The position numbers were made by a program, and so were the translations under genes. A DNA stretch of 64,000 nt from a virus (Duplodnaviria; Caudoviricetes): the IMG/VR virus record IMGVR_UViG_3300027969_000040; one strand, 5' to 3'. Shown piece by piece: positions 1 to 64,000 of this stretch. The notes beneath the pieces were generated by a model, which did not search any database, had not been told where the DNA came from, and saw nothing but the letters and a program-made list of their open reading frames with translations. The number at the start of each line of letters is the position of its first letter. Positions within the stretch are counted from its first letter, which is position 1.

Positions 1-1606
1 ACTTAATTATCTTTTGTTTAATGTTTGATACGCCTTCCGCCACACCTTGCTGCGGTCCTGCTTTTTTGTCAGCGGCCGCAGACGTCATTGGCTCATCTGT
101 ATTACCGTTTTTATTCAAATCTAAAAAGTCTGGCTTAGCCTTTTTGCTTACAACTTTTAGTTCATTTAATTGTGCCATTAGTCTGCGTTCGATTTCGGCT
201 AATTTTTGTTGTTCTGCTAGGTTTCCAATTGCAACTGGTGCACCAACTGTTTGACTATGTTTTTTTCTATGCATATCGTTACCCGAATTGAATTGCACTT
301 CTGCACTTTGTGTAATTGGATATGGTTCGTTAGCATATTCGTCTAGTTCAATATCAACAACTTCTGGTTCCATTTCATGACTAGCACCACCATCAAGTAA
401 GCCAGAAAGTTTTAATATTTGAGCTAGTTCTTCTGCTGCTTGCCCTTGTGCAGATACAGTCAGCGACTTACTTCCGGTTTTGGTATCCATTGAACTGTTA
501 ATGTTCATACCAGTTTCTTCTGGCTGAGCCATCATTGCTTGGTCGTAGCATTCTTCTAGATTTTTGCTTTCGTTGGCGGCATGATGACGTTTCCATGCAG
601 TAGAATACAATGTCTTTAATCCTTTTTCTTCGCCATATTGTTTAATAAAGCGTTCCTTATTTGCTTTAACCCAGCCCTCTTGTCCTGGCGCTGTTACTTC
701 ATCAACTTGTTCTTCTGCCATTGCTTGATCAAATGATTCATTTAATCCGCGTGGACCAGCTGGGCCTTTGGGCATAGTAACTGGCTTTAGTCCGTTAAAA
801 TTGTTATTACCAATTCCGGCAAGTTTTTGTATCTGTCCTATTTCTCCAGAACGAACTTGATCTAACCCTAATGGGAAGTTACCTCCTCTTGCATTACTCT
901 TTCTCTTAATAGCAGGGATCATTACTGGATTAACAACACTACCACTTTCTTCAACTTCTTCTTCTTTCTCGCCGCCTTCGTTGGTCTTGGGAAAATTTGG
1001 ATTGTCCCATGCCTTCTTTTCTTGTCTATTTTTATACCAATCGGCTGCCTTTGTAATACCTTTACCAATTGTAGCGCCAATTGCTGCTCCACCTGCCGCT
1101 GCAAGAGTGCCCGCCATTGGATGTGATGCTAACTGATTTAGTGTATCAATATCAAATTCATCTAATTCTTTTTTTGCTGGTTCGTTTTGAGGTGCAAAAC
1201 GATTATCTTGATATTTTTTTAAAGCAGCACCTGTATGTATAGCTTCTTCTACATGATCGCCGTGGACTGGGCAATCCGTATCTTCTTTATCATCGGTGCA
1301 AGTACATTCGTCGGCTTCTTCTAATTTAGACTTTTTCTTCTTTTTCTTTTTGCCGTCTTCGTCTTGATCGCTATCATCGTCGGATTTATGTCCATCTTCG
1401 GAATCTTGATTACCATAGCTCGTACCTTTAACTCGGGTAACACCACTGGATTTTTCGTCTTTATCTTTGTAAGAACTACTAAACGGATCGTCGCGCTCTT
1501 CTTTTTTCTTGGCTACTTTATCTGCAATATCGTCGCCTTTGCCCTCACCTACAGCGGATGCCGATTCTATACTATCAATTTTTGCTATCATTTTTGCGAA
1601 ATTCAT
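1..1606 (-). CDS. Acidic, low-complexity internal head / prohead-core-like protein; partial, runs off the left edge (at least 535 codons)
   Basis: Absent from the ORF track because no stop lies in the window. I translated it by hand from ATG at 1606 (MNFAKMIAKIDSIE...), open to position 2. It is very E/D/K-rich, has many x-x-E sites (LEE, LDE, VEE, LNE, VDE), and carries the motifs WVKANKERFIKQYG and KPDFLDLNKNGNTDEPM. An AAGGA Shine-Dalgarno overlaps the end of the upstream gene. Confidence 0.7.
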   Translation of the reverse strand, partial: MNFAKMIAKIDSIESASAVGEGKGDDIADKVAKKKEERDDPFSSSYKDKDEKSSGVTRVKGTSYGNQDSEDGHKSDDDSDQDEDGKKKKKKKSKLEEADECTCTDDKEDTDCPVHGDHVEEAIHTGAALKKYQDNRFAPQNEPAKKELDEFDIDTLNQLASHPMAGTLAAAGGAAIGATIGKGITKAADWYKNRQEKKAWDNPNFPKTNEGGEKEEEVEESGSVVNPVMIPAIKRKSNARGGNFPLGLDQVRSGEIGQIQKLAGIGNNNFNGLKPVTMPKGPAGPRGLNESFDQAMAEEQVDEVTAPGQEGWVKANKERFIKQYGEEKGLKTLYSTAWKRHHAANESKNLEECYDQAMMAQPEETGMNINSSMDTKTGSKSLTVSAQGQAAEELAQILKLSGLLDGGASHEMEPEVVDIELDEYANEPYPITQSAEVQFNSGNDMHRKKHSQTVGAPVAIGNLAEQQKLAEIERRLMAQLNELKVVSKKAKPDFLDLNKNGNTDEPMTSAAADKKAGPQQGVAEGVSNIKQKIIK

Positions 1607-1608
1607 TA

Positions 1609-2190
1609 TTATTTTCCTTTACGTAGGTTAGGTATTGTGTTTTGCTTTGAACCAACCGGACTTGTATTGCCTTGATTGATTGCAGAAGATTTAGCCATCG
1701 GAGCGTCAGCAGCGAATTCATACTTACGGCTCTCTAATTCTTTTAGCATACTTTCTTTGCGTTTTTCACCAACCAATAGTTGAGCACCATCGTCTGATTC
1801 TAAATTGGGGTTGCTTAATACAGACCCATCTTTAGCTTTTTTTGGTTCTGGCATTGGCTCTGCGTTCTCGGCTTGTTTTTTAGTTCTTACTAAAACACGC
1901 TGACGGGGGATACCTAGCTTTTCGGCAACAACTTGTTGTAACTGATCAGTTACAACAGGATATTTAAGTGCTACATCAATCATATGGCACTCGCATGCAC
2001 CCTGACCCGGAAAATCTATGTGCTCTTGAATTGGCAAGCTCTTTGCTTTGCCAACGGTTTCGACAGCATAAATTTCCATAGCACTTTTTAATTTGCTTTG
2101 CATTTCGGTGTTATAATCACAGCCAGCAAGTTTAATATTAAACTCGTATAGCCGATTCATTTCTTGTAAATATTGGGTGAAAGGTTTCAT
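1609..2190 (-). CDS. Conserved phage protein with a capsid-targeting-like N-terminus (probable internal head protein)
   Basis: The N-terminus MKPFTQYLQE resembles the T4 internal-protein capsid targeting sequence MKTYQEFIAE. A perfect TATAAATA late promoter lies 22 nt upstream. Confidence 0.55.
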   Translation of the reverse strand: MKPFTQYLQEMNRLYEFNIKLAGCDYNTEMQSKLKSAMEIYAVETVGKAKSLPIQEHIDFPGQGACECHMIDVALKYPVVTDQLQQVVAEKLGIPRQRVLVRTKKQAENAEPMPEPKKAKDGSVLSNPNLESDDGAQLLVGEKRKESMLKELESRKYEFAADAPMAKSSAINQGNTSPVGSKQNTIPNLRKGK

Positions 2191-2211
2191 TGGAAAGATC
2201 CTAATATAGAG

Positions 2212-2219
2212 TATTTATA
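2212..2219 (-). promoter_or_regulatory. T4-type late promoter TATAAATA
   Basis: Exact T4 gp55 consensus on the minus strand, followed by an AGGA Shine-Dalgarno and the ATG at 2190. Confidence 0.8.
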
Positions 2220-2738
2220 TCATTTGACAGACTTTGCTGCCTTGGATGATTCTAAAATTTGTGCCAACAACTGATTACGATCTATTACTGTAGCTTGTCC
2301 ATCAATTGTGGGCAATCTAGGATCAGAATTTTTACTGTCAGATGCTTGGTCTAATCTCATTTTTTTCAATTGTAGATCTATCATTCTTAGTTTTTTATCA
2401 ATTTTTGCTTGTTTAGCTGTAATTGCATGCCCTAAGAGCACGCCAGCTGTTTGTAATATTGTGCCGCTAAACCTGGCTTCAACGTTCATCCCTAAGCTCA
2501 TTAGGTCTTCGAATTTTTCTCTAGCTATATTGCTGAGTTCATCTAACTCGTCGTCGGCGCTATCCAAATCTGATACTTGCGGTAATGCTGCATCAATCTT
2601 ATCAATAATATCATTAGCACGGACAAGTTCTGCTTGATTGTTATCAATTATAGATTTTGCAGTATTGATATGAATTTCGGGTTGTTCTATTTGCTCATCG
2701 GCAGGCAAATTGAATAGTTCTTCTAAACGTTTAGTAAT
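2220..2738 (-). CDS. Putative terminase small subunit-like helical protein; start probably ATT at 2738 (track uses TTG at 2708)
   Basis: About 170 aa, acidic and helical with a central coiled coil (DELDELSNIAREKFEDLMSLG...AKQAKIDKKL), loosely like T4 gp16, and next to the head completion gene. The frame is open upstream to a TAA at 2760-2762, and AGGGGA lies 6 nt before ATT. Confidence 0.45.
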   Translation of the reverse strand: MTKRLEELFNLPADEQIEQPEIHINTAKSIIDNNQAELVRANDIIDKIDAALPQVSDLDSADDELDELSNIAREKFEDLMSLGMNVEARFSGTILQTAGVLLGHAITAKQAKIDKKLRMIDLQLKKMRLDQASDSKNSDPRLPTIDGQATVIDRNQLLAQILESSKAAKSVK

Positions 2739-2756
2739 TTTATTTCCCCTTTTTGT

Positions 2757-2762
2757 TATTTA
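2757..2762 (-). promoter_or_regulatory. Late promoter core TAAATA (AATAAATAAC)
   Basis: Intergenic, directly upstream of the putative TerS ribosome-binding site. Confidence 0.55.
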
Positions 2763-2765
2763 TTT

Positions 2766-3197
2766 TTAACGTCGGGTACCGGTGTAAATGTCGTGTTCTG
2801 TTACAATACGAAATACCATTCCACTATTAGCGCAAAATGCACGGGCAGCAGCCCACTTGGCCATGTTTAATGCAACTGCTGCCTTATCTCTAACACTTTT
2901 AGCACTCTCAAAGTTAGTTTCCTTCATTGGTTTAACTTCGACCACCTCGGCATGTTTTTTCTGCGACTTGTCTACATAAATCATTAGAAAGTCTGGTACA
3001 TAGATAGTATTTTTTCCTGTTAACGGATTTCTATAAGGAATCATAAATGGTTCACTTGCCCATTGTATTACCGCAGGATTGTTATCACAGAATGTACAAA
3101 AAGAAAACTCCCACGAACTACGATAAGTAGGAGTTTTCTTTCCTATGTATTTTTCTATATTTTTTATTTGGTACTTACCTTGCGCATATTTGCTCAT
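2766..3197 (-). CDS. gp4: Head completion nuclease (T4 gp4-like, TnsA/PD-(D/E)xK fold)
   Basis: Motifs YRSSWE, WASEP..IPY, YVPDF, EVKP and N..KW.AA..FC are characteristic of T4 gp4 homologues. Confidence 0.9.
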   Translation of the reverse strand: MSKYAQGKYQIKNIEKYIGKKTPTYRSSWEFSFCTFCDNNPAVIQWASEPFMIPYRNPLTGKNTIYVPDFLMIYVDKSQKKHAEVVEVKPMKETNFESAKSVRDKAAVALNMAKWAAARAFCANSGMVFRIVTEHDIYTGTRR

Positions 3198-3559
3198 GGA
3201 AGTATCATTCTTTTTACGTATTTACTAACCCTAGGTGAATTTTTTACACCTAAAAAACTTGTTCCTACTCTATTTAAGTTTAAAAACATTGTTATGTATG
3301 CGTTTAGTTCAAAATCATCCATTTTAGTAAAGTCGGATAACACAGCCATTGGATCCAATCGTTGTGCTATACTTGTGTATATAACCGAACTAGCTAAAAT
3401 TTTTGCTGCTTGTTTATTACTACATATTTGTTCAAAGAATCCCAATACAGCATCATCAATATTTTGTGATACTGTAAATCCTGGTTGGAAGAAATTATTA
3501 AAGAACGTCGATGTTGTTGTATTTCCCGACAACGCCGATTGGGTTAAATTATTTGCCAT
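3194..3559 (-). CDS. Hypothetical protein in the head-completion operon
   Basis: 121-aa ORF overlapping the gp4 start by 4 nt; no recognisable family motif. Confidence 0.6.
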   Translation of the reverse strand: MANNLTQSALSGNTTTSTFFNNFFQPGFTVSQNIDDAVLGFFEQICSNKQAAKILASSVIYTSIAQRLDPMAVLSDFTKMDDFELNAYITMFLNLNRVGTSFLGVKNSPRVSKYVKRMILP

Positions 3560-3563
3560 ATTT

Positions 3564-5087
3564 TTATTTGATTAAATCTTTTTCTGCTTTTGCTGCCGCA
3601 AGTTGTTGCGTAACTTTGACTAACTCGTCTGTTTTTTTTGTTTTTTCTGCGGTGGCTTTGTCTTTAATGTTGGTTTGTAATTTTATATTTCTTTCTAGTT
3701 GTGCCAATAATGTTGCTTTAGTTGGATTTGTATCTGGTAATGCGTTTGCCGCTGCAAGTTTTGAACTAAGTGCTGCCAATGATGCGGTTGAGTTTTTTAA
3801 TTGTGAATCAGCTCTAGCGGCAGCATCGCTTACGTTTTTTTGCTGTCCTGTTAATGATGAAATTCTACTATCCATTGATCTTTTTTGTGCTGGTACATTT
3901 ACACGTCTCTGATTTGATGATGCTCTTTTAAACAATTCATCGTTTACTATTTTCATTGTTTTTGTCACGGCTATTTGTGCCAATGCTCTACCAATACTAT
4001 TTCTAGGAAACACTCTTGTAAAACTATTCAACTGCCCTCCTACAATTGATTTTAATCCGCGCTTTAAATCAACTTCGGTTGGTAACGGATTTTGCCCATT
4101 AATTAGTTTTATTATACTATTTTTTACATTTATTCCACCAAACGGTGTTGATATCATACCATTACTATTTAATATACTAGGTATAAAAGTATTAATGTTA
4201 GGATTTCCCTGTCTCAATGCACGAGTTACAGCAGTGTTTAAATCATTGGGTAATGCATTCTTTAATGATCCGCTTCTCAATGCGTTTAATCCTACCATAC
4301 TAGCAAACATATTATTACCAAATATACCCGAATTAGTTGCTCTTGGTATGAATGAATTAAACAGACTGTTTCCACTAGGAACTCTATAACCAGTTTTACT
4401 TCTAATAGGACTAGATGTTGTATCGTAGTGTAATGTTGCAATTCCTTTAGGGGTGTCGCCAATGCGTGTGGTGCCAGATTGATATATAACTGCTTCGTAC
4501 TCAACAGTCATTTCATGCTTCATAGTTTCATTTTCTCCCTGTTGATGCAGCCCGTGTCTGAAACTTTTAATAACAGGATTAACTAGTATATATTCGCTGA
4601 ATTGTTTTTTATGCAAACTATAAATTCGAATAGCTTTTAAGAAAGGCATTGAGTTGACAGGAGATAAACCAAAATCTGTAATCTGTTGGTTACTATATTT
4701 TTGTGCCATCCCGTCTTGAGTTAATTCATAATCACTGTCTCTATAATAATATTTAAAATATTTTTCCCAAAAATTTCTAACTACATTAGAACTATCGTCG
4801 TTGAATACTATAGTAACAGGATCGTATTTTACTTTACTTTGTACAATCGAAGCTCTGTTATATGTATTAAAAGTTTTTGTCTCCATTGTATATTTTGGTA
4901 AGTCGGCCGATTTTACCAACATACCAAGTTCGGCTGTTGCAAGAGGGTTGCTCCGATCTCCACCACCTGCTCCAGTGTTTATATCAATGAATACGTGGAA
5001 TAAAAATCCAAATTTTGGAAGTAATCTATATCCATCTCCTACATACAATTGACTTGCATGTTTATAGTCTTTTAATATTGCAGACAT
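3564..5087 (-). CDS. Tail-tube-fold protein (gp19/gp48/gp54-like) with a long low-complexity and coiled-coil C-terminal extension
   Basis: The N-terminal ~200 aa carry tube-family motifs (VKSADLPKYT, KYDPVTIVFNDD, YILVNPVI..F, MTVEYE). The start is moved to MSAIL at 5087 because the track's extension crosses a terminator and a promoter. Confidence 0.7.
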   Translation of the reverse strand: MSAILKDYKHASQLYVGDGYRLLPKFGFLFHVFIDINTGAGGGDRSNPLATAELGMLVKSADLPKYTMETKTFNTYNRASIVQSKVKYDPVTIVFNDDSSNVVRNFWEKYFKYYYRDSDYELTQDGMAQKYSNQQITDFGLSPVNSMPFLKAIRIYSLHKKQFSEYILVNPVIKSFRHGLHQQGENETMKHEMTVEYEAVIYQSGTTRIGDTPKGIATLHYDTTSSPIRSKTGYRVPSGNSLFNSFIPRATNSGIFGNNMFASMVGLNALRSGSLKNALPNDLNTAVTRALRQGNPNINTFIPSILNSNGMISTPFGGINVKNSIIKLINGQNPLPTEVDLKRGLKSIVGGQLNSFTRVFPRNSIGRALAQIAVTKTMKIVNDELFKRASSNQRRVNVPAQKRSMDSRISSLTGQQKNVSDAAARADSQLKNSTASLAALSSKLAAANALPDTNPTKATLLAQLERNIKLQTNIKDKATAEKTKKTDELVKVTQQLAAAKAEKDLIK

Positions 5088-5107
5088 AAATGTACCTATT
5101 TTAATAA

Positions 5108-5113
5108 TATTTA
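5108..5113 (-). promoter_or_regulatory. Late promoter core TAAATA (GATAAATA)
   Basis: Lies between the terminator at 5121-5148 and the ATG at 5087. Confidence 0.65.
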
Positions 5114-5120
5114 TCTCATA

Positions 5121-5148
5121 AAAAAAGGATCCTAAGGATCCTTTTTTT
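5121..5148. terminator. Bidirectional intrinsic terminator after the tail tube gene
   Basis: AAAAAAGGATCC-TAA-GGATCCTTTTTTT: perfect inverted repeat with A and T tracts on both sides. Confidence 0.8.
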
Positions 5149-5166
5149 GTTACTTTAGTATTACTT

Positions 5167-5790
5167 TTAAGCAGATACACCAGTAATCATATCACCTTGG
5201 TTTCGTCCAACTGGTGTACCAACACCTTCACCAGATTCTTGCAATGCATTATCAAAGCGTATACCCAATTGAATTTGTACAACTTCGTTATTGGCATAGT
5301 TAACTTCTTGGTAGTTTGCTTCATGTATGAAACAACCATATAGTTCCCAAGTTTCTAATACTGCCGGTTCGTCTGCTCCGTTACCACCGTCTAGCATTTC
5401 TAAACGAGTGATAAATTTATAATCACTACCGCTTGCAGCAGAACTTTGCTCCATAAAGTCGAATTGCTTTTGCAACTGTTCGCCGACTAATCTGCTGACA
5501 TTGCCAGCTGCATCATCACGTAATGTAACCGATGTGTCTGCCCAGGTTGGTTTACCTGCTAATCTAACCAAGCTGTTGTAAACATGAACATCAATGTCGC
5601 CGAAGCTAACCGATGGTCTAGCAAATGACATTACTTGTTTAGTTAACTCTACTTTTTCTGGACTAACTCCAAAACTTTCAAAGCTAACTCTAAAACGATA
5701 TTGCAATTTGGGCATTAATAGGCCCTGTGTACTAGAACTGCTACTAGTGTTTAATGGTACTGTAAATCTTGTAAGCGATGCAACCGACAT
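5167..5790 (-). CDS. gp19: Tail tube protein (T4 gp19-like)
   Basis: Motifs LLMPKLQYRFRV, KPTW.D..VTLRDD and WELYGCF...NY; lies directly downstream of the sheath gene; AGGAGA Shine-Dalgarno. Confidence 0.9.
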   Translation of the reverse strand: MSVASLTRFTVPLNTSSSSSTQGLLMPKLQYRFRVSFESFGVSPEKVELTKQVMSFARPSVSFGDIDVHVYNSLVRLAGKPTWADTSVTLRDDAAGNVSRLVGEQLQKQFDFMEQSSAASGSDYKFITRLEMLDGGNGADEPAVLETWELYGCFIHEANYQEVNYANNEVVQIQLGIRFDNALQESGEGVGTPVGRNQGDMITGVSA

Positions 5791-5815
5791 ACTATTCTCC
5801 TAATTCTTATAAAAA

Positions 5816-5821
5816 TATTTA
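5816..5821 (-). promoter_or_regulatory. Late promoter core TAAATA (CATAAATA)
   Basis: 26 nt upstream of the tube gene ATG, with a Shine-Dalgarno in between. Confidence 0.65.
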
Positions 5822-5892
5822 TGACATTTCGAACAAAAAACTTTTGGTTAAAAATGCCATTAACACTAGCTTTAATGAAATAATTAAATTTA

Positions 5893-5921
5893 CAAAACAG
5901 GTGCATTATACACCTGTTTTG
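5893..5921. terminator. Intrinsic terminator after the tail sheath gene
   Basis: CAAAACAGGTG-CATTATA-CACCTGTTTTG: 11-bp perfect stem with a T-run, 10 nt after the sheath stop. Confidence 0.75.
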
Positions 5922-5930
5922 ATTAAAATA

Positions 5931-8900
5931 TTACTTCAATCCACTGATTGATCCAGGATTTTTAAGTCTAATTGGAATATAAATAAACTCAACATCCTTC
6001 ATTGGTTCAATTGCAACATCAACATACAACTCATTACGAGCAATACGATCTGCTGTATTATTGCTTGTATCGCATACTACTAAGTAGTCATACAATCCAC
6101 GTTTTCCAATTAAATCATTTAGAACACTTTCAACTAATTGCTTAACTTGATCGCGTACAATTTTATCATTTGGTTCAAACAAGAAACTATTAGCAACACC
6201 GCGCAATACTGTACGTAAGTAGTTAACTAAACGTGCCACATTAACACGATCCATTGCGCTACCACCGCCACCAACAGATGGAGCACGAGTCTTTTGACCA
6301 TATGCTACAATGCCGGCGCCTTGTAATTGTGTAATAGGGTTGAGTCTCTTTTCGTATAAAGTATCTCTTAACTGAGTACTAATACCTGCACGAATAAACA
6401 ATCCACTTGTTGCATCAAGATAACCAATTGCAGTAACATTATCCACTAAACCGCGGCGTGTACCAGCTGGTGCAAACCATTGATAGCTTAAATTATCACT
6501 ATGCAAGAATGTACGTAGCATCATGTGACTTGCGGGCACCGCTATTTCATTGCCTGACAAATCAGTGCTCAATGCGCTAGGATAGTACACACCCAAGTAC
6601 GGATCTGCTGTTGTTTGTGCTGCATCGTACTTGGTGATATCATTTAGATTAGCTGCCAATGTCATTGGAGTGTCACCAATAACGAAACCAGTATTAGCAC
6701 GATCGTTATTTAATGATACTAAGTTAACAATCAACTCAGGATAACCCGGGCATGTTAACAGATTGTATCCGTATGCTTCTTCTCTAAGATCATTACTACC
6801 GTCAACTGCTGCCTTCAATGCTGCAACCACAACGCTACGTTGTGCTTTGTGACCCATCATTGGAGAACCATCTTCGTTTAGACTAATTTGAGATACCCAA
6901 GTTGATGTTACATCCGGTAAATCACCTTCTGTGACATTAAATGAATTTGTATTAAAGTAGTCTTGGACAAACTTTTTAACAATATACCCACCGCGTCTTG
7001 TATTAAACAATAAGGTACCACGTGGATATAATCTGTAATCTGGTGCATCTAAGTCGGTATAATTTGAAGTTAACAATGATTTTGTAGTTGGTAGAGTACC
7101 AGTTACAGTGTCAGCTGTACCAGCATCGTCCCAACGTGCATCTCCAAAGATTATACCGTTTGAACTTGTATGATCGGTTTTGTCAATTGCGACCCAAGTC
7201 GATCCGTTATATCTATTCAATTTTGGATAATTTTCTAAATCACCAGTATCCAACCATAAGTCGCCAGGAGCCAATCCTGCATTATTACTTTGTGAAGTTG
7301 GTTTTGATGGAGTTACGATAACCCCATTAGGATCGGTTGCTGTTAAATCGTAACCGCGACCATCGCGAACTACATTTTGATAACCTTTCCATCCGTCCGA
7401 TCCACAAATCATTATATCAACCGCAGTTGCATCATCATAATACCAATATGTACCATTTGCAGGTGCAGTAGATGGTTCAGTTGAACTGAATGTATAAACA
7501 GCAGGTCTCCAATTTGTTAAATTAATTGTACTAGATACAATATTAGAAACTACACCTTCTGTTGAAGTTGTAAATCCAGCTGTTGATATTGGATTGCCGC
7601 CGCCTGTGGTGTTTACTAAACTAATAATACCACCAGCACGATGTGTAATAGAAATTGCACCATTTGCTTCAACTGTTGCCGAAACATCATCGTTGCCTGC
7701 TGCTAAAATAGACGCAACAAAATCACTAGGAGAAGCACCAGGTAAAGTACATGAATATGTACTAGGTGTTTCGCTACCGGTCACAGATACTATCATGTCA
7801 AATGTATGACCACTTGTAAAAGCAAGTGCTCCTGGGATAGTAGATCCTGTAACTTTAGTTGCACCTTTTTTACTTAGTGTATAAATGGTATAACTACCAA
7901 GACCGTTATTTTGCGAATCGGTCTTAACAAAGAATGTACCGGCTGCAATATTAACGCCGCCACCAATACGGTCCAGAGTAGCTAATACTGAATATGCACT
8001 AGGCTGTAAAGGTGCTATAACCGATTTCCATGATTCCGAAGCAGAGCTATATTTTTTAATAGTAAAATTAGCACCATTGCCTTGTTGAGATGTTTTAATC
8101 CATACACTCTTACTAGGACGAGCAATAGGATCAAATACAGTCCATTCCGGAACTTGCGCAAATGTTGCATACTCAACTGTTGCACGACCGTATGTATATG
8201 AGTCAATACCAATTGAACTTAAATTGTTTAAGACCAGTGGTTGTGCAATTGCTCCTGTATCTGTCCCAACATTAGTTGCTACAAATTCAGTAGTTGCAGC
8301 ACTATCAGCCGCTCCACATACTGTCCAATCTTGGGCGCCAGGTGTAAGAATTTTGTATCTTACACCAACAACCAATTGAGTAGAGTTAACATTTGCAATG
8401 GTCGAATCATCAATGGTGATAACACCAACACTGTTACCATCGTTAGATGTAGACGCGGCAGTTGTTCCAACTCTAGCATATAATGCTAATCGTCCACTCA
8501 CAAGGCTTGCTGTAATAGAAGTATTGCCAGACCAAGTAAGAACTTCAGAATTAATGAAATCTCTAAGATCCGACATAGTAGTAATATGGGCGCTAAAGAT
8601 AATTTCGTCGCCGTTGCCATCAAAATTAATTTTTACTCTGCTTCCCTTAGGAATATCAACCGTCGAGGTAGTGCTTGTGACCACAGGTACCGTATCTGCC
8701 CACGCAGAACTTCCTACTTGTTTCCATGTGTTGTCAGCAGCTTTATAAAATATATAATTATTATTTGAAAATACATCAACTGCATATGAACCAATTGTTC
8801 CAATTGATGATTTTGGAACAATTGATGCCGATACTGTTTGTGTCGAAGAAGTAATTAAAATTGGAGTTTTTGCTTCAAATGTATCGTTATCTGCTATATA

Positions 8901-9338
8901 TTCCCAAATACCAAAGTTACTAGTAGAAGTGTCTAACCAAACTGTGCCGTCTGCACTTTCGCCCTGCGGACGAATCGAAGTTCCTACTAAAGCGTTAAGG
9001 TCAATATCGGCACGCATTGCCCAGACACGGTTTCCCAAGCCCATAGCACTGTATGCTGCCATAACTCCATATTCATTTAACTCATGTCCGTGTAACGCAG
9101 TATCCGCGGTGCTTCTGCGGAAAATAGGATATCCAAATGTATTCGCTAATTCGCGTTGACTGCTAATACCGTATAATTTTCCTGCATTACTTTTTAAAGT
9201 TCCTGGTGCAATTTTGCCGCTGAGTGTTTTATTTTCAGCTGTAGCAAAAACTACAAAAGGTATTGTGCCTACTCCGGTGGGTAGGTATGCGCTCTCGTCA
9301 ATAATCGAGATTTCTAAGCCTGGTGATACTAATGCCAT
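5931..9338 (-). CDS. gp18: Contractile tail sheath protein, enlarged (1135 aa)
   Basis: N-terminal LVSPG.EISIIDES; C-terminal WFAPAGTRRG, NPI, RVNVARL, FLFEPND, YLVVCDTSNNT.DRI.RNELYVD.AI.P.K..EFIYIP; all are sheath-family signatures. Confidence 0.95.
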   Translation of the reverse strand: MALVSPGLEISIIDESAYLPTGVGTIPFVVFATAENKTLSGKIAPGTLKSNAGKLYGISSQRELANTFGYPIFRRSTADTALHGHELNEYGVMAAYSAMGLGNRVWAMRADIDLNALVGTSIRPQGESADGTVWLDTSTSNFGIWEYIADNDTFEAKTPILITSSTQTVSASIVPKSSIGTIGSYAVDVFSNNNYIFYKAADNTWKQVGSSAWADTVPVVTSTTSTVDIPKGSRVKINFDGNGDEIIFSAHITTMSDLRDFINSEVLTWSGNTSITASLVSGRLALYARVGTTAASTSNDGNSVGVITIDDSTIANVNSTQLVVGVRYKILTPGAQDWTVCGAADSAATTEFVATNVGTDTGAIAQPLVLNNLSSIGIDSYTYGRATVEYATFAQVPEWTVFDPIARPSKSVWIKTSQQGNGANFTIKKYSSASESWKSVIAPLQPSAYSVLATLDRIGGGVNIAAGTFFVKTDSQNNGLGSYTIYTLSKKGATKVTGSTIPGALAFTSGHTFDMIVSVTGSETPSTYSCTLPGASPSDFVASILAAGNDDVSATVEANGAISITHRAGGIISLVNTTGGGNPISTAGFTTSTEGVVSNIVSSTINLTNWRPAVYTFSSTEPSTAPANGTYWYYDDATAVDIMICGSDGWKGYQNVVRDGRGYDLTATDPNGVIVTPSKPTSQSNNAGLAPGDLWLDTGDLENYPKLNRYNGSTWVAIDKTDHTSSNGIIFGDARWDDAGTADTVTGTLPTTKSLLTSNYTDLDAPDYRLYPRGTLLFNTRRGGYIVKKFVQDYFNTNSFNVTEGDLPDVTSTWVSQISLNEDGSPMMGHKAQRSVVVAALKAAVDGSNDLREEAYGYNLLTCPGYPELIVNLVSLNNDRANTGFVIGDTPMTLAANLNDITKYDAAQTTADPYLGVYYPSALSTDLSGNEIAVPASHMMLRTFLHSDNLSYQWFAPAGTRRGLVDNVTAIGYLDATSGLFIRAGISTQLRDTLYEKRLNPITQLQGAGIVAYGQKTRAPSVGGGGSAMDRVNVARLVNYLRTVLRGVANSFLFEPNDKIVRDQVKQLVESVLNDLIGKRGLYDYLVVCDTSNNTADRIARNELYVDVAIEPMKDVEFIYIPIRLKNPGSISGLK

Positions 9339-9369
9339 GATATTCGTCCTTTGTAAACGTTGTTGTAGT

Positions 9370-9375
9370 TATTTA
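9370..9375 (-). promoter_or_regulatory. Late promoter core TAAATA for the sheath gene
   Basis: AATAAATAAC followed by an AAAGGA Shine-Dalgarno and the ATG at 9338. Confidence 0.65.
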
Positions 9376-9428
9376 TTTTCTGATTGCAAAATCATGGCTA
9401 TTAGCGATCCTTTATCCGGTCCTTTACG

Positions 9429-9436
9429 TATAAGTA
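9429..9436 (+). promoter_or_regulatory. Variant late promoter TATAAGTA
   Basis: One mismatch to TATAAATA, 6 nt before the ATG at 9443, divergent from the sheath promoter. Confidence 0.4.
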
Positions 9437-9442
9437 TATAAT

Positions 9443-9808
9443 ATGCCCAATCAAAAACTAATATCTAAAAAATTATGCCCTGTATGTAAATTTTATCACG
9501 TGGCTGTCAATTATCATCGGCACGGTAAAGTATATTATCGCGCAATGTGTACATCGTGTATACACAAAGGAAAAAAAATTAAACCTGAGGCTCCAAATTG
9601 GTATAAATCTGGATACAGGAAAACGGAAAAATGTGATAAGTGCGGGTTTAAATTTAAATTTTTAGGACAAGCAAACGTCTATTACACTGACGGTAACGAA
9701 AATAACGCCAATTGGTCTAATCTAAAAACTATATGTTTAAACTGTCAAGTTGAAATAAAAAATATCACTACATCATGGACACCTGGAAATATTATACCAG
9801 ATTTTTAA
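9443..9808 (+). CDS. Zinc-binding HNH-like protein with degenerate catalytic residues
   Basis: Four CxxC pairs (CPVC, CTSC, CDKC, CLNC). The HNH-like segment VYYTDGNENNANWSNLKTICLNCQ has Y and Q where the histidines are expected. Confidence 0.65.
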   Translation: MPNQKLISKKLCPVCKFYHVAVNYHRHGKVYYRAMCTSCIHKGKKIKPEAPNWYKSGYRKTEKCDKCGFKFKFLGQANVYYTDGNENNANWSNLKTICLNCQVEIKNITTSWTPGNIIPDF

Positions 9809-10397
9809 GTTGAGCATACATATCTTCTATGCCGTTGTTATTGTGAATAACAGCATCAAAGTTTGCACCTGCCCAAGAAGTTTCGCTAGGATGAATGTTA
9901 TGTAGTGCTTGAGCAGCGTATATATTGCCCTGATTGGCTTTGACTGCAATATCATACCACCAAGGAAGTTCACCCCGTTGTATCCAAATTATAATACCGT
10001 TTTGTTCTTTAATGGATTTAATTTCGTTGGGGAAACGGCAATCGCTAATAACTACATTGTCTTTACTGTTTCGTAGCTTATTTTCTAAGCTAGCAATCCA
10101 TATGTCATCGTGGAATGTTTTACGGCATACTTCTGTGCCCCAGTTTTGTAGCACCCATCTAGGAGTTAATTCAGATATACCAAGACGTTCACTCCACCAT
10201 AAGTCTGGTTGTTCGCGCCATTCACGAGCCTGTTTGGTACGTCCTTCAAGCAATTCTCTATCCCATCCAAAGATAGCACTTATTGCATCTTTTAATGTAC
10301 TTGCAAAACTTTCGCGGCGAAATTCATGGAAGTTAACTAGATAATCCGCTGCTGTGTCTTTTCCAGATCCAATGAATCCGCATATTCCTATAATCAT
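9792..10397 (-). CDS. gp1: Deoxynucleoside monophosphate kinase (T4 gp1-like)
   Basis: P-loop IIGICGFIGSGKDT, then FA..LKD, R..LQ.WGTE, W, and ISDCRFPNE...I, H.SE motifs. Confidence 0.92.
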   Translation of the reverse strand: MIIGICGFIGSGKDTAADYLVNFHEFRRESFASTLKDAISAIFGWDRELLEGRTKQAREWREQPDLWWSERLGISELTPRWVLQNWGTEVCRKTFHDDIWIASLENKLRNSKDNVVISDCRFPNEIKSIKEQNGIIIWIQRGELPWWYDIAVKANQGNIYAAQALHNIHPSETSWAGANFDAVIHNNNGIEDMYAQLKNLV

Positions 10398-10399
10398 AA

Positions 10400-10423
10400 A
10401 AAATGCCCTCTTAAGGGCATTTT
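10400..10423. terminator. Hairpin/terminator between the 123-aa gene and the dNMP kinase
   Basis: AAAATGCCC-TCTTAA-GGGCATTTT inverted repeat with a T-run. Confidence 0.65.
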
Positions 10424-10447
10424 AGCATATTCTTTGGTTAGTGTCAA
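10419..10447 (-). promoter_or_regulatory. Sigma70-type early promoter for the dNMP kinase
   Basis: TTGACA-17 nt-TAAAAT with an extended -10 (TGn) on the minus strand. Confidence 0.75.
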
Positions 10448-10449
10448 TG

Positions 10450-10821
10450 TTACACGCCGTACTTATTTTTTTTAATTTTTGCAGTAGTACTAACTCTGTT
10501 TACACCGGGCACTTCTTGACTTCGGCTACTACTCCAAGTTTGTTTACTACCGTCTCCAACTTGTGCGGCCGCTGCATTAATCATATCCATTTCTTCCTTG
10601 GTGTAAGGTGCTAGTAACGGGTCCCCTGCAATGTAATTATCTGCTTTAGTGGGATAGTCAGGAGCACCTGCTAATGCAATACCAAATCGATAGTTTTTGT
10701 ACGCCGAGCCAGAGCTTGCATTTTGGTCAGGAAAAGTAGTTAGATTTTGAATTGGTGCTTCGTGCTCGGGATTTAGTGGTGCCATCCCACCAGTTTCAAG
10801 TATAATATCTTTAATTTTCAT
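10450..10821 (-). CDS. Small conserved phage protein, possible internal head protein
   Basis: N-terminus MKIKDIILE resembles a targeting peptide; GATAAATA late promoter core at 10829-10834. Confidence 0.5.
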   Translation of the reverse strand: MKIKDIILETGGMAPLNPEHEAPIQNLTTFPDQNASSGSAYKNYRFGIALAGAPDYPTKADNYIAGDPLLAPYTKEEMDMINAAAAQVGDGSKQTWSSSRSQEVPGVNRVSTTAKIKKNKYGV

Positions 10822-10831
10822 AGTAACCTAT

Positions 10832-11965
10832 TTATCCAATTATCCAAGTTAACGGTTGGCCGCCGTCAACATAGTTCTTAAGATCGTTTTCTAATTGTTC
10901 CATCTCCGCCAATGCTTCGGATTTTAATGCATCGCCATTTAATGTAGTACCACCCTGCGGTCCTGCAATTTGTGCAAATTTACTACGTGCTTCACCTAAT
11001 ATTCTTTTAGCAAAACTATATGCATAATCTTGCAACCAAGGATATGCCATATGATCATTTAATAACATTGCATCCGGTTTATAATTGTATGTATGCAGTA
11101 ATACAGATTCCGACGGCACATCCGTTGACGGGCTCCATACTTGTGTACTACGAAGATTAAATGTTGTCACAGTAGTGTCTTGCAATTGATTTATCGCAGT
11201 AATTGTAATAGTTTTACTCAATCCGTTAACTGTTCTAATTTGATAATATCCGTTATATCCAGCAACCTTACAGTTAGAAATAGCCAAACTACTGCCTACT
11301 TGAACGTCCCACGCATCTTCGGTAACAATAGAAATTGTACTACCAACAGTTTGGGCATTAGCTGTCATGGATGACAATCTGATGTAACTATGCCCGGTTG
11401 AGGGCATTTTACGAATTAATGTTATTTTTTTAGTTGTTGGATTCCATGTAAAATTCATGTATCCACCAAACATTTTCATTGATTGTTCTTGATATTGGGC
11501 AAACAATTCATAATTGGCAAGTCCACCAAGACGGCCTGCTTGCAACATATACGTATTCAAATAACCACTGGCAAATGGCTCAAATTGACTAGCTGTGGTC
11601 CCAGTTACACTACCGATACCTCTACGAAATACTTGCTTAACTGTAATAATTTCACTAGGTAGAATATACTCTTGAGTCTCAGGTAGCAAATTTAAAAATG
11701 CATAGCTTTCCTCAACCGCATTTTGTGATCGTTGACGGTATTTTATTAATGCTTGTTTAATAGCTAAGAAGTAGTGTTCTTGGTCTAGCTCAACGTCGAC
11801 TATGCCATCAGCCAATCTAAGACGAATATAATCAATTACTTCATTACGTTTTGCATCAAGTGCCGTTAGCAAAGTTTCGTCGAACGCAATTGGTCCCGGC
11901 CCACCTAGGCTATCAGCACTAATACTTTGAGTTATTGGATCTAGTCCGGGTTTAAGTGTGGCCAT
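10832..11965 (-). CDS. gp13: Neck / head-tail adaptor protein (T4 gp13-like) with an inserted beta-sandwich module
   Basis: Motifs YIRLRL.DG.VDVELD, LGEARSKF..IAGPQGG.TLNGD.LK.EA..EME.LE; an insert of about 95 aa after TKKITLIRK. Confidence 0.8.
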   Translation of the reverse strand: MATLKPGLDPITQSISADSLGGPGPIAFDETLLTALDAKRNEVIDYIRLRLADGIVDVELDQEHYFLAIKQALIKYRQRSQNAVEESYAFLNLLPETQEYILPSEIITVKQVFRRGIGSVTGTTASQFEPFASGYLNTYMLQAGRLGGLANYELFAQYQEQSMKMFGGYMNFTWNPTTKKITLIRKMPSTGHSYIRLSSMTANAQTVGSTISIVTEDAWDVQVGSSLAISNCKVAGYNGYYQIRTVNGLSKTITITAINQLQDTTVTTFNLRSTQVWSPSTDVPSESVLLHTYNYKPDAMLLNDHMAYPWLQDYAYSFAKRILGEARSKFAQIAGPQGGTTLNGDALKSEALAEMEQLENDLKNYVDGGQPLTWIIG

Positions 11966-11981
11966 TTAGATAATTTCCTAT

Positions 11982-12019
11982 TCTGTTGCTAAGTATTTAG
12001 CCATATACTTAGCAACAGA
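11982..12019. promoter_or_regulatory. 15-bp perfect inverted repeat containing the late promoter core (CTAAATAC, 11994-11999) of the neck gene
   Basis: TCTGTTGCTAAGTAT-ttagccat-ATACTTAGCAACAGA; no U-tract on the minus strand; the Shine-Dalgarno follows immediately. Confidence 0.7.
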
Positions 12020-12027
12020 TACCCAAC

Positions 12028-13203
12028 TTATGCTACTTTTAATAGTAAAACATCATGGTTGATACGCCCATTAAGTTTAACCTCAACTGCCTTAATGTCC
12101 TTGATAAAGGTACGTAATGCAACCTTGCCCGCCTTTGCAAAATCAGACAATTGCTCTGCGGGTTTACGCAATGTTTTAGAAACACTCTTATCAAGATCAA
12201 ATCCTACAATAGTAGATCCTTTGATGGCCAAAGTTTGATAGCTTGATGCTACATATTTTCCTAACTTACGTGTTTTAGGATTGTAAACCCACAACTCTGC
12301 GGCACCAATTATAGTAGCAGGATTAATGCTAACAATTTTAAGCGATTTGTCCTCTTTAGCGTATTTAAGTTTAGCAACCAGTTTTTCTTTGCTAGGTGCT
12401 TTACGAACCGCTGCTTTTTTAGTTGCCTTTTTAACATCACGATATTGCTCAATTGCTGCCAGCAATGAATCGATCCAAGCGATGATACGTCGGAAGTCTG
12501 CTGCCTTAAGGAACTTATATCCTTCAATCAACTGCTCATCTTCTTTAGACTGAGCACGAATAAATTCGTCGCGATGTGATTCAAATACTGCTTGATACTT
12601 ACCCAATTGGCTTTGCGGTACTTTGTTAACTGTTAGAAAGTCGTAGGCTTTAAAATCTGATTTAACATTAGTCACAACATCGTCAAATGCCCCTTCAATT
12701 TCTCCAATTGTGTCGGCTGTTTTTTCATTTAAACGATCTTGGATTGTGGGACGATAAACTTCACCACCTTTAATTACTACCGCAGTTTCCTCGGCAGGTT
12801 CTAAATCAATTCGAGCAATAACATTGTTAATGCTGGTATTTAAAAACTCAATATGACGAGCACGTAGAGGCATGCCAATTCGATTAGCCATTACTAGACT
12901 GCATGCTGTCATTGGCAACCATTTGTCGCTTGCACGTTCAAAACTTCTAATCTGATCTTTATCAAAGTCTTTGGTAGACTTCATCCACTCCACTACATAC
13001 TTCTTGCAATCTTTTTGATTGTAGTAGTAATTGTAATAATAAAAACTTTGTCGTAAGTGGTGATCAAACTCATCGTCTGTAAATTCTTCTGCTCGATTGG
13101 CATCCCATTGGGGCTCACCACCTGTGTATTTTTCATCTACAAACAAAGGATTACGGGTTTTATGTACTTTTGTTTTAATTTTAACGCCAGCTACTATTGC
13201 CAT
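12028..13203 (-). CDS. Hypothetical protein, early-expressed, with a basic C-terminal domain
   Basis: 391-aa ORF with a GGAG Shine-Dalgarno and a perfect sigma70 promoter; C-terminus KTLRKP...LNGRIN..VLLLKV; function not recognised. Confidence 0.7.
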   Translation of the reverse strand: MAIVAGVKIKTKVHKTRNPLFVDEKYTGGEPQWDANRAEEFTDDEFDHHLRQSFYYYNYYYNQKDCKKYVVEWMKSTKDFDKDQIRSFERASDKWLPMTACSLVMANRIGMPLRARHIEFLNTSINNVIARIDLEPAEETAVVIKGGEVYRPTIQDRLNEKTADTIGEIEGAFDDVVTNVKSDFKAYDFLTVNKVPQSQLGKYQAVFESHRDEFIRAQSKEDEQLIEGYKFLKAADFRRIIAWIDSLLAAIEQYRDVKKATKKAAVRKAPSKEKLVAKLKYAKEDKSLKIVSINPATIIGAAELWVYNPKTRKLGKYVASSYQTLAIKGSTIVGFDLDKSVSKTLRKPAEQLSDFAKAGKVALRTFIKDIKAVEVKLNGRINHDVLLLKVA

Positions 13204-13234
13204 AGATATACTCCGTTTTGTTAGTTAAGCTGCT

Positions 13235-13263
13235 ATTATAGCAGGTTCGGACCCACTTGTCAA
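13235..13263 (-). promoter_or_regulatory. Perfect-consensus sigma70 early promoter
   Basis: TTGACA-agtgggtccgaacctgc (17 nt)-TATAAT with TGn extension. Confidence 0.9.
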
Positions 13264-13321
13264 GCAAAAAATGGGCCATTTTAGCAAATTTATTTATAAA
13301 AATCAAACTTAAATAAATCCA

Positions 13322-13327
13322 TAAATA
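13322..13327 (+). promoter_or_regulatory. Late promoter core TAAATA (CATAAATAG)
   Basis: Upstream of a GGAG Shine-Dalgarno and the GTG start at 13353. Confidence 0.65.
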
Positions 13328-13352
13328 GTTATATTAGCATCGGAGATTTATT

Positions 13353-14456
13353 GTGCCAAGATTAAGTTTATGGAAAGATGGTAATCACTCTTCGGATTAC
13401 AAATTCTTTGATCGCAGGATTTCAGAGATGTTTACCATTGGAGGCACCGGTGTTTTAATACACAAATATCAAGGAACAATTGATCAAGGACCCACCAATG
13501 ATAGAACATTACCCCAATATACAAATCAAAGCGAAATGAATATACAAGATTTACTATTCTTAGAAAATAGAGATCGAAAATATGATACTAGTGTTTACGA
13601 AATGCGCGGCCATTATCAAGTAACAGATAATGATTTCGACTTAACACAATTTGGATTGTTTTTACAAACCGGTACATTATTCATGACCTTTCATATCAAT
13701 GATATGATATCTATATTAGGTCGTAAATTAATGAACGGCGATGTACTTGAAATGATGCACCTGATTGATTATGATACATTAAACACCGAGTTGCCAATTG
13801 CATTAAAACGATTTTTTGTAGTCGGCGATACTACAAAAGCATCCGAGGGATTTAGTCCAACTTGGTGGCCACATTTATGGCGTTGTAAAATTAATCCAAT
13901 GGTAGATAGTCAAGAATATAAAGATATACTAAACACTATTACAGTAAGTGATACAGATCCCACTCCAATAAAAGATATATTAAGTATATACGATAAAAAA
14001 TTATCAATTAACGAAGCAATACTACAACAAGCCGAAGATGAAGTTCCAAAAAGTGGATATTATGTTAATAACTTATATAACTACGTACCAGACGACCAAC
14101 CCACTCCTCCTACTAAAATTCAAGGAGCATTAAGTGGTGATGGAGTAACCCCCAACGGCTATCCAGTAACACAGGGTATTAGTTTTCCTGCATCACCAGT
14201 ACTAGGAGACTTTTGTTTAAGACTTGATTATTTGCCTAATAGGTTATTCAGATACGATGGTAAACGTTGGCTAAAAATTGAGGACGCTGTACGCAGTAAT
14301 TTAACTAAAGGCGCTGTTGATAATAGTACTTTACGTCATAGTTTTATTAATAATGATAATACCTGGGTTGATGTTAATGGTATCATTAATCCACAACGAC
14401 AAAATTTAAATGATGTACTCAGAATAAGGCCAGACGCTCCGCCAACACCTCCATAA
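13353..14456 (+). CDS. gp14: Neck / head-closure protein (T4 gp14-like)
   Basis: Motifs FDL.QFGLFL, TLFMTFH, GRKLM.GDVLE, W.PHLWR; lies immediately before a gp15-like gene. The assignment rests partly on synteny. Confidence 0.65.
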   Translation: MPRLSLWKDGNHSSDYKFFDRRISEMFTIGGTGVLIHKYQGTIDQGPTNDRTLPQYTNQSEMNIQDLLFLENRDRKYDTSVYEMRGHYQVTDNDFDLTQFGLFLQTGTLFMTFHINDMISILGRKLMNGDVLEMMHLIDYDTLNTELPIALKRFFVVGDTTKASEGFSPTWWPHLWRCKINPMVDSQEYKDILNTITVSDTDPTPIKDILSIYDKKLSINEAILQQAEDEVPKSGYYVNNLYNYVPDDQPTPPTKIQGALSGDGVTPNGYPVTQGISFPASPVLGDFCLRLDYLPNRLFRYDGKRWLKIEDAVRSNLTKGAVDNSTLRHSFINNDNTWVDVNGIINPQRQNLNDVLRIRPDAPPTPP

Positions 14457-14457
14457 C

Positions 14458-16032
14458 ATGAACAATACATATTTTTACTCAGGACAGATACGTCGATTCT
14501 TACAACAATTTGTAAGAATACTTAGCAATTTCCAAGTCTCGCTCGGAAAAGATAGAGATGGGAACGTGCATCTTTTACAGGTTCCTATTTACTACGGAGA
14601 CAGTAGTAGACAAGCCTCGAGCATATTACGCAACAATAGTGAAAATGCGTTACCCACTGTTCCTGCTATGTCAATTTATATAACAGGATTCCGTTACGAC
14701 CAAAAAAGGATGCAGGAACCATTCCATGTAAGTAAAGTACAAGTAACCGAACGTGCAGTAGATCCACAGGGAAACCAAACCTCTGCAGCAGGTAATCCGT
14801 TGACTGTGGAAAGAATAATGCCAGTCCCGTATTTGCTAACTATAAAATGCGATATTTGGACTAGTAATACAGATCAGAAATTACAACTATTTGAGCAAAT
14901 TGCTGTGCTGTTTAATCCAAGTTTAGATATACAAAGCTCTGATAATTATATTGATTGGACTAGTTTGAGTTATATCACATTAACAGATGTTAACTTTTCT
15001 AGTAGAGTTGTTCCCACTGGTACAGAAGATCCAATTGATATAGGTACAATGACATTTGAATTACCGGTTTGGATTTCTCCTCCGGCTAAAGTTAAAAACA
15101 TGGGGGTTATTCAACGCTTTATTAGTAGTACATGGGATACTACTGATATTACGCATGAACTTAATCGGCCGGGTGGTGGCATAATTGGCGGCGGTGCCGG
15201 TAATGGTGGTTATGGCACTCCTAATGTAAACTCTGTTGCTGGTATTCAAGCAGGTAATCCTGCATCTATTGCCGGTATTCGAGCAGGCAATTCTGCATTT
15301 GCTGCAAGTGGGTCAGTTGGAGACGAAGGTGGTAATGCATATAGCCCCGGGGATCTAATGGCTAAGTCTGTGTATACTCCTGTTGGAATTAATATTCTCT
15401 ATCTTGGAAATACGCTGAGACTAATAAAATCAGTTCAAGAAAGTAGCTTTAAAATAGATTTGCCGGCTACCTTTACACCCGGCGGCAATTCGTATGCAAA
15501 CGAATATAGTTGGGTGCTATTGTTTAGAAACTACGGCGGATTAACTAATGGCATAAGTCGAGTTATACTTGAGCAAGATAATGCTACTATTGTTGGTACT
15601 GTTTCACATCATCCAACAGACGAAAGTTTGCTACTTTTTACTCCAATCGTCGATACACTACCGGCTAATACATTATCACCAGTTGATGCTATAATTGATC
15701 CAAGAAGTGTAGTTGTTGACTCGGATATATTAAATCCAGAGTCTGGTACCAGATTTTTAATCTTAAACGACATAGGATCTCCGGGCGACAGCGAAGGCGC
15801 AATTGCATGGAATAAGCCTAACAAACCATTTTTAGTTGCAAAATCAAATGATATAATTGAATTTTCCAATGGTCAATGGAATGTAGTATTCGAATGCCTA
15901 GCAAATACCGCAGTGGAATACATAACTAATTTAAGAACAAATACTCAATACAAATGGAAAGATCAACAATGGACAAAATCAGTAGAAGGCCGCTACGGGT
16001 CAGGGGCCTGGAGAGTCATCCCTCGTCCGTAA
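14458..16032 (+). CDS. gp15: Tail completion / sheath terminator protein (T4 gp15-like) with a C-terminal extension
   Basis: Motifs YFY..QIRRFL.QF, VPI.YG, P.MS..I....YD..R, PVPY.L.I..DIW, QL.EQI..LFNP, TMTFEL..WI.PP. Confidence 0.8.
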   Translation: MNNTYFYSGQIRRFLQQFVRILSNFQVSLGKDRDGNVHLLQVPIYYGDSSRQASSILRNNSENALPTVPAMSIYITGFRYDQKRMQEPFHVSKVQVTERAVDPQGNQTSAAGNPLTVERIMPVPYLLTIKCDIWTSNTDQKLQLFEQIAVLFNPSLDIQSSDNYIDWTSLSYITLTDVNFSSRVVPTGTEDPIDIGTMTFELPVWISPPAKVKNMGVIQRFISSTWDTTDITHELNRPGGGIIGGGAGNGGYGTPNVNSVAGIQAGNPASIAGIRAGNSAFAASGSVGDEGGNAYSPGDLMAKSVYTPVGINILYLGNTLRLIKSVQESSFKIDLPATFTPGGNSYANEYSWVLLFRNYGGLTNGISRVILEQDNATIVGTVSHHPTDESLLLFTPIVDTLPANTLSPVDAIIDPRSVVVDSDILNPESGTRFLILNDIGSPGDSEGAIAWNKPNKPFLVAKSNDIIEFSNGQWNVVFECLANTAVEYITNLRTNTQYKWKDQQWTKSVEGRYGSGAWRVIPRP

Positions 16033-16445
16033 CCGAAGGAGTTGGTGCGCTAATTTACGCTAAAAATAGCCAACGATATTTATTCCTACTCAGAGCATCG
16101 GGCAGCTGGCCACTGACGTGGGGACTTGCCGGTGGTAAAATTGATTTCGATGAGAATTCATCGAAAGCATTAATGAGAGAAATTAGGGAAGAACTCGATG
16201 GAGAAATACTCGATCCAAAGTTTATACCTATAGAAATGTTCACTAGTAGCAACGAACGATTTGTATATCACACTTTTTTTATTGCAGTTGATTTTGAATT
16301 TGTACCTAAACTCAACAACGAACATTTAGGATATGCATGGGTTCCTTTGGGTGCAGTGCCCAAACCAATGCATCCAGGACTTTACAGAACATTTAATTCT
16401 GAAGAGATTTATAAAAAAATTCAGATAGCACAATTAAATTGTTAA
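15954..16445 (+). CDS. NUDIX hydrolase; true start uncertain, overlaps the end of gp15
   Basis: Nudix box GLAGGKIDFDENSSKALMREIREEL, followed by EH..YAW. Confidence 0.88.
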   Translation: MERSTMDKISRRPLRVRGLESHPSSVTEGVGALIYAKNSQRYLFLLRASGSWPLTWGLAGGKIDFDENSSKALMREIREELDGEILDPKFIPIEMFTSSNERFVYHTFFIAVDFEFVPKLNNEHLGYAWVPLGAVPKPMHPGLYRTFNSEEIYKKIQIAQLNC

Positions 16446-16462
16446 TGCCTGTAACACCATTG

Positions 16463-17125
16463 TCATTTGGGTAAATAATAACTATCCATTTTTGTACGGT
16501 GTACTAATAAATAACCATGAGCACGTAACCATTCATAAACTCTTGCTGTAGTCGAATCAAAAAAACTACGCTCTACAATTATTCCAGGATGGTATTGATT
16601 GATTGTATTAACCGCCCCAGTTAATACTTCAAGCTCATACCCTTCAACATCTAATAATATTAAAGAACATTCTTTTAATTGTAAAGAATCTATTGTTGTG
16701 ACAGAAACCGATATATGCTGCTGTACGGGCAGAGGATAAACAGGCCTATTAATTGTTTTATCCCATATCCTATGCTGTCCTGTAGTACCTACTTCTTCTA
16801 GTATAATTATGCCAGATTGTTTTCCTAATGCAGAATCAAATTTATGTATATTATCTTTAGTACAATTAGCAGATAGACAAATAAAATTTATAGGGTGTGG
16901 TTCAAATGTATAAACCTCTTTGAATATTTCACTTAAACATCTAGGGTACAATCCTTGATGCCCGCCGGCTTGCACAACTGTACCAAAAGATTTTGATACT
17001 TTATTTAGATTGCCGCGTATCTCATACCAGCCTTGTACTATATTATCCCAGGTCCCTTCACCGGGACTGATATCATCAACAGTCCATGGACCTATATTGT
17101 CAACAAGCTGATCTCGAATATACAT
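16463..17125 (-). CDS. FkbM-family SAM-dependent methyltransferase
   Basis: Motifs VVQAGGHQGLY, VYTFEP...NF, ALG, TTIDSL, LILLDVEGYELEVL.GA..TI...P.I..E. Confidence 0.88.
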   Translation of the reverse strand: MYIRDQLVDNIGPWTVDDISPGEGTWDNIVQGWYEIRGNLNKVSKSFGTVVQAGGHQGLYPRCLSEIFKEVYTFEPHPINFICLSANCTKDNIHKFDSALGKQSGIIILEEVGTTGQHRIWDKTINRPVYPLPVQQHISVSVTTIDSLQLKECSLILLDVEGYELEVLTGAVNTINQYHPGIIVERSFFDSTTARVYEWLRAHGYLLVHRTKMDSYYLPK

Positions 17126-17817
17126 TATCGTTTAACAAAGTGGTAGTCACCGTCTGGGCCATTGTTACTAAACAGTCCCATGCATTCAAATCCAATGCTG
17201 TTCATGTATTCAATTACAGTATCCCTTAAAGGTGCACCTTTGTTATATTCAACAATTTGCAATTCTAATATAACATGCTCAACTGATTGTAATGTTTCAA
17301 CTGCACCTTTGAGTACGTCCAGTTCTGCACCCTGAACATCCATCTTAATTAACTGTGGCATAGGAAAAGACTTTTGACGTCTAACATCATCTAATGTAAC
17401 AGTAGTTAATCTGCGACGATGTGATTCATTGAACACTTCAGTGTAGTTAATTGCAGCCAATATTTCTGGGTTTTCTTTGTAGTAGCTGTTGCCGCCAGGA
17501 TGATAATCGTTTTGATAAAAATCAACTTCTTTTCCGCTAACATCGCTGCATACTCCAATATTATATTTTAACCCTTGTTCTTTGAATAGAAATTCACTTG
17601 CATCCATTGCTTCAAAAGCTACAAAATCTGTAGTAGGCCATATTAGTCGAGCTTCGTTTGTCCAATGCAATACACATGCACCAACATCATAAACAACTGT
17701 AGGATTAAAATTATATTCTCGTTGCAGATGCATGAGATACATAATATGATTCCTAGGGATAGGCCTTTGATTTCCTAACTCTCGAAGATGAGTTTGTTTT
17801 TCTTCTAATGTAGTCAT
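17125..17817 (-). CDS. FkbM-family SAM-dependent methyltransferase
   Basis: Motifs VYDVGAC, FEA, TVTLDD, LIKMDVQGAELDVLKGA, VILE; TAATG stop/start overlaps at both ends. Confidence 0.88.
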   Translation of the reverse strand: MTTLEEKQTHLRELGNQRPIPRNHIMYLMHLQREYNFNPTVVYDVGACVLHWTNEARLIWPTTDFVAFEAMDASEFLFKEQGLKYNIGVCSDVSGKEVDFYQNDYHPGGNSYYKENPEILAAINYTEVFNESHRRRLTTVTLDDVRRQKSFPMPQLIKMDVQGAELDVLKGAVETLQSVEHVILELQIVEYNKGAPLRDTVIEYMNSIGFECMGLFSNNGPDGDYHFVKR

Positions 17818-20800
17818 TATTTAATTTCAAAGTTGTAACTACCAATATGATTACATAAAATAGAAGTATCAGCAAAGATGCCGAATCCTTTAGCTAATGC
17901 TTTTTTACAAAAATCAACATCTTCAGAAATTGTATTACTGTGACTAATGGCTGGATGATATTCAAATTGCGGGTATCCAACGTGTTGAAATACTTGTTTC
18001 TTAACTAATACACAGCCAAATCCACAACTGGCAATACTTACTAAACCTTGATTTTTTAATCTATCATACGGAATGTTTACAACGCCACCAAATTGATTGT
18101 GTTCGTAAATTTCCACTGTTTGTGTACCAGGAATACGTTGTATATATAATCCAGAGACTATATCTTTGTCATGTGCTAATAATTTTTGTAGTGTGTTTTT
18201 TTCAAACGATATATCACTATCAACACTAAACAAATAATCAAATCCAGTAACTACCCAATCTGCTATTAGATTGCGTACTTGATCTACACGATATCCAAAA
18301 AAGTATTGGAATGTTACTTCGCAATCATCTGGAACAATTAAATCATATATGCTTTTAAATGTCTCTGGCTCTATGTATTTGGCTGTTGGTATAGCTATTA
18401 AAATTCTTTTCTTATTTGGAATAGGCATGGTATTTTTATTTGTTAATGGGTTAACTTGTTGATACACTATAGTCTCTTTATCTAGAAATCCGCCTGTGAT
18501 ACTAGTATCAGATGTAGTTACAGCAAATGGTGTATGAAATATTACATTTGTTATTAGATAATTAGTTTTATTACGACTCAATTGCAAATCAAATATATAA
18601 TTGTCACCATAATATATTTGCAATCCCTCTGGTATTGGTTGCCATGAATCTTTGTGCATAAACATTAAACATCCAAATCCGTATGTGTGTTGGTTAGTCC
18701 AAGGAATAATATCAATGGTGCCATCGACGTACAGAGGCTGATTAAAATCTGATACCCCCGGAGATAACCCAAATACGCCTACATCCGGAGTAATTAAATC
18801 TTGTAATTTTTCAAATAAACTCATATCAAACAGCACATCATCATTGACAATGCATATACGTTCGTTACGACTAATTTCTAAACCAACATTCCACGCAGGA
18901 TTAACATAAATGTTTTTACCAAAATCTTTTATTTTTATTTTTTCATGCAACAACCGAGGTGTTTGTGTATTGTCATTATCAATAATAATAATCTCATCCA
19001 CAGCAGGATGTGAACATAGCTGATTAATAAAAGAAACAAATTGTTCTTTTAATCTCCACATAGTAGGCACTACAATAGAATATTTCTTTATATCTGGTAT
19101 CATATATGATTCACTTTTTTTGTTAATAATAGCATTTGCTGTAGCAGTTTGTTCCTTGCTATTCACTTTATAATCATTTAATGGATTGGCATCATTGTAA
19201 TTATAAACTATTTGTTGTAAACATTTTACTTGTGCAGGATCTGCTGCTTCTATTAGACTATAAAAAGTAGATCCATCGCCGCCGGCTTTGAACCATTTAC
19301 CAGTACTATCTTGGAAATTACTATCTGGAATGTCCTCAATAAGATATTTCCTAAACGTTCGTAAATGCGTGTACGGTAATATCCAATTGAAATGATGTTG
19401 TCTATATGATTTGGCTTGTTTGACAGACTCTGGGTATGGCTGGCTGATCAACGGTATAGTATCAACCATACTCCAGCATGATCCATATGTAAATTCAGTT
19501 GAGCCGTCGTATATGGCATTGTAATAATTGAATATAGTATTATCATTGATTAGACTATCGTCGCCGTCGAGTATCATTACTATAGCATTAGGATTCTCTA
19601 TTTCTCTAATAGATGCAACTTGATTATATACTGCACCTAAGCGTTCGTTATTTGATACTATATCAAAACGGTTGCGTAAGTATTCGGGCAATGCATCTAT
19701 AGTAGCAAGTACAACCTCAACTGTATTGTCGGTTGATTTATCATCAATTAAAATATGTTGATAGTTATCATAATCTTGTGCAGCTACACTTTCAATACAA
19801 CGTGCTATATAATCTTGACAATTATAAAACGTGCTTACAATAATTATTTCTTGCTCTGCTCCAGTTTTATAATTTTCTAATTCAATCGAGTTATGATATC
19901 TACGCTGCCAAACTTTATGAACTTGTCGATTTATTTTTGTTACTTGTTGATATTGTTGCCTCGACAAGTACTTGCCGGCTCGATGAAAAAAGAGTTGTTT
20001 CCATTGCAATGCTACAGTATCCCAACCAGCTAAAGGTTTTATAATGTTACAATAATATTGTTTTTGTTGATGCAGGTATGTATCATTGTAGGCTCTTACA
20101 GTCATTGCCACAAATTGATCAATTTGCTGTGCTGTGTTGACATCAGGAAATAAACTATTAGGTTCAATTGGATAATCAATTAAGTAGCTGGCACCTTCAA
20201 GTGCTACTTCTTCTGCTGCACCAAATCTACAGGTGATAACCGGGGTATTGTACAATAAACTTTCTAATATAGATATACCAAACGTTTCTGGAAATGCGCA
20301 AGGGTATATCATAAAGTTTGATTGCGCCAGGATTGATCCGATTTGTTGTTGCGGTATCACTCCTAAAAATTCTATTCCCCAATTGGTATACTTAGGATCA
20401 GCAACCATTCGTCGCCAATCTTGTTCTTGTGCGTCTGGTTCTGATGCTGAACTGAATCTATAATAACCACCGATTATTTTTAATCTAGCTTCTGGAATCT
20501 GCGCTTTAACTCTAGGCCAAATTTCATTCACTAATGGTATCATACCTTTAGTTACACTGGCATTATAAACAAATAGGTTTCGATCTTTAGCAGCAATATC
20601 CACTTCGGGTACATAACAATTGGCACCATTGCGTGTTATAAACAGTTTACGCTTTAATACTTCAAAGTTTCTTCTACGACCATGATTACAATTGGCTACA
20701 TAGGTTAAGTGAAAGTCACTGAGTGTAAATATATCTGTGATGCGATTGGATACTACTAATTCTTCTATTAGGTTATCACCTAAACAAAAAGTATCGTGCA

Positions 20801-21176
20801 TCCACAATATGCGCATCTTTGCTTGAGCTAGGATTCTCTGGTATAAGTTATATGGTTGTAATGCAAATGCTCTATTATCTTGCAATTTGTGGTAATCAAT
20901 CGAATCCACAAACGGAATCACAGTTCGACTACTAATAACAATATCAAATGAATGCTCTAAAGCTAGATCAGTGAGCGGACAGTATGTAACTAAATCATAC
21001 ACACCGGCTTGTGATTGATCTATGTTACAATTATTAAATACCGTAACATCAAATCCAATTTGTGCTAGTTCCCGTGCCATAAAGGTTACAGCACTTTCAG
21101 ATCCACCGAGACCTTGTTTAAACACAGTAGTTCCATCGTATGGTAGACCGATGATATCAATAATAGCAATTTTCAT
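17817..21176 (-). CDS. Four-domain glycosyltransferase polyprotein (one GT-B/GT4-like plus three GT-A/GT2-like domains)
   Basis: GT4-like ETFGISILE (E-x7-E). GT2-like IIVSTFYN..YIARCIESV..Q...IDD.STD...LDGDD. A second GT2-like IVVPTMW...IIIIDND...IVNDD. A third GT-A ILIAIP...FSVDSDI...GFGCVLV...SEDVDFC. Confidence 0.88.
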   Translation of the reverse strand: MKIAIIDIIGLPYDGTTVFKQGLGGSESAVTFMARELAQIGFDVTVFNNCNIDQSQAGVYDLVTYCPLTDLALEHSFDIVISSRTVIPFVDSIDYHKLQDNRAFALQPYNLYQRILAQAKMRILWMHDTFCLGDNLIEELVVSNRITDIFTLSDFHLTYVANCNHGRRRNFEVLKRKLFITRNGANCYVPEVDIAAKDRNLFVYNASVTKGMIPLVNEIWPRVKAQIPEARLKIIGGYYRFSSASEPDAQEQDWRRMVADPKYTNWGIEFLGVIPQQQIGSILAQSNFMIYPCAFPETFGISILESLLYNTPVITCRFGAAEEVALEGASYLIDYPIEPNSLFPDVNTAQQIDQFVAMTVRAYNDTYLHQQKQYYCNIIKPLAGWDTVALQWKQLFFHRAGKYLSRQQYQQVTKINRQVHKVWQRRYHNSIELENYKTGAEQEIIIVSTFYNCQDYIARCIESVAAQDYDNYQHILIDDKSTDNTVEVVLATIDALPEYLRNRFDIVSNNERLGAVYNQVASIREIENPNAIVMILDGDDSLINDNTIFNYYNAIYDGSTEFTYGSCWSMVDTIPLISQPYPESVKQAKSYRQHHFNWILPYTHLRTFRKYLIEDIPDSNFQDSTGKWFKAGGDGSTFYSLIEAADPAQVKCLQQIVYNYNDANPLNDYKVNSKEQTATANAIINKKSESYMIPDIKKYSIVVPTMWRLKEQFVSFINQLCSHPAVDEIIIIDNDNTQTPRLLHEKIKIKDFGKNIYVNPAWNVGLEISRNERICIVNDDVLFDMSLFEKLQDLITPDVGVFGLSPGVSDFNQPLYVDGTIDIIPWTNQHTYGFGCLMFMHKDSWQPIPEGLQIYYGDNYIFDLQLSRNKTNYLITNVIFHTPFAVTTSDTSITGGFLDKETIVYQQVNPLTNKNTMPIPNKKRILIAIPTAKYIEPETFKSIYDLIVPDDCEVTFQYFFGYRVDQVRNLIADWVVTGFDYLFSVDSDISFEKNTLQKLLAHDKDIVSGLYIQRIPGTQTVEIYEHNQFGGVVNIPYDRLKNQGLVSIASCGFGCVLVKKQVFQHVGYPQFEYHPAISHSNTISEDVDFCKKALAKGFGIFADTSILCNHIGSYNFEIK

Positions 21177-21180
21177 AGTG

Positions 21181-21186
21181 TATTTA
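21181..21186 (-). promoter_or_regulatory. Late promoter core TAAATA directly before the glycosyltransferase operon
   Basis: TTAAATACACTATG: the promoter core is 4 nt before the ATG. Confidence 0.55.
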
Positions 21187-21218
21187 AGTATACACTCATT
21201 GCTGCAAAAAATAAACCT

Positions 21219-22799
21219 TTAATAAACGTTTTGTGGATTATACGGATTAGTTCCCGTTTGACCTTTAACAATGAATCCAGTTTTAATTGATGCTAGTCTA
21301 GGATCGTTTGCAGGGGTTACCGCTTCAATCGTTTGGTAATTGGTTGGATTAACATTACTGGCCACAAAGTTTTTATCCGAATTAACTAACATAAATTCAG
21401 GCTGTGCATTAACTATAATAATATTTGGATTAATATTTGTTACCGAATTTACATTAGCACCATTTGCAACAAAATATCGAGAACTCGATACTGTCGGATT
21501 GCTAAACTCATAAGCTACCCGTTGATTAAGCGTAGATTGCGGAGTTATGTAATTGATAGGACTAATTACTGTAACTGAAACAGGTATGTCATATACGCCA
21601 GATTTAGATGCTGTGCCAGTAGTTAGTATGCTAGCATTTGGATTCAGCATGGCACCGGTTGGATTTGTATAGGTATTGACTGGGCTGCCAGATGCTAGTA
21701 CATTTGATGTAATATCTCCGTAGGGTATATTCAATCCACCGTTGAAATACAATCGCGAGTAATTGTAATAATTGTTTACTGCGGCTACAGTGGATGTAAG
21801 TGGTGGTACTATAGTAGAGTATGTTGCCACCCCAACGTTGGTAATAGTATTATTGTTAGAACTTGAATCAGTTAACAACGCACCACTGGAATTAAACTGC
21901 AATAATAATTGTGTATTGCTGATATTAGTCAATGGTATTGTTGGTGTAAAGTTTGCGGTATATACAATAGATTTAGTTATACGCACATTAGTTATTTGAC
22001 CGTTAAATTGACCGGTGGCCGTTGTAAACCCAATACCCAATGTGTTTGTTGGTGCAGATGCGCTATAAGCAAATGCTACGTTAGCAGCAGTACCTGCCAG
22101 GTTACCATTTACATAAATATTTGATCTTTTTGTACTGCTGGCAAAAGTTGTTGCTACATGATACCAGCCCCCGGTGGCAACAGCACTATTAGCATAAGTC
22201 CATGTGTTATTAGTTGATACACCTCTGGTATAAACTACTGTCACTGCGCCCACTGTGGGATTGTTTATTGACAACTCAAATCCAATGGATGTAGTTACTC
22301 CACTGGTGCCTAATAGATTTTGATATGTTGTTGCTCTGCTATAGTACCAACATTCTATTGTATAATCCTGCAACCCATTATGTAGGTAAGTCCATGTAGC
22401 TGCTGTATTTGCTGTCAGTGATTGAGTAGTACCGTTAAGTAGCACACTACCGCTGGCTAATCCTGCGCCTGCAATAACAGCCTGGCCACCAACATTATTG
22501 TTAGTTAATTCTAATGCTGGTAGCAGAGGCGTACTGATAGCGTTGGCCTGATTGCTATAGGCAAACGTAGTATTACCAAAACGGCTAACTGAATCTGCGG
22601 TTTGTATTACGTTAGCTAATTCAGATCTAGTATATCTTTGCCCTACTCCTACATTGCTACTGGTTTTTATAACAGTCTCAAGCGGCACTATGTCGCCTGC
22701 TGTATTAATGCCAGCTATAGACGATGGATCATACTTGGTAACAATAGTAACAATTTGATTTACTATTAGATCTACAGAAGTTATTTGACTAAACGACAT
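21219..22799 (-). CDS. Virion accessory protein with one LamG/ConA-like domain
   Basis: LamG signature YTIECW...WYHVA...IYVNG...FNGQITNVRI; TAAATA at 22804-22809. Confidence 0.75.
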   Translation of the reverse strand: MSFSQITSVDLIVNQIVTIVTKYDPSSIAGINTAGDIVPLETVIKTSSNVGVGQRYTRSELANVIQTADSVSRFGNTTFAYSNQANAISTPLLPALELTNNNVGGQAVIAGAGLASGSVLLNGTTQSLTANTAATWTYLHNGLQDYTIECWYYSRATTYQNLLGTSGVTTSIGFELSINNPTVGAVTVVYTRGVSTNNTWTYANSAVATGGWYHVATTFASSTKRSNIYVNGNLAGTAANVAFAYSASAPTNTLGIGFTTATGQFNGQITNVRITKSIVYTANFTPTIPLTNISNTQLLLQFNSSGALLTDSSSNNNTITNVGVATYSTIVPPLTSTVAAVNNYYNYSRLYFNGGLNIPYGDITSNVLASGSPVNTYTNPTGAMLNPNASILTTGTASKSGVYDIPVSVTVISPINYITPQSTLNQRVAYEFSNPTVSSSRYFVANGANVNSVTNINPNIIIVNAQPEFMLVNSDKNFVASNVNPTNYQTIEAVTPANDPRLASIKTGFIVKGQTGTNPYNPQNVY

Positions 22800-22814
22800 A
22801 ATGTATTTAACTGG

Positions 22815-25800
22815 TTATAAGTACTGATCGGGCTCAGTTGAATCATCCTGGGTACCAGTTTTAGTGATATATGTAGCCTTTAATGTCAGCTTCCTTGGAT
22901 CATTGGTAGTGGTTATTGGTTGTGCATATTGATAATTAAACGGTTTATCGTAAGTAGCCGGAAACGCTGGGTCACTGTTACGCAACATCCATTCTGCTTG
23001 ATAGTTAACAGTTATGTTGATGTCTGTTGAACCTACTATGTTATTTCCATCCACAGGTGCTCGGGCTATAGTGACTAAAGCGGTGTTGTTATTTGTTGGA
23101 TACTCGTAGATGACATTTGAGTTTGCGTTTGTTGGTCCGTACCCTAATGTATTGTATACTTGTTGATCAATGGTGTTATCAAGCACAATCACGTCTACGT
23201 TTGATCCAATTGCAGTGGTATTTGTAGATTGTAGATTGCCAAGGTAGACTAGATTAAGTGGACTGATGTATGGATATGTATAGGTGCTAGATGTAGTTGA
23301 ATATACCAGCGCAAATGCACCATTTGCTCCCCATCCACGTGAGGTATCCAGTGAACTAGTAACGCCTCCACCACCTCCACCACCGTAGAGTCCGCCATTG
23401 CTGCCAAATCCGGGCTGTGCTCCATTACCAGTTAGGCCAAGCGTAACTTCTGGACCACCACCGGTGCCGGGTTGACCTGCTGCGCCTCCTGCACCAGAAT
23501 ATCCACCTGGGCCCCAAATGTCTACTCCGCCACCACCTCCGCCAAATGTTGCACTAGAGCCACCACCTCCCCCACCACCGCCGATGCCGTAGCTGCCAGC
23601 TGCTAGCGACGAACCCGCTGCGCCGTTACCGCCAAAGCCCAGGTAACCTGCTGCACCACCACCTCCGCCGGCGTAAGGTCCACCGTTGCCGCCTGCACTG
23701 CCAATTGAGATATTAGCAGCTATAGTAAATGTTCCTGCTGTGGTAAATGTGTGTATGGTATATCCGCCGATTGATGTTACTGTACCGCCGGTGGCTATTT
23801 GTGTGCCTAGATAGCGCATGATGACTATGCCCGAACCACCCCAACCACCCGAGCCGCCGCCGCCGCCGGTATATGGCGAGCCATTGGCAGTTGCGTTAAC
23901 AGTACCAGTGCTGCCTGTGTATCCTGTAACTTGTGTTGCTGCCCATACACTGTTGTCGCCCTGGCCGCCGCCGCCTAGGCCACCCGAACTCAATAGATAC
24001 CCTGCATTGAGTGGGTAGCCAGCACTGCTGCCGCCGCCTGCATAGTATGTGGGTACGCCACTTATCGTGTATTGGCGACCTATTCCACCATTGGCAGTAC
24101 CCACAGAGACACTGTCACCCGCACCGCCTGCGCCACCACCACCTCCACCATAGGGTTGAACTGCGCCACCAACACCGCCTGTGTTGCCAAAGCCGGTATT
24201 GGTATAAGCCGTACCGTTGTAGTAGCTGGTAGTAGGCTGACTCGAAGATAAGGCTGTGTAACCAGGATACCAGCTGGCACCGCCGCTGCCACCCGAGTTA
24301 GCGTTGGGTGTAGAATCGTTAAATCCACCCCCACCACCACCATAGGCAATTACGCCGCGGACGGGGTCTATAAATGGTACAACATCGGTTTTGATTAATG
24401 GCGTGCCGGTGTTGATGGTGTATGTGTAACCGTATAGATAGTTGTTCGCACTGTTGTCTTTGTAGGTGCTGCTTTGTAGTACTAGTAGATTAGTTCTATT
24501 ATCTATATTGCCAGTGATAGCAGCAATGTTTCCCGACACAGTTTGAGTTGCGGCAAATGGTCTAGTGGGTGGAGTAAATGCGCCGGTATATACCATTCCT
24601 CTGGTAAAACGGAAGTTACTTAAATATCCAAGAAAATATTCACTACCGGTCCTAACACCGCCAATAATCATGGGTTCAGTATTGGTGGTGATAGTGACTG
24701 CGCTTGTGTATACTTGCGTCCCGTTTACATAGATAACAATATTGGTTCCAGTGTAAACCCAGGCACAGTGGCTCCAGGTGTTGGCAGTTAATGTTGTTGT
24801 GCTTTCGTAATTGGTTCCGTTATAGAAACTGATAACACCACTGGTCAATCGCAGGTAACCCTCATATTCGGTAGTGGCTGTGGCATTTACACGTTTGGCA
24901 AATACGGTCCTATAAGTACTATAGTCACCCGAAGGATTGACCCAACATTCTGCTGTCCATCCAGCAACGGGTTGCAGTAACAGGCTGGTTTGTGAGCCCG
25001 TAATGGCTGCTATATTTGCGCCACTGGAACTTTGAGTAATAGTTAATGGGGCAGTGGGTACTGTAAAATTGCCAGTGTAGACTGCTGCACCTTTGACTAT
25101 ACGTAGATTGGATATGTAACCAGTTGTTAAAAAAGTTGCTCCTGCGATACCGTTAATTTGTAGTGCCTGTGATGCGACTGATATGTTTGTAGAAATACCA
25201 GCGTTTGTGGATACTGATGTGCCATTGGAATACAATGTCAGTGTAGTACCATTTCTAACCGCAGCTACATGTATCCATGTGTTTATGGATAATCCCCCAC
25301 CGCCTTGATAAAATGTTGCTGTTGTTCCATCTGAAACACCGAATCTTAAATTAGTAGCAGTAGGACTGCCTTGTGTAAAAACCCAAGAGCTGGTTGCTGC
25401 GGTACCAGTCCATGGACCAACAAACGCACCAGCAACCAAAGCTGTAGTTATATAAACCCAACACTCAACAGTAAAACTACCAGTGCCATATGCAAAGGCG
25501 GCGTTTGCTGTTACCGTTAAATATTGGCTACCAGCAAAACTTATACTGTTTACAGTGCCCAATGGTGTAATTGCAGGTGCTGTTGCAATCACGTTTGGTA
25601 TTGATGCTGTACTGGTCACGGTAAATTGATTAACACTGGTATCAACAGCAGGTACTGTAGTCAGTGCTGTTGAGTTGGTGTACTGCAACAGGGTTGCACC
25701 ATTGAAGTAGACGCTGGCGTATCCATCAGTTGACGGTGTGGTCTGTGAAAATATGCTGGGACTTACGCTGCCGTAATATTTTACGATTGGTAAGTTATAT

Positions 25801-27332
25801 GGACCATTGTCGACTAATGTGCTGTTCTGCAAAGTCAACATTGTCGTGCCTGCAATGTTGGACAAGTTAGTGGTCTGTGGTGTAAAGTTGGCAGTATAAA
25901 CTGCTGTGCCATTTACGGTACGCAAATTGGAAATGTAAACGTTAGCCGAATATGTGTTCTGTCCAGTAGCAGCACCATCTCTTAAATTACCAATCCATAT
26001 GCTACTGCTGGTTTGAGCAATGTTGGCACCGGCACCACTAGCCGCAGCCACTGAGGTAACGTCTTGATATCCGTTTATGTATAGATAAACATTTCCATTT
26101 TGTCGAGTGGCCGCCACATGTGTCCACTGCCCGGTTGGAACACGCATACTACTGGTAGCTCTAGTGGTTGCGCCGGTTCCCCAGAAGAAATCAAGGCTGG
26201 TGCCGTTAAGTCCAAACGCCCAAGGCTGAGCTAGTGCGCCGGTTCTGGTATCAACAATGCCGGTGTAGGTGGCTCCATAAGCATTGAGATAGATCCATGC
26301 TTCTACTGTAAAGTCATTGAAAAAGAATGTTAGAGGGTAAACTGCCGATACCACCGATGGTACAGTTGTGCTAAAAGTGGCTGCGTTAACATTGTTTACT
26401 ACAGTGTTATTAACGCTAGCGTCTACTAGTTTATTAGCATCACTCTTAACCGATAGCAATAATGATGTACCAGTAACAATGCCAAGCGGCACCCGAGGAC
26501 TAAAGGCTGCGGTATATACTGCTGTACCTTTAACAATACGGAAATTGGTGATTAATCCATTAAAATATCTAGTAGAGCCGTCGGCAACACTACTACCTAT
26601 AGTCAATGTGTTGTTATCAGTATTACTCATGGTGAATGCCGTAGTAAATGGAGTACCGGCTACTGCGCCATTTACCCATGCAGTAAAGTTGGTTCCGCTG
26701 CGTACTAGAGCAAAATGATGCCAAGTATTGATGGCAAAAGTACCAGATGGGAAGTTAATGTTGGCACCTGCTGCGCCGCCATCACCAACAATAAATTGTC
26801 CACCAGATCCGCTCATGAATGCTGCATATGATGGGTTGAAAGAACTGGTAGTACCACCTTTCCAAAAGAAAACTTGTTCGCCTGTCACTGACCGAGGATA
26901 CACCCATAACTCAACTGTCCAGTTTCCTGCACCTGCTGCCAGATCAAGCGGACCACTAGTAGTTCCGGTTATTGACAAATACTGTGAGGTTCCGCTGAAA
27001 CTCAAACTGCCAGCTGCAGATGTTGTGACATTAGATGTTGTGGTTGCAACAGTAAGATAATCAAAAGTGCTATAACCATTAAACCAGTGACTGTATGTGG
27101 GCACGTAAGGCAGTATAGCACTATCGCCGCCGCGAGCCGAAACATTGCCGCCGCTGCCAACTATGACGTTGGCTGTGGATCCAGCTGGTATCCGTAGATT
27201 ACCAATGTAAACTAATCCCCCTGCTCCGCCACCTGCGCCACGCAGGTTATAGTTTGTGCCGCCGCCACCGCCGCCGGCTACTACCAGTGTTTCGACTGTG
27301 ACGTTTGATGAAAATGAGCTACTTATTGTCAT
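22815..27332 (-). CDS. Glycine-rich fibre/accessory protein with four LamG domains arranged as two nested pairs
   Basis: Four ..ISN.R....VYT..F.P motifs; Gly-rich LVVAGGGGGG...GGSGIVIMRY domain; TAAATA at 27339-27344. Confidence 0.8.
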   Translation of the reverse strand: MTISSSFSSNVTVETLVVAGGGGGGTNYNLRGAGGGAGGLVYIGNLRIPAGSTANVIVGSGGNVSARGGDSAILPYVPTYSHWFNGYSTFDYLTVATTTSNVTTSAAGSLSFSGTSQYLSITGTTSGPLDLAAGAGNWTVELWVYPRSVTGEQVFFWKGGTTSSFNPSYAAFMSGSGGQFIVGDGGAAGANINFPSGTFAINTWHHFALVRSGTNFTAWVNGAVAGTPFTTAFTMSNTDNNTLTIGSSVADGSTRYFNGLITNFRIVKGTAVYTAAFSPRVPLGIVTGTSLLLSVKSDANKLVDASVNNTVVNNVNAATFSTTVPSVVSAVYPLTFFFNDFTVEAWIYLNAYGATYTGIVDTRTGALAQPWAFGLNGTSLDFFWGTGATTRATSSMRVPTGQWTHVAATRQNGNVYLYINGYQDVTSVAAASGAGANIAQTSSSIWIGNLRDGAATGQNTYSANVYISNLRTVNGTAVYTANFTPQTTNLSNIAGTTMLTLQNSTLVDNGPYNLPIVKYYGSVSPSIFSQTTPSTDGYASVYFNGATLLQYTNSTALTTVPAVDTSVNQFTVTSTASIPNVIATAPAITPLGTVNSISFAGSQYLTVTANAAFAYGTGSFTVECWVYITTALVAGAFVGPWTGTAATSSWVFTQGSPTATNLRFGVSDGTTATFYQGGGGLSINTWIHVAAVRNGTTLTLYSNGTSVSTNAGISTNISVASQALQINGIAGATFLTTGYISNLRIVKGAAVYTGNFTVPTAPLTITQSSSGANIAAITGSQTSLLLQPVAGWTAECWVNPSGDYSTYRTVFAKRVNATATTEYEGYLRLTSGVISFYNGTNYESTTTLTANTWSHCAWVYTGTNIVIYVNGTQVYTSAVTITTNTEPMIIGGVRTGSEYFLGYLSNFRFTRGMVYTGAFTPPTRPFAATQTVSGNIAAITGNIDNRTNLLVLQSSTYKDNSANNYLYGYTYTINTGTPLIKTDVVPFIDPVRGVIAYGGGGGGFNDSTPNANSGGSGGASWYPGYTALSSSQPTTSYYNGTAYTNTGFGNTGGVGGAVQPYGGGGGGAGGAGDSVSVGTANGGIGRQYTISGVPTYYAGGGSSAGYPLNAGYLLSSGGLGGGGQGDNSVWAATQVTGYTGSTGTVNATANGSPYTGGGGGSGGWGGSGIVIMRYLGTQIATGGTVTSIGGYTIHTFTTAGTFTIAANISIGSAGGNGGPYAGGGGGAAGYLGFGGNGAAGSSLAAGSYGIGGGGGGGGSSATFGGGGGGVDIWGPGGYSGAGGAAGQPGTGGGPEVTLGLTGNGAQPGFGSNGGLYGGGGGGGVTSSLDTSRGWGANGAFALVYSTTSSTYTYPYISPLNLVYLGNLQSTNTTAIGSNVDVIVLDNTIDQQVYNTLGYGPTNANSNVIYEYPTNNNTALVTIARAPVDGNNIVGSTDINITVNYQAEWMLRNSDPAFPATYDKPFNYQYAQPITTTNDPRKLTLKATYITKTGTQDDSTEPDQYL

Positions 27333-27378
27333 ACTAGTTATTTAACTGAAAACAAATGTCACTATTTCACCCATAACA

Positions 27379-30300
27379 TTAAAATGTCATTGAAATACTG
27401 CCAGCAGTACACACATATATTTTATATCCATTTTCTGTAACAGTTGTATAAGATCCTGTAATAGAAGACGGGGCTGGATATATATCTGGCCACCAAAAAA
27501 TTGCAACTCCGCTGCCCCCGGTACCAAGGCCGTTACCACCATTACCAGTGTTGGCAGTTGCCGTGCCGCCACCTCCGCCCGAAGAGCCACCAACAGCGTA
27601 AGTTTTTGTATATGTTGCACTCGGAGTAGTAACTAGTAAGCCCAGTCCTGCAGCACCGGCTGCGCCGCCAGCAATTGCATTTCCTCCGGGGCCGCCTGCA
27701 CCACCGCCACCGCCTGCTCCTATTGTGTAACTTCCATTGCCGCCACTGTAACCATATCCGCCTGAAGTAGATCCGGGTTGAGTCGCACTTGCACCCGTTG
27801 GGCTCCCAGAACCATTGGAGCCGCCGCCGCCGCCACCTGAACCCCCGGGTGACCCATTACTGCCGTAAATGCTACTGCTGCCACCACCGGCGCCGCCACC
27901 TAATGCAATTCTATTAAAACTACTTAAAGTGCAAGTAACCGAACTGTTTGTACCATTAACATTTGGGGCGCCGCCTGTGCCAACTTGTACTGTTACAAAA
28001 GTGTTTAAATTTGCAAGTACAATGAAAGTGCCAGTTACTAAACCGCCTGCTCCGCCACCACCTGCACTGTTATCAGCTGGAGATCCGCCACCGCCGCCAC
28101 CACCGACAATCATGTAGTTTATAGTTATTGAAGTAGCCGGTGGTAACATATTAATATAACTAGTTGAAGTAAATTTATGCAACCAATAATTGGTTCCGCT
28201 GTAAGAAACGGATTGTACTAAATCGCCACCGGTGCTGCGTTGCAGGCCAGCATACCAGAAGTAAGCTACTCCAGCATTGCCTGCAACACCATATCCAACT
28301 CGGCCACCGCCACCACCATAGTTAACACTGCTATTGGCTGCATATCCACCATCTGAATATCTGGCAATGACATTGCCCAGGATGTTAACTGCTATGGGCC
28401 CGCTACTAGATGCTACTGTGGGGACGACGGTACCGTTATAAGAGACATTGACACTGGTTACAGTGAGATTATTAACGCTGGAATCGGTCAAATATGATCC
28501 GCTACTGTTAACCAATAACAATAACGATGTGTTGGTAACCGCACTCAACAGTATAGGAGTAAATGTGCTCTTGTATACTGCTGTGCCATTGACGATCCTG
28601 ATATTGGTCATGTAACCTTGATACCAAGCTACTCCAGCGGTAGTTTCGTTTGGAGTATACCCAATGCCAAATGATCCTGCTAGCCTTACTGCGCCACTCA
28701 TAGCACCAGAACCAGCTGGAGAGCCATTTATATAGAATGTGTATGTTGACCCACTTCTTACCAGTGCTATATGACACCATTGATTTAGTGTGATTGTGCC
28801 GGCACTAGTGAAAGTGCCTCCACTTTTGATATTACCATTTCCAGCAATAGACCAGTCCATTTGCAATGTGTTATTTGTGTTTATAAACATCATCCAACCT
28901 CGGCCAGGGCTTGGGCCGGCCTGACAGCTCATAAAACACACACTGGATGCAACTTGTTTGTATACCCAAGCTTCGAGTGTAAAATCAGCAGTCAAATTAA
29001 ATGCTGCATTACCGGGCGAGGTCAGTGTGGCATTGGTACCGTTAAAGTAAAAACTACCACCAGCAGCGGTAGCCGATGCGCCCGTACTAGGAACCACTGT
29101 GCTGCTAAAGGTTGCGCCACTGATAGTTGGGGTAAAATTATTACTGCTACTGTCAACTGCTCTGTTGGTATTGTTGGCAACAGTCAGCAATAGTGATGTA
29201 CCAGAAACCAGCGCCAATGGTACTGTTGGAGCAAAGCTACTGGTGTATACCGCAGTGCCTTTGACTATTCTAACATTGGTTATGTATCCACGAAAGAACC
29301 AAGTTGGGTTTGATGCGTCATTATTGGCACCAATGAACAGTGGATCAGAACTTGTTACAAGTGTTACCGCTGCGGTGGTAGCAACTTGTGCGCCGTTTAA
29401 ATAAAGATAAAAACTAGCACCGTTTCTAACAAAAGCCGCATGATACCAAGTGTTTAAACTGGTAGCAGGACCACCACTCATGCCACCAGAAGTATTCCAG
29501 CTTGCACCAATGCCGCCTACACCGTTATAACTAGCATACATTGCAAATGATCGGCCGGGGCCCGAGTGCCATAGGTATACTAAACTGCCGCCTTGGTTAG
29601 TACCAGGATAGGCAGTTTGATAAAACCAACATTCAACAGTAAAATTGCCTCCACCGAACGCCCAAGCAGCATTAGTTGGATAACTTACATAACTAGAACC
29701 ATTAAACACCAAGCTACCCGATGCTGTTGTACCTGCTGTGTTTGATGCTGATGGTACTACACTACTGCTGTAAGTTACACTGCCAACGTTGGTTAGCGTA
29801 ACTGGACTTGCGCTTGAATCCGTTATTTTATTGGCATCGCTGTTGACTAATAACAGTAACGATGTGTTGGTGATGTTAGATAACGGTACAGTTGGAGAAA
29901 ACGCAGAGGTATATACTGCGGTACCTTTTACTATACGAATGTTAGTGAGGTAACCACGATAATAACGACCAGCTTCATTATGTCTTCCTATTGTTTGACT
30001 AGTACCTCCGGCATCAATTGCACGAGTCTCACTGGCATTGTAGTCTATAACACCATTAACAAAAATTTTAAATGTAGAACTTTGTCTTGTCCAAGCTATA
30101 TGTGTCCAGGCGTTTAATGGAATGATAGTAGCACCAGATGGATTTCCTGTGGCTCCTATTATTTGCATGTAAGCATACATATTACCTGCAGATACAAATA
30201 AGCCAACATTCCACGACGTGTTTCCAGATCCTGATCTTGCATCTATTAACCCTGCATATATACCATCGGGTGCAAACGAGGTAGGATATACCCACATCTC

Positions 30301-31794
30301 TATAGTTAAATCTCCAGTACCAAACGAAAGCGCAGTTTGTGCCGAAAATGTAAGAGTTTGGCTAGTACCATTAAAAAACAAACTACCCAAGGCATAACTA
30401 GTTAAATTACTTCCACCACTGCCGCCACCAAACCCACCTTGATTTCCGGCTGCACCTCCGGTTCCGTAACCGCCCCACGTACTACTGGGTTGCAATCCGG
30501 CGCCGCCAGCACCACTAACCACGCTAGGGCTGTATCCGCCGCCGCCGCCGCTGCCGCCAGGCTGGCCAGAATCTCCGGTTAATGCACTGCCGCCTGCGCC
30601 GCCGCCAATGGCAACTACACCATTGTCACCAAATACTGATGTGCCAATTGCACTGGTGTTGCCACCATTGCTGCCCAAGCTGCCGCCCGACCCAATGGTG
30701 ACTAAACTGTTTCCACTAGTGGACGATGTTATCCCAATTGATCCCAACACCACACCACCACCACCTCCTGTGCCCGGACTGACTGCAGATACTGAGCCAT
30801 CTGCGCCTGCGCCACCACCGCCGGCTACTAATAGATAGTACAAATAAGATTCAGCAGCGAATGTCAATGTATAAAATTTATCAATACTACTGCCACTAGT
30901 TGATGTTGCATTAATTGTAATAAGGTAACCATCAGACAGGGAAGGACTTACTTGTTGGGTATAAGACAATACACCAGTGGATGAATTTATTACTAAACCG
31001 GTTGGACCATTAGCGACACTGTAAGTTATAGTACCACCATTGGAGTCTTGTGCAGTAAACGTATCAATTGAAGAATACGTGCTATTAATAATACTACCGG
31101 TGGTACCGCCGGTTAACCAATTCATATTGCCGCCGCCGGTTCCTCCAGCTGCATATATTGCAGGTGCAGTTGCTGCTGCATCAATGAAATACGTTGCGTC
31201 TCCGTTATCACCGGCACTGGTTCCCGGACCGCCACGCCCGCCCACAACAATGGTATAACTGGTACCAGGCGTCACTGCATAAGCATTATAGTAATCAATT
31301 AAGCCTCCAGCGCCGCCAGTGCCGCCGGCAGCTTTTTGTTGGCCGCCCCCACCACCACCCACACCTACCATACTTATACTGGTTACACCCTCAGGGCAAG
31401 TCCAAGTATAAGTGCCGGGGGTGGTATAAGTTACTGTTGCATATGCACTAACGTTTGAAACTATGTTACCATATGTGTAATTTAATCCCCCACCAAGTAC
31501 TGATGTAGTACTAGTAACTGCAAAACTGTTTGCGTTGGCAGTTATGCTAGTGACATCATCATCTATAATGTAAATTGACTGACCAATATTAGCACCAGCA
31601 TACCCAATTGTGGTTATAACATTCGCCAATACCGGAGTTGTAGATATTGATCTTATGTTGCTTTGGGTGAATACGCTAGTTTCACTGAGATTGAGCCCCA
31701 CTGTGGTCTTGACCAATGAGGAATCACTTTGTACAACAGTTATCGTCGTGAGACGATTGACAACTAGATCAAGATTGGATAGTATAGCAGACAC
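27379..31794 (-). CDS. Glycine-rich fibre/accessory protein with three LamG domains and a short Ig-like segment
   Basis: Three GY.TN.RIV.GTAVY motifs; three Gly-rich domains; AQDSNGGTITYS...GLVINSSTGVLS looks like an Ig/cadherin-like segment. Confidence 0.8.
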   Translation of the reverse strand: MSAILSNLDLVVNRLTTITVVQSDSSLVKTTVGLNLSETSVFTQSNIRSISTTPVLANVITTIGYAGANIGQSIYIIDDDVTSITANANSFAVTSTTSVLGGGLNYTYGNIVSNVSAYATVTYTTPGTYTWTCPEGVTSISMVGVGGGGGGQQKAAGGTGGAGGLIDYYNAYAVTPGTSYTIVVGGRGGPGTSAGDNGDATYFIDAAATAPAIYAAGGTGGGNMNWLTGGTTGSIINSTYSSIDTFTAQDSNGGTITYSVANGPTGLVINSSTGVLSYTQQVSPSLSDGYLITINATSTSGSSIDKFYTLTFAAESYLYYLLVAGGGGAGADGSVSAVSPGTGGGGGVVLGSIGITSSTSGNSLVTIGSGGSLGSNGGNTSAIGTSVFGDNGVVAIGGGAGGSALTGDSGQPGGSGGGGGYSPSVVSGAGGAGLQPSSTWGGYGTGGAAGNQGGFGGGSGGSNLTSYALGSLFFNGTSQTLTFSAQTALSFGTGDLTIEMWVYPTSFAPDGIYAGLIDARSGSGNTSWNVGLFVSAGNMYAYMQIIGATGNPSGATIIPLNAWTHIAWTRQSSTFKIFVNGVIDYNASETRAIDAGGTSQTIGRHNEAGRYYRGYLTNIRIVKGTAVYTSAFSPTVPLSNITNTSLLLLVNSDANKITDSSASPVTLTNVGSVTYSSSVVPSASNTAGTTASGSLVFNGSSYVSYPTNAAWAFGGGNFTVECWFYQTAYPGTNQGGSLVYLWHSGPGRSFAMYASYNGVGGIGASWNTSGGMSGGPATSLNTWYHAAFVRNGASFYLYLNGAQVATTAAVTLVTSSDPLFIGANNDASNPTWFFRGYITNVRIVKGTAVYTSSFAPTVPLALVSGTSLLLTVANNTNRAVDSSSNNFTPTISGATFSSTVVPSTGASATAAGGSFYFNGTNATLTSPGNAAFNLTADFTLEAWVYKQVASSVCFMSCQAGPSPGRGWMMFINTNNTLQMDWSIAGNGNIKSGGTFTSAGTITLNQWCHIALVRSGSTYTFYINGSPAGSGAMSGAVRLAGSFGIGYTPNETTAGVAWYQGYMTNIRIVNGTAVYKSTFTPILLSAVTNTSLLLLVNSSGSYLTDSSVNNLTVTSVNVSYNGTVVPTVASSSGPIAVNILGNVIARYSDGGYAANSSVNYGGGGGRVGYGVAGNAGVAYFWYAGLQRSTGGDLVQSVSYSGTNYWLHKFTSTSYINMLPPATSITINYMIVGGGGGGGSPADNSAGGGGAGGLVTGTFIVLANLNTFVTVQVGTGGAPNVNGTNSSVTCTLSSFNRIALGGGAGGGSSSIYGSNGSPGGSGGGGGGSNGSGSPTGASATQPGSTSGGYGYSGGNGSYTIGAGGGGGAGGPGGNAIAGGAAGAAGLGLLVTTPSATYTKTYAVGGSSGGGGGTATANTGNGGNGLGTGGSGVAIFWWPDIYPAPSSITGSYTTVTENGYKIYVCTAGSISMTF

Positions 31795-31803
31795 AATCTA
31801 CCC

Positions 31804-33693
31804 TCATACCGACACGCTGGCAATAATATTGCTAACGCCTCCGCCTGAAATGGTGACTGCTGCATTGACATCTGCGCTAGCCGATGTGGTTACTGTGGTA
31901 GTGTAGTTACTACCACCAAACAACATGCTGCCGCCATCAATGACCAGTTTAACTGTGGTGCTAATCCTATTTCCGCTGGCATCAAGTGCTTTAACTGCCA
32001 AGTTACCAGTAATTGGTGTACCAGTATAGGTATAGGTAGTAGCATCGGGAGTAACTACAATAGTCACAGGTACTGTTAAACTAATCAAATGTACACGACC
32101 CCATCTAAATGGTCCTGGTTCTACTCCCCAGATGCGTCCAAGGTTATCTCTACCCACTGCACTAAATTGAAATGGTAAAGTTGCTGTACGTGTCCAACCA
32201 GCGGCTTCGGTGAACGTATAGATATAGAAATTGTTTAAGCAAAACACACCCAATATAGTTAAACTATCGTTTAACCAAACAATATTTTTTGGTGTTGTAG
32301 GTACCGGAATACTACTATGGTATGTTAAGATCCTAGGGTCTCCGGCATTTACGCTGTAGCACATAAATGTACATGATTTTGGGGCAGCATCGGCAAGAGC
32401 ACCAGTGCCGTTCAATTGCATAAACAATAAATATCGATTTGAGCCTACTGTAAATGTTTCATTGGCCCAGACTGACTGCATGCCATATATAGTAGTGATT
32501 GTTGCCGGAGCAGTGCCATCTGGTGCCCAATATGTGCTTAAACTATTGGCGCCATAGCTGAGAGTACAATTGTTAGCATTACGACTAAATGCATCAGTTA
32601 CCGTGTTCCATTGATAGTAAAACGGTGCATAGTTACCAGCGGTATCCACATATGGTACATAGAATCCTCGACTGTTTGCTGCCAATGGATCAGTAAACCA
32701 ACGACTAGAAAACTTAGATTTATAGCTGCCTTGTGTAGTTGTCCTATTGCCACCTACACTAGATCCGCTAGCAGCAGGACTTGCACTAAAAGCATTTAAC
32801 TGTGTGGCTGTATTGGCACCATCGTTATATTTCCAAAATTGTTGATTAATGTCATCTGTGGTACCATTCTGCATGGTAATCATTAAACCATCTACTGCAC
32901 TTATTCCAAGAAATTGAGTTGTATAATTTGTAGCGCCGCCGGTTGAAGGCGACGATTGTGTTGCTTGTGCAGTGAATGCTTGGCCCGAATGGAATCCAGC
33001 CGCTGCACTAGGATAAATACCAGTGGCATATAACCCATGGTAGACCATATTACCAGTGCTAGGATTTCTATACATAGGGTATGCATGTGGAAAATAACTA
33101 GTGGTTACAGCACTCATATAGTTATTTTGATTCACTATGGTTCCGCTGGCTATACCTGCACTGGTTCCATTTACCATCACAATATATCTTGTGCTTTCGG
33201 CAGTGGCAGTGTTAGTTGCTGGACTATTTTGCCAATGTGTCCAAATAGCAACACTGCTGGTTCCATCTGTAAAATAAGATGCTGGATACGGTCTACGTGC
33301 AGGATCCATGGAAAAGAAAGGAGCATGATCTAAATTAGTACTATAGGTGTCTTTTGCAATAGTAAAATGTCGAACGTGTGTAACTTCACCGTTAAGTGCC
33401 AGTATACCAGTAAACATATTGAAACTAATGTTATATTGTGCTGTAACAGTACCACTTAAAATAGGGTGACCAAATGTATTGTATGTGATCATAGTGGCAT
33501 TGTCAGCTGCATTAATTATCGTATTAGGCAAAACACCACTGGGGGCAAAGTTATACTCAACATCAAATTGTGGTGTTAAGCTGGTTTTATTAACACCGTC
33601 GGTCTGAAAATACATGTAGGTAGAGCCTGGGATTGGATCTTCAAGTACAGCCGCTGCTTGAAATGCCCGTTTAAATGTTCTTATAATTGCCAC
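31804..33693 (-). CDS. Putative receptor-binding/structural protein; paralogue of 33975-35810
   Basis: Collinear similarity along the whole length with the 611-aa ORF; aromatic- and Thr-rich beta structure; C-terminal Ig-like domain. Confidence 0.6.
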   Translation of the reverse strand: MAIIRTFKRAFQAAAVLEDPIPGSTYMYFQTDGVNKTSLTPQFDVEYNFAPSGVLPNTIINAADNATMITYNTFGHPILSGTVTAQYNISFNMFTGILALNGEVTHVRHFTIAKDTYSTNLDHAPFFSMDPARRPYPASYFTDGTSSVAIWTHWQNSPATNTATAESTRYIVMVNGTSAGIASGTIVNQNNYMSAVTTSYFPHAYPMYRNPSTGNMVYHGLYATGIYPSAAAGFHSGQAFTAQATQSSPSTGGATNYTTQFLGISAVDGLMITMQNGTTDDINQQFWKYNDGANTATQLNAFSASPAASGSSVGGNRTTTQGSYKSKFSSRWFTDPLAANSRGFYVPYVDTAGNYAPFYYQWNTVTDAFSRNANNCTLSYGANSLSTYWAPDGTAPATITTIYGMQSVWANETFTVGSNRYLLFMQLNGTGALADAAPKSCTFMCYSVNAGDPRILTYHSSIPVPTTPKNIVWLNDSLTILGVFCLNNFYIYTFTEAAGWTRTATLPFQFSAVGRDNLGRIWGVEPGPFRWGRVHLISLTVPVTIVVTPDATTYTYTGTPITGNLAVKALDASGNRISTTVKLVIDGGSMLFGGSNYTTTVTTSASADVNAAVTISGGGVSNIIASVSV

Positions 33694-33703
33694 AATATTT
33701 TCC

Positions 33704-33964
33704 TTAATTTATTAATGTACCGGCGACCAAATCTACCCAAGCAAAAGCATCTGCGGCATCTACAAAATTTTCTCTGCTGCCATCTGGCATGCATTTCCAT
33801 GGCTGACTTAATCCTGGTTGAATTGTTTCATTGCCATCACTATCGATGGTTAGTAATCCAACGGTTAACACGCCGCCTGAAAATTCACATCTGAAAGTTC
33901 TACTAGAAATCACTTGCTCATTGTCATCAAGTTGTTCTACAATTCTATCATATGTATCACTCAT
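33704..33964 (-). CDS. Small acidic protein between the two paralogues (chaperone-like?)
   Basis: 86 aa, D/E-rich, own AAGGA Shine-Dalgarno, 10-nt gaps on both sides. Confidence 0.55.
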   Translation of the reverse strand: MSDTYDRIVEQLDDNEQVISSRTFRCEFSGGVLTVGLLTIDSDGNETIQPGLSQPWKCMPDGSRENFVDAADAFAWVDLVAGTLIN

Positions 33965-33974
33965 TTACAAATCC

Positions 33975-35810
33975 TTATAAAGTCACAGTAGTGGTAATTG
34001 TACTTACACCAGCACTAATCACAGCAGCGTTCACAGTGGTAGTTGCACTGGCACTGGTAGTAACTGTAATTGCACTGGTAGTTACTAAAATATTACTGGT
34101 GTAGAATACTATACTAGATCCTGTTGAAGTTAACGTTACATTGGCTGTTACTCTTGCACCACTGATATCATATGCATCAACCGTATATGTAGTGGGAATT
34201 GTAGTACCACTGTAGTTGTAACTAGTAGCGGCCGGTGTTACCGTAATAGTAGCCGGCATACTGCCCGACAACAGATGTACACGCCCATAAGCCAACGGAC
34301 CTTGATCTACCGCCCATATACGCCCTAAGCTATCTCTACCTATGCTGTTAAATTGATAGTTGTAACTAGCTGTCAAGTTCCATCCAGTCACTGCACTGTT
34401 GAAACTGTACACATAGGTATAATTGTGTGTGATGATAGCCATTAATGTTCTAGCATCATTTAACCAGCAGATATTCTTTGGTGTTGCCGGAACTGTCATG
34501 GCGCTATGGAATGTAGTCTGTGTGTAGTCGGTGCTACTAACACTGTAAGTCATAAATGTACGCTGTGCAACATTACCATCAAATATACCACCAGCACCAT
34601 GGAACTGCATCAGTGTTAGATATCTGGTACCACTGAAAGTAAACGACTCGTTATAAACGATACGTTGCATACCAGTGGTAACCGATACGCTACTGGCAGT
34701 TACAGTATCTGGATACCAATATGAGTTTTGAGTGGCAATGGTAGTTGTAATAACATTACCAAATCTTGAAAATGTATCGTTTGTTTTATTCCATAAAAAA
34801 TAGAAGGGGTGATATGCACCAGCGGTATCAAAATATGGAACATAGAATCCGGTCTGGCCACTAGTAACACTCGGGCTAGTATTAGGGTCTATAAAAGTTC
34901 TGCTGGCAAATTTTGGTTGGAATGTACCACCGGTCGGGGTTGTTCTTGCGCCGCCTGCACTACCACCTGTCCTACCATCAGCAGACGGGCTAGTATTAAA
35001 TATTCCCGGGTTGGTAGCTGTAGTAGTACCATCATTATACTTGTAGATGTTTTGTGTGTAGTCATTACCAATGTTATTGTTTAAGAACATGGCCAAACCG
35101 TCAACACTACTTACGCCCAAGAATTGCACTGTACTAGTCCCCGACCCTGCGCCTGCGGCTGCAATAGTAGGTGCTGCGGCACTAAACATGTTAGGTAAAT
35201 GCGCACCCTGGGTAAATCCCGGAACATAAGCAGTAACATGGTTATTTGCCACTAGTACCATGTTATTGGTACTGGGATTTCTGTAAACTGGAAATCCTGT
35301 ATAGGCAGCTGTCTGAGTAGCATTTTGCAACGGGAAACCTGTGCTACTATCAGTGTTTGTATTAACACGACGATAATAGGTAAACAAATCACCAGCTGCT
35401 AGCAGCGTCTGCTGATTGTAGCTAATAAGCACCTGATTATTAACACCATCTGTATCATATCTGCTTTGTATAATAGGGCGTGTAGGATCCATACTAGCAA
35501 ACGGTGCTTGGTCTAGGTTATTACTTTGCACTGCTTGAGTATTGAATGTAGCATGGCGAACAAAAGTCACTTCACCTTTGAGTTGCAACATGCCGCCCAA
35601 GGCTTCTGGCGCACCGGTTACTGTACTGTAGCCAAATGTGCCATAACCAGTTCCGGTGGTACTCCAACTAACGGTTCTATCAAAAAACACGCTCAAATTG
35701 GCACTGCTAAAGGCTTCATTTTGGAAATACAATTTTCCAGAACTTGGATATGGATCCTCTGTGAGTGCTGGGACTTGTACCCCGTATTTTGCTGTCCTAA
35801 TTATTGCCAT
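33975..35810 (-). CDS. Putative receptor-binding/structural protein; paralogue of 31804-33693
   Basis: Both start MAIIRT....EDP.P.S..YFQ and share GEVT.VRH, APF.SMDP, YRNPST.NMV, FYVPY.DTAG.Y.PFY and TPKNI.WLND. Confidence 0.6.
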   Translation of the reverse strand: MAIIRTAKYGVQVPALTEDPYPSSGKLYFQNEAFSSANLSVFFDRTVSWSTTGTGYGTFGYSTVTGAPEALGGMLQLKGEVTFVRHATFNTQAVQSNNLDQAPFASMDPTRPIIQSRYDTDGVNNQVLISYNQQTLLAAGDLFTYYRRVNTNTDSSTGFPLQNATQTAAYTGFPVYRNPSTNNMVLVANNHVTAYVPGFTQGAHLPNMFSAAAPTIAAAGAGSGTSTVQFLGVSSVDGLAMFLNNNIGNDYTQNIYKYNDGTTTATNPGIFNTSPSADGRTGGSAGGARTTPTGGTFQPKFASRTFIDPNTSPSVTSGQTGFYVPYFDTAGAYHPFYFLWNKTNDTFSRFGNVITTTIATQNSYWYPDTVTASSVSVTTGMQRIVYNESFTFSGTRYLTLMQFHGAGGIFDGNVAQRTFMTYSVSSTDYTQTTFHSAMTVPATPKNICWLNDARTLMAIITHNYTYVYSFNSAVTGWNLTASYNYQFNSIGRDSLGRIWAVDQGPLAYGRVHLLSGSMPATITVTPAATSYNYSGTTIPTTYTVDAYDISGARVTANVTLTSTGSSIVFYTSNILVTTSAITVTTSASATTTVNAAVISAGVSTITTTVTL

Positions 35811-35839
35811 ATTGTATAAAACTCCTAGACCTATTACTA

Positions 35840-35870
35840 TATTTATGCTTAATTAAGCTAATTATTTATA
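35840..35870 (-). promoter_or_regulatory. Tandem late promoters: TATAAATA (35863-35870) and CATAAATA (core 35840-35845)
   Basis: One perfect and one variant T4 late consensus in a 61-nt intergenic gap, upstream of an AGGAG Shine-Dalgarno. Confidence 0.7.
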
Positions 35871-35871
35871 A

Positions 35872-36405
35872 TTAGATTTGGTTGTACTTGAGTTGTACGT
35901 AAAGTTCACTTCCGGGGCTATTAGTTGATCCTACTTGCAATATACTAATAGTTAAATAATCTCCGCTATTCATAGTAAACGGTGTAGAATACGTAGTCGT
36001 ATATTGACCAGTGCTTATAGTAATAGTTGCTGCCGTAACTCCATTCTTTTTAATACTAAAAATTAAATTACTGTCTGCAGATGTAACCAAATTGGCTACA
36101 ACAGACGAGATTGATAAGTTATACGGAGCGTACCATCTTCTAGATCCATCAAATACATATAAAGTGCCAGAGGTATATATATTAACAAAACTAGGGCCAG
36201 AACTACCAGTATATCCAAATGTTCCAACACTGCCAGTATAACCTAAATTACCAATAGATCCAGCGTATCCGGTTGTGCCTCGGCTTCCGGTATATCCAAC
36301 TATTTGACCCGATGCAACCCAGGCCCTACCGTTATATATCCAGCTTCGATTTCCGTATGTATACGGATCGTTAGTACTTGGACTGTCAGGAAAATTTAAC
36401 GGCAT
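35872..36405 (-). CDS. Short fibre-like protein (FP.SP hook motif, GYTGS repeats, C-terminal beta-sandwich)
   Basis: MPLNFPDSPSTND...W.YNG.AW followed by GYTGS/GYAGS repeats. Confidence 0.6.
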   Translation of the reverse strand: MPLNFPDSPSTNDPYTYGNRSWIYNGRAWVASGQIVGYTGSRGTTGYAGSIGNLGYTGSVGTFGYTGSSGPSFVNIYTSGTLYVFDGSRRWYAPYNLSISSVVANLVTSADSNLIFSIKKNGVTAATITISTGQYTTTYSTPFTMNSGDYLTISILQVGSTNSPGSELYVQLKYNQI

Positions 36406-36416
36406 AATTTAATGTG

Positions 36417-36794
36417 TTATTCTATCGGTAACTCTGGAGTTGTATTTTCAGTCCAATTTTGTGTTTCTTCGTTCCATGTATAATATACATTATTCAATTC
36501 TGATGTTGGCATTGGAATTGGAGGATTCCAAAGGCAAGTATTCTCATCTAATATCCAACTTGGAAATGGATTTGGGGGTATAAACGCATCCCTCTCACTA
36601 TCATAAGTGTATCCCAATCCTGCATAGTTTTTACGCAATGGTGTTCCACCTAATCTATGTTCACCGGCATATGTATTGTAACTAGTTTGAATCCAAATTG
36701 AAGGATCTCCGACCAAGCCGGAATTAATAAAATCTTGTTCTGCCACAATAACGTGAGTTACAATACCGTTTTCTACTTTTGCAAAATGACTCAT
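36417..36794 (-). CDS. Small conserved protein of fibre clusters (possible fibre assembly chaperone)
   Basis: MSHFAKVENGIV..VIV...WIQTSYN...RKNYAG.GYTYD..RDAFIPP.PFPSW.LDE.TC.W.PP.PMP; I recognise this type from aquatic phage accessory clusters; TAAATA at 36820-36825. Confidence 0.6.
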   Translation of the reverse strand: MSHFAKVENGIVTHVIVAEQDFINSGLVGDPSIWIQTSYNTYAGEHRLGGTPLRKNYAGLGYTYDSERDAFIPPNPFPSWILDENTCLWNPPIPMPTSELNNVYYTWNEETQNWTENTTPELPIE

Positions 36795-36853
36795 GAAAAT
36801 TCCTTAAAATAACTATATATATTTATTTGCCATCGGTGTTGAAATTTGTCAAA

Positions 36854-37567
36854 TTAACCCCATGCACCTGCGCTCATTGAGCCTGCTGCGGACACTGGAT
36901 ATATGCTAAAATAACTGCCAGGTTGTGTACTATAAGCATCTAACGGATCGGCACTCAGTGTGTATCTTGGAATAAATGTACCGCCAGTGGCTACGTTCAC
37001 TGTTCCCTCAATAAAACAAGCTATGTAACTGGTTGCTGATGCTATTGCACCAGTGATTACTGTGCTAGCCGCAGTTGTATTATATATTTGAAATGATTCT
37101 GCAGATGAAATATTAGTAAAACTTGTTGTCCCAACTTTATAATTTACATTATAACCAATGCTGTTTAATGTTGTTGTTCCACCAAAACTTAATGCAACAG
37201 TATGGCTGGTTGCTCCAAGTATTTTAGCAAACGAGTATTGTGCAGTGAATCTATAAGTAGTTTGTGGGTTTAGTGTTATACCCAATCCGTTTCCATCAAC
37301 TCCTACACCAAACACACCTTGCGCTGTTGTAATCCGTCGACCAATATAAGGCACCTGCAATTGATAATAGAACTGTGGCAAGTAACCTGGATAGCCGTAC
37401 GTAGTAGCGCCGGTGAACAGCTCAATCCAGGCGGGACTGGTATTGTTTTGTACCATAAACTTATATAGTTTATTAGTAGTAGGATTGAACCACTCGTCAC
37501 CAATTTGCAACCCGGTTACAGGTTGCGTAGTCAATGTCCAATGTTTAGTATAATTTCTCGAGCTCAA
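36854..37567 (-). CDS. Fibre-tip-like protein (GD.W hook followed by a jelly-roll-like C-terminus)
   Basis: P..G.QIGDEWFNP..NKLY near the N-terminus; beta-rich C-terminus. Confidence 0.45.
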   Translation of the reverse strand: MSSRNYTKHWTLTTQPVTGLQIGDEWFNPTTNKLYKFMVQNNTSPAWIELFTGATTYGYPGYLPQFYYQLQVPYIGRRITTAQGVFGVGVDGNGLGITLNPQTTYRFTAQYSFAKILGATSHTVALSFGGTTTLNSIGYNVNYKVGTTSFTNISSAESFQIYNTTAASTVITGAIASATSYIACFIEGTVNVATGGTFIPRYTLSADPLDAYSTQPGSYFSIYPVSAAGSMSAGAWG

Positions 37568-37582
37568 GGGCCATCTCCAAGA

Positions 37583-40500
37583 TTAGGCCTGAGCTTCCGT
37601 CCAGGACATACGTGCAAATATGTTACCCGATGAAGTACCAATGTTCTGGGCCATAACAGTAACCACGTCTGGTCCGTCTGGAAATACGCCCACATTAGCG
37701 GCAGCAACACCGCCACCTAATATACTTGTACCCATATCACGAACCAAATTCAATTCTTGCTGAGTTGTTGTAAATCCCGAACCCGTTGTGTTTAAGAAGA
37801 ATCCAAAAATTGATTCGCCACCGGTAATAGTAGTTGCCGACGTATGGAAAATGTACTGTGCCAAGCTAGAACCACCTACGCTGGACCAGTTTGGTGTTGC
37901 ACTACTAACTGTACCATTCAAGATCATGGTTATAAGGAACTGACCATTGGAGAAAACGTCCAACTGTCGCAAAACCATCTGCATGCGGTTTACAATTTCA
38001 CGTATGCCCAATGCTGATCCAGCAACACCGTTACTGACACTAGGTGCAATACGGAAACTCATAACTGCATTATTAACACCAGTACCAATTGCCAGTGTTG
38101 TTGTCATACCTCTTGTAAACACGTACGATTTGTCATCATCAAATCTACCGTCCATGATAACCGACGTACCCCAGTGACTGATTGTACTAGCAAACAACGG
38201 AGCATGTAGGTCAACTGCAACAGGAGCAGTAGCACTATATGTATAGCTCTGTGCTGCGCCTGCCATAGGAGAAAATATCAACGATGTTGATCCATTAGAC
38301 ATCGGTGCTTGACTCAAAGTCACGCTGGTATTAACTACAAAGCCGACAACATAAGTGTTAGCCGGAACTGCATTGGTTGTAGAAAATACGTATTGACCAA
38401 TTTGCACACCGGTGGTGCTTACACCGGTTATAACCGGAGTTGCAGTGTTAGTAGTAAATGTTAATGTTGCGCCAGCTTGTGCTCTAACAACACCAGTTAA
38501 TGTACTAACTGTGTATTGTCCTGCAATATTTGCAGTACCAACACCAGCAAAATTAACATATTCATATGCTGTTGCATTACGTATTACTGCGGTGCCGCCG
38601 CCACTAGTAGGCCATCCAGCTGGTAATGTATTTACATAGATTATATTATCACTGCTACCAAGTGTTGTAGATCCATTTGCCTGTATGTTAGCTAGCTGTG
38701 TACTCTTGCTAAATGTATTTGTTTCGTATCTGGCAGGCAAGTTACCTGAACGCATATATGCTTGATAGTTTAAGTTGTTGTTAGGACTTTTGTGACAGTA
38801 CATAACGTCGCCGTTTAATCCACGGAATCCCCAACGTATAAAGCCAGCTCCATACCAACTGTAGTCCAAGTACAACATCTGCATTTTGCTTAGATCAAGA
38901 TTAAATCCACTAACACCAGTACCATCTGCACGATCAATATTCCATTGACTTTGTGGTACTTTGTAGTCAATAGTTTTACTAATTACTGCTGCGGTCAAGT
39001 TAACAGTACCACGATATGCCGGTTGAATTGTCAATGCTGCATCACTGGTAATTGTTTCTACTTTGTAACTCATACCTTTAATGACTACAAAATCGCCGGG
39101 TACAAGTTGCTTACTAAAAATAGGGCTCACACCATTAAGGGTAATACCCGACACACTGTTACTACCAGCAGCAACACTTATCCATCCGTTAATTTGATAT
39201 GTACTGCTGCGACGTACTGCATATATAGTCTGACCGTCATATTCAAAAAATACACCATTTTGGTTATCATACATGCCCACTCGAGTGTTGGCTCCATACC
39301 AATTGGTAATACTCAAATAAGGCAAGCCAGTGGCTACAGCTACTGACGGGGTCGAGCCAGCAGCATCAAGTCTGTTGGTGGCTATATAGGTAAATTTGTA
39401 AGGATCTAGTACTGTTGCAACCGTATATATGCCATTATAGGCCGCTTGATCGCATCCGGTCATTGCAATGGTAATACCAGGATTAATGTTGTGCTGTACT
39501 TTAGTAACTACTGTAACCGTTGCACCAACTGCGGCGACAGCGTCTAAATTTAAACTTGGTTTAAGCAAAGTACCAGTACTCATCTGAATGCCTTTACCGC
39601 TCTGGTAACGGAAGTAACGTCGTGTTTGACGTATTAACTGTTGGTTGTGACTGATAGCATTAGTACTAAATGTAACACCACCGTCAAACGAACGATGTAA
39701 GAAGTTACCCTGTGGACGAACGTATAGTGTAGCACTACCATATCCAATTGTACCAGTTGGTGTACTAATTACATTATAGGTAAACACTGTTGGACTTGAC
39801 ACAGTGGCCACAGTCCAAGAACCATTTGGAGGGAATGTAGTGGCTGTCAATCCAATAATACCAATTTCATTACCAAGTAATAAACCATGCGGAACGCTAC
39901 ATGTAACAGTAATTACAGTACCACTGAATGTTACTGTGCTCAAACCAATTGCAGCACCAGTAAACACATAACCACGATAAATGTTAGTGGTATTAGCGTT
40001 GTTGATTGATCCAGTGGTGCCCGGATATGCAATTCTGGCTGTATAAGTAAAAGCACTACCACTGCTAGCATCAACCATGAACAAGCCATCTGCACCAGCC
40101 CAGGTAGTATCTTGCATAAACACCGGAGTACCAACACCGGGGTTGGCAGTCGACGCCACCGAAACTGTACGGCTCAAGTTAGTAGCAGTAATATCAGTGT
40201 AGGCAAGTTGATCATATGTATTATAATATGCAAACGGACGATTATTTATTAGGGAAATACTTTCCCACTTAGTGGTCTGTGTTGAATATTCAAAGTCAGT
40301 GTCAATTAATGCTTGTGGTTGACTTATGCGCAGTTTGTTAACTGGATCCATTAAAATTTCCATAGGTTGGAAAGTTTCGTTGGATTCTTCAACCAGGATA
40401 GCAATCTTATCAGTACTTTGCATAACACTGGTAGTGTCATACTTCAATACAATACTAGTAGTCGGTACGTTATTAGTTATTATGCTAACAAAACTTACCA

Positions 40501-40654
40501 ATGTATAAGTAGGGTCACTGAAATTAAACAGTACGGTATTTCTGGTGGTGTTAGTGATCAGTAGCAGTTGCTCTTGACGCAGGTAACGGTTGATCACGAT
40601 AGTCTTGGTAGACGGGGTGAACGTGTAATATTCTGGTGTTATGTGTTTTGCCAT
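37583..40654 (-). CDS. Large virion structural protein with a lectin-like core and inserted small beta-sandwich modules
   Basis: N-terminal YTFTP...EQLLLITN...FNF.DP domain; QT.RYFRYQSGKG; DYSWYGAG; repeated T(V/I)TV...H...G..I...G....NG..TV..V....FTY modules. Confidence 0.65.
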   Translation of the reverse strand: MAKHITPEYYTFTPSTKTIVINRYLRQEQLLLITNTTRNTVLFNFSDPTYTLVSFVSIITNNVPTTSIVLKYDTTSVMQSTDKIAILVEESNETFQPMEILMDPVNKLRISQPQALIDTDFEYSTQTTKWESISLINNRPFAYYNTYDQLAYTDITATNLSRTVSVASTANPGVGTPVFMQDTTWAGADGLFMVDASSGSAFTYTARIAYPGTTGSINNANTTNIYRGYVFTGAAIGLSTVTFSGTVITVTCSVPHGLLLGNEIGIIGLTATTFPPNGSWTVATVSSPTVFTYNVISTPTGTIGYGSATLYVRPQGNFLHRSFDGGVTFSTNAISHNQQLIRQTRRYFRYQSGKGIQMSTGTLLKPSLNLDAVAAVGATVTVVTKVQHNINPGITIAMTGCDQAAYNGIYTVATVLDPYKFTYIATNRLDAAGSTPSVAVATGLPYLSITNWYGANTRVGMYDNQNGVFFEYDGQTIYAVRRSSTYQINGWISVAAGSNSVSGITLNGVSPIFSKQLVPGDFVVIKGMSYKVETITSDAALTIQPAYRGTVNLTAAVISKTIDYKVPQSQWNIDRADGTGVSGFNLDLSKMQMLYLDYSWYGAGFIRWGFRGLNGDVMYCHKSPNNNLNYQAYMRSGNLPARYETNTFSKSTQLANIQANGSTTLGSSDNIIYVNTLPAGWPTSGGGTAVIRNATAYEYVNFAGVGTANIAGQYTVSTLTGVVRAQAGATLTFTTNTATPVITGVSTTGVQIGQYVFSTTNAVPANTYVVGFVVNTSVTLSQAPMSNGSTSLIFSPMAGAAQSYTYSATAPVAVDLHAPLFASTISHWGTSVIMDGRFDDDKSYVFTRGMTTTLAIGTGVNNAVMSFRIAPSVSNGVAGSALGIREIVNRMQMVLRQLDVFSNGQFLITMILNGTVSSATPNWSSVGGSSLAQYIFHTSATTITGGESIFGFFLNTTGSGFTTTQQELNLVRDMGTSILGGGVAAANVGVFPDGPDVVTVMAQNIGTSSGNIFARMSWTEAQA

Positions 40655-40660
40655 TTTTGT

Positions 40661-41050
40661 TTAATCTCCAAATGCTATCAAGTTGACTGAGTAACTTGCA
40701 GTTCTGCGCTGTACGTATGTGCCAATTGTAACTACAGTAACCATAGCGCGGTCGCCCAATTCTGGTGGGTTATATATGATAAGGTTGCCATCTGTTGTTA
40801 CTCGGTAATCTCCGTTTATATCGTATTCTACGCTCCAAGGCAGGGTACGCTCTGCTATATAAGGACGTAAAATTTGCCCATTTATGCTCACCTGTACTTG
40901 TCTTGAATCTGTCACTGTATTTATGGACACTTCGTCGACACTCAAGGGAAAGATCTGAGTGCTACTGTTAAACGAGCCGCTGATGTCATCGCATATTGCG
41001 GGCAGCGTATATGTTGCTTGTAAATCCGTTAAAACTCTAGTTAGTGCCAT
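40661..41050 (-). CDS. Small beta-sandwich accessory protein
   Basis: FN...F.L...V.V.ING...Y.V....I...P..GD module; hydrophobic C-terminus VNLIAFGD; TAAATA at 41068-41073. Confidence 0.6.
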   Translation of the reverse strand: MALTRVLTDLQATYTLPAICDDISGSFNSSTQIFPLSVDEVSINTVTDSRQVQVSINGQILRPYIAERTLPWSVEYDINGDYRVTTDGNLIIYNPPELGDRAMVTVVTIGTYVQRRTASYSVNLIAFGD

Positions 41051-41073
41051 TTTTGTTCCATTATTAGTATTTA

Positions 41074-44000
41074 TTAAGAAACCATCTTGCTTGGTGGAGT
41101 GAATGCACCGGTGTATCTGGCCACGCTCTTGGTTACACGTAAATCATCAATGTAACCGTTGAAATAGTTGGATATTGTTGCACCGCCGCTGTAGCCGGCT
41201 CCGATATTCACTATGCTTGCACTTATATATGCGGTAGTATCAGCCCATGGGGTTCCAGCTACTACACCATTTATATACAAAGTAGTGGTATTAACATAAC
41301 GAACTAGAGCAATATGATACCATGTATTAATAGCAATTGCGCTGGCTGCGCTGGTAATCCTGTCTGCTGTGCTGACATAATATCTAACAGTTCCATCACT
41401 GCTTAAATAGATAAGATGATACGCCCCGTTAGTTGATGCCGGTCTGGTGTCAAATAACTGTGCAGAAGTACCCGGTAGTGCTGCGGCACGCATCCAAAAT
41501 TCGATAGTAAAATCGGATACAGCACCAAAGTTAAACTTGACATCCGAGTAGGGTACTGTTAGGTAGTTACTAGATCCGTTAAAATAAACAGATCCTGTGC
41601 CATACCGGTAAACTGAGTTGACTACTTGTGCTGCGCCTGCTACACTTCTGATCGCGCTCCTCGACGAGGGATCGTTAATAGCAGAAGTTACAGTATTGCC
41701 AATTAATAATGCAGTATTTGCAACCGTAGTCGGAGGGGCCGCAGGTGGTGTAAATGCACTGGTGTACAGTGCAGTACCGTTGACTAATCGAATACCGCCT
41801 ATATAGCCATTGAAAAATAGTGTATTGCTACCAGTTTGACGACCAATACTGCCGCCTGTGGTGGTACCCGCAACACCAAAACTGTCAGCTATTGTACCTT
41901 GGGCATAGACTGCTCCGTTAACATATATAGTTATTTGGTTTGTGCCGGTCCCGGTACGAACTACAGCCACATGATAAAATTGATTTGGTAATAGTGCAAC
42001 AGTTCCGGTTACATATACTGTGGTACTAACACCGGTAGCATAACCAAATTGTAAAAGTCCAGTTGCACTAAATCCCAGCTGCCATTGCCCAGTTTGGAAT
42101 GCTGCTGCAATACCAATAAAGTTGTCAATTAATTTAGGCTGTGCAGTTAGTAGACCAAAAGAATAAAACCAACATTCTAATGTAAAATTGCTTATGCCCA
42201 ATACCAACGAGCTAGCCGGTAAATTTAAATAATCTGCGGTACCATTTAGTACCACAGTTCCGCCGTATGCAGAATTTGACCAGCTGCCAGCTGGTGGATA
42301 TGGTGAAAAGTTTTCAACAGTGGGTGTACCTGCCCTGGTTAATGTTCTAGCATAAACTGATCGATCCACTGCATAGCTATCTTTTAAAGTTAATAAACTA
42401 GTACCAGCTGCAAACGGACTTGCCGTCGACACTGTAGCCAAATTATTGACCATTGCATATGCATTAACACTAGAATCTACAACAGTAGCATTACCAGCAG
42501 CGAGCAAATTGGTAATACCAGTACCAAACGGATTAACAAGTGCCGTGGTAGTTGGTGGCCCTACATTGGTTAAAGTAAATGCATAAGGTCCAGAATCAGT
42601 GAGAGTGCTAGATCTTGCTGCAAGTAAATTAGTATAACCAAAAGGAACAGATGATCCGCCACTGTTAAAAGCAGGATTGCCAGTGGCAGTTATTGAAATG
42701 GCATTGGTACTATTATCAATTGCAGTAGCTGATTGTGCAGTTAAAAATATAGTATTAGCGATAGCAGTTAATGATGTTGTTGGCGGTAGGAAATTAACTG
42801 TAGTATATAGTGCAACACCACTTAGAATTCTAAGATTACTTATGTAGCCGATAAACGGAAACGGATTAGAATCTGCGTATCTACTACCCAATCGAACAGT
42901 GTCGGACAAATTAGAAAATGTAGAAGTCATTGAGCTGATAAACGTACCATTGACAAAAGCAAATAATCTATTAGATTGCATGGTTAATACAACATGTGTC
43001 CAAGTACTAGTCGGTAATGTCCACGAAATAAAATTTACACCTGCGCTATTTGCATTAGCAATACCGGCACCGTTACGTGCAAGTATAAATCCTGATGTTG
43101 TTTGAGTTGTACTAGTTACAATACCTGCTAGACTATCAGCTGCAGGGTCAACCCATACCCAACACTCTACTGTAAAGTCGCCGGTGCCTATAACAAAACT
43201 ATTACTAGTAGCAGTCAAGTAACTGCTACCATTGAAATATACGCTATAAGGAACAACGGGTTGTGTTATTGTTGTTAGTCCTACAGTAGGAACAGTAAAA
43301 GCAATAGATTGATATATTGCTGCACCTTTTGTTATTCGAAGATTTGTCAAATAACCTGCCCAAGACGATACAGTTGTTGCGCTCCATGAGCCAATTGCCG
43401 TCAATCCAGCTGAATAGTTGTCAAGATTGGCAGCACTTGCCATTGCTTGGCCATTGATATATATTGTTATTATTCCACTAGCTCTTACCGCAGCTACATG
43501 TGCCCATGTATTAATTGTTATAGTATTAGTAGGAGTAGTAATTAATAATATATTATTAACCGAGTAAAATACAACTGCGCCAGTTGCATTGTTAACACCA
43601 ATCCGATATGTACCTGCACCCGACCCAGTTCCAACAAAATAAGTTGGCCCAGTGGTTGTTGTATAATAGATCCATGCTTCAATGGTGAAATCCCCGGTAC
43701 CCATTTGTAATGCTACATTGTCTGGTACTGTTGAATATGCTGGTAAAGAATTAAGTGCTGGCGCTATGTCGGCAGATACAACAAGGTTGGTATTAGTCAC
43801 AGTTAGACTATAGCCCCCGGTATCGGTGATATATCCTGCTGTACCGTTTAATAGCAATGACGTATAACTCAAATTTGGTATTGCCGCAGAAGGATTGCCA
43901 TTCTGATTAGCAATTTGTGTACTAGTCAATTGGCCTGTGGAAACAACAAAATTGCTGGTATATACAGCTAGACCTTTAACAATACGGAAATTAGAAATAT

Positions 44001-47000
44001 AACCTGCAAAGGGAAGAAGATTGCCGTCGGAATTAGCACCAATCGTTAATAAATTATTACCAGTATTACTCATAACGGCAGCCAGAGATACAGGAGTTTG
44101 TGATACCCCATTTACATATGCAGTTATTGTATTTCCGTTACGCACTAATGCAAAATGATACCAAGTAGATATCACAAAGGTGCCAATTATGGTTTGTGCT
44201 GCCGCTGCGCCGGATCCACCGTTGCCCAAGGTCCATGTTCCAGTTCCGGCATTGATATTAAAAATATATGAAGGATTCACGGTGCCAGTTGCGCCACCTT
44301 TTCCAAATATTACACGATTAGATGCAACACTGGTAAGATAAAACCAAGTCTCTATGGTCCAATTTAGAGCACCGGTTGCTAAATCTAAAGCATCGCCTGT
44401 AGTTCCTGTAATAGATATATACTGGGTTGTACCATTGAAACTTAAACTACTTGCTAGCAGTGCAAAATTAGTACTATAATTAGTTGTAACATTGGAAATT
44501 GCTGTAGTTGATGGAGTAAAGTTTGCTGTGTACAGGGCTTGTCCATTTGTTACACGTAGGTTAGAAATATGTCCAGTGAATTTGCCACCTGTGCCTGACC
44601 ACCCACCAATGACTGTAGTATTAGCTGTGGTTCCCCATGTTCCAGTCTGGGCAATAGTACCAACATTATTTCCTGCCAGGTATACTGTTACCGTATTTGA
44701 TCGATTTACAAAAGCTATGTGTGTCCAAGTATTTAAACTTGGTGTTGTTGCTGTTACTGTTTGATAGCTAAGGCCATTTCTTGCTGCTACAATATATCCA
44801 GCATTAGTAATACCCCAAGTTTGATAACTAGTAACTCCCACATTACCACTAATAATATTAACTGAGGTAGCGTATGTAATACCAGTTGCAACAGCGGTCA
44901 TGTAGATCCATGCTTCGACTGTGTAGTCACTAGTTAATGTTGTTACTACTGCCAATGGCGCTGCCAAATAAGAAGTAGTACCATTGAATAATACACTGTA
45001 TGTGCCGGTGCCTGCCACAGTGGTTAGTGGCGCAATTGGTTGTACTGTAGACTGGACACCTTTATCAATTTGTAAATTAGATATGTATCCCGAAAAATAT
45101 GCAGTACCAGCCGGATTTCTACCAATATTTAATGTGTTAGTCGGCGCCGCAGTATTGTACACAAACGATGGTAAGCTACTTGAGCCAGCTGCTAGACCGT
45201 TAATATAAAAACCAACTGTTTTTGTATTAGCTGTAAAAGTAACCGCTATGTAGTTCCACTGGTTTAATACTACTACCGGATTTGAATTAAATGCCGGGTT
45301 GGTAACGGCGCTACCAGTGGCATTAAAGAACACCACGGACATGCTGCCAGTTACACCACCATAGGTGGTATTGTTAAGTTCAATACTGATCCCAGTTTGA
45401 CCGGCCACATTGGTTGTGGCTAGCGGAACCATTAGTGATGAGCTTCTTGGATATATCCAAAATCTCACAGTCCAATCTTCAATACCATTGTGTAAGAATG
45501 CCCACTCGATGGCAGTGCTCGCTGTGTAGTAGTCAGTGGATCCGTTGAATTGATAACTCCAACCAGTTACAAACGGATTCACTGCGCCTTGTGTAGCAGT
45601 ACCTGCTCTAACAATTAAATAGTTATTAAAGCTGTTGTCCGAGAAGAAATTGTTATTATTTGATACGTTGTACTGACTGGTCAATACACTGGTACCGGCA
45701 TAGGCAGTAAATGGATTGTTCACGCTAACGCCGGTTACACCTTGGTTGGTAATAGCAATAGCGCCGCCGCTGGTGTCAACAATAGTTCTAGACTGAGCTA
45801 TTAGCAAGCTGGTGGTACTGGTGAATGGATTAACTGCAATACTGGTTACTGTACCGGTATTGGTGATGGACACTGGCAGTGTACTATTGTCTACAATGGT
45901 TGCCGCTTGCGCAGTTAATACTATTACATAAGCTGGAATTTGTGTGGAGTCGGTAGCAATTGAAATGCCACCAACATTAGTTATTGCTGCTGAATTTGCA
46001 CTATTATCTATAATAGTATTATTTTGCAAAGTTAACAAGCTGGCCTGTGTTCCAGTCACGGCAGCAATATTACTGCTGGCATTTTGTATAGTAGATAATT
46101 GAATGGTAGGTGGTGTAAAGTTGCCAGTGTAGACTGCGACATCTTTTACAATTCTGAAATTACTAATATAGCCATTCCAGAATTGGTCGCCCGATGCACC
46201 ATCTGATTTACCGATATACCCTGGAGCAGTAGTATGTGAAATAGTTCCAGCATAGGTATAGACTGTACCGCCCACACCATTTTGATATATCCTAAATGAA
46301 CTGCCACTTCTAACCAATGCTACATGGTACCAAGTGTTTGTTGTTAGTGCTGGTAAACCAAAATCAAGATTAGAATCAATTGCCCATGATGTACCAGATG
46401 AACTAGCAATTTGCATGACTAATTTATTTGTGGTATTAAGTACACGAAATATTACACCAATGTATTGTAGTAATTCTCTCTTACCAAATATACCGTTTTG
46501 ACCGTTTAATACAGTAGTATATACCCATGCTTCAATAGTAAAATCACCAGTACTAAGATTAATTGCAGTTGAATGTGGTACAGTCAAATACTGTGTACTA
46601 CCATTAAAACTTGCATAGTAATATTTTGGTGGTAAGGTTGGTGTTAGTAAAGATGCTGTTGTGCCGCCAACGTTGGTGATTGTGTTTACATATGCACTTG
46701 CATCTGTTATAGCTGCGCCTTGTAATGTTAACATGCTGGTTTGCAATCCGGTGATAGCTGCTATGTTACTACTAGAACTTTGTGTAGTTGCCAGTGGCAA
46801 GGTTGGTACTGTAAAGTTGCCAGTGTATACTGCTACTCCTTTAACTACACGTAAATTAGTAATATAACCATTAAAAATGTAGCCAGGTGATAATGGAACA
46901 TTACCATCTGTACCAATTATTGGTCTATTAGTGCCGTTTAACCAATTTGTAGTACTGGTGCCGCTAGAGGATTGTACACCATTGATATATGTAGTCTGAG

Positions 47001-50000
47001 TTGTACCACTCCTACAAATCGCAATGTGATACCAAGTGTTAAGAGAAATTGTACCGTTAAAAATTTCACCAGCAGGACCTACACCAAAACATACATGACT
47101 AGCACCGCTACCGGTTCCAGCCGGTCGAGAATCATATAACCATCCATTAGTTGCAGAACGAGCATTTTGATATATCCACATTTCAATTGTGAAATCACCA
47201 GTGCCAAAAGCAAATTGCGAATTGGTTCCTGGTACATATAGATATTGTGTCAAACCATTGAACACTCCACTGTACGCGGCGGCATAGTTGATAGCAGCAG
47301 ATGGTAATCCATTTTGATTGGCTGTTTGTACGTTAGTCAACGAGGCTGTAGCTGGCGTAAACGTAGTAGTGTAAACTGCTATGCTTTTAACAAGCCTGAA
47401 ATTGCTTATATAGCCAGTGAATGGTTGTGTACCTGCGCTGGATGCTCCAATGGATATGGTATTTGTTGCAGCATAAAGACTGGGTGTACCACTTGAATAT
47501 GTCACAACCGAAGTACCATTTAGGTATAGGGTAAATATATCGCCATTTCTGACAAACGCCAGGTGATTCCATTGATTTAACGCTATAACCGAGCTTGATA
47601 CACTATCTGTTAGTACTGTCGACCCGTCAACGGATAACAAAAATCTAGCAAACCCACTGACATTATTACTGGTCATGACAACCCAAGACAGAGTTGTACC
47701 GCCAGTAGATCCAGACCATTGTCCAAAAAATATATTTTGTGCTGTCCAAGCTATAGATCTATAAACCCAAGCTTCGGCAGTAAAATTATCTGTACCAAAT
47801 TGGAATGTTGTACTAGTAGGAATTGTCAAATAGTTACTACCACTAAACGAATAGCTGTAGGATGCTGAGCCGGCACCAACAATGGCCCGTGATGGTACAC
47901 CATTTTGATTAGCTGTCTGTGATGATGTCAATGCTGTAGTAGCGGGCGTAAAGTTGGCTGTGTAAATGGCCACACCTTTTACCAATCTCATGTTGCTAAT
48001 ATAGCCAGGGAAATAGTAAGTAGTACCTTGGCCATCAAGTCCAAAGCCCACCGACAATAGCGCAGTGGACGCTGTGATACTAGCCGGGGCTGCAACCGAA
48101 CTAACCAACGACCCATTGAGATAAACATTAGAGTTTGCAGTTGATTTGACCCATGCTACATGGTACCAGGTATTGGCTGCAATTACACTAGACGGCGATG
48201 ATTGAAATAGTGTAGTGTTATAATCTACACGTATGTTGCCACTCATTGTACGCATCTGGAATGCTTTACCACCGGCAGTGGTCCACAAACTCACAATGCT
48301 TGCATTGGCTCTAGTTATATCTGTAACATATATCCAAGTTTCAACTGTAAACTCAGCTGCGCCAAATACATACCCGGTATTATTTGGCGCAGTCAAATAT
48401 TGGTTAACACCATTCAAATACACACTGTAATTTTTTACCACTGGCTGATCAATTGCAGTAATATTAGTTCCAGATGCTTGTGTTGATGTCAGTGATGACG
48501 TAGACGGCGTAAAATTACCAGTATAGACCGCAATGCCTAATACTTTACGGAAGTTGCTAATATAGCCGGTCCAATATAAACCCGGTGTGGTTCCTGCACC
48601 ACTACCAATTGACAATGGTGCCACATTAGTATGTACATTTCCTGCAACTGTTGCAGTACCGCTTATATTACCATTGACCCATACCGACCACGTATTACTG
48701 GATTTAGTAACTGCTACGTGATTCCATAGTCCGGCCTTAATAGACGCATTTGATGTAATCGCCACCGTCCAAGTTGCACCATCTGTACTGGCATTGAATA
48801 CTGGTGCCAGTGTACTTGCAAATGCCAATTGGTAACCAGAAAATAATGCTGTTGTGCCACGCTTGGCAAATACAGCTCCAGTAGGAGTAGTCAGCGTAGT
48901 CCATATCCAAGCTTCTAGTGTAGTATTCAATACTCCAATATTAAACTCAGGTGCATCTGCAATGGTAAAGTAATCTGTAGTACCGTTAAAATAAGTTGAA
49001 CCCAGTGTAGCATTATCGCCAGACAATGTTAACGCACTAGCAAACGGCGCACGAGCTTGAGTGGGTCTGATGGCAGCATTGGTATTTGTTAAAGTTAAAT
49101 TATTTCCAGAATTGTCAACAAACGTGCTATTCTGCAATGCTAATAATTTAGTTTGACCGGCTGTGATTGCAGCTGACGGAAATCCGTTTACGTTTAAATC
49201 TTGTACGGCTGTCAACGGCACAGTTGATGGTGTAAAGTTGCCAGTGACAATTACCAGCGTGCCTTTAACTACACGAATGTTGGTAATGTATCCAACGAAT
49301 GGTCTGCTGGGTCCATTTATCCAAGCACCTATATAGGTTTGGAAGCTGGCAGACCAGTTGACTGATACAGTTGACACTGCTACCGAACCGCTGAGTCCGG
49401 CGGTCCTATACAACGACAATGTGGTACCTGTGCGTATTAATCGATAATAGTACCAAATATTTGGTGATAGTACACCTGCAGATTCTGTGATAGTATAAGC
49501 AGTAACTCCTGAATATATGGTTGCAGTCATTGCAGCATTATTCATTTCAAGTACGATGCCTTCGTCTGCATTGCTAGCGATTGTGCTATTTGAAATGGAG
49601 AATACTCGCTGTAGTCCAACTACGGTAGTTGGATATATCCAAAGATCTACTGCAAAGTCGCCAGCACCGACTTGGAAGGCAGCGTTATTTGCCACCTGTA
49701 GATACTGTATGTTTAGACTTTGATCTGTGGTCAGCGTATTAGGAAAACTTCTGCCTGGTCCCCATATTATACGTACTGCGCCTTGGCCTCCATAACCACC
49801 TATAGGTGCTTGGCCGCTGTTATCACTGCCACCACCACCGCCACCACCAAAATCGCCGCCAGGATTATATCCCAGTGTAGTTATGCCGCCGGGTGCTCCT
49901 ACTGCCCAACCACGGGCGCCGCCACCATTGCCAGTACCGAATGGTGTTGTTAATCTATAGATAACTCCGGTATTGGTTATGGTGTTAGGTGTTGTGCTCA

Positions 50001-52272
50001 AATCAGTTATGTATGCCGCACTGTTTGCAGACAACAATAATAGCGATGTTGCACTGGCACTGGCAATTGCTTGAATGTTAAGTATTGGGTTACCAGTCTG
50101 GGTAGCAGTCAGTGGCGCAGTGGGTGGTGTGAAGTTGCCTGTATAGACTGCAACACCTTTGACTATACGTGCATTAGTTATGTATCCAGAAAAGACGTTA
50201 CTAGAATCATTTGTTTGTCTACCAATTGATATTCCACCAGTGGTACCAAAGGCTTGGGTCAATGCTCCTGGGCTGGTTGCTGCAAGCACGCCGTTTACAT
50301 AAATTTTTAAGTTTCCAACGGCAGAGCCCGAACGAACCACAGCAATATGATACCAAGAGTTTATAGTCACTGCCGATGCTGCTGTGCCAAAAAAGGTAGC
50401 AGCGGAGGCGGCAGTGGCATAACCAAGAGCAACTGCTCCAGTAGTTAACAATTGAAGTTGGCATTGGCCAACGATGTATGATCCGGATGCATTGCTAAAT
50501 AGATCAATAGTTTGTTGAGTAGCAGCCAAACTTCTTGTATATATCCAACATTCTATGGTGAAATCACCAGTTCCAAAACTAAATGCTGCATTGGCAGGCA
50601 CAGTCAAATAACTACTAGAACCATTGAAAAATAGGGCGCCACCAGGTGCATAGTCGGCCGATCCACCAAAAGTTTCTTGGTTTAGCCCAGGTGCTGCATT
50701 ACCACTGGTTCCTTGCCCAAGTACGCCAACACCGCCGCCACCGGTGCCGATGGGGTAAGGTGCATTGCCAGCATAATACCCCAAGCCGCCGCCAGCGCCT
50801 CCGCCTGTACCTGCTGTAGTAACGTTACCAGTTGGCCCAAACATGCCGTTACCGCCTGCACCAGTGTATCCACCACCTCCGCCCCCGCCGGCAGTAGCGA
50901 ATGTGGCTCCAGTGGCTGTTGTTCCGCCAGTACCACCGAGGCCGCCGCCATCACCGAGAAATGATCCGCCAGCGCCGCCGGTGTTATTAATGGCGCCGCT
51001 GCCGCCAACACCTAAAACAGTTGTTCTATTAATGAAGTAACTGTCGCCGCCGGCACCACCTATGCTCACACCACCGCTGCCTAATGAACTTGGGCCACCA
51101 ATCCCTCTTGAACCAACAACAACAGTATAACTGGTTCCTGGTGTTACTGAGATGTTATTTCGCCATCCCAGGCCACCCCCGCCACCGCCCTCGCCACCAG
51201 AGTAGCCATTGTGTCCACTCCAGCCTGAGTTGCCACCGCCACCTGCACCAACGGCTACCGCCGACACACTGGTAACACCCGCAGGGCATACCCAAGTTGC
51301 ATTGCTGGTAAACAATTGTTGATAAACCAAATTGGCAGTTACTAGACTACCACCAGCGTCCACAGGTGTTAGTGTGCTGTAGGTGATTGGATACGTTGCT
51401 GGGTTGAGCACTGTAAATGCATTGGCACTGGAATCTGTGATATAGGTTGGCGCAGAAGTTACATTTAGTAATAGCGATGTTCCTGTTACATTGGCAGCCA
51501 GGGTAGTTGGCACTGATGCTCCATATAGTGCAACACCGTTGACAAATCTAAAGTTATTAATGTATCCATTAAAGAATTGACCAGTGTTGCTATTTCCAAT
51601 CATTAGCACGTTGTCTGTCCAGCTGACTGTTTGAGTTGCACTATTTGTTAATGTGCCATTCATCCAACAGGCATGTACATTTGCACGTCTGGTATAAGCG
51701 ACATGCATCCAACTGTTAGTTGGTATGCTTCCAGCCGACCCCGGAAGTCCAGCACTTGGTGGTACTACCCAATTACTACTGTTACTACGTATACCCATGC
51801 CATTAGCGTTACTGATAAACCAGTGCCACCCAGCATTACTACCACCTGCGGTTGTGCTGGCAATTGCTTCAGTTGCCGTACCGGGTGTGCTAATATATAT
51901 CCAGCATTCTGCTGTAAAATCTCCCACTCCGGTGGCAAAAGCAGCAGAGTTTGCGGCTGTTGTTAATTGAGCAGCACCACCAAAATAGACTGGATAGTTA
52001 AGACCAGTAGTTGGCAAGAATGGATTGTTTAAATCTGGGCGAGCAGAGCCAGCTGGGACAACGGTTAGTGCGTTTGAACTAGCATCGGTATTGTATACTG
52101 GTGCTGTGGTATCAGCTTGTATTTCTAAAATAACACTTTTTCTATAGGGATCATTTGTGGTCCAAGTATCTGCACCTGTATATTTGGCAGTGTCGGCCGT
52201 GGACCAAACTCCACCATCTGCTGGATATATTGTAGTTGAAGTTATTAGTCCACCTGGGAATTTTTTTGCCAT
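41074..52272 (-). CDS. Giant 3732-aa fibre/accessory protein with 15 LamG/ConA-like domains (nested) and one Gly-rich domain
   Basis: Fifteen copies of the core-ending G.I.N/D.R...G/S.A.Y motif counted by eye, and fifteen LL...D.S..TN.G segments. Confidence 0.85.
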   Translation of the reverse strand: MAKKFPGGLITSTTIYPADGGVWSTADTAKYTGADTWTTNDPYRKSVILEIQADTTAPVYNTDASSNALTVVPAGSARPDLNNPFLPTTGLNYPVYFGGAAQLTTAANSAAFATGVGDFTAECWIYISTPGTATEAIASTTAGGSNAGWHWFISNANGMGIRSNSSNWVVPPSAGLPGSAGSIPTNSWMHVAYTRRANVHACWMNGTLTNSATQTVSWTDNVLMIGNSNTGQFFNGYINNFRFVNGVALYGASVPTTLAANVTGTSLLLNVTSAPTYITDSSANAFTVLNPATYPITYSTLTPVDAGGSLVTANLVYQQLFTSNATWVCPAGVTSVSAVAVGAGGGGNSGWSGHNGYSGGEGGGGGGLGWRNNISVTPGTSYTVVVGSRGIGGPSSLGSGGVSIGGAGGDSYFINRTTVLGVGGSGAINNTGGAGGSFLGDGGGLGGTGGTTATGATFATAGGGGGGGYTGAGGNGMFGPTGNVTTAGTGGGAGGGLGYYAGNAPYPIGTGGGGVGVLGQGTSGNAAPGLNQETFGGSADYAPGGALFFNGSSSYLTVPANAAFSFGTGDFTIECWIYTRSLAATQQTIDLFSNASGSYIVGQCQLQLLTTGAVALGYATAASAATFFGTAASAVTINSWYHIAVVRSGSAVGNLKIYVNGVLAATSPGALTQAFGTTGGISIGRQTNDSSNVFSGYITNARIVKGVAVYTGNFTPPTAPLTATQTGNPILNIQAIASASATSLLLLSANSAAYITDLSTTPNTITNTGVIYRLTTPFGTGNGGGARGWAVGAPGGITTLGYNPGGDFGGGGGGGSDNSGQAPIGGYGGQGAVRIIWGPGRSFPNTLTTDQSLNIQYLQVANNAAFQVGAGDFAVDLWIYPTTVVGLQRVFSISNSTIASNADEGIVLEMNNAAMTATIYSGVTAYTITESAGVLSPNIWYYYRLIRTGTTLSLYRTAGLSGSVAVSTVSVNWSASFQTYIGAWINGPSRPFVGYITNIRVVKGTLVIVTGNFTPSTVPLTAVQDLNVNGFPSAAITAGQTKLLALQNSTFVDNSGNNLTLTNTNAAIRPTQARAPFASALTLSGDNATLGSTYFNGTTDYFTIADAPEFNIGVLNTTLEAWIWTTLTTPTGAVFAKRGTTALFSGYQLAFASTLAPVFNASTDGATWTVAITSNASIKAGLWNHVAVTKSSNTWSVWVNGNISGTATVAGNVHTNVAPLSIGSGAGTTPGLYWTGYISNFRKVLGIAVYTGNFTPSTSSLTSTQASGTNITAIDQPVVKNYSVYLNGVNQYLTAPNNTGYVFGAAEFTVETWIYVTDITRANASIVSLWTTAGGKAFQMRTMSGNIRVDYNTTLFQSSPSSVIAANTWYHVAWVKSTANSNVYLNGSLVSSVAAPASITASTALLSVGFGLDGQGTTYYFPGYISNMRLVKGVAIYTANFTPATTALTSSQTANQNGVPSRAIVGAGSASYSYSFSGSNYLTIPTSTTFQFGTDNFTAEAWVYRSIAWTAQNIFFGQWSGSTGGTTLSWVVMTSNNVSGFARFLLSVDGSTVLTDSVSSSVIALNQWNHLAFVRNGDIFTLYLNGTSVVTYSSGTPSLYAATNTISIGASSAGTQPFTGYISNFRLVKSIAVYTTTFTPATASLTNVQTANQNGLPSAAINYAAAYSGVFNGLTQYLYVPGTNSQFAFGTGDFTIEMWIYQNARSATNGWLYDSRPAGTGSGASHVCFGVGPAGEIFNGTISLNTWYHIAICRSGTTQTTYINGVQSSSGTSTTNWLNGTNRPIIGTDGNVPLSPGYIFNGYITNLRVVKGVAVYTGNFTVPTLPLATTQSSSSNIAAITGLQTSMLTLQGAAITDASAYVNTITNVGGTTASLLTPTLPPKYYYASFNGSTQYLTVPHSTAINLSTGDFTIEAWVYTTVLNGQNGIFGKRELLQYIGVIFRVLNTTNKLVMQIASSSGTSWAIDSNLDFGLPALTTNTWYHVALVRSGSSFRIYQNGVGGTVYTYAGTISHTTAPGYIGKSDGASGDQFWNGYISNFRIVKDVAVYTGNFTPPTIQLSTIQNASSNIAAVTGTQASLLTLQNNTIIDNSANSAAITNVGGISIATDSTQIPAYVIVLTAQAATIVDNSTLPVSITNTGTVTSIAVNPFTSTTSLLIAQSRTIVDTSGGAIAITNQGVTGVSVNNPFTAYAGTSVLTSQYNVSNNNNFFSDNSFNNYLIVRAGTATQGAVNPFVTGWSYQFNGSTDYYTASTAIEWAFLHNGIEDWTVRFWIYPRSSSLMVPLATTNVAGQTGISIELNNTTYGGVTGSMSVVFFNATGSAVTNPAFNSNPVVVLNQWNYIAVTFTANTKTVGFYINGLAAGSSSLPSFVYNTAAPTNTLNIGRNPAGTAYFSGYISNLQIDKGVQSTVQPIAPLTTVAGTGTYSVLFNGTTSYLAAPLAVVTTLTSDYTVEAWIYMTAVATGITYATSVNIISGNVGVTSYQTWGITNAGYIVAARNGLSYQTVTATTPSLNTWTHIAFVNRSNTVTVYLAGNNVGTIAQTGTWGTTANTTVIGGWSGTGGKFTGHISNLRVTNGQALYTANFTPSTTAISNVTTNYSTNFALLASSLSFNGTTQYISITGTTGDALDLATGALNWTIETWFYLTSVASNRVIFGKGGATGTVNPSYIFNINAGTGTWTLGNGGSGAAAAQTIIGTFVISTWYHFALVRNGNTITAYVNGVSQTPVSLAAVMSNTGNNLLTIGANSDGNLLPFAGYISNFRIVKGLAVYTSNFVVSTGQLTSTQIANQNGNPSAAIPNLSYTSLLLNGTAGYITDTGGYSLTVTNTNLVVSADIAPALNSLPAYSTVPDNVALQMGTGDFTIEAWIYYTTTTGPTYFVGTGSGAGTYRIGVNNATGAVVFYSVNNILLITTPTNTITINTWAHVAAVRASGIITIYINGQAMASAANLDNYSAGLTAIGSWSATTVSSWAGYLTNLRITKGAAIYQSIAFTVPTVGLTTITQPVVPYSVYFNGSSYLTATSNSFVIGTGDFTVECWVWVDPAADSLAGIVTSTTQTTSGFILARNGAGIANANSAGVNFISWTLPTSTWTHVVLTMQSNRLFAFVNGTFISSMTSTFSNLSDTVRLGSRYADSNPFPFIGYISNLRILSGVALYTTVNFLPPTTSLTAIANTIFLTAQSATAIDNSTNAISITATGNPAFNSGGSSVPFGYTNLLAARSSTLTDSGPYAFTLTNVGPPTTTALVNPFGTGITNLLAAGNATVVDSSVNAYAMVNNLATVSTASPFAAGTSLLTLKDSYAVDRSVYARTLTRAGTPTVENFSPYPPAGSWSNSAYGGTVVLNGTADYLNLPASSLVLGISNFTLECWFYSFGLLTAQPKLIDNFIGIAAAFQTGQWQLGFSATGLLQFGYATGVSTTVYVTGTVALLPNQFYHVAVVRTGTGTNQITIYVNGAVYAQGTIADSFGVAGTTTGGSIGRQTGSNTLFFNGYIGGIRLVNGTALYTSAFTPPAAPPTTVANTALLIGNTVTSAINDPSSRSAIRSVAGAAQVVNSVYRYGTGSVYFNGSSNYLTVPYSDVKFNFGAVSDFTIEFWMRAAALPGTSAQLFDTRPASTNGAYHLIYLSSDGTVRYYVSTADRITSAASAIAINTWYHIALVRYVNTTTLYINGVVAGTPWADTTAYISASIVNIGAGYSGGATISNYFNGYIDDLRVTKSVARYTGAFTPPSKMVS

Positions 52273-52284
52273 TATTGATCCATT

Positions 52285-53952
52285 TTACACAACAAACGCC
52301 GCGCTGGTAGTAAATGCATGATAAACATAACCGCCACTAATACTTATATTTCCTCCAGTGGCCGCGGCCGCAGAACCAGGATATCTGACAACAACTAGTC
52401 CACTACCGCCTGCACCTGGAACATTATCATAGTAGCTACCGCCACCGCCCCCTCCCGAATTTGCAATACCATTTGTTGCTGCCACAGCATTGAGAACACT
52501 ACCACCGCGGCCGCCGCCGCCAAGACCAGCGGCTGTAATTGGGGATAATGTAGAGTATGTGACAGAACCAACGTTGGTTATAGTATATCCAAAGGCACCA
52601 GTATCAGTAAATGCAGCAGCCGATGATGAGGCTGTTAATAATACAGAAGTAGTGCCACTTGTAACTGCGGCAACATTACTGCCACCAAAAGGATTAGCAG
52701 CTTGCACCGCAGTCAATGGGCCCGCCGGCGGGGTAAAATCGCCAGTGTATACTGCTATACCATTTACCATTCTAAAATTGGTAATGTAACCATAGAACGG
52801 ATATGTGTAACTTGATGTAGCACCACGTCCAATCTGTAATATAGTCCGAGATGTCCAAGCCGGTACTGTTCCAGTGGCAATCTGTACACCATTAACAAAT
52901 AATCGAGCAGTAGTACCCGATCTTGAAAATGCCACGTGATACCAAGTCAATGTTGAGAAAGTGTATCCAGCAGAGACAAAATATAGTGTATTGTTAACTG
53001 CTTTATAAACAACAGTTAACCCACCGGGTTGAAAGTAAAATTGCCACGTGGCACTACTAGCACCATCGCCTTCGGCTGCAATTGCAGATGCCCGGATGTA
53101 CTGATTTGCGTTTGCTGGGTCTGGCATTGTAGTTATATACATCCAAGCTTCAACTGTATGGTCACTGCTGACCCAGCCTCCTGCATTGGTTGCACTTAGA
53201 TAGTTGCTGCCATTGAATAATAGTGCTCCAGACTGGCCCCCACCTAATCCATTAGTAACTGTGGCTCCAGCAGCACCACCACCGCCACCACTGGCATATG
53301 TATTTCCATCAAACCAAGTATATCCAACTCCGCCCTGACCTGATGCAGTTGTAATTCCAAGCCCGCCAACTCCGCCGGCGCCGCCGCCGCCACTGGAATA
53401 TGTAGCTGCACCACCGGCGCCGCCTGCAAAGCCTAGTCCGCCGCTGGCAGATGATGGTTGATTAGCGGCACCTGCGCCAATGCCCGACATGCCTCCACCA
53501 GACCCTCCAGCCAGTAATGCTTGCGGAACTCCAGTGCCCGTGGTGTAACTGCCGCCGCCTTGTCCTCCACCTAATGCAGTAAATCCATTAAATGTTGAAC
53601 TTAATCCAGTGGATAGCGCAGCAGTACTATTACCACTGTTTAAAACAATTGCCGGCCCGCCTGCACCTATAGTAACTGTATATGATCCGGTTGATGTAAT
53701 GAATCCAGTTTTGACCACAACACCGCCGGCACCGCCACCACCGCCTTGCCAAGCTAGAGCAGCATCACCTGTACCCCCTCCGCCACCGCCACCAACTATA
53801 ATATAGTCAATTGACAATTGTCCCGGACCTGGCCAGACACCTGCTTGTTTATTTTGCATCTGCTGCGACAATGTCCAAAATCCGCTACCATTGATATTGG
53901 TAGGATTATAATTCGATCCTGAAATTATTCCGCCAGGATATCTCTTGCTCAT
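52285..53952 (-). CDS. Gly-rich accessory protein with one inserted LamG domain
   Basis: MSKRYPGG N-terminus; IDYIIVGGGGGGG ... GGSGLVVVRYPG...ATGG...YVYHAFT; LamG domain in the middle. Confidence 0.78.
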   Translation of the reverse strand: MSKRYPGGIISGSNYNPTNINGSGFWTLSQQMQNKQAGVWPGPGQLSIDYIIVGGGGGGGTGDAALAWQGGGGGAGGVVVKTGFITSTGSYTVTIGAGGPAIVLNSGNSTAALSTGLSSTFNGFTALGGGQGGGSYTTGTGVPQALLAGGSGGGMSGIGAGAANQPSSASGGLGFAGGAGGAATYSSGGGGAGGVGGLGITTASGQGGVGYTWFDGNTYASGGGGGAAGATVTNGLGGGQSGALLFNGSNYLSATNAGGWVSSDHTVEAWMYITTMPDPANANQYIRASAIAAEGDGASSATWQFYFQPGGLTVVYKAVNNTLYFVSAGYTFSTLTWYHVAFSRSGTTARLFVNGVQIATGTVPAWTSRTILQIGRGATSSYTYPFYGYITNFRMVNGIAVYTGDFTPPAGPLTAVQAANPFGGSNVAAVTSGTTSVLLTASSSAAAFTDTGAFGYTITNVGSVTYSTLSPITAAGLGGGGRGGSVLNAVAATNGIANSGGGGGGSYYDNVPGAGGSGLVVVRYPGSAAAATGGNISISGGYVYHAFTTSAAFVV

Positions 53953-53953
53953 A

Positions 53954-54316
53954 CTAGCTGATTTCCTCGTAGCTAACTGTGACTACTAGTGCGCTGGCTG
54001 TTGGGGTTACCGCAGTAATGCTAGTATTTTCTTCTAAATAGTATTGGCTACTTTTATCAATAACGTTTAGTGTACTCTTAGACGGTACACTCACGTTTGC
54101 CACAATAGGAAAAGCTGTCGATCCGTTATAGTAACTTACTGTAACTTCCGCTGCTGTTGAAGTGTTAGTGTTAGCTACGTTGAGTACGTTTATTTTAAAA
54201 ACTTTTCCTGAACTAGCACCATTGGTTAATACTGTTGTTACTGTTGTACTAGTAAGTGATGTTCCGGTTGTTTTTCCTGTAATTGTTGCTACATTAATTA
54301 TATTTGGTGCTGCCAT
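53954..54316 (-). CDS. Small adaptor-like beta-sandwich protein
   Basis: MAAPNIINVATITGKT...VSVP.KSTL.VIDK...YLEE...VSYEEIS. Confidence 0.6.
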   Translation of the reverse strand: MAAPNIINVATITGKTTGTSLTSTTVTTVLTNGASSGKVFKINVLNVANTNTSTAAEVTVSYYNGSTAFPIVANVSVPSKSTLNVIDKSSQYYLEENTSITAVTPTASALVVTVSYEEIS

Positions 54317-54320
54317 ATTG

Positions 54321-59480
<5,160 letters not shown>

Positions 59481-59544
59481 AGTTCATTTTCCCTATAGGC
59501 TTGTATTGTTATTTATGCAGAATAACGAAAGCCTAGCTTGGGGA

Positions 59545-60138
59545 TTAATTTTGCATTACATATCCCAATGCAGTACCTGATCCTAGCGTAGTGCGCTGAT
59601 AAGTGATAGTAACATTGGCACTATCCCCGGATGCTAACAAATCAATATTGCCAGTTGTAATGTCTGATGCATAATTAGCTACTTCAAAATCTGAATGGCT
59701 CAATAATACTGCATATTCAGTAAAAAATGCAGTAGTTCCATTATTGATACAATCAATTGTGCTAAATTTGTATCTATTATTGATATTATCTTTGGCTGTT
59801 AGCACCCATCTAACAGAAGTAGTGCCAGATAAGGATACATAGTCAGCTACATCCAACTCATCACTAATAGTAATTCTACCGTTATAAATGTTACTTTGCA
59901 CAAAATACGGCGACCCATCAGTTTTTAAAATATTACCAGTGGTAACACTAGAAGTAGTAATATTACTAGTCCATACACGTTGTCCAGATGTAGTTGTAGT
60001 TAATATGCTATTGTTCGCCGATGTTCCTAAATTAGGCTCAGCTTCATTTAATGCCAGGAATTGATATCTATCATCACTTACTTCTGCAGGAGGTGTTACC
60101 GGAATACGCCCGCTAGTGAGAATACGATTTGTTTTCAT
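59545..60138 (-). CDS. Fibre-associated structural protein
   Basis: N-terminal SGR.....P.....DRYQFL.L.EAEPNLG; C-terminal beta domain (FFTEYAVL). Confidence 0.55.
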   Translation of the reverse strand: MKTNRILTSGRIPVTPPAEVSDDRYQFLALNEAEPNLGTSANNSILTTTTSGQRVWTSNITTSSVTTGNILKTDGSPYFVQSNIYNGRITISDELDVADYVSLSGTTSVRWVLTAKDNINNRYKFSTIDCINNGTTAFFTEYAVLLSHSDFEVANYASDITTGNIDLLASGDSANVTITYQRTTLGSGTALGYVMQN

Positions 60139-60139
60139 A

Positions 60140-60472
60140 TTATGGATTTATACTTTCAATAATACTAATAATCATCTGACTTGCATTTGAAATTGATGCA
60201 TTAGCTTTTAAAGAATCCCCAGTTTGCAAAATTAATTTGCCGCCGATAATATTAATTGCGTCACGTTTTGGGACTAATCCATTTTTAATTAAATTAGTTG
60301 GCACCGAACTTCTGATAAAATCAGATGTAACCGAAATAGTCGATTCGCTAGTATTACTAATTTGTGCCAACAATACAATACTAGTATATCCGCTAGGTGT
60401 TGTATATACAGTGGTACTAGTTGGTGTTAAGTTTGCTGTGTATGTTTTAAAAACATTAATTGGGGTTGTCAT
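60140..60472 (-). CDS. Small adaptor-like beta-sandwich protein
   Basis: VFKT....L.....TVYT.P.GY.SIVLLAQI.N...GKLIL..GDSL...IISI.ES; same size and layout as the 120-aa ORF. Confidence 0.55.
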   Translation of the reverse strand: MTTPINVFKTYTANLTPTSTTVYTTPSGYTSIVLLAQISNTSESTISVTSDFIRSSVPTNLIKNGLVPKRDAINIIGGKLILQTGDSLKANASISNASQMIISIIESINP

Positions 60473-60474
60473 AA

Positions 60475-61803
60475 TTATCCTTCAAGAGCTAATATATATG
60501 GTGTCATCATAGCAAACATACTGCGTGTAAAGCTATCACCAGTGATAGAACCCGTTGTTTGGTTAATAGTTAAATTTGTTCCAATTTTAAAATTACCTTT
60601 ATGATCGGTTCCAGTAAATGTAACCCGGCCGCCATTGATTGCTGTTACTTCATTGGCCTCAATTGGTATTCCGCCATATTGTGGTAATGCTGTTAGTGGA
60701 TTTGTGCCGGCGCCAACGTATTCAAACGTATGTGCGCTGGCAATAATAGCACTGCGTTGATAGAATCTCACTGTGGTATTATCGTCCAGGATGTTTATAT
60801 AGTTTTCTTGTACAGTAACTTCGTATGTTAATCCGTCAACTTGTCTGACTGTATCAATACTATAATAATTACCGTCGCCATCAATGGTCATTGTTTGATT
60901 GACTTTTGGTTGTGCTGCTAGGCCTCTGATTTGAAATACACCATTGGTGCTAGCACCAAATGTAGTTCCCAACAATGCTTCTGGGCCCTTGCCATCTGCT
61001 ACCAATCCGTAATTACCAATACTAGAATCGCTTCCATTTAATGTACAAAATGCACCAGACTCACAATGTATACCAATGTCGCAAGCAATTGTATATATGT
61101 TAACCAATTGACTGTATCCCAAATTGGTAATGTGTACACCTTTTCCACCTTTGTTGATTATTGTAAAGAACCCTAAAATCATTGCTTTGGTACTACTAGC
61201 ACTGGTCAAACTACCATCAATTTTAACAGCGGTACCAGTTGTAGTGCTACTGGTAATGTTCTGTATGTATGGACTTACATAGACGTTTTGTGTTGGGGTT
61301 GAGGGATTGTAGCTGAATCCGTTGGCTAGATAATCTTTAATAGTTAGCCCCCATACATAGCAGCCAGCTTTTAAATAGAATAAATCAGAACTTGCTGTTT
61401 GTGGTATTACTGTTACTGTGCGCAAATCGTTTCCAACTAAGCTAACTCCAGCAGGGACCGTAACAGGATTATCTTCAGTATAGATGCCGGGTGCTACATG
61501 TACACTAGTCCCTGATGTAGCTGCTGCCAGTCCTGCTTTAATAGTTAATTTGGGTGTAGTAAGACCACCCCGGCTAGTGTCATCGCCATTTTTAGCTACA
61601 TAAATTATGTTACTACTGGCATCTAAACTAATGTTACCTGTAATTATTGTTGCATTTCCAATTGATTTAATGGAATTATCTGAATGTTTAACATAAAAAA
61701 CGCCATCGGCTGTATTAACAGCCACTTCGCCAATTTCAAGATCCGCAGCGTCTGGTATTTTTCCAGCTACCGCTGAGCGTTTTAATTTAATTTTATTTGC
61801 CAT
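60475..61803 (-). CDS. Tailspike-like protein: Mtd-N-type N-terminal domain plus a pectin-lyase-like beta-helix
   Basis: I.LKRS..AGK.P....L..GE.AVNT.DG..YVK; IYVAKNGDD...TIK.GLAAA..G..V.VAPG.Y.E..P...P.GVSLVG.DLR. Confidence 0.6.
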   Translation of the reverse strand: MANKIKLKRSAVAGKIPDAADLEIGEVAVNTADGVFYVKHSDNSIKSIGNATIITGNISLDASSNIIYVAKNGDDTSRGGLTTPKLTIKAGLAAATSGTSVHVAPGIYTEDNPVTVPAGVSLVGNDLRTVTVIPQTASSDLFYLKAGCYVWGLTIKDYLANGFSYNPSTPTQNVYVSPYIQNITSSTTTGTAVKIDGSLTSASSTKAMILGFFTIINKGGKGVHITNLGYSQLVNIYTIACDIGIHCESGAFCTLNGSDSSIGNYGLVADGKGPEALLGTTFGASTNGVFQIRGLAAQPKVNQTMTIDGDGNYYSIDTVRQVDGLTYEVTVQENYINILDDNTTVRFYQRSAIIASAHTFEYVGAGTNPLTALPQYGGIPIEANEVTAINGGRVTFTGTDHKGNFKIGTNLTINQTTGSITGDSFTRSMFAMMTPYILALEG

Positions 61804-61840
61804 AATTATGGTCTGTCCTAAGTGCTATATAGCCAACGTA

Positions 61841-61870
61841 TAAAATAAAACCGGGGTATCGAAGCCCCGG
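61841..61870 (-). terminator. Intrinsic terminator
   Basis: CCGGGG-CTTCGATA-CCCCGG followed by TTTTATTTTA on the minus strand. Confidence 0.75.
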
Positions 61871-61899
61871 CTATTATACTTCAATAAAGTATTTATTCT

Positions 61900-63999
61900 T
61901 TAATACTCGCCACCGTCAATTGTATCTGTATTAGTTAACACAGAATTTCCATTCTTTTTTATGTCTGTTGTTACTGATATATTACCTGCAGATAGTGTTC
62001 TAGTAGCAATTGCATAGCTAAGGTATTGGTTATCTGTTATTAACCCAGATGCTCCTGCTATCAATACTCTATTCTCAATTAAATGTGCATCTTTAAACCC
62101 ATCGGCAGTAACTGCGGCAGTGAATGTACCGGTGCCCTCTACCCTGAGCGGTCTTCCAATTGACCATGCATCGTGCCCGTAATCATACAGTATTGTTGCA
62201 GTACCATCTACGCCTAAATTAAGAGTTAAGCCGCCATTGGCCGATTCGGCCGCTGTAGTTGAATTTTTACCTAATTCAATGTTTAAATCGCCAACCGCAA
62301 CAGTAGTAGAATTTACAATAGTTGTATTGCCGCGTACAGTTAAATTGCCGCCAACAGTCAGATTGCCGCCTATTCCAACACCACCATATACTATAAATGC
62401 CCCTGTGTTTGTTTCGTCGGATTCTGTTAAATTTGTAATAATTACTTGAGAACTAGTAGTGCCGTCAAACCCGCCTCTACTGCCAACATATCCATTGATA
62501 CCCTGACTGCCAGTATATCCATATCCTGTTGCACCAACAGGCCCCGACGACCCTTTTGAACCAACATATCCTTGAGCCCCAGTAACCGATGCGCCTTGAC
62601 TACCTGTATATCCAATTCTAGTACTTGCAGATCCGGTATACCCAATACCGCCAATTGGGCCGGTTGGGCCGGTTATACCTTTGGCGCCAGATAAATCTGT
62701 TATATAAATGTAGCTAATGCCGTTCCATAGGTAAAGCATTGCATCTTCGGGATTTTCAACATTAGTGTCAACAATAGCAAACTGCCCGGCTACAATGCCA
62801 ACTGGCTCAGTATCATCTGTTAGCTCTATTAGAGTTGCATATCTCTTAGCTATAGTAAATCCTAAACCGGTATCCCCTTTACTACCAACATATCCTAATA
62901 TTCCAGTTGCACCAATTGGCCCAGTATCACCTGTATAGCCTCTGCTGCCAACATATCCATTAACACCGCCACTGCCAGTGTATCCGGTTGGGCCTGTTGC
63001 GCCAGCTGGACCTCTTACGCCGGTTGCACCGGTTGCTCCACCAGGGTCACCGGGAGCACCAGTTGGGCCTGTTGCTCCTATTCCGGTTGCGCCCCTTGGT
63101 CCAGTTGCGCCAGTATCACCGTTTGTTCCTTGTAATCCAGTTGCACCGATTGGTCCTGCTAAACCTGGTATTCCAAATCCAGTTGCACCGATTGGTCCAG
63201 TTGCGCCAGTATCGCCGTTTGTTCCTTGCAATCCAGTTGCACCGATTGGTCCTGATGCACCGGTATCGCCCCTGGCACCAGATAATCCAGTTGAGCCGCG
63301 GGCACCAGCCGGGCCGGTTAACCCAAATCCAGTTGCACCAATTGGTCCAGTTGCACCAGTATCCCCGTCTACTCCTTGTAATCCAGTTGCACCAATTGGG
63401 CCTGACGCACCAGTATCCCCGTCTACTCCTTGTAATCCAGTTGCACCAATTGGACCTGCCAAACCCGGTATTCCTATTCCAGTTGCGCCCCTTGGGCCAG
63501 TTGCACCAGTATCACCATCTGCTCCTTGCAATCCAGTTGCACCAATTGCTCCTATACCAGTTGCTCCTCTTGGTCCTACTACACCAGTTGCTCCAATTTG
63601 GCCAGATGTACCTTGAGTTCCTTGTAATCCGGTTGCACCAATTGGGCCTGTCGCGCCGGCATTGCCTTGTACCCCTTGTAGACCAGTTGCACCGATTGCG
63701 CCTGGTGTCCCGTCTATACCCGAGAATCCAGTTGCACCAATTGGTCCAGTTGCACCGGTATCGCCGTTTGTTCCTTGTGATCCAGTTGCGCCCTGAGAAC
63801 CATCTAATCCGTTTATACCCGCAACACCAGTTGCTCCTTTTGGTCCTGCTGCACCAGATGCTCCAGTAATTCCCGACAATCCAGTTGCGCCAATTGTTCC
63901 AGTTGCGCCGGCAACGCCTTGAATTCCTTGCAGACCAGTTGCACCATGGGTGCCTGCCGGCCCTTCTACTCCTTGTAATCCGGTCGCGCCAATTGGTCC
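61900..63999 (-). CDS. Collagen-like fibre protein; partial, start lies beyond the right edge
   Basis: The frame stays open upstream of the track's TTG at 63879 to position 63999 (GPIGATGLQGVEG...). It has more than 100 G-X-Y triplets and ends TDTIDGGEY. Confidence 0.85.
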   Translation of the reverse strand, partial: GPIGATGLQGVEGPAGTHGATGLQGIQGVAGATGTIGATGLSGITGASGAAGPKGATGVAGINGLDGSQGATGSQGTNGDTGATGPIGATGFSGIDGTPGAIGATGLQGVQGNAGATGPIGATGLQGTQGTSGQIGATGVVGPRGATGIGAIGATGLQGADGDTGATGPRGATGIGIPGLAGPIGATGLQGVDGDTGASGPIGATGLQGVDGDTGATGPIGATGFGLTGPAGARGSTGLSGARGDTGASGPIGATGLQGTNGDTGATGPIGATGFGIPGLAGPIGATGLQGTNGDTGATGPRGATGIGATGPTGAPGDPGGATGATGVRGPAGATGPTGYTGSGGVNGYVGSRGYTGDTGPIGATGILGYVGSKGDTGLGFTIAKRYATLIELTDDTEPVGIVAGQFAIVDTNVENPEDAMLYLWNGISYIYITDLSGAKGITGPTGPIGGIGYTGSASTRIGYTGSQGASVTGAQGYVGSKGSSGPVGATGYGYTGSQGINGYVGSRGGFDGTTSSQVIITNLTESDETNTGAFIVYGGVGIGGNLTVGGNLTVRGNTTIVNSTTVAVGDLNIELGKNSTTAAESANGGLTLNLGVDGTATILYDYGHDAWSIGRPLRVEGTGTFTAAVTADGFKDAHLIENRVLIAGASGLITDNQYLSYAIATRTLSAGNISVTTDIKKNGNSVLTNTDTIDGGEY
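62960..63999 (-). repeat. Collagen G-X-Y repeat tract, rich in G-X-T
   Basis: GAT/GPI/GDT/GLQ triplets; a 54-nt near-exact repeat at 63359 and 63413. Confidence 0.9.
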
Positions 64000-64000
64000 A

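Follow-up and report, generated by a model that had tools for sequence, protein, structure and literature searches.

Probable nesting of LamG domains within LamG domains in a 1505-residue protein of an uncultured jumbo phage

Insertion of one domain into another is widespread, but it is unusual for host and guest to be members of one family and equal in size. In an ECOD survey of A1-B-A2 domain insertions the inserts were usually smaller (median 115 versus 199 residues) and 65.8% of insertion events joined different homology groups (PMC13114784). In the RTX adhesins AhLap and MpIBP, as described in PMC12077191 (with Graham et al., 2024, cited there), split domains project ligand-binding domains. 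Recursive insertion has been described for Si3 of cyanobacterial RNA polymerase, in which sandwich-barrel hybrid motifs (SBHM) are inserted in one another (PMC10895346) in what has been counted as a six-level nest (PMC13114784). Nothing specific on the nesting or insertion of LamG domains in phage proteins emerged from searches of the literature.

The protein considered here, P0001, is of fibre type and comes from an uncultured jumbo phage; its gene lies in a 64,000-nucleotide stretch of Caudoviricetes DNA, the whole of which is referred to as the window (Table 1). From N- to C-terminus it consists of a glycine-rich part, four LamG domains in two apparently nested pairs, a second glycine-rich part and a C-terminal domain; beyond the second pair no further LamG was found in the translation or with a custom HMM. 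Pfam Laminin_G_3 (PF13385, ConA-like lectin/glucanase superfamily) matches the protein at 4.2e-63 over four stretches, and all four domains (66.6, 60.5, 59.2 and 65.0 bits) lie above the gathering cut-off of 27.6. Gly_rich_2 gives a marginal match to residues 10-190 (24.6 bits). The nearest solved LamG_3 structure, 4qvs_A, is matched by the profile of the core (1.3e-15) and is reached only in this way, since a phmmer search of PDB sequences with the contiguous domain of the orthologue P0007 gave no match. Eight full-length orthologues of P0001 were found, with overall identities of 47-85%.

Table 1. Positions in the window of the P0001 gene and of the pieces of the proposed LamG hosts and guests.
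Feature	Residues	Position	Strand	Basis
Gene of P0001	1505 aa	22815..27332	(-)	ORF, translation; Pfam Laminin_G_3, Gly_rich_2
Orphan N-piece of host A, YSHWFNGYSTFDYLTV	80-95	27048..27095	(-)	near-invariant in 8 orthologues; rejoin test
Guest B (complete LamG-1)	100-331	26340..27035	(-)	Pfam profile 3-142; custom HMM 3-172
Host A core (LamG-2 minus first two strands)	332-491	25860..26339	(-)	Pfam 16-127; custom HMM 24-176
Closing piece of host A, NIAGTTMLTLQNSTLVDN...KYYGSVSPSIF	492-530	25743..25859	(-)	81% identical to P0007 aa 507-544
Orphan N-piece of host C, DGYASVYFNGATLLQYTNSTA	536-556	25665..25727	(-)	94% mean pairwise identity, 8 orthologues; rejoin test
Entry linker and guest D (complete LamG-3)	557-787	24972..25664	(-)	Pfam 2-144; custom HMM 4-176
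Host C core (LamG-4 minus first two strands)	788-927	24552..24971	(-)	Pfam 14-140; custom HMM 31-176
Closing piece of host C, ...SGNIAAITGN...TNLLVLQSSTYKDNS...	928-990	24363..24551	(-)	91% mean identity, orthologues

A first-pass annotation of this locus had proposed two LamG domains, each split after its first strand by another complete LamG. The four peptides that it quoted were all found in the reading frame where it placed them, YSHWFNGYSTFDYLTV upstream of the complete LamG-1, FFFNDFTVEAWIY at residues 336-348 (26289-26327), SVYFNGATLLQY at residues 540-551 (25680-25715) and PVAGWTAECWVNP at residues 788-800 (24933-24971). The order of an orphan LamG start, a complete LamG and a resumed core was likewise borne out for both pairs by Pfam, the custom HMM and rejoining. 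The early split is real; the break, however, follows not the first strand but the first two, xxYFNG and DYLxV, and falls in the strand 2-3 loop. Thus YSHWFNGYSTFDYLTV represents strands 1-2 of LamG-2, and DGYASVYFNGATLLQYTNSTA, which also scores as an orphan N-piece in the screen described below, represents strands 1-2 of LamG-4. Guest B contains its own N-piece SLSFSGTSQYLSI, a core and a trailing hairpin, TSLLL...ATFSTTVPS, that is counted with it provisionally; guest D contains the N-piece SISFAGSQYLTV, a core and a tail ending in SGANIAAITGSQTSLLLQ. Hairpin pieces of the TSLLL and DxSxNN types were seen to flank the guests. The host A core resumes with YPLTF at 26339 and spans YPLTFFFNDFTVEAWIY to NLRTVNG and FTPQTTNL, while that of host C runs from PVAGWTAECWVNP to NFRFTRG.

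Both LamG-2 and LamG-4 are without the first 13-30 model positions, by Pfam as well as by the custom HMM, whereas LamG-1 and LamG-3 are complete. Approximately 24 LamG matches were obtained with the custom HMM in the proteins of the window, and of these LamG-2 and LamG-4 alone start at model position 20 or later; by Pfam, all three LamG domains of P0002, a neighbouring protein of 1471 residues, are full length. Truncation of an HMM match was rejected as proof of nesting on its own: among 110 representative giant LamG proteins sampled more widely, most of the N-truncated matches have their own divergent N-piece (KFGxSSL...) and do not represent nests. When pair 1 was rejoined by the deletion that had been suggested, 26340-27045 (residues 96-331), a full-length LamG resulted, aligning to HMM positions 4-176 with 117.4 bits as against 26-177 and 114.8 bits for the core alone; with a slightly longer N-piece the score rose to 122.2 bits. 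The corresponding deletion for pair 2, 24980-25570, proved too small, leaving a 36-residue linker (residues 552-587) and an alignment to positions 23-176. A tighter cut, removing residues 557-785, gave an alignment to positions 3-176 with 111.8 bits, compared with 32-176 and 96.6 bits for the core alone. The gain on rejoining, about 3-15 bits over the two pairs, is modest. Among the control N-pieces, 20 shuffled and 20 random for each pair (40 and 40 overall), none of 80 gave a gain in score or an alignment from before HMM position 9. Full-length LamG coverage of both hosts was obtained only with the orphan piece counted.

The strongest support for nesting comes from comparison with related proteins, beginning with the orthologues at pair 1. 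In P0007-9, which are positional orthologues with the same gene neighbours as P0001, the N-piece of host A is joined directly to its core (...DYLTVTNTAYPFSLGGDFTVEAWIY); one guest separates the two in P0001, P0005 and P0006, and two complete LamG domains do so in P0003 and P0004. The contiguous host of P0007 aligns to positions 3-128 of the Pfam profile, starting at DYLTV, as against 16-127 in P0001. P0007-9 carry a guest LamG (residues 273-457 in P0007) between core A and its closing piece, at the AAI site, which lies immediately before the closing piece and is empty in P0001; the strand 2-3 loop is in this respect a distinct insertion site, as had been proposed. Between P0001 and P0007 the N-piece, core and closing piece of host A are 95%, 76% and 81% identical and the guests only 38%. 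At the nucleotide level blastn of the two genes showed reciprocal insertions and deletions, with a block at gene nucleotides 299-1016 (26317-27034 of the window) missing from the P0007 gene. A search around the guest B insertion for flanking direct repeats that recombination might have left gave only short ones at chance level, with none at the boundaries. The nearest paralogue of guest B is found at residues 2604-2786 of a neighbouring 3732-residue protein of the same genome.

The contiguous form also bears on a very unlikely alternative, that piece A (YSHWFNGYS...) belongs to the N-terminal glycine-rich domain as its conserved end and that LamG-2 is merely a shortened variant. Piece A does directly follow the glycine-rich region and is covered by the marginal Gly_rich_2 alignment, and a similar motif, GYTWFDGNTY, occurs within the glycine-rich domain of a 555-residue protein. 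In P0007, however, the same piece aligns to positions 3-15 of Laminin_G_3 and 4-22 of the custom HMM, the gain on rejoining is specific to the real piece, and pair 2, which has no glycine-rich region anywhere near it, would be left unexplained.

It might also be argued that the orphan pieces are relics, stray first strands left by unequal recombination or deletion in tandem LamG arrays, with cores that fold alone or borrow the guest hairpin (TSLLL...ATFS). The LamG arrays of these phages are clearly shuffled mosaics, and a beta-hairpin-like piece does lie directly before core A, over which the HMM alignment can extend in P0006 (4-176). That extension brings no gain in score (108.1 versus 106.0 bits), and the contiguous form in P0007 indicates that N-piece and core belong to one domain. 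Decay would be expected of relics, yet the orphans, 94-95% identical and near-invariant across orthologues, rank with the best-conserved stretches of the protein. Furthermore, N-pieces and cores are matched in number in each orthologue as well as in a second protein family. The AlphaFold2 models described below, in which the orphan pieces were left unplaced, speak in favour of relics; on balance the relic explanation is improbable, though it is the most credible of the alternatives.

At pair 2 the site is occupied in all eight orthologues, with very different guest cores. The host pieces are highly conserved (mean pairwise identity 94% for the N-piece, 86% for core C and 91% for the closing piece), in contrast to the guest D core, for which the mean is 38% and the minimum 22%; the guest D N-piece is 63% identical and its tail (residues 751-787) 92%. 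A contiguous orthologue of the pair 2 host was not found, only relatives of approximately 50% identity, and the closest non-orthologous relatives of core C (in P0022, P0059, P0044 and P0086) are contiguous full-length LamG domains. These figures can be set against a strand swap, in which the orphan would complete the adjacent guest core and the guest N-piece the downstream host, so that the two domains would be intertwined and neither inserted. The order N-piece, N-piece, core, core permits either pairing, and matching of N-piece subtypes gave no discrimination for hosts A and C, whose pieces are too short and too generic. The guest N-piece nevertheless varies with the guest core, while the orphan tracks the host core, and the N-piece of guest B takes ranks 1-6 of 840 N-pieces for the nearest relatives of the guest B core. 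A swap is also difficult to reconcile with the direct junction of orphan and core A in P0007, and the two-guest cases (P0003, P0004 and P0040) would require a three-way relay; we consider it highly improbable.

The same pattern was met in an unrelated setting. A screen of 128 proteins for orphan N-pieces gave P0040, P0022, P0059 and P0044 as the four top-scoring cases; these are unrelated, with approximately 30% identity, and in each of them an orphan N-piece comes first, one or two complete LamG domains come next and a core truncated at its N-terminal end closes the series. Rejoining their orphans to the cores gave a gain of 5-18 bits.

AlphaFold2 models of residues 70-530 (five sequences, mean pLDDT 31.6) and 525-965 (eight sequences, mean pLDDT 45.4) were too low in confidence to use and had the orphan piece as coil. 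In an ESMFold2 trans-complementation test, for which the alignments were made by ourselves, residues 528-562 were placed against residues 780-960 with a score of 0.54 (best of three controls 0.01), a range in which, at 0.60 or below, only 7 of 80 solved complexes passed together with both of the mismatched pairs that did so. Of the 80 solved complexes 58 reached the mark as calibrated, as did 2 of the 110 mismatched pairs; the runs agreed on 50% or more of the contacts, and the partner pLDDT was at least 49. This placement weakly supports the joining of orphan C to the host C core and, since both belong to a known fold, may reflect remembered LamG structures.

Taken together, we consider it probable, at roughly three in four, that both pairs represent genuine domain-in-domain insertions, with a conserved LamG host split by a complete LamG guest, a reading that the first-pass annotation had put forward and that the rejoin tests and the orthologues with an uninterrupted host A support. 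What the sequences show directly is that the hosts are discontinuous, that both of their pieces are homologous to a single continuous domain, that natural variants occur with the host unbroken or interrupted by two guests, and that host and guest contrast in conservation; guests B and D are complete and self-contained by Pfam and custom HMM coverage. The manner of folding and the binding role we infer from the sequence. Host A would be formed from residues 80-95 and 332-530 and host C from residues 536-556 and 788-990, both as jelly rolls; the guests would sit in the host strand 2-3 loop and fold independently, the chain departing from the host once the strand 1-2 hairpin is made, building the guest and re-entering to complete the host. 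In LamG domains generally the N- and C-terminal ends are adjacent, and because the two ends adjoin, insertion with a return to the host would be feasible. The hosts may serve as conserved scaffolds and the guest, at least in pair 2, as an exchangeable cassette swapped by recombination, with the guests presumably forming the ligand- or receptor-binding parts of a predicted virion fibre or baseplate protein. More tentatively, and with odds that we place below even, the conserved split LamG hosts could act as sockets that offer two or more alternative loops (strand 2-3 and the pre-closing AAI site) to variable LamG plugs, single or paired, which recombination would swap between phages as a modular host-range switch; if so, a lectin fold would be displaying copies of itself in a host-range switching device.

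Several consequences follow for work on such proteins. Close orthologues with a guest in either loop, or with two guests, provide natural before-and-after pairs for the tolerance of jelly rolls to insertion. The conserved hosts and strongly divergent guest core point to the probable seat of binding specificity in giant unannotated LamG proteins. For annotation, a truncated LamG beside a complete one is a reason to look upstream for orphan first strands.

The arrangement proposed for P0001 resembles that of the RTX adhesins, long fibrous surface proteins in which the chain breaks off from a beta-sandwich host following an early strand, forms a complete binding domain that has adjacent termini and buds sideways, and then returns to finish the host. 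The adhesins differ in having Ig-like hosts, guests of other folds (CBM, RTX roll, vWFA) and crystal structures, whereas in P0001 host and guest are both LamG_3 and the protein, a phage virion protein, is known from sequence. With Si3 it shares the insertion of same-fold copies in each other and domains assembled from segments that lie far apart in the sequence; Si3, however, is made of small SBHM units in an enzyme trigger loop and is fixed across a phylum, while P0001 has lectin-like units of approximately 200 residues in a putative one-level nest, and the position and number of guests vary between close orthologues. The discontinuous host and continuous guest are those of A1-B-A2 insertions in general, although here the guest, at approximately 230 residues when linkers are counted, equals or exceeds its host of approximately 215 residues and is of the same family. 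Tandem Laminin_G_3 arrays such as that of P0002 have the same family, the same N-piece, core and closing elements and the same type of phage structural protein, but in these every core has its own N-piece immediately before it, whereas two cores of P0001 have theirs approximately 240 residues upstream.

Two of the four LamG domains of P0001, a 1505-aa protein, are truncated. Pfam Laminin_G_3 covers the complete domains LamG-1 and LamG-3 from profile position 3-142 and 2-144, whereas LamG-2 is covered only at 16-127 and LamG-4 only at 14-140; all three LamG domains of the 1471-aa neighbour (P0002) begin at position 1-2. With a custom LamG HMM (179 positions, built on 350 full-length domains taken from unrelated hits), LamG-2 starts at position 24 and LamG-4 at 31, while the remaining LamG domains encoded in the window all begin at position 3-15. 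The segment absent from LamG-2 and LamG-4 has the consensus SVYFDGTGDYLTVPSNAAFAFG and comprises two strands and a loop; the break therefore lies in the strand 2-3 loop (the N-site). The first-pass annotation had described domains split after the first strand, and the truncated HMM hits agree with the split but place it after two strands. All four peptides that it quoted were located in P0001 (Table). The domains are treated here as two nested pairs, each host having an N-piece (strands 1-2), a core and a closing piece: host A (core LamG-2) with guest B (LamG-1), and host C (core LamG-4) with guest D (LamG-3).

Table. Features of P0001 and custom HMM scores of host cores with and without rejoined N-pieces.
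Feature	P0001 (aa)	Window (nt)	Strand	Bits	HMM span	Basis
P0001 ORF, 1505 aa		22815-27332	minus			ORF translation
YSHWFNGYSTFDYLTV	80-95	27048-27095				peptide location in P0001
FFFNDFTVEAWIY	336-348	26289-26327				peptide location in P0001
SVYFNGATLLQY	540-551	25680-25715				peptide location in P0001
PVAGWTAECWVNP	788-800	24933-24971				peptide location in P0001
DNA block absent from P0007		26317-27034				DNA comparison
Guest D		24972-25664				orthologue comparison
Guest D entry linker	557-592	25557-25664				
Core A alone				114.8	26-177	custom HMM
Pair 1, first-pass deletion	76-95 + 332-500			117.4	4-176	custom HMM
Pair 1	76-99 + 332-500			122.2	4-176	custom HMM
Core C alone				96.6	32-176	custom HMM
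Pair 2	534-556 + 786-940			111.8	3-176	custom HMM
Pair 2, first-pass deletion	552-587 retained			96.8	23-176	custom HMM

When the guest was deleted in silico, the rejoined flanks of pair 1 aligned over the full length of the HMM, as the first-pass annotation had anticipated. For pair 2 this was true of a tighter deletion (111.8 bits) but not of the one originally suggested (96.8 bits), and therefore the idea holds for pair 2 although the boundaries were too generous. Control N-pieces (20 shuffled and 20 random for each pair) gave no bit gain (shuffled: 112.9 ± 1.0 for pair 1, 97.2 ± 0.5 for pair 2) and no alignment beginning ahead of HMM position 9.

A database search for P0001 found seven full-length orthologues (P0003-P0009, 47-85% identity). 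In their alignment one complete LamG lies between N-piece A and core A in P0001, P0005 and P0006, two in P0003 and P0004, and none in P0007, P0008 and P0009, which read continuously (...YSHWFNGYSTYDYLTVTNTAYPFSLGGDFTVEAWIY...). The Pfam alignment of this continuous form runs from profile position 3, and the suggestion that piece A belongs to a glycine-rich domain is disfavoured because both Pfam and the HMM align the contiguous form as LamG. In P0007-P0009 a LamG guest instead follows core A (...FTPQTTNLSTTQSSGANIAAI) and is followed in turn by closing piece A (TTFLSLQNSTLIDNS...), and so occupies the AAI site. P0007 is a positional orthologue of P0001; the genes around it encode a 1120-aa glycosyltransferase, a LamG protein and a giant protein with glycine-rich and LamG regions. 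Identity between the two copies of host A is 95% in the N-piece, 76% in the core and 81% in the closing piece, but falls to 38% for the guests. Their DNA is colinear over gene nt 1-298 (84%), P0001 nt 1017-1472 match P0007 nt 318-755 (72%), and colinearity resumes from nt 1536 (87%), a pattern that reads as reciprocal insertions and deletions. Thus, as judged from these alignments, the same host domain A occurs empty, singly or doubly interrupted at the N-site. This agrees with the earlier proposal of a second insertion site distinct from the AAI site, and adds that the second site is N-proximal, that orthologues use either of the two on one host, that one- and two-guest versions exist and that host and guest differ in conservation. 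Exchange of strands between neighbouring domains is disfavoured, as the guest N-piece varies with the guest core while the orphan (an N-piece parted from its core) stays with the host core, and is joined directly to core A in P0007.

Pair 2 is split in 8/8 orthologues. Mean pairwise identity is 94%, 86% and 91% for the N-piece, core and closing piece of host C and 92% for the guest D return segment (aa 751-787), but 38% (minimum 22%) for the guest D core, a pattern suggestive of a replaceable cassette within a conserved host. Guest D is near-identical in P0001, P0003 and P0007 (P0001 versus P0007, 98%); in P0004, P0005, P0006, P0008 and P0009 its core is swapped for very different LamG subtypes (22-38% identity, flanks >90%), which looks like cassette exchange. 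The nearest non-orthologous relatives of core C (P0022 608-752, P0059 1042-1193 and P0044 1271-1416, ~150 bits each; P0086, 142 bits) are ordinary contiguous LamG domains, e.g. ...GSMVFDGSTNYLTIPNATQFNLALGLPWTAECWIWPTGD, and Pfam covers those of P0022 and P0086 from profile position 1. The guest D entry linker contains VDTSVNQFTVTSTAS, similar to the DxSxNN...T.T hairpin, whose usual place is behind a LamG and its TSLLL strand; in pair 2 that strand comes only after guest D (aa 782-787), and the accessory strands around the guest may be in permuted order.

An N-piece-only HMM was run against 121 proteins from the searches and seven window ORFs. The top-scoring N-pieces not heading a domain were in P0040, P0022, P0059 and P0044 (~30% identity to P0001), followed by the P0001 family. 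In each of these four proteins the orphan precedes two complete LamG domains (one in P0044) and then a C-terminal core starting at HMM 20-29; rejoining gained 5-18 bits in all four proteins and shuffled pieces gained nothing. A full-library search with core C gave 15,563 hits (E ≤ 0.001); among 110 representatives, only one more family (P0122, P0124, P0125, P0126) had clear orphans, and most other "N-truncated" hits were rejected as nests, having a divergent N-piece of their own. The arrangement of orphan, guest and truncated core therefore seems, in these samples, recurrent but rare. That the orphans are relic strands left by recombination is disfavoured, since they rank among the best conserved segments and since each orthologue, like the second family, has as many N-pieces as cores.

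Several further observations were made. P0122, P0124, P0125 and P0126 (5,843-6,550 aa, 25-27 LamG stretches each) carry the orphan (SVYFNNTNDFLTFPEP) immediately ahead of another domain's N-piece and may be nests with two or more guests, the partner core being a candidate only. The database protein P0044 has a third LamG-in-LamG insertion site at aa 359-753: the host starts as a fragment (aa 359-419, HMM 4-69) and is continued by aa 616-753 (HMM 44-175), with a complete LamG (aa 433-602) lying between the two; P0040 and P0059 have the same truncated core. Within the window, aa 2604-2786 of a 3732-aa protein (43915-44463) are the nearest paralogue of the guest B N-piece and, among 840 domains, place fourth against the guest B core, so both genes draw on one LamG subtype. 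A 555-aa protein (52285-53952, minus) has an N-piece-like GYTWFDGNTY at aa 213-219 (window 53296-53316). The motif falls in a glycine-rich domain, with a complete LamG (aa 239-415) following shortly after, and may be either a further orphan strand or a coincidence.

AlphaFold2 models of the two pairs from orthologue alignments only (mean pLDDT 31.6 and 45.4) were uninformative either way. With ESMFold2, aa 528-562 and 780-960 were docked as separate chains, with alignments assembled from 90 full-length LamG domains, each N-piece matched to its core, and from the orthologues. The score was 0.54 (runs 0.71, 0.54, 0.46; best of three controls 0.01), at least 50% of contacts agreed between runs and partner pLDDT was at least 49. 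The pass mark was reached by 58/80 solved complexes and 2/110 mismatched pairs, and passes at 0.60 or under comprised only 7/80 solved complexes and both passing mismatches, counts that are rough because custom alignments were used. The prediction lends weak support to docking of N-piece C on core C; as both pieces belong to a well-known fold, the score may stem from LamG structures that the predictor has already learned. The model shows a piece resembling the missing strands and is no proof of binding.

Sequence and comparative evidence together support LamG-in-LamG nesting in P0001, the interpretation originally put forward. For its three-dimensional arrangement we infer that the host would be a conserved scaffold in which the chain first makes the strand 1-2 hairpin, passes by way of a Thr/Ser-rich linker into a complete guest and then re-enters the host to lay down strand 3 onward. 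Guests would be exchangeable parts (guest D core, 38% mean identity; guests B and B', 38% identical at different sites) and are likely to bear specificity.

The genes next to P0001 encode a tail sheath protein (1135 aa) with up to ~44% identity to sheaths of jumbo myoviruses Atu_ph07 and PA5oct, a multi-domain glycosyltransferase, and further giant proteins of 1471, 3732 and 526 aa in which LamG and glycine-rich regions abound (15 LamG hits in the 3732-aa protein). The recorded contig is 260 kb. The PHROG families matched, through the LamG stretches alone, are annotated "virion structural protein" and "baseplate wedge subunit". P0001 is therefore proposed to be a fibre- or baseplate-type structural protein of an uncultured jumbo phage. 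GC of the LamG/glycine-rich genes (window 22000-32000) is 0.45-0.48, against 0.33-0.40 in the low-coordinate flank and ~0.40-0.42 in the other, a difference that is probably due to coding rich in Gly, Ala and Thr, not to a foreign source.

A search of the openly accessible literature found no description of phage proteins with LamG nested in LamG. In RTX adhesins, "split domains" project ligand-binding domains off the fibre axis (PMC12077191), and the proposed LamG arrangement parallels them. The nesting of one fold within itself is reminiscent of cyanobacterial Si3 with its SBHM units (PMC10895346). In a survey of domain insertions, inserts were smaller than hosts (median 115 versus 199 residues) and 65.8% of events joined different homology groups; the LamG nests depart from both trends (PMC13114784).

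Follow-up and report, generated by a model that had tools for sequence, protein, structure and literature searches.

A giant protein in the tail module of an uncultured jumbo phage, predicted to be a tree of recursively inserted LamG domains

How do LamG cores and short terminal segments pair in a chain in which the two do not alternate? The question is raised by P0001, a giant protein encoded in the window, as we call the whole 64,000-nucleotide stretch of viral DNA analyzed here.

41074..52272, minus strand: whole gene of the LamG-array protein P0001, 3732 aa (open reading frame list and translation)

P0001 is a tail/fiber module protein of an uncultured jumbo phage, a myovirus. Tail sheath and tail fiber genes adjoin its gene, and its PHROG matches include families of virion structural proteins and of the baseplate wedge. 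The Pfam model Laminin_G_3 matches the protein in 15 stretches (E = 3.9e-234), and the score of 767.6 bits against PF13385 (Laminin_G_3, concanavalin A-like lectin superfamily; gathering cut-off, 27.6) meets family membership. Predicted models superposed on solved LamG and pentraxin structures with Z scores of 16 to 21 and rmsd of 2.5 to 3.3 Å over 160 to 206 aligned residues; the PDB chains in this fold comparison were 4dqa, 8d8o (PAPP-A LamG module), 3flp, 1sac (SAP), and 2r16 (neurexin LNS). Membership of the domains in the two-sheet jelly-roll LamG fold is met as well, from predicted rather than solved structures.

We trained core and segment HMMs on the protein's own copies and mapped them along the chain. 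The map holds 15 cores (C) and 15 segments (s) of about 38 aa, in the order s C s [Gly-rich] C s C s C C C C s C s s s s C C C s C C s s s s C s C. A first-pass annotation made from the sequence alone had reported that cores and segments balance at 15 each. The counts stand, but they balance only if s0 (aa 45-87), a segment that precedes core 1, is included; core 15, which terminates 1 to 3 residues ahead of the stop codon, is not closed by anything behind it. The two nests described in that annotation were recovered at matching coordinates: cores 4, 5, and 6 have no segment directly after them, cores 7 and 8 do, and three extra segments stand behind core 8; likewise, cores 9, 10, and 12 are open, 11 and 13 are closed, and three extras stand behind core 13. 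Stack 1 (s8 plus three extras) spans aa 2076-2236 (window positions 45565-46047), and stack 2 (s13 plus three extras) spans aa 3172-3327 (42292-42759). The features are as follows, from the N terminus to the C terminus.

52012..52140, minus strand: s0, leading segment ahead of core 1 (aa 45-87; segment HMM, 3.1e-11)
51361..51999, minus strand: C1 + s1, closed unit (aa 92-304; HMM map)
49753..51303, minus strand: glycine-rich domain (aa 324-529 and 781-840), split by C2 + s2 (weak Gly_rich_2 match, sequence)
49933-50640, minus strand: C2 + s2, guest unit in the glycine-rich domain (aa 545-780; HMM map)
49039..49740, minus strand: C3 + s3, closed unit (aa 845-1078; HMM map, coupling)
47335..49005, minus strand: open cores C4 (48487-49005), C5 (47926-48435), and C6 (47335-47865) (HMM map, junctions)
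46630-47280 and 45934-46626, minus strand: C7 + s7 and C8 + s8, closed tandem guests at the bottom of nest 1 (HMM map)
45565..45933, minus strand: stack 1 extras x8a (45820-45933), x8b (45706-45819), and x8c (45565-45699) (segment HMM, 2.5e-13, 2e-14, and 4.2e-11, respectively)
44497..45564, minus strand: open cores C9 (45016-45564) and C10 (44497-45003) (HMM map)
43753..44448, minus strand: C11 + s11, closed guest unit (junctions compared with P0007)
42640..43743, minus strand: C12, open host core (43273-43743), and C13 + s13, closed guest (42640-43251) (AlphaFold2)
42292..42639, minus strand: stack 2 extras x13a (42520-42639), x13b (42409-42519), and x13c (42292-42408)
41599..42264, minus strand: C14 + s14, with a divergent segment (aa 3337-3558; HMM, s14 weak at 1.3e-08)
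41080..41598, minus strand: C15, trailing core with no segment behind it (aa 3559-3731; subtype GYIDDLRVTK..ARYT)

The junctions of C4, C5, and C6 break just past an AAI/TAI/RAI linker, as had been noted for nest 1; the linkers of nest 2 are shorter and lack this motif. In the single-domain proteins of 526 aa and 555 aa, the segment does follow the lone core. The Gly_rich_2 model (PF21722) matched P0001 only at aa 324-529 and below its cut-off (21.7 versus 24.3 bits), and glycine-rich sequence picks up again past s2. The 555-aa neighbor has the same layout, with two Gly_rich_2 stretches (62.3 bits) flanking its LamG domain.

We consider it quite probable that P0001 is a tree of LamG (concanavalin A-like) β-sandwich domains that arose by recursive domain insertion. 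That LamG domains were inserted between a host core and its closing segment had been inferred before, and the idea is supported here, by prediction and sequence statistics only. A complete domain would consist of a core (about 170 aa) and a segment of two strands (about 38 aa); the first segment strand would pair with the core's last strand (GYISNxRIVKG) and the second with the core's second strand (..YLTVP), the tail running back along the first strand. The two ends of such a unit would therefore lie close together, and a loop could accommodate the whole unit as a guest. The linker between host core and host segment would hold either whole units or further hosts, so that host cores would stack up first and their closing segments would come later, last in, first out. 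Nest 1 would then read C4[C5[C6[(C7 s7)(C8 s8)]xa]xb]xc and nest 2 C9[C10[C12[(C13 s13)]xa']xb']xc'; the first hairpin of C12 would hold C11 s11 as an additional guest (xa to xc are x8a to x8c, and xa' to xc' are x13a to x13c).

If so, core runs and segment stacks should match in length beyond this one protein. Among 120 homologs, many follow the same nest grammar: n cores followed by n segments occurred as 2+2 (29 cases), 3+3 (13 cases), 4+4 (3 cases), and 8+8 (P0021), and P0025 and P0026 carry a 7+6 run plus a 49-aa gap. Across 108 distinct architectures, the length of a core run correlated with that of the following stack (r = 0.56; mean of 0.30 and maximum of 0.53 in 5,000 within-protein shuffles), and 43 of the 85 stacks equaled their core run in length, against 18 on average and never more than 30 in the shuffles. 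These data points are phylogenetically nonindependent. The equality could also be a by-product of duplication if the stacks were a separate β-repeat (a spacer or shaft) and the open cores were complete by themselves. The Laminin_G_3 model of Pfam does span the core alone, without the segment, and cores minus segments came to 0 in only 9 of 47 complete proteins (1 in 18, 2 or more in 20). Some cores may thus lack segments and a segment-less core may be viable, or the segments may be too divergent to detect. At the s14 position, many homologs have an unassigned gap of 46 to 54 aa. We nevertheless find a separate repeat scarcely credible, as run-length equality exceeded every shuffle and isolated CCss nests without flanking LamG tokens (P0110, P0063, and P0020) are balanced by themselves.

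One homolog helps to place C11. P0007 differs from P0001 by the loss of just one closed unit, C11 + s11: the junction reads NYSTNF-[C11 s11]-AYSTVPDN in P0001 versus FTYIF-SAS-YLISAN in P0007, where the unit is absent. The first-pass annotation had listed C11 as a plain member of nest 2. It is a closed unit, but judging by the P0007 junction it is probably not a sibling in the loop of C10; C11 + s11 is more probably a guest in the loop of C12 that runs from the first strand (NYSTNF, 44467-44484) to the second.

Next, we turned to structure prediction. For nest 2, AlphaFold2 was run on P0001:2831-3253 (C12 C13 s13 xa') with 33 collinear CCss rows. The resulting model (m1e05d67dff82) had a pLDDT of 77.4 and a pTM of 0.66; strands were present in the xa' region, at a pLDDT of about 78 to 80. 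Single-domain PDB chains covered model residues 4..420 with 185 to 199 residues aligned at 2.7 to 3.0 Å (VIA ranges). The chain 4dqa gave a Z score of 20.1 over 191 residues (rmsd, 2.7 Å; range, 5..420), and the pentraxins 3flp and 1sac aligned 185 to 193 of their roughly 205 residues over 1..421, whereas the single LG domains 2r16, 1qu0_C, and 3bod fitted 175..379, that is, C13 + s13. Since C12 alone has only about 170 residues, the 185 to 199 aligned residues place xa' in the C12 domain. A three-deep slice of P0007 (residues 2426-3051; 85% ortholog; 20 CCCsss rows) was modeled at a pLDDT of 71.8. Here, the first core and third segment were matched together (3..626; 186 to 206 residues aligned; Z up to 21.1), as were the second core and second segment (176..584; 179 to 183 residues aligned). 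Sequential pairing would have predicted ranges of 5..545 and 350..623; the nested ranges appeared instead.

Confidence in these models is moderate (pLDDT, 72 to 77; pTM, 0.50 to 0.66). The topology was read only from the first and last aligned residues and the aligned length, without model coordinates, and the boundaries of the P0007 slice were chosen assuming nesting. Within these limits, prediction supports two pairs in P0001, C12-xa' and C13-s13, and two in P0007, C10-xb' and C12-xa'; in nest 2, x13a would thus close C12 and x13b would close C10, the latter taken from the ortholog. Nested insertion of the A1-B-A2 type, in which the host pieces pack together and the guest is complete between them, is met as a prediction read from ranges. 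Given the P0007 ranges and homolog runs of up to 8+8, recursive self-insertion at three or more predicted levels is met too; depth four in P0001 was not folded. The first-pass annotation had proposed checking for distant cores paired last in, first out and had named three outcomes that would refute it: stacked segments folding as their own repeat, open cores complete without them, and sequential pairing. Both slices came out nested, no stacked segment formed a repeat of its own in the models, and the open cores were completed by stacked segments. With 185 to 206 residues aligned versus cores of 157 to 170 residues, the distant segment lies within the superposition, which also argues against a separate β-repeat.

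Pairing was examined further with a coupling score, for which adjacent core-segment units served as the training set. It ranked held-out true pairs above decoys in 75% of comparisons, and the most coupled columns were the core's first and last strands. In 71% of comparisons (P = 1.6e-5), the outer nested pairs scored above simple-unit segments, so the stacked segments fit nest cores better than those segments do, again contrary to a separate repeat. For P0001, the nested assignment totaled -172 versus -288 ± 33 for random assignments (P = 0.0003). Last-in-first-out order outscored sequential order in 36 of 46 pure nests; most of the excess is due to the innermost, adjacent pair, and the order of the outer segments inside a nest was not resolved by the score (54%, not significant).

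That unresolved order leaves some room for the possibility that stacked segments complete open cores sequentially or in trans, by three-dimensional domain swapping in an oligomeric fiber; the count balance would then be real and the single-chain Russian doll not. Phage fiber proteins are commonly oligomers, which lends this idea some general plausibility. We still regard it as very improbable: both AlphaFold2 monomer models were nested even though the sequential order was available in the construct, last-in-first-out order was ahead in the nests scored above, and the links are short. Segments within a stack are spaced by 0 to 5 aa (median, 4) and cores are joined by about 8 to 45 aa, lengths that we infer to suit local, nested connections and that could hardly span 4 to 8 domains, as a sequential order would require. 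Returning to the nested tree, the outermost pair of each nest and all pairing in nest 1 are inferred, as these parts remain unfolded. We propose from analogy with the nest 2 models and from the coupling total of the nested register that x8a, x8b, and x8c close C6, C5, and C4, in that order, and from coupling scores and the grammar that x13c closes C9.

The edges of the array allow another register that keeps the nesting. Each tandem segment would join the following core (s0-C1, s3-C4, xc-C9, xc'-C14, and s14-C15), and only the inner nest would pair a core with a later segment; the nests would be three deep, without pairing between the N and C termini. In nearly all complete homologs, a segment does come first and a core last, as in a segment-core tandem array, and 14 isolated segment-core units exist (e.g., P0073, P0101, and P0109), versus 85 core-segment units. 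Both AlphaFold2 constructs are identical under either register, and the last stacked segment did not outscore the preceding segment as partner of a nest's first core (17 of 35). In P0001, however, this register totaled -295, no better than random (P = 0.57). C15 × s14 scored -57, the lowest value of its row, and C9 preferred xc' (-11) to xc (-36); C3 × s3 was the top score of its row. The homologs lean the same way: the following segment outscored the preceding one in 61% of array triples, the first core favored the following over the leading segment in 33 of 45 homologs, and the last stacked segment favored the first core of its nest over the next core in 26 of 35 cases (K = 60). Insertions of >100 aa are five times commoner at segment/core than at core/segment junctions (8.0% versus 1.7%), and s1 would have to pair with C3 across the entire glycine-rich domain. 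The shifted register therefore seems unlikely to us, without being negligible. Nest depth is 4 if edge units pair core to following segment, as we favor, and 3 if they pair segment to following core.

Under the favored register, s0 and C15 are left as each other's partners. Predicted as a complex, the two gave an ipSAE of 0.70 versus 0.00 for the best control (custom alignments; partner pLDDT of at least 59; at least 75% of contacts common to runs). Of the 80 solved complexes, 58 attained this mark, as did 2 of the 110 mismatched pairs. The predicted contacts join the last strand of C15 (YIDDLRVTKSV) with SVILEI of s0 and ..YLTVP of C15 with LTVVPA of s0; independently of the coupling score, they match its emphasis on first and last strands. 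As the predictor may dock any segment on any open core, the pass is not specific. The coupling of s0 with C15 (+14) was, in addition, the top value in both its row and its column, as partner of the trailing core the leading segment ranked at 0.305 relative to all segments over 47 homologs (P = 4e-5), and s0 is a special subtype conserved in 47 homologs. Thus, s0 probably completes C15, on the evidence of docking and covariation. The docking was predicted in trans, with s0 as a separate chain, so complementation between chains is possible in principle; there was no sign of polymerization, the two could also pair within a single chain, and the choice between the two is unsettled. If s0 does complete C15, the whole array may be the payload of one split LamG domain beside an N-terminal anchor.

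The place of the gene among tail sheath and fiber genes and the lectin fold suggest that P0001 probably serves as an adhesin, compact and branched, with multivalent glycan binding; ligand binding is inferred from fold and gene context alone. Several known systems resemble parts of this arrangement. In chaperone-usher pili, a subunit with an incomplete fold receives the missing part from the terminal extension of a second subunit (donor-strand complementation). C15 would be an incomplete β-sandwich whose missing strands a terminal extension, s0, could supply, docked in the prediction as a separate chain, but the fold is LamG rather than Ig-like, two strands are supplied instead of one, there is no evidence of polymerization, a chaperone, or an usher, and pairing may be within the chain. 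Ordinary LamG and pentraxin domains share the fold, and the segment occupies the place of their C-terminal strands. Their solved domains are continuous, whereas in P0001 the last two strands would come up to about 1,100 residues downstream (C4-xc and C9-xc'), and s0 lies about 3,470 residues upstream of C15. As in nested A1-B-A2 domains generally, interrupted hosts would fold despite their guest, with a payload of about 3,470 residues in the case of s0...C15; P0001 differs in that guest and host are of the same kind and insertion is repeated over several levels.

The first-pass annotation knew of no description of such an architecture. Our literature searches found none of recursive nesting for LamG, but recursive self-insertion itself has a precedent in SI3 of the cyanobacterial RNA polymerase β' subunit, in which sandwich-barrel hybrid motif (SBHM) domains are nested at six levels (PMC13114784, which refers to Shen et al. 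2023 and Alvarez-Carreno et al. 2024). In SI3, and by prediction in P0001, homologous domains lie one inside another (A1-B1-C-B2-A2), and some SI3 hosts have more than one guest, so that host halves accumulate on both sides of the innermost domain. We rejected P0001 as a member of SI3, given its LamG fold and its place in a phage tail module; the likeness is in topology alone. SI3 has the SBHM fold and belongs to the trigger loop of an enzyme, and it is one conserved, lineage-specific insert, whereas P0001 is a virion protein with many nests per chain, nest depth varies freely from 2 to 8 in its family, and the second piece of each host would be a mere two-strand segment.

A myovirus tail module lies in the window, with a tail sheath gene and several fibre genes. 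The 1135-aa tail sheath (5931-9338, minus strand) shares ~44% identity over ~60% of its length with jumbo phages Atu_ph07 and Phosso and the PA5oct group, its best cultured relatives. Close relatives of the LamG array protein (P0001; 3732 aa, encoded by ORF 41074-52272, minus strand) were found on metagenomic contigs only, and the largest contig with an orthologue is 348 kb. Given that contig and the jumbo-phage relatives of the sheath, the window probably originates from an uncultured jumbo myovirus. Megablast of the P0001 gene against 50,697 phage records gave zero matches, and the protein-level search of phages matched only distant cyanophage and other LamG proteins. Pfam places Laminin_G_3 on 15 stretches of P0001 and, weakly, a glycine-rich domain; its matches in PHROGs are to families of virion structural and baseplate wedge proteins. 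As the gene lies among fibre genes, we infer, without binding data, that its product is a multivalent adhesin.

To map P0001, we located cores by their FTxExW and GYIxNxR motifs, inspected each junction, and built separate HMMs for the core (~175 aa) and the segment (~39 aa). The resulting order of cores (C), segments (s), and glycine-rich domain is s C s [Gly] C s C s C C C C s C s s s s C C C s C C s s s s C s C. The iterated segment HMM missed the two weakest segments (s1 and s14, after cores 1 and 14), and the relaxed union of both HMMs gave 15 of each element, the totals that the first-pass annotation had claimed. The map also bore out its open cores (4, 5, 6, 9, 10, and 12 have no following segment), its segment stacks (four consecutive segments each, behind core 8 at aa 2076-2236 and behind core 13 at aa 3172-3327), and its single-domain proteins of 555 and 526 aa, each one core and then one segment. 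Its balance of 15 and 15 needs a correction: the fifteenth segment (s0) precedes core 1 (aa 45-87), and core 15 (C15) reaches the stop codon without a segment. Likewise, in the second nest, core 11 is closed by its own segment s11 as proposed, but this pair seemingly lies within the first hairpin of core 12:

43753-44484 (aa 2597-2840), minus strand: proposed guest unit of core 11 and segment s11, with the first strand of core 12 (NYSTNF) ahead of it, from comparison of the junctions in P0001 and its 85% orthologue P0007

The junction reads NYSTNF-[C11 s11]-AYSTVPDN in P0001 and FTYIF-SAS-YLISAN in P0007; exactly C11 s11 is absent from P0007, where the first hairpin is unbroken. From these sequences, insertion of the unit seems to have occurred behind the first strand of core 12, which would be a site of a second kind. 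The layout of nest 1 (cores 4 to 8 with their stack, aa 1085-2240) is common only to orthologues of at least 85% identity.

A search with aa 1085-2240 matched 146 proteins of 2050-6500 aa, nearly all derived from viral metagenomes, and we mapped 120 homologues among the matches listed (of 146) with iterated HMMs. The same grammar, n cores and then n segments, recurred there as 2+2 (29 cases), 3+3 (13 cases), 4+4 (3 cases), and 8+8 (1 case, homologue P0021); two cases had 7+6 followed by an unassigned 49-aa gap. Some 2+2 blocks (in P0110, P0063, and P0020) stand isolated amid unrelated sequence and are therefore balanced on their own. Across 108 distinct architectures, core-run length correlated with the length of the following stack (r = 0.56; mean of 0.30 and maximum of 0.53 in 5000 within-protein shuffles), and the two were exactly equal in 43 of 85 stacks (at most 30 in shuffles). 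The homologue counts are phylogenetically non-independent. The balance is also imperfect: of 47 complete proteins, 9 had as many detected segments as cores, 18 had one core in surplus, and 20 had a larger surplus. In many homologues with one surplus core, there is a gap without assignment that is 46-54 aa long, roughly one segment, and probably holds a divergent segment missed by the HMMs; some homologue cores may have no segment at all. The gap is conserved between the third-last and second-last cores, before a C-terminal core-segment-core ending (P0021, aa 3511-3564; P0051, aa 2388-2434). In P0001, the equivalent junction, between its last two cores, is occupied by the weak s14. In P0021, eight successive LamG cores are followed by eight successive segments (aa 1508-3329), which, if nested like the modelled cases, would make a seven- or eight-level Russian doll of ~1800 residues.

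Slices for structure prediction were chosen where diverse, collinear alignments were possible; nest 1 and the outermost pairs were not among the folded constructs. The first model had as its query P0001:2831-3253 (cores 12 and 13, segment s13, and the first extra segment of the second stack, xa'), aligned with 32 other slices of two cores and two segments. It reached a pLDDT of 77.4 and a pTM of 0.66, with xa' in strands at a pLDDT of ~78-80. Topology was read from the ranges of VIA-align matches to PDB chains, not from contacts. Single-domain chains (4dqa, Z 20.1; the PAPP-A LamG module; pentraxins 3flp and 1sac) spanned model residues 4..420 with 185-199 aligned residues at 2.7-3.0 A. Since core 12 has only ~170 residues, the far segment xa' is part of its domain. 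Other single LG domains (2r16, 1qu0_C, and 3bod) matched residues 175..379, which correspond to core 13 and s13.

For the three-deep case, the nest 2 alignment with P0001 as the query was discarded because MAFFT had placed rows of four cores and four segments on cores 10-13 rather than on cores 9, 10, 12, and 13, and such misplaced rows would give conflicting pair signals. The query was instead taken from P0007, without C11 s11 (P0007:2426-3051, equivalent to P0001 cores 10, 12, and 13, s13, xa', and the next extra segment, xb'), with 19 other rows of three cores and three segments, 6 of them taken from inside deeper nests. In this model (pLDDT 71.8), ranges of 3..626 (186-206 residues aligned, Z up to 21.1) joined the first core with the third segment, and the range 176..584 (179-183 aligned) joined the second core with the second segment. 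The ranges expected of sequential pairing, 5..545 and 350..623, were absent among the alignments of the second model. Both models therefore show last-in-first-out nesting, the pairing of stacked segments with distant cores that the first-pass annotation had predicted. All of this structural evidence is predicted, is of moderate confidence, and was read from aligned ranges. The BFVD model of the third piece of a P0001 orthologue matched the two-deep model (TM 0.70), but this is not independent support because it comes from the same method and nearly the same sequence. Searching AlphaFold DB clusters with the two-deep model found no cellular representative of a two-domain nest (best TM by query, 0.40), which does not show absence.

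A score of core-segment coupling (mutual-information log-odds trained on 650 adjacent units) preferred the true partner to the remaining segments of its protein in 75% of held-out comparisons. The strongest coupled columns joined the first strand of the segment with the first and last strands of the core, and its second half with core columns 8-12 and 173. Last-in-first-out pairing scored above sequential pairing in 36 of 46 pure nests (P = 8e-5), mostly owing to the innermost, adjacent pair. Outer nested pairs outscored segments of simple units in 71% of comparisons (P = 1.6e-5) and had no advantage over other segments of their own nest (54%). As far as covariation can tell, stacked segments go with the cores of their nest, and the score is unable to order them. 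When P0001 and four orthologues were excluded from training, the full nested assignment of P0001 totalled -172, against -288 +/- 33 for random assignments (P = 0.0003).

A tandem array can also be read in the other register, with each segment belonging to the core that follows it; the units at nest edges would then pair outward, and nests would be one level shallower. Isolated segment-core units do exist, so both orders are possible, and the segment just ahead of a nest scored as well with the first core of that nest as did the last one of the stack (17 of 35). Still, isolated units numbered 85 in the core-segment order against 14 in the reverse, and insertions of >100 aa occurred at 8.0% of segment-core junctions compared with 1.7% of core-segment junctions. 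A model trained on isolated units only preferred the following to the preceding segment in 61% of 392 triples; the preference held for 33 of 45 first cores. In P0001, the segment-first assignment scored as random (P = 0.57). We clearly favour the register in which the core comes before its own segment, without regarding the matter as closed. The isolated segment-core units (in P0073, P0101, P0109, P0106, and P0119) have the segment immediately before the core and unrelated flanking sequence, which suggests that both circular permutations of the LamG domain exist.

The two unpaired ends of P0001 are a recurrent feature. In at least 47 non-redundant homologues, a special-subtype segment (D.YF.Y..LLL ... 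D.S.NN ... NPY..GYYS) opens the LamG part and a special-subtype core (GYI.DLRITKG.ARYT..FTPP), 2-9 residues before the stop, closes it. When s0 was supplied as its own chain, complex prediction with C15 on custom alignments passed a mark that 58 of 80 solved complexes and 2 of 110 mismatched pairs also reach (ipSAE 0.70, with runs at 0.65, 0.70, and 0.71, versus 0.00 for the best of three controls); partner pLDDT was 60-65, and at least 75% of contacts were common to the runs. The predicted contacts join SVILEI of s0 with YIDDLRVTKSV of C15 and LTVVPA of s0 with ..YLTVP of C15; the coupling analysis singles out these strands as well. In P0001, the C15-s0 coupling (+14) was the top of its row and column, and C15 with s14 was the lowest in its row. 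Over the 47 homologues, the leading segment had a rank of 0.305 for the trailing core (0 = best; P = 4e-5), and it preferred the trailing to the first core in 33. This signal arose only with the larger training set: the model trained on the 85 isolated units gave none for trailing core and leading segment (53%), and its cross-protein matching was without signal for any pairing. The complex prediction is also not specific, as any segment may dock on any open core. Whether s0 and C15 pair is thus evenly balanced in our judgement, and pairing within or between chains is unresolved. Within one chain, the whole 3470-residue array would be the payload of a single split LamG domain, a reading that shares this even standing. 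We consider it unlikely that each N-terminal segment is donated to the C-terminal core of the next copy, as in donor-strand complementation; if so, head-to-tail chains or closed rings of lectin trees would form on the virion.

The models, the homologue run lengths, and the couplings together support, by prediction and statistics, the earlier proposal that domains were inserted recursively into a previous domain. In the mechanism we propose, the tail of the segment would run back along the first strand of the core, so that the ends of the unit meet and the unit can therefore be a guest. The linker between the last core strand and its own segment would accept guests, each of which could itself be a host, and the outcome would be a tree of lectin-like domains on few attachment points.

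Other proteins of the window carry related arrangements. In the 555-aa protein (52285-53952, minus strand), the core and segment are a guest inside a Gly_rich_2 domain, and a like layout appears around core 2 of P0001 (49753-51303, minus strand), where the glycine-rich match is weak. The two proteins also have an N-terminal motif in common (MSKRYPGGIISG and MAKKFPGGLITS). A 1505-aa protein (22815-27332, minus strand) has four LamG cores with segments and a short extra segment-like match at aa 563-577. In two of its cores (aa 331-491 and 789-926), the HMM match begins only at position 19 or 26 of the core model, which means that the first strand of each is absent or lies elsewhere; guests may interrupt first hairpins here too. 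A 1471-aa protein (27379-31794, minus strand) carries a simple tandem of three core-segment units (aa 470-1125). On either side of them it matches PHROG families shared with the glycine-rich part of the 555-aa protein (phrog_2295), and its N terminus weakly matches a tail fibre assembly family.

Should the models be correct, a domain on the outside of a nest has to wait for the synthesis and folding of over 1000 downstream residues before its own fold is complete, which makes nests an extreme case in nature for testing co-translational folding and how far a domain can be discontinuous. A beads-on-a-string lectin array would become a compact, branched, multivalent adhesin with branches locked by their hosts, which should affect the reach, avidity, and mechanical strength of the phage receptor-binding organ. 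For annotation, core-only domain models miss the closing strands, and structure databases that split long proteins break nests: the P0001 orthologue in BFVD is stored as three pieces of ~1237 aa each, and from these lengths one cut should fall inside nest 1. As nest depth varies among close relatives, the family offers a system for studying the origin and balanced upkeep of domain insertion, and a self-insertable unit with meeting ends might be used as a building block in the design of branched multivalent binders.

The first-pass annotation knew of no description of this architecture, and we found none in the literature on nested LamG domains, LamG insertion in tail fibres, or laminin G with donor strands. 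Recursive self-insertion as such is already known. In a 2026 survey of domain insertions, the extreme case is the six-level nesting of hybrid-motif domains in SI3 of cyanobacterial RNA polymerase (PMC13114784). Compared with SI3, what is new in the P0001 family is the fold, the setting, the variable and deeper nesting, and the presence of many nests per chain.
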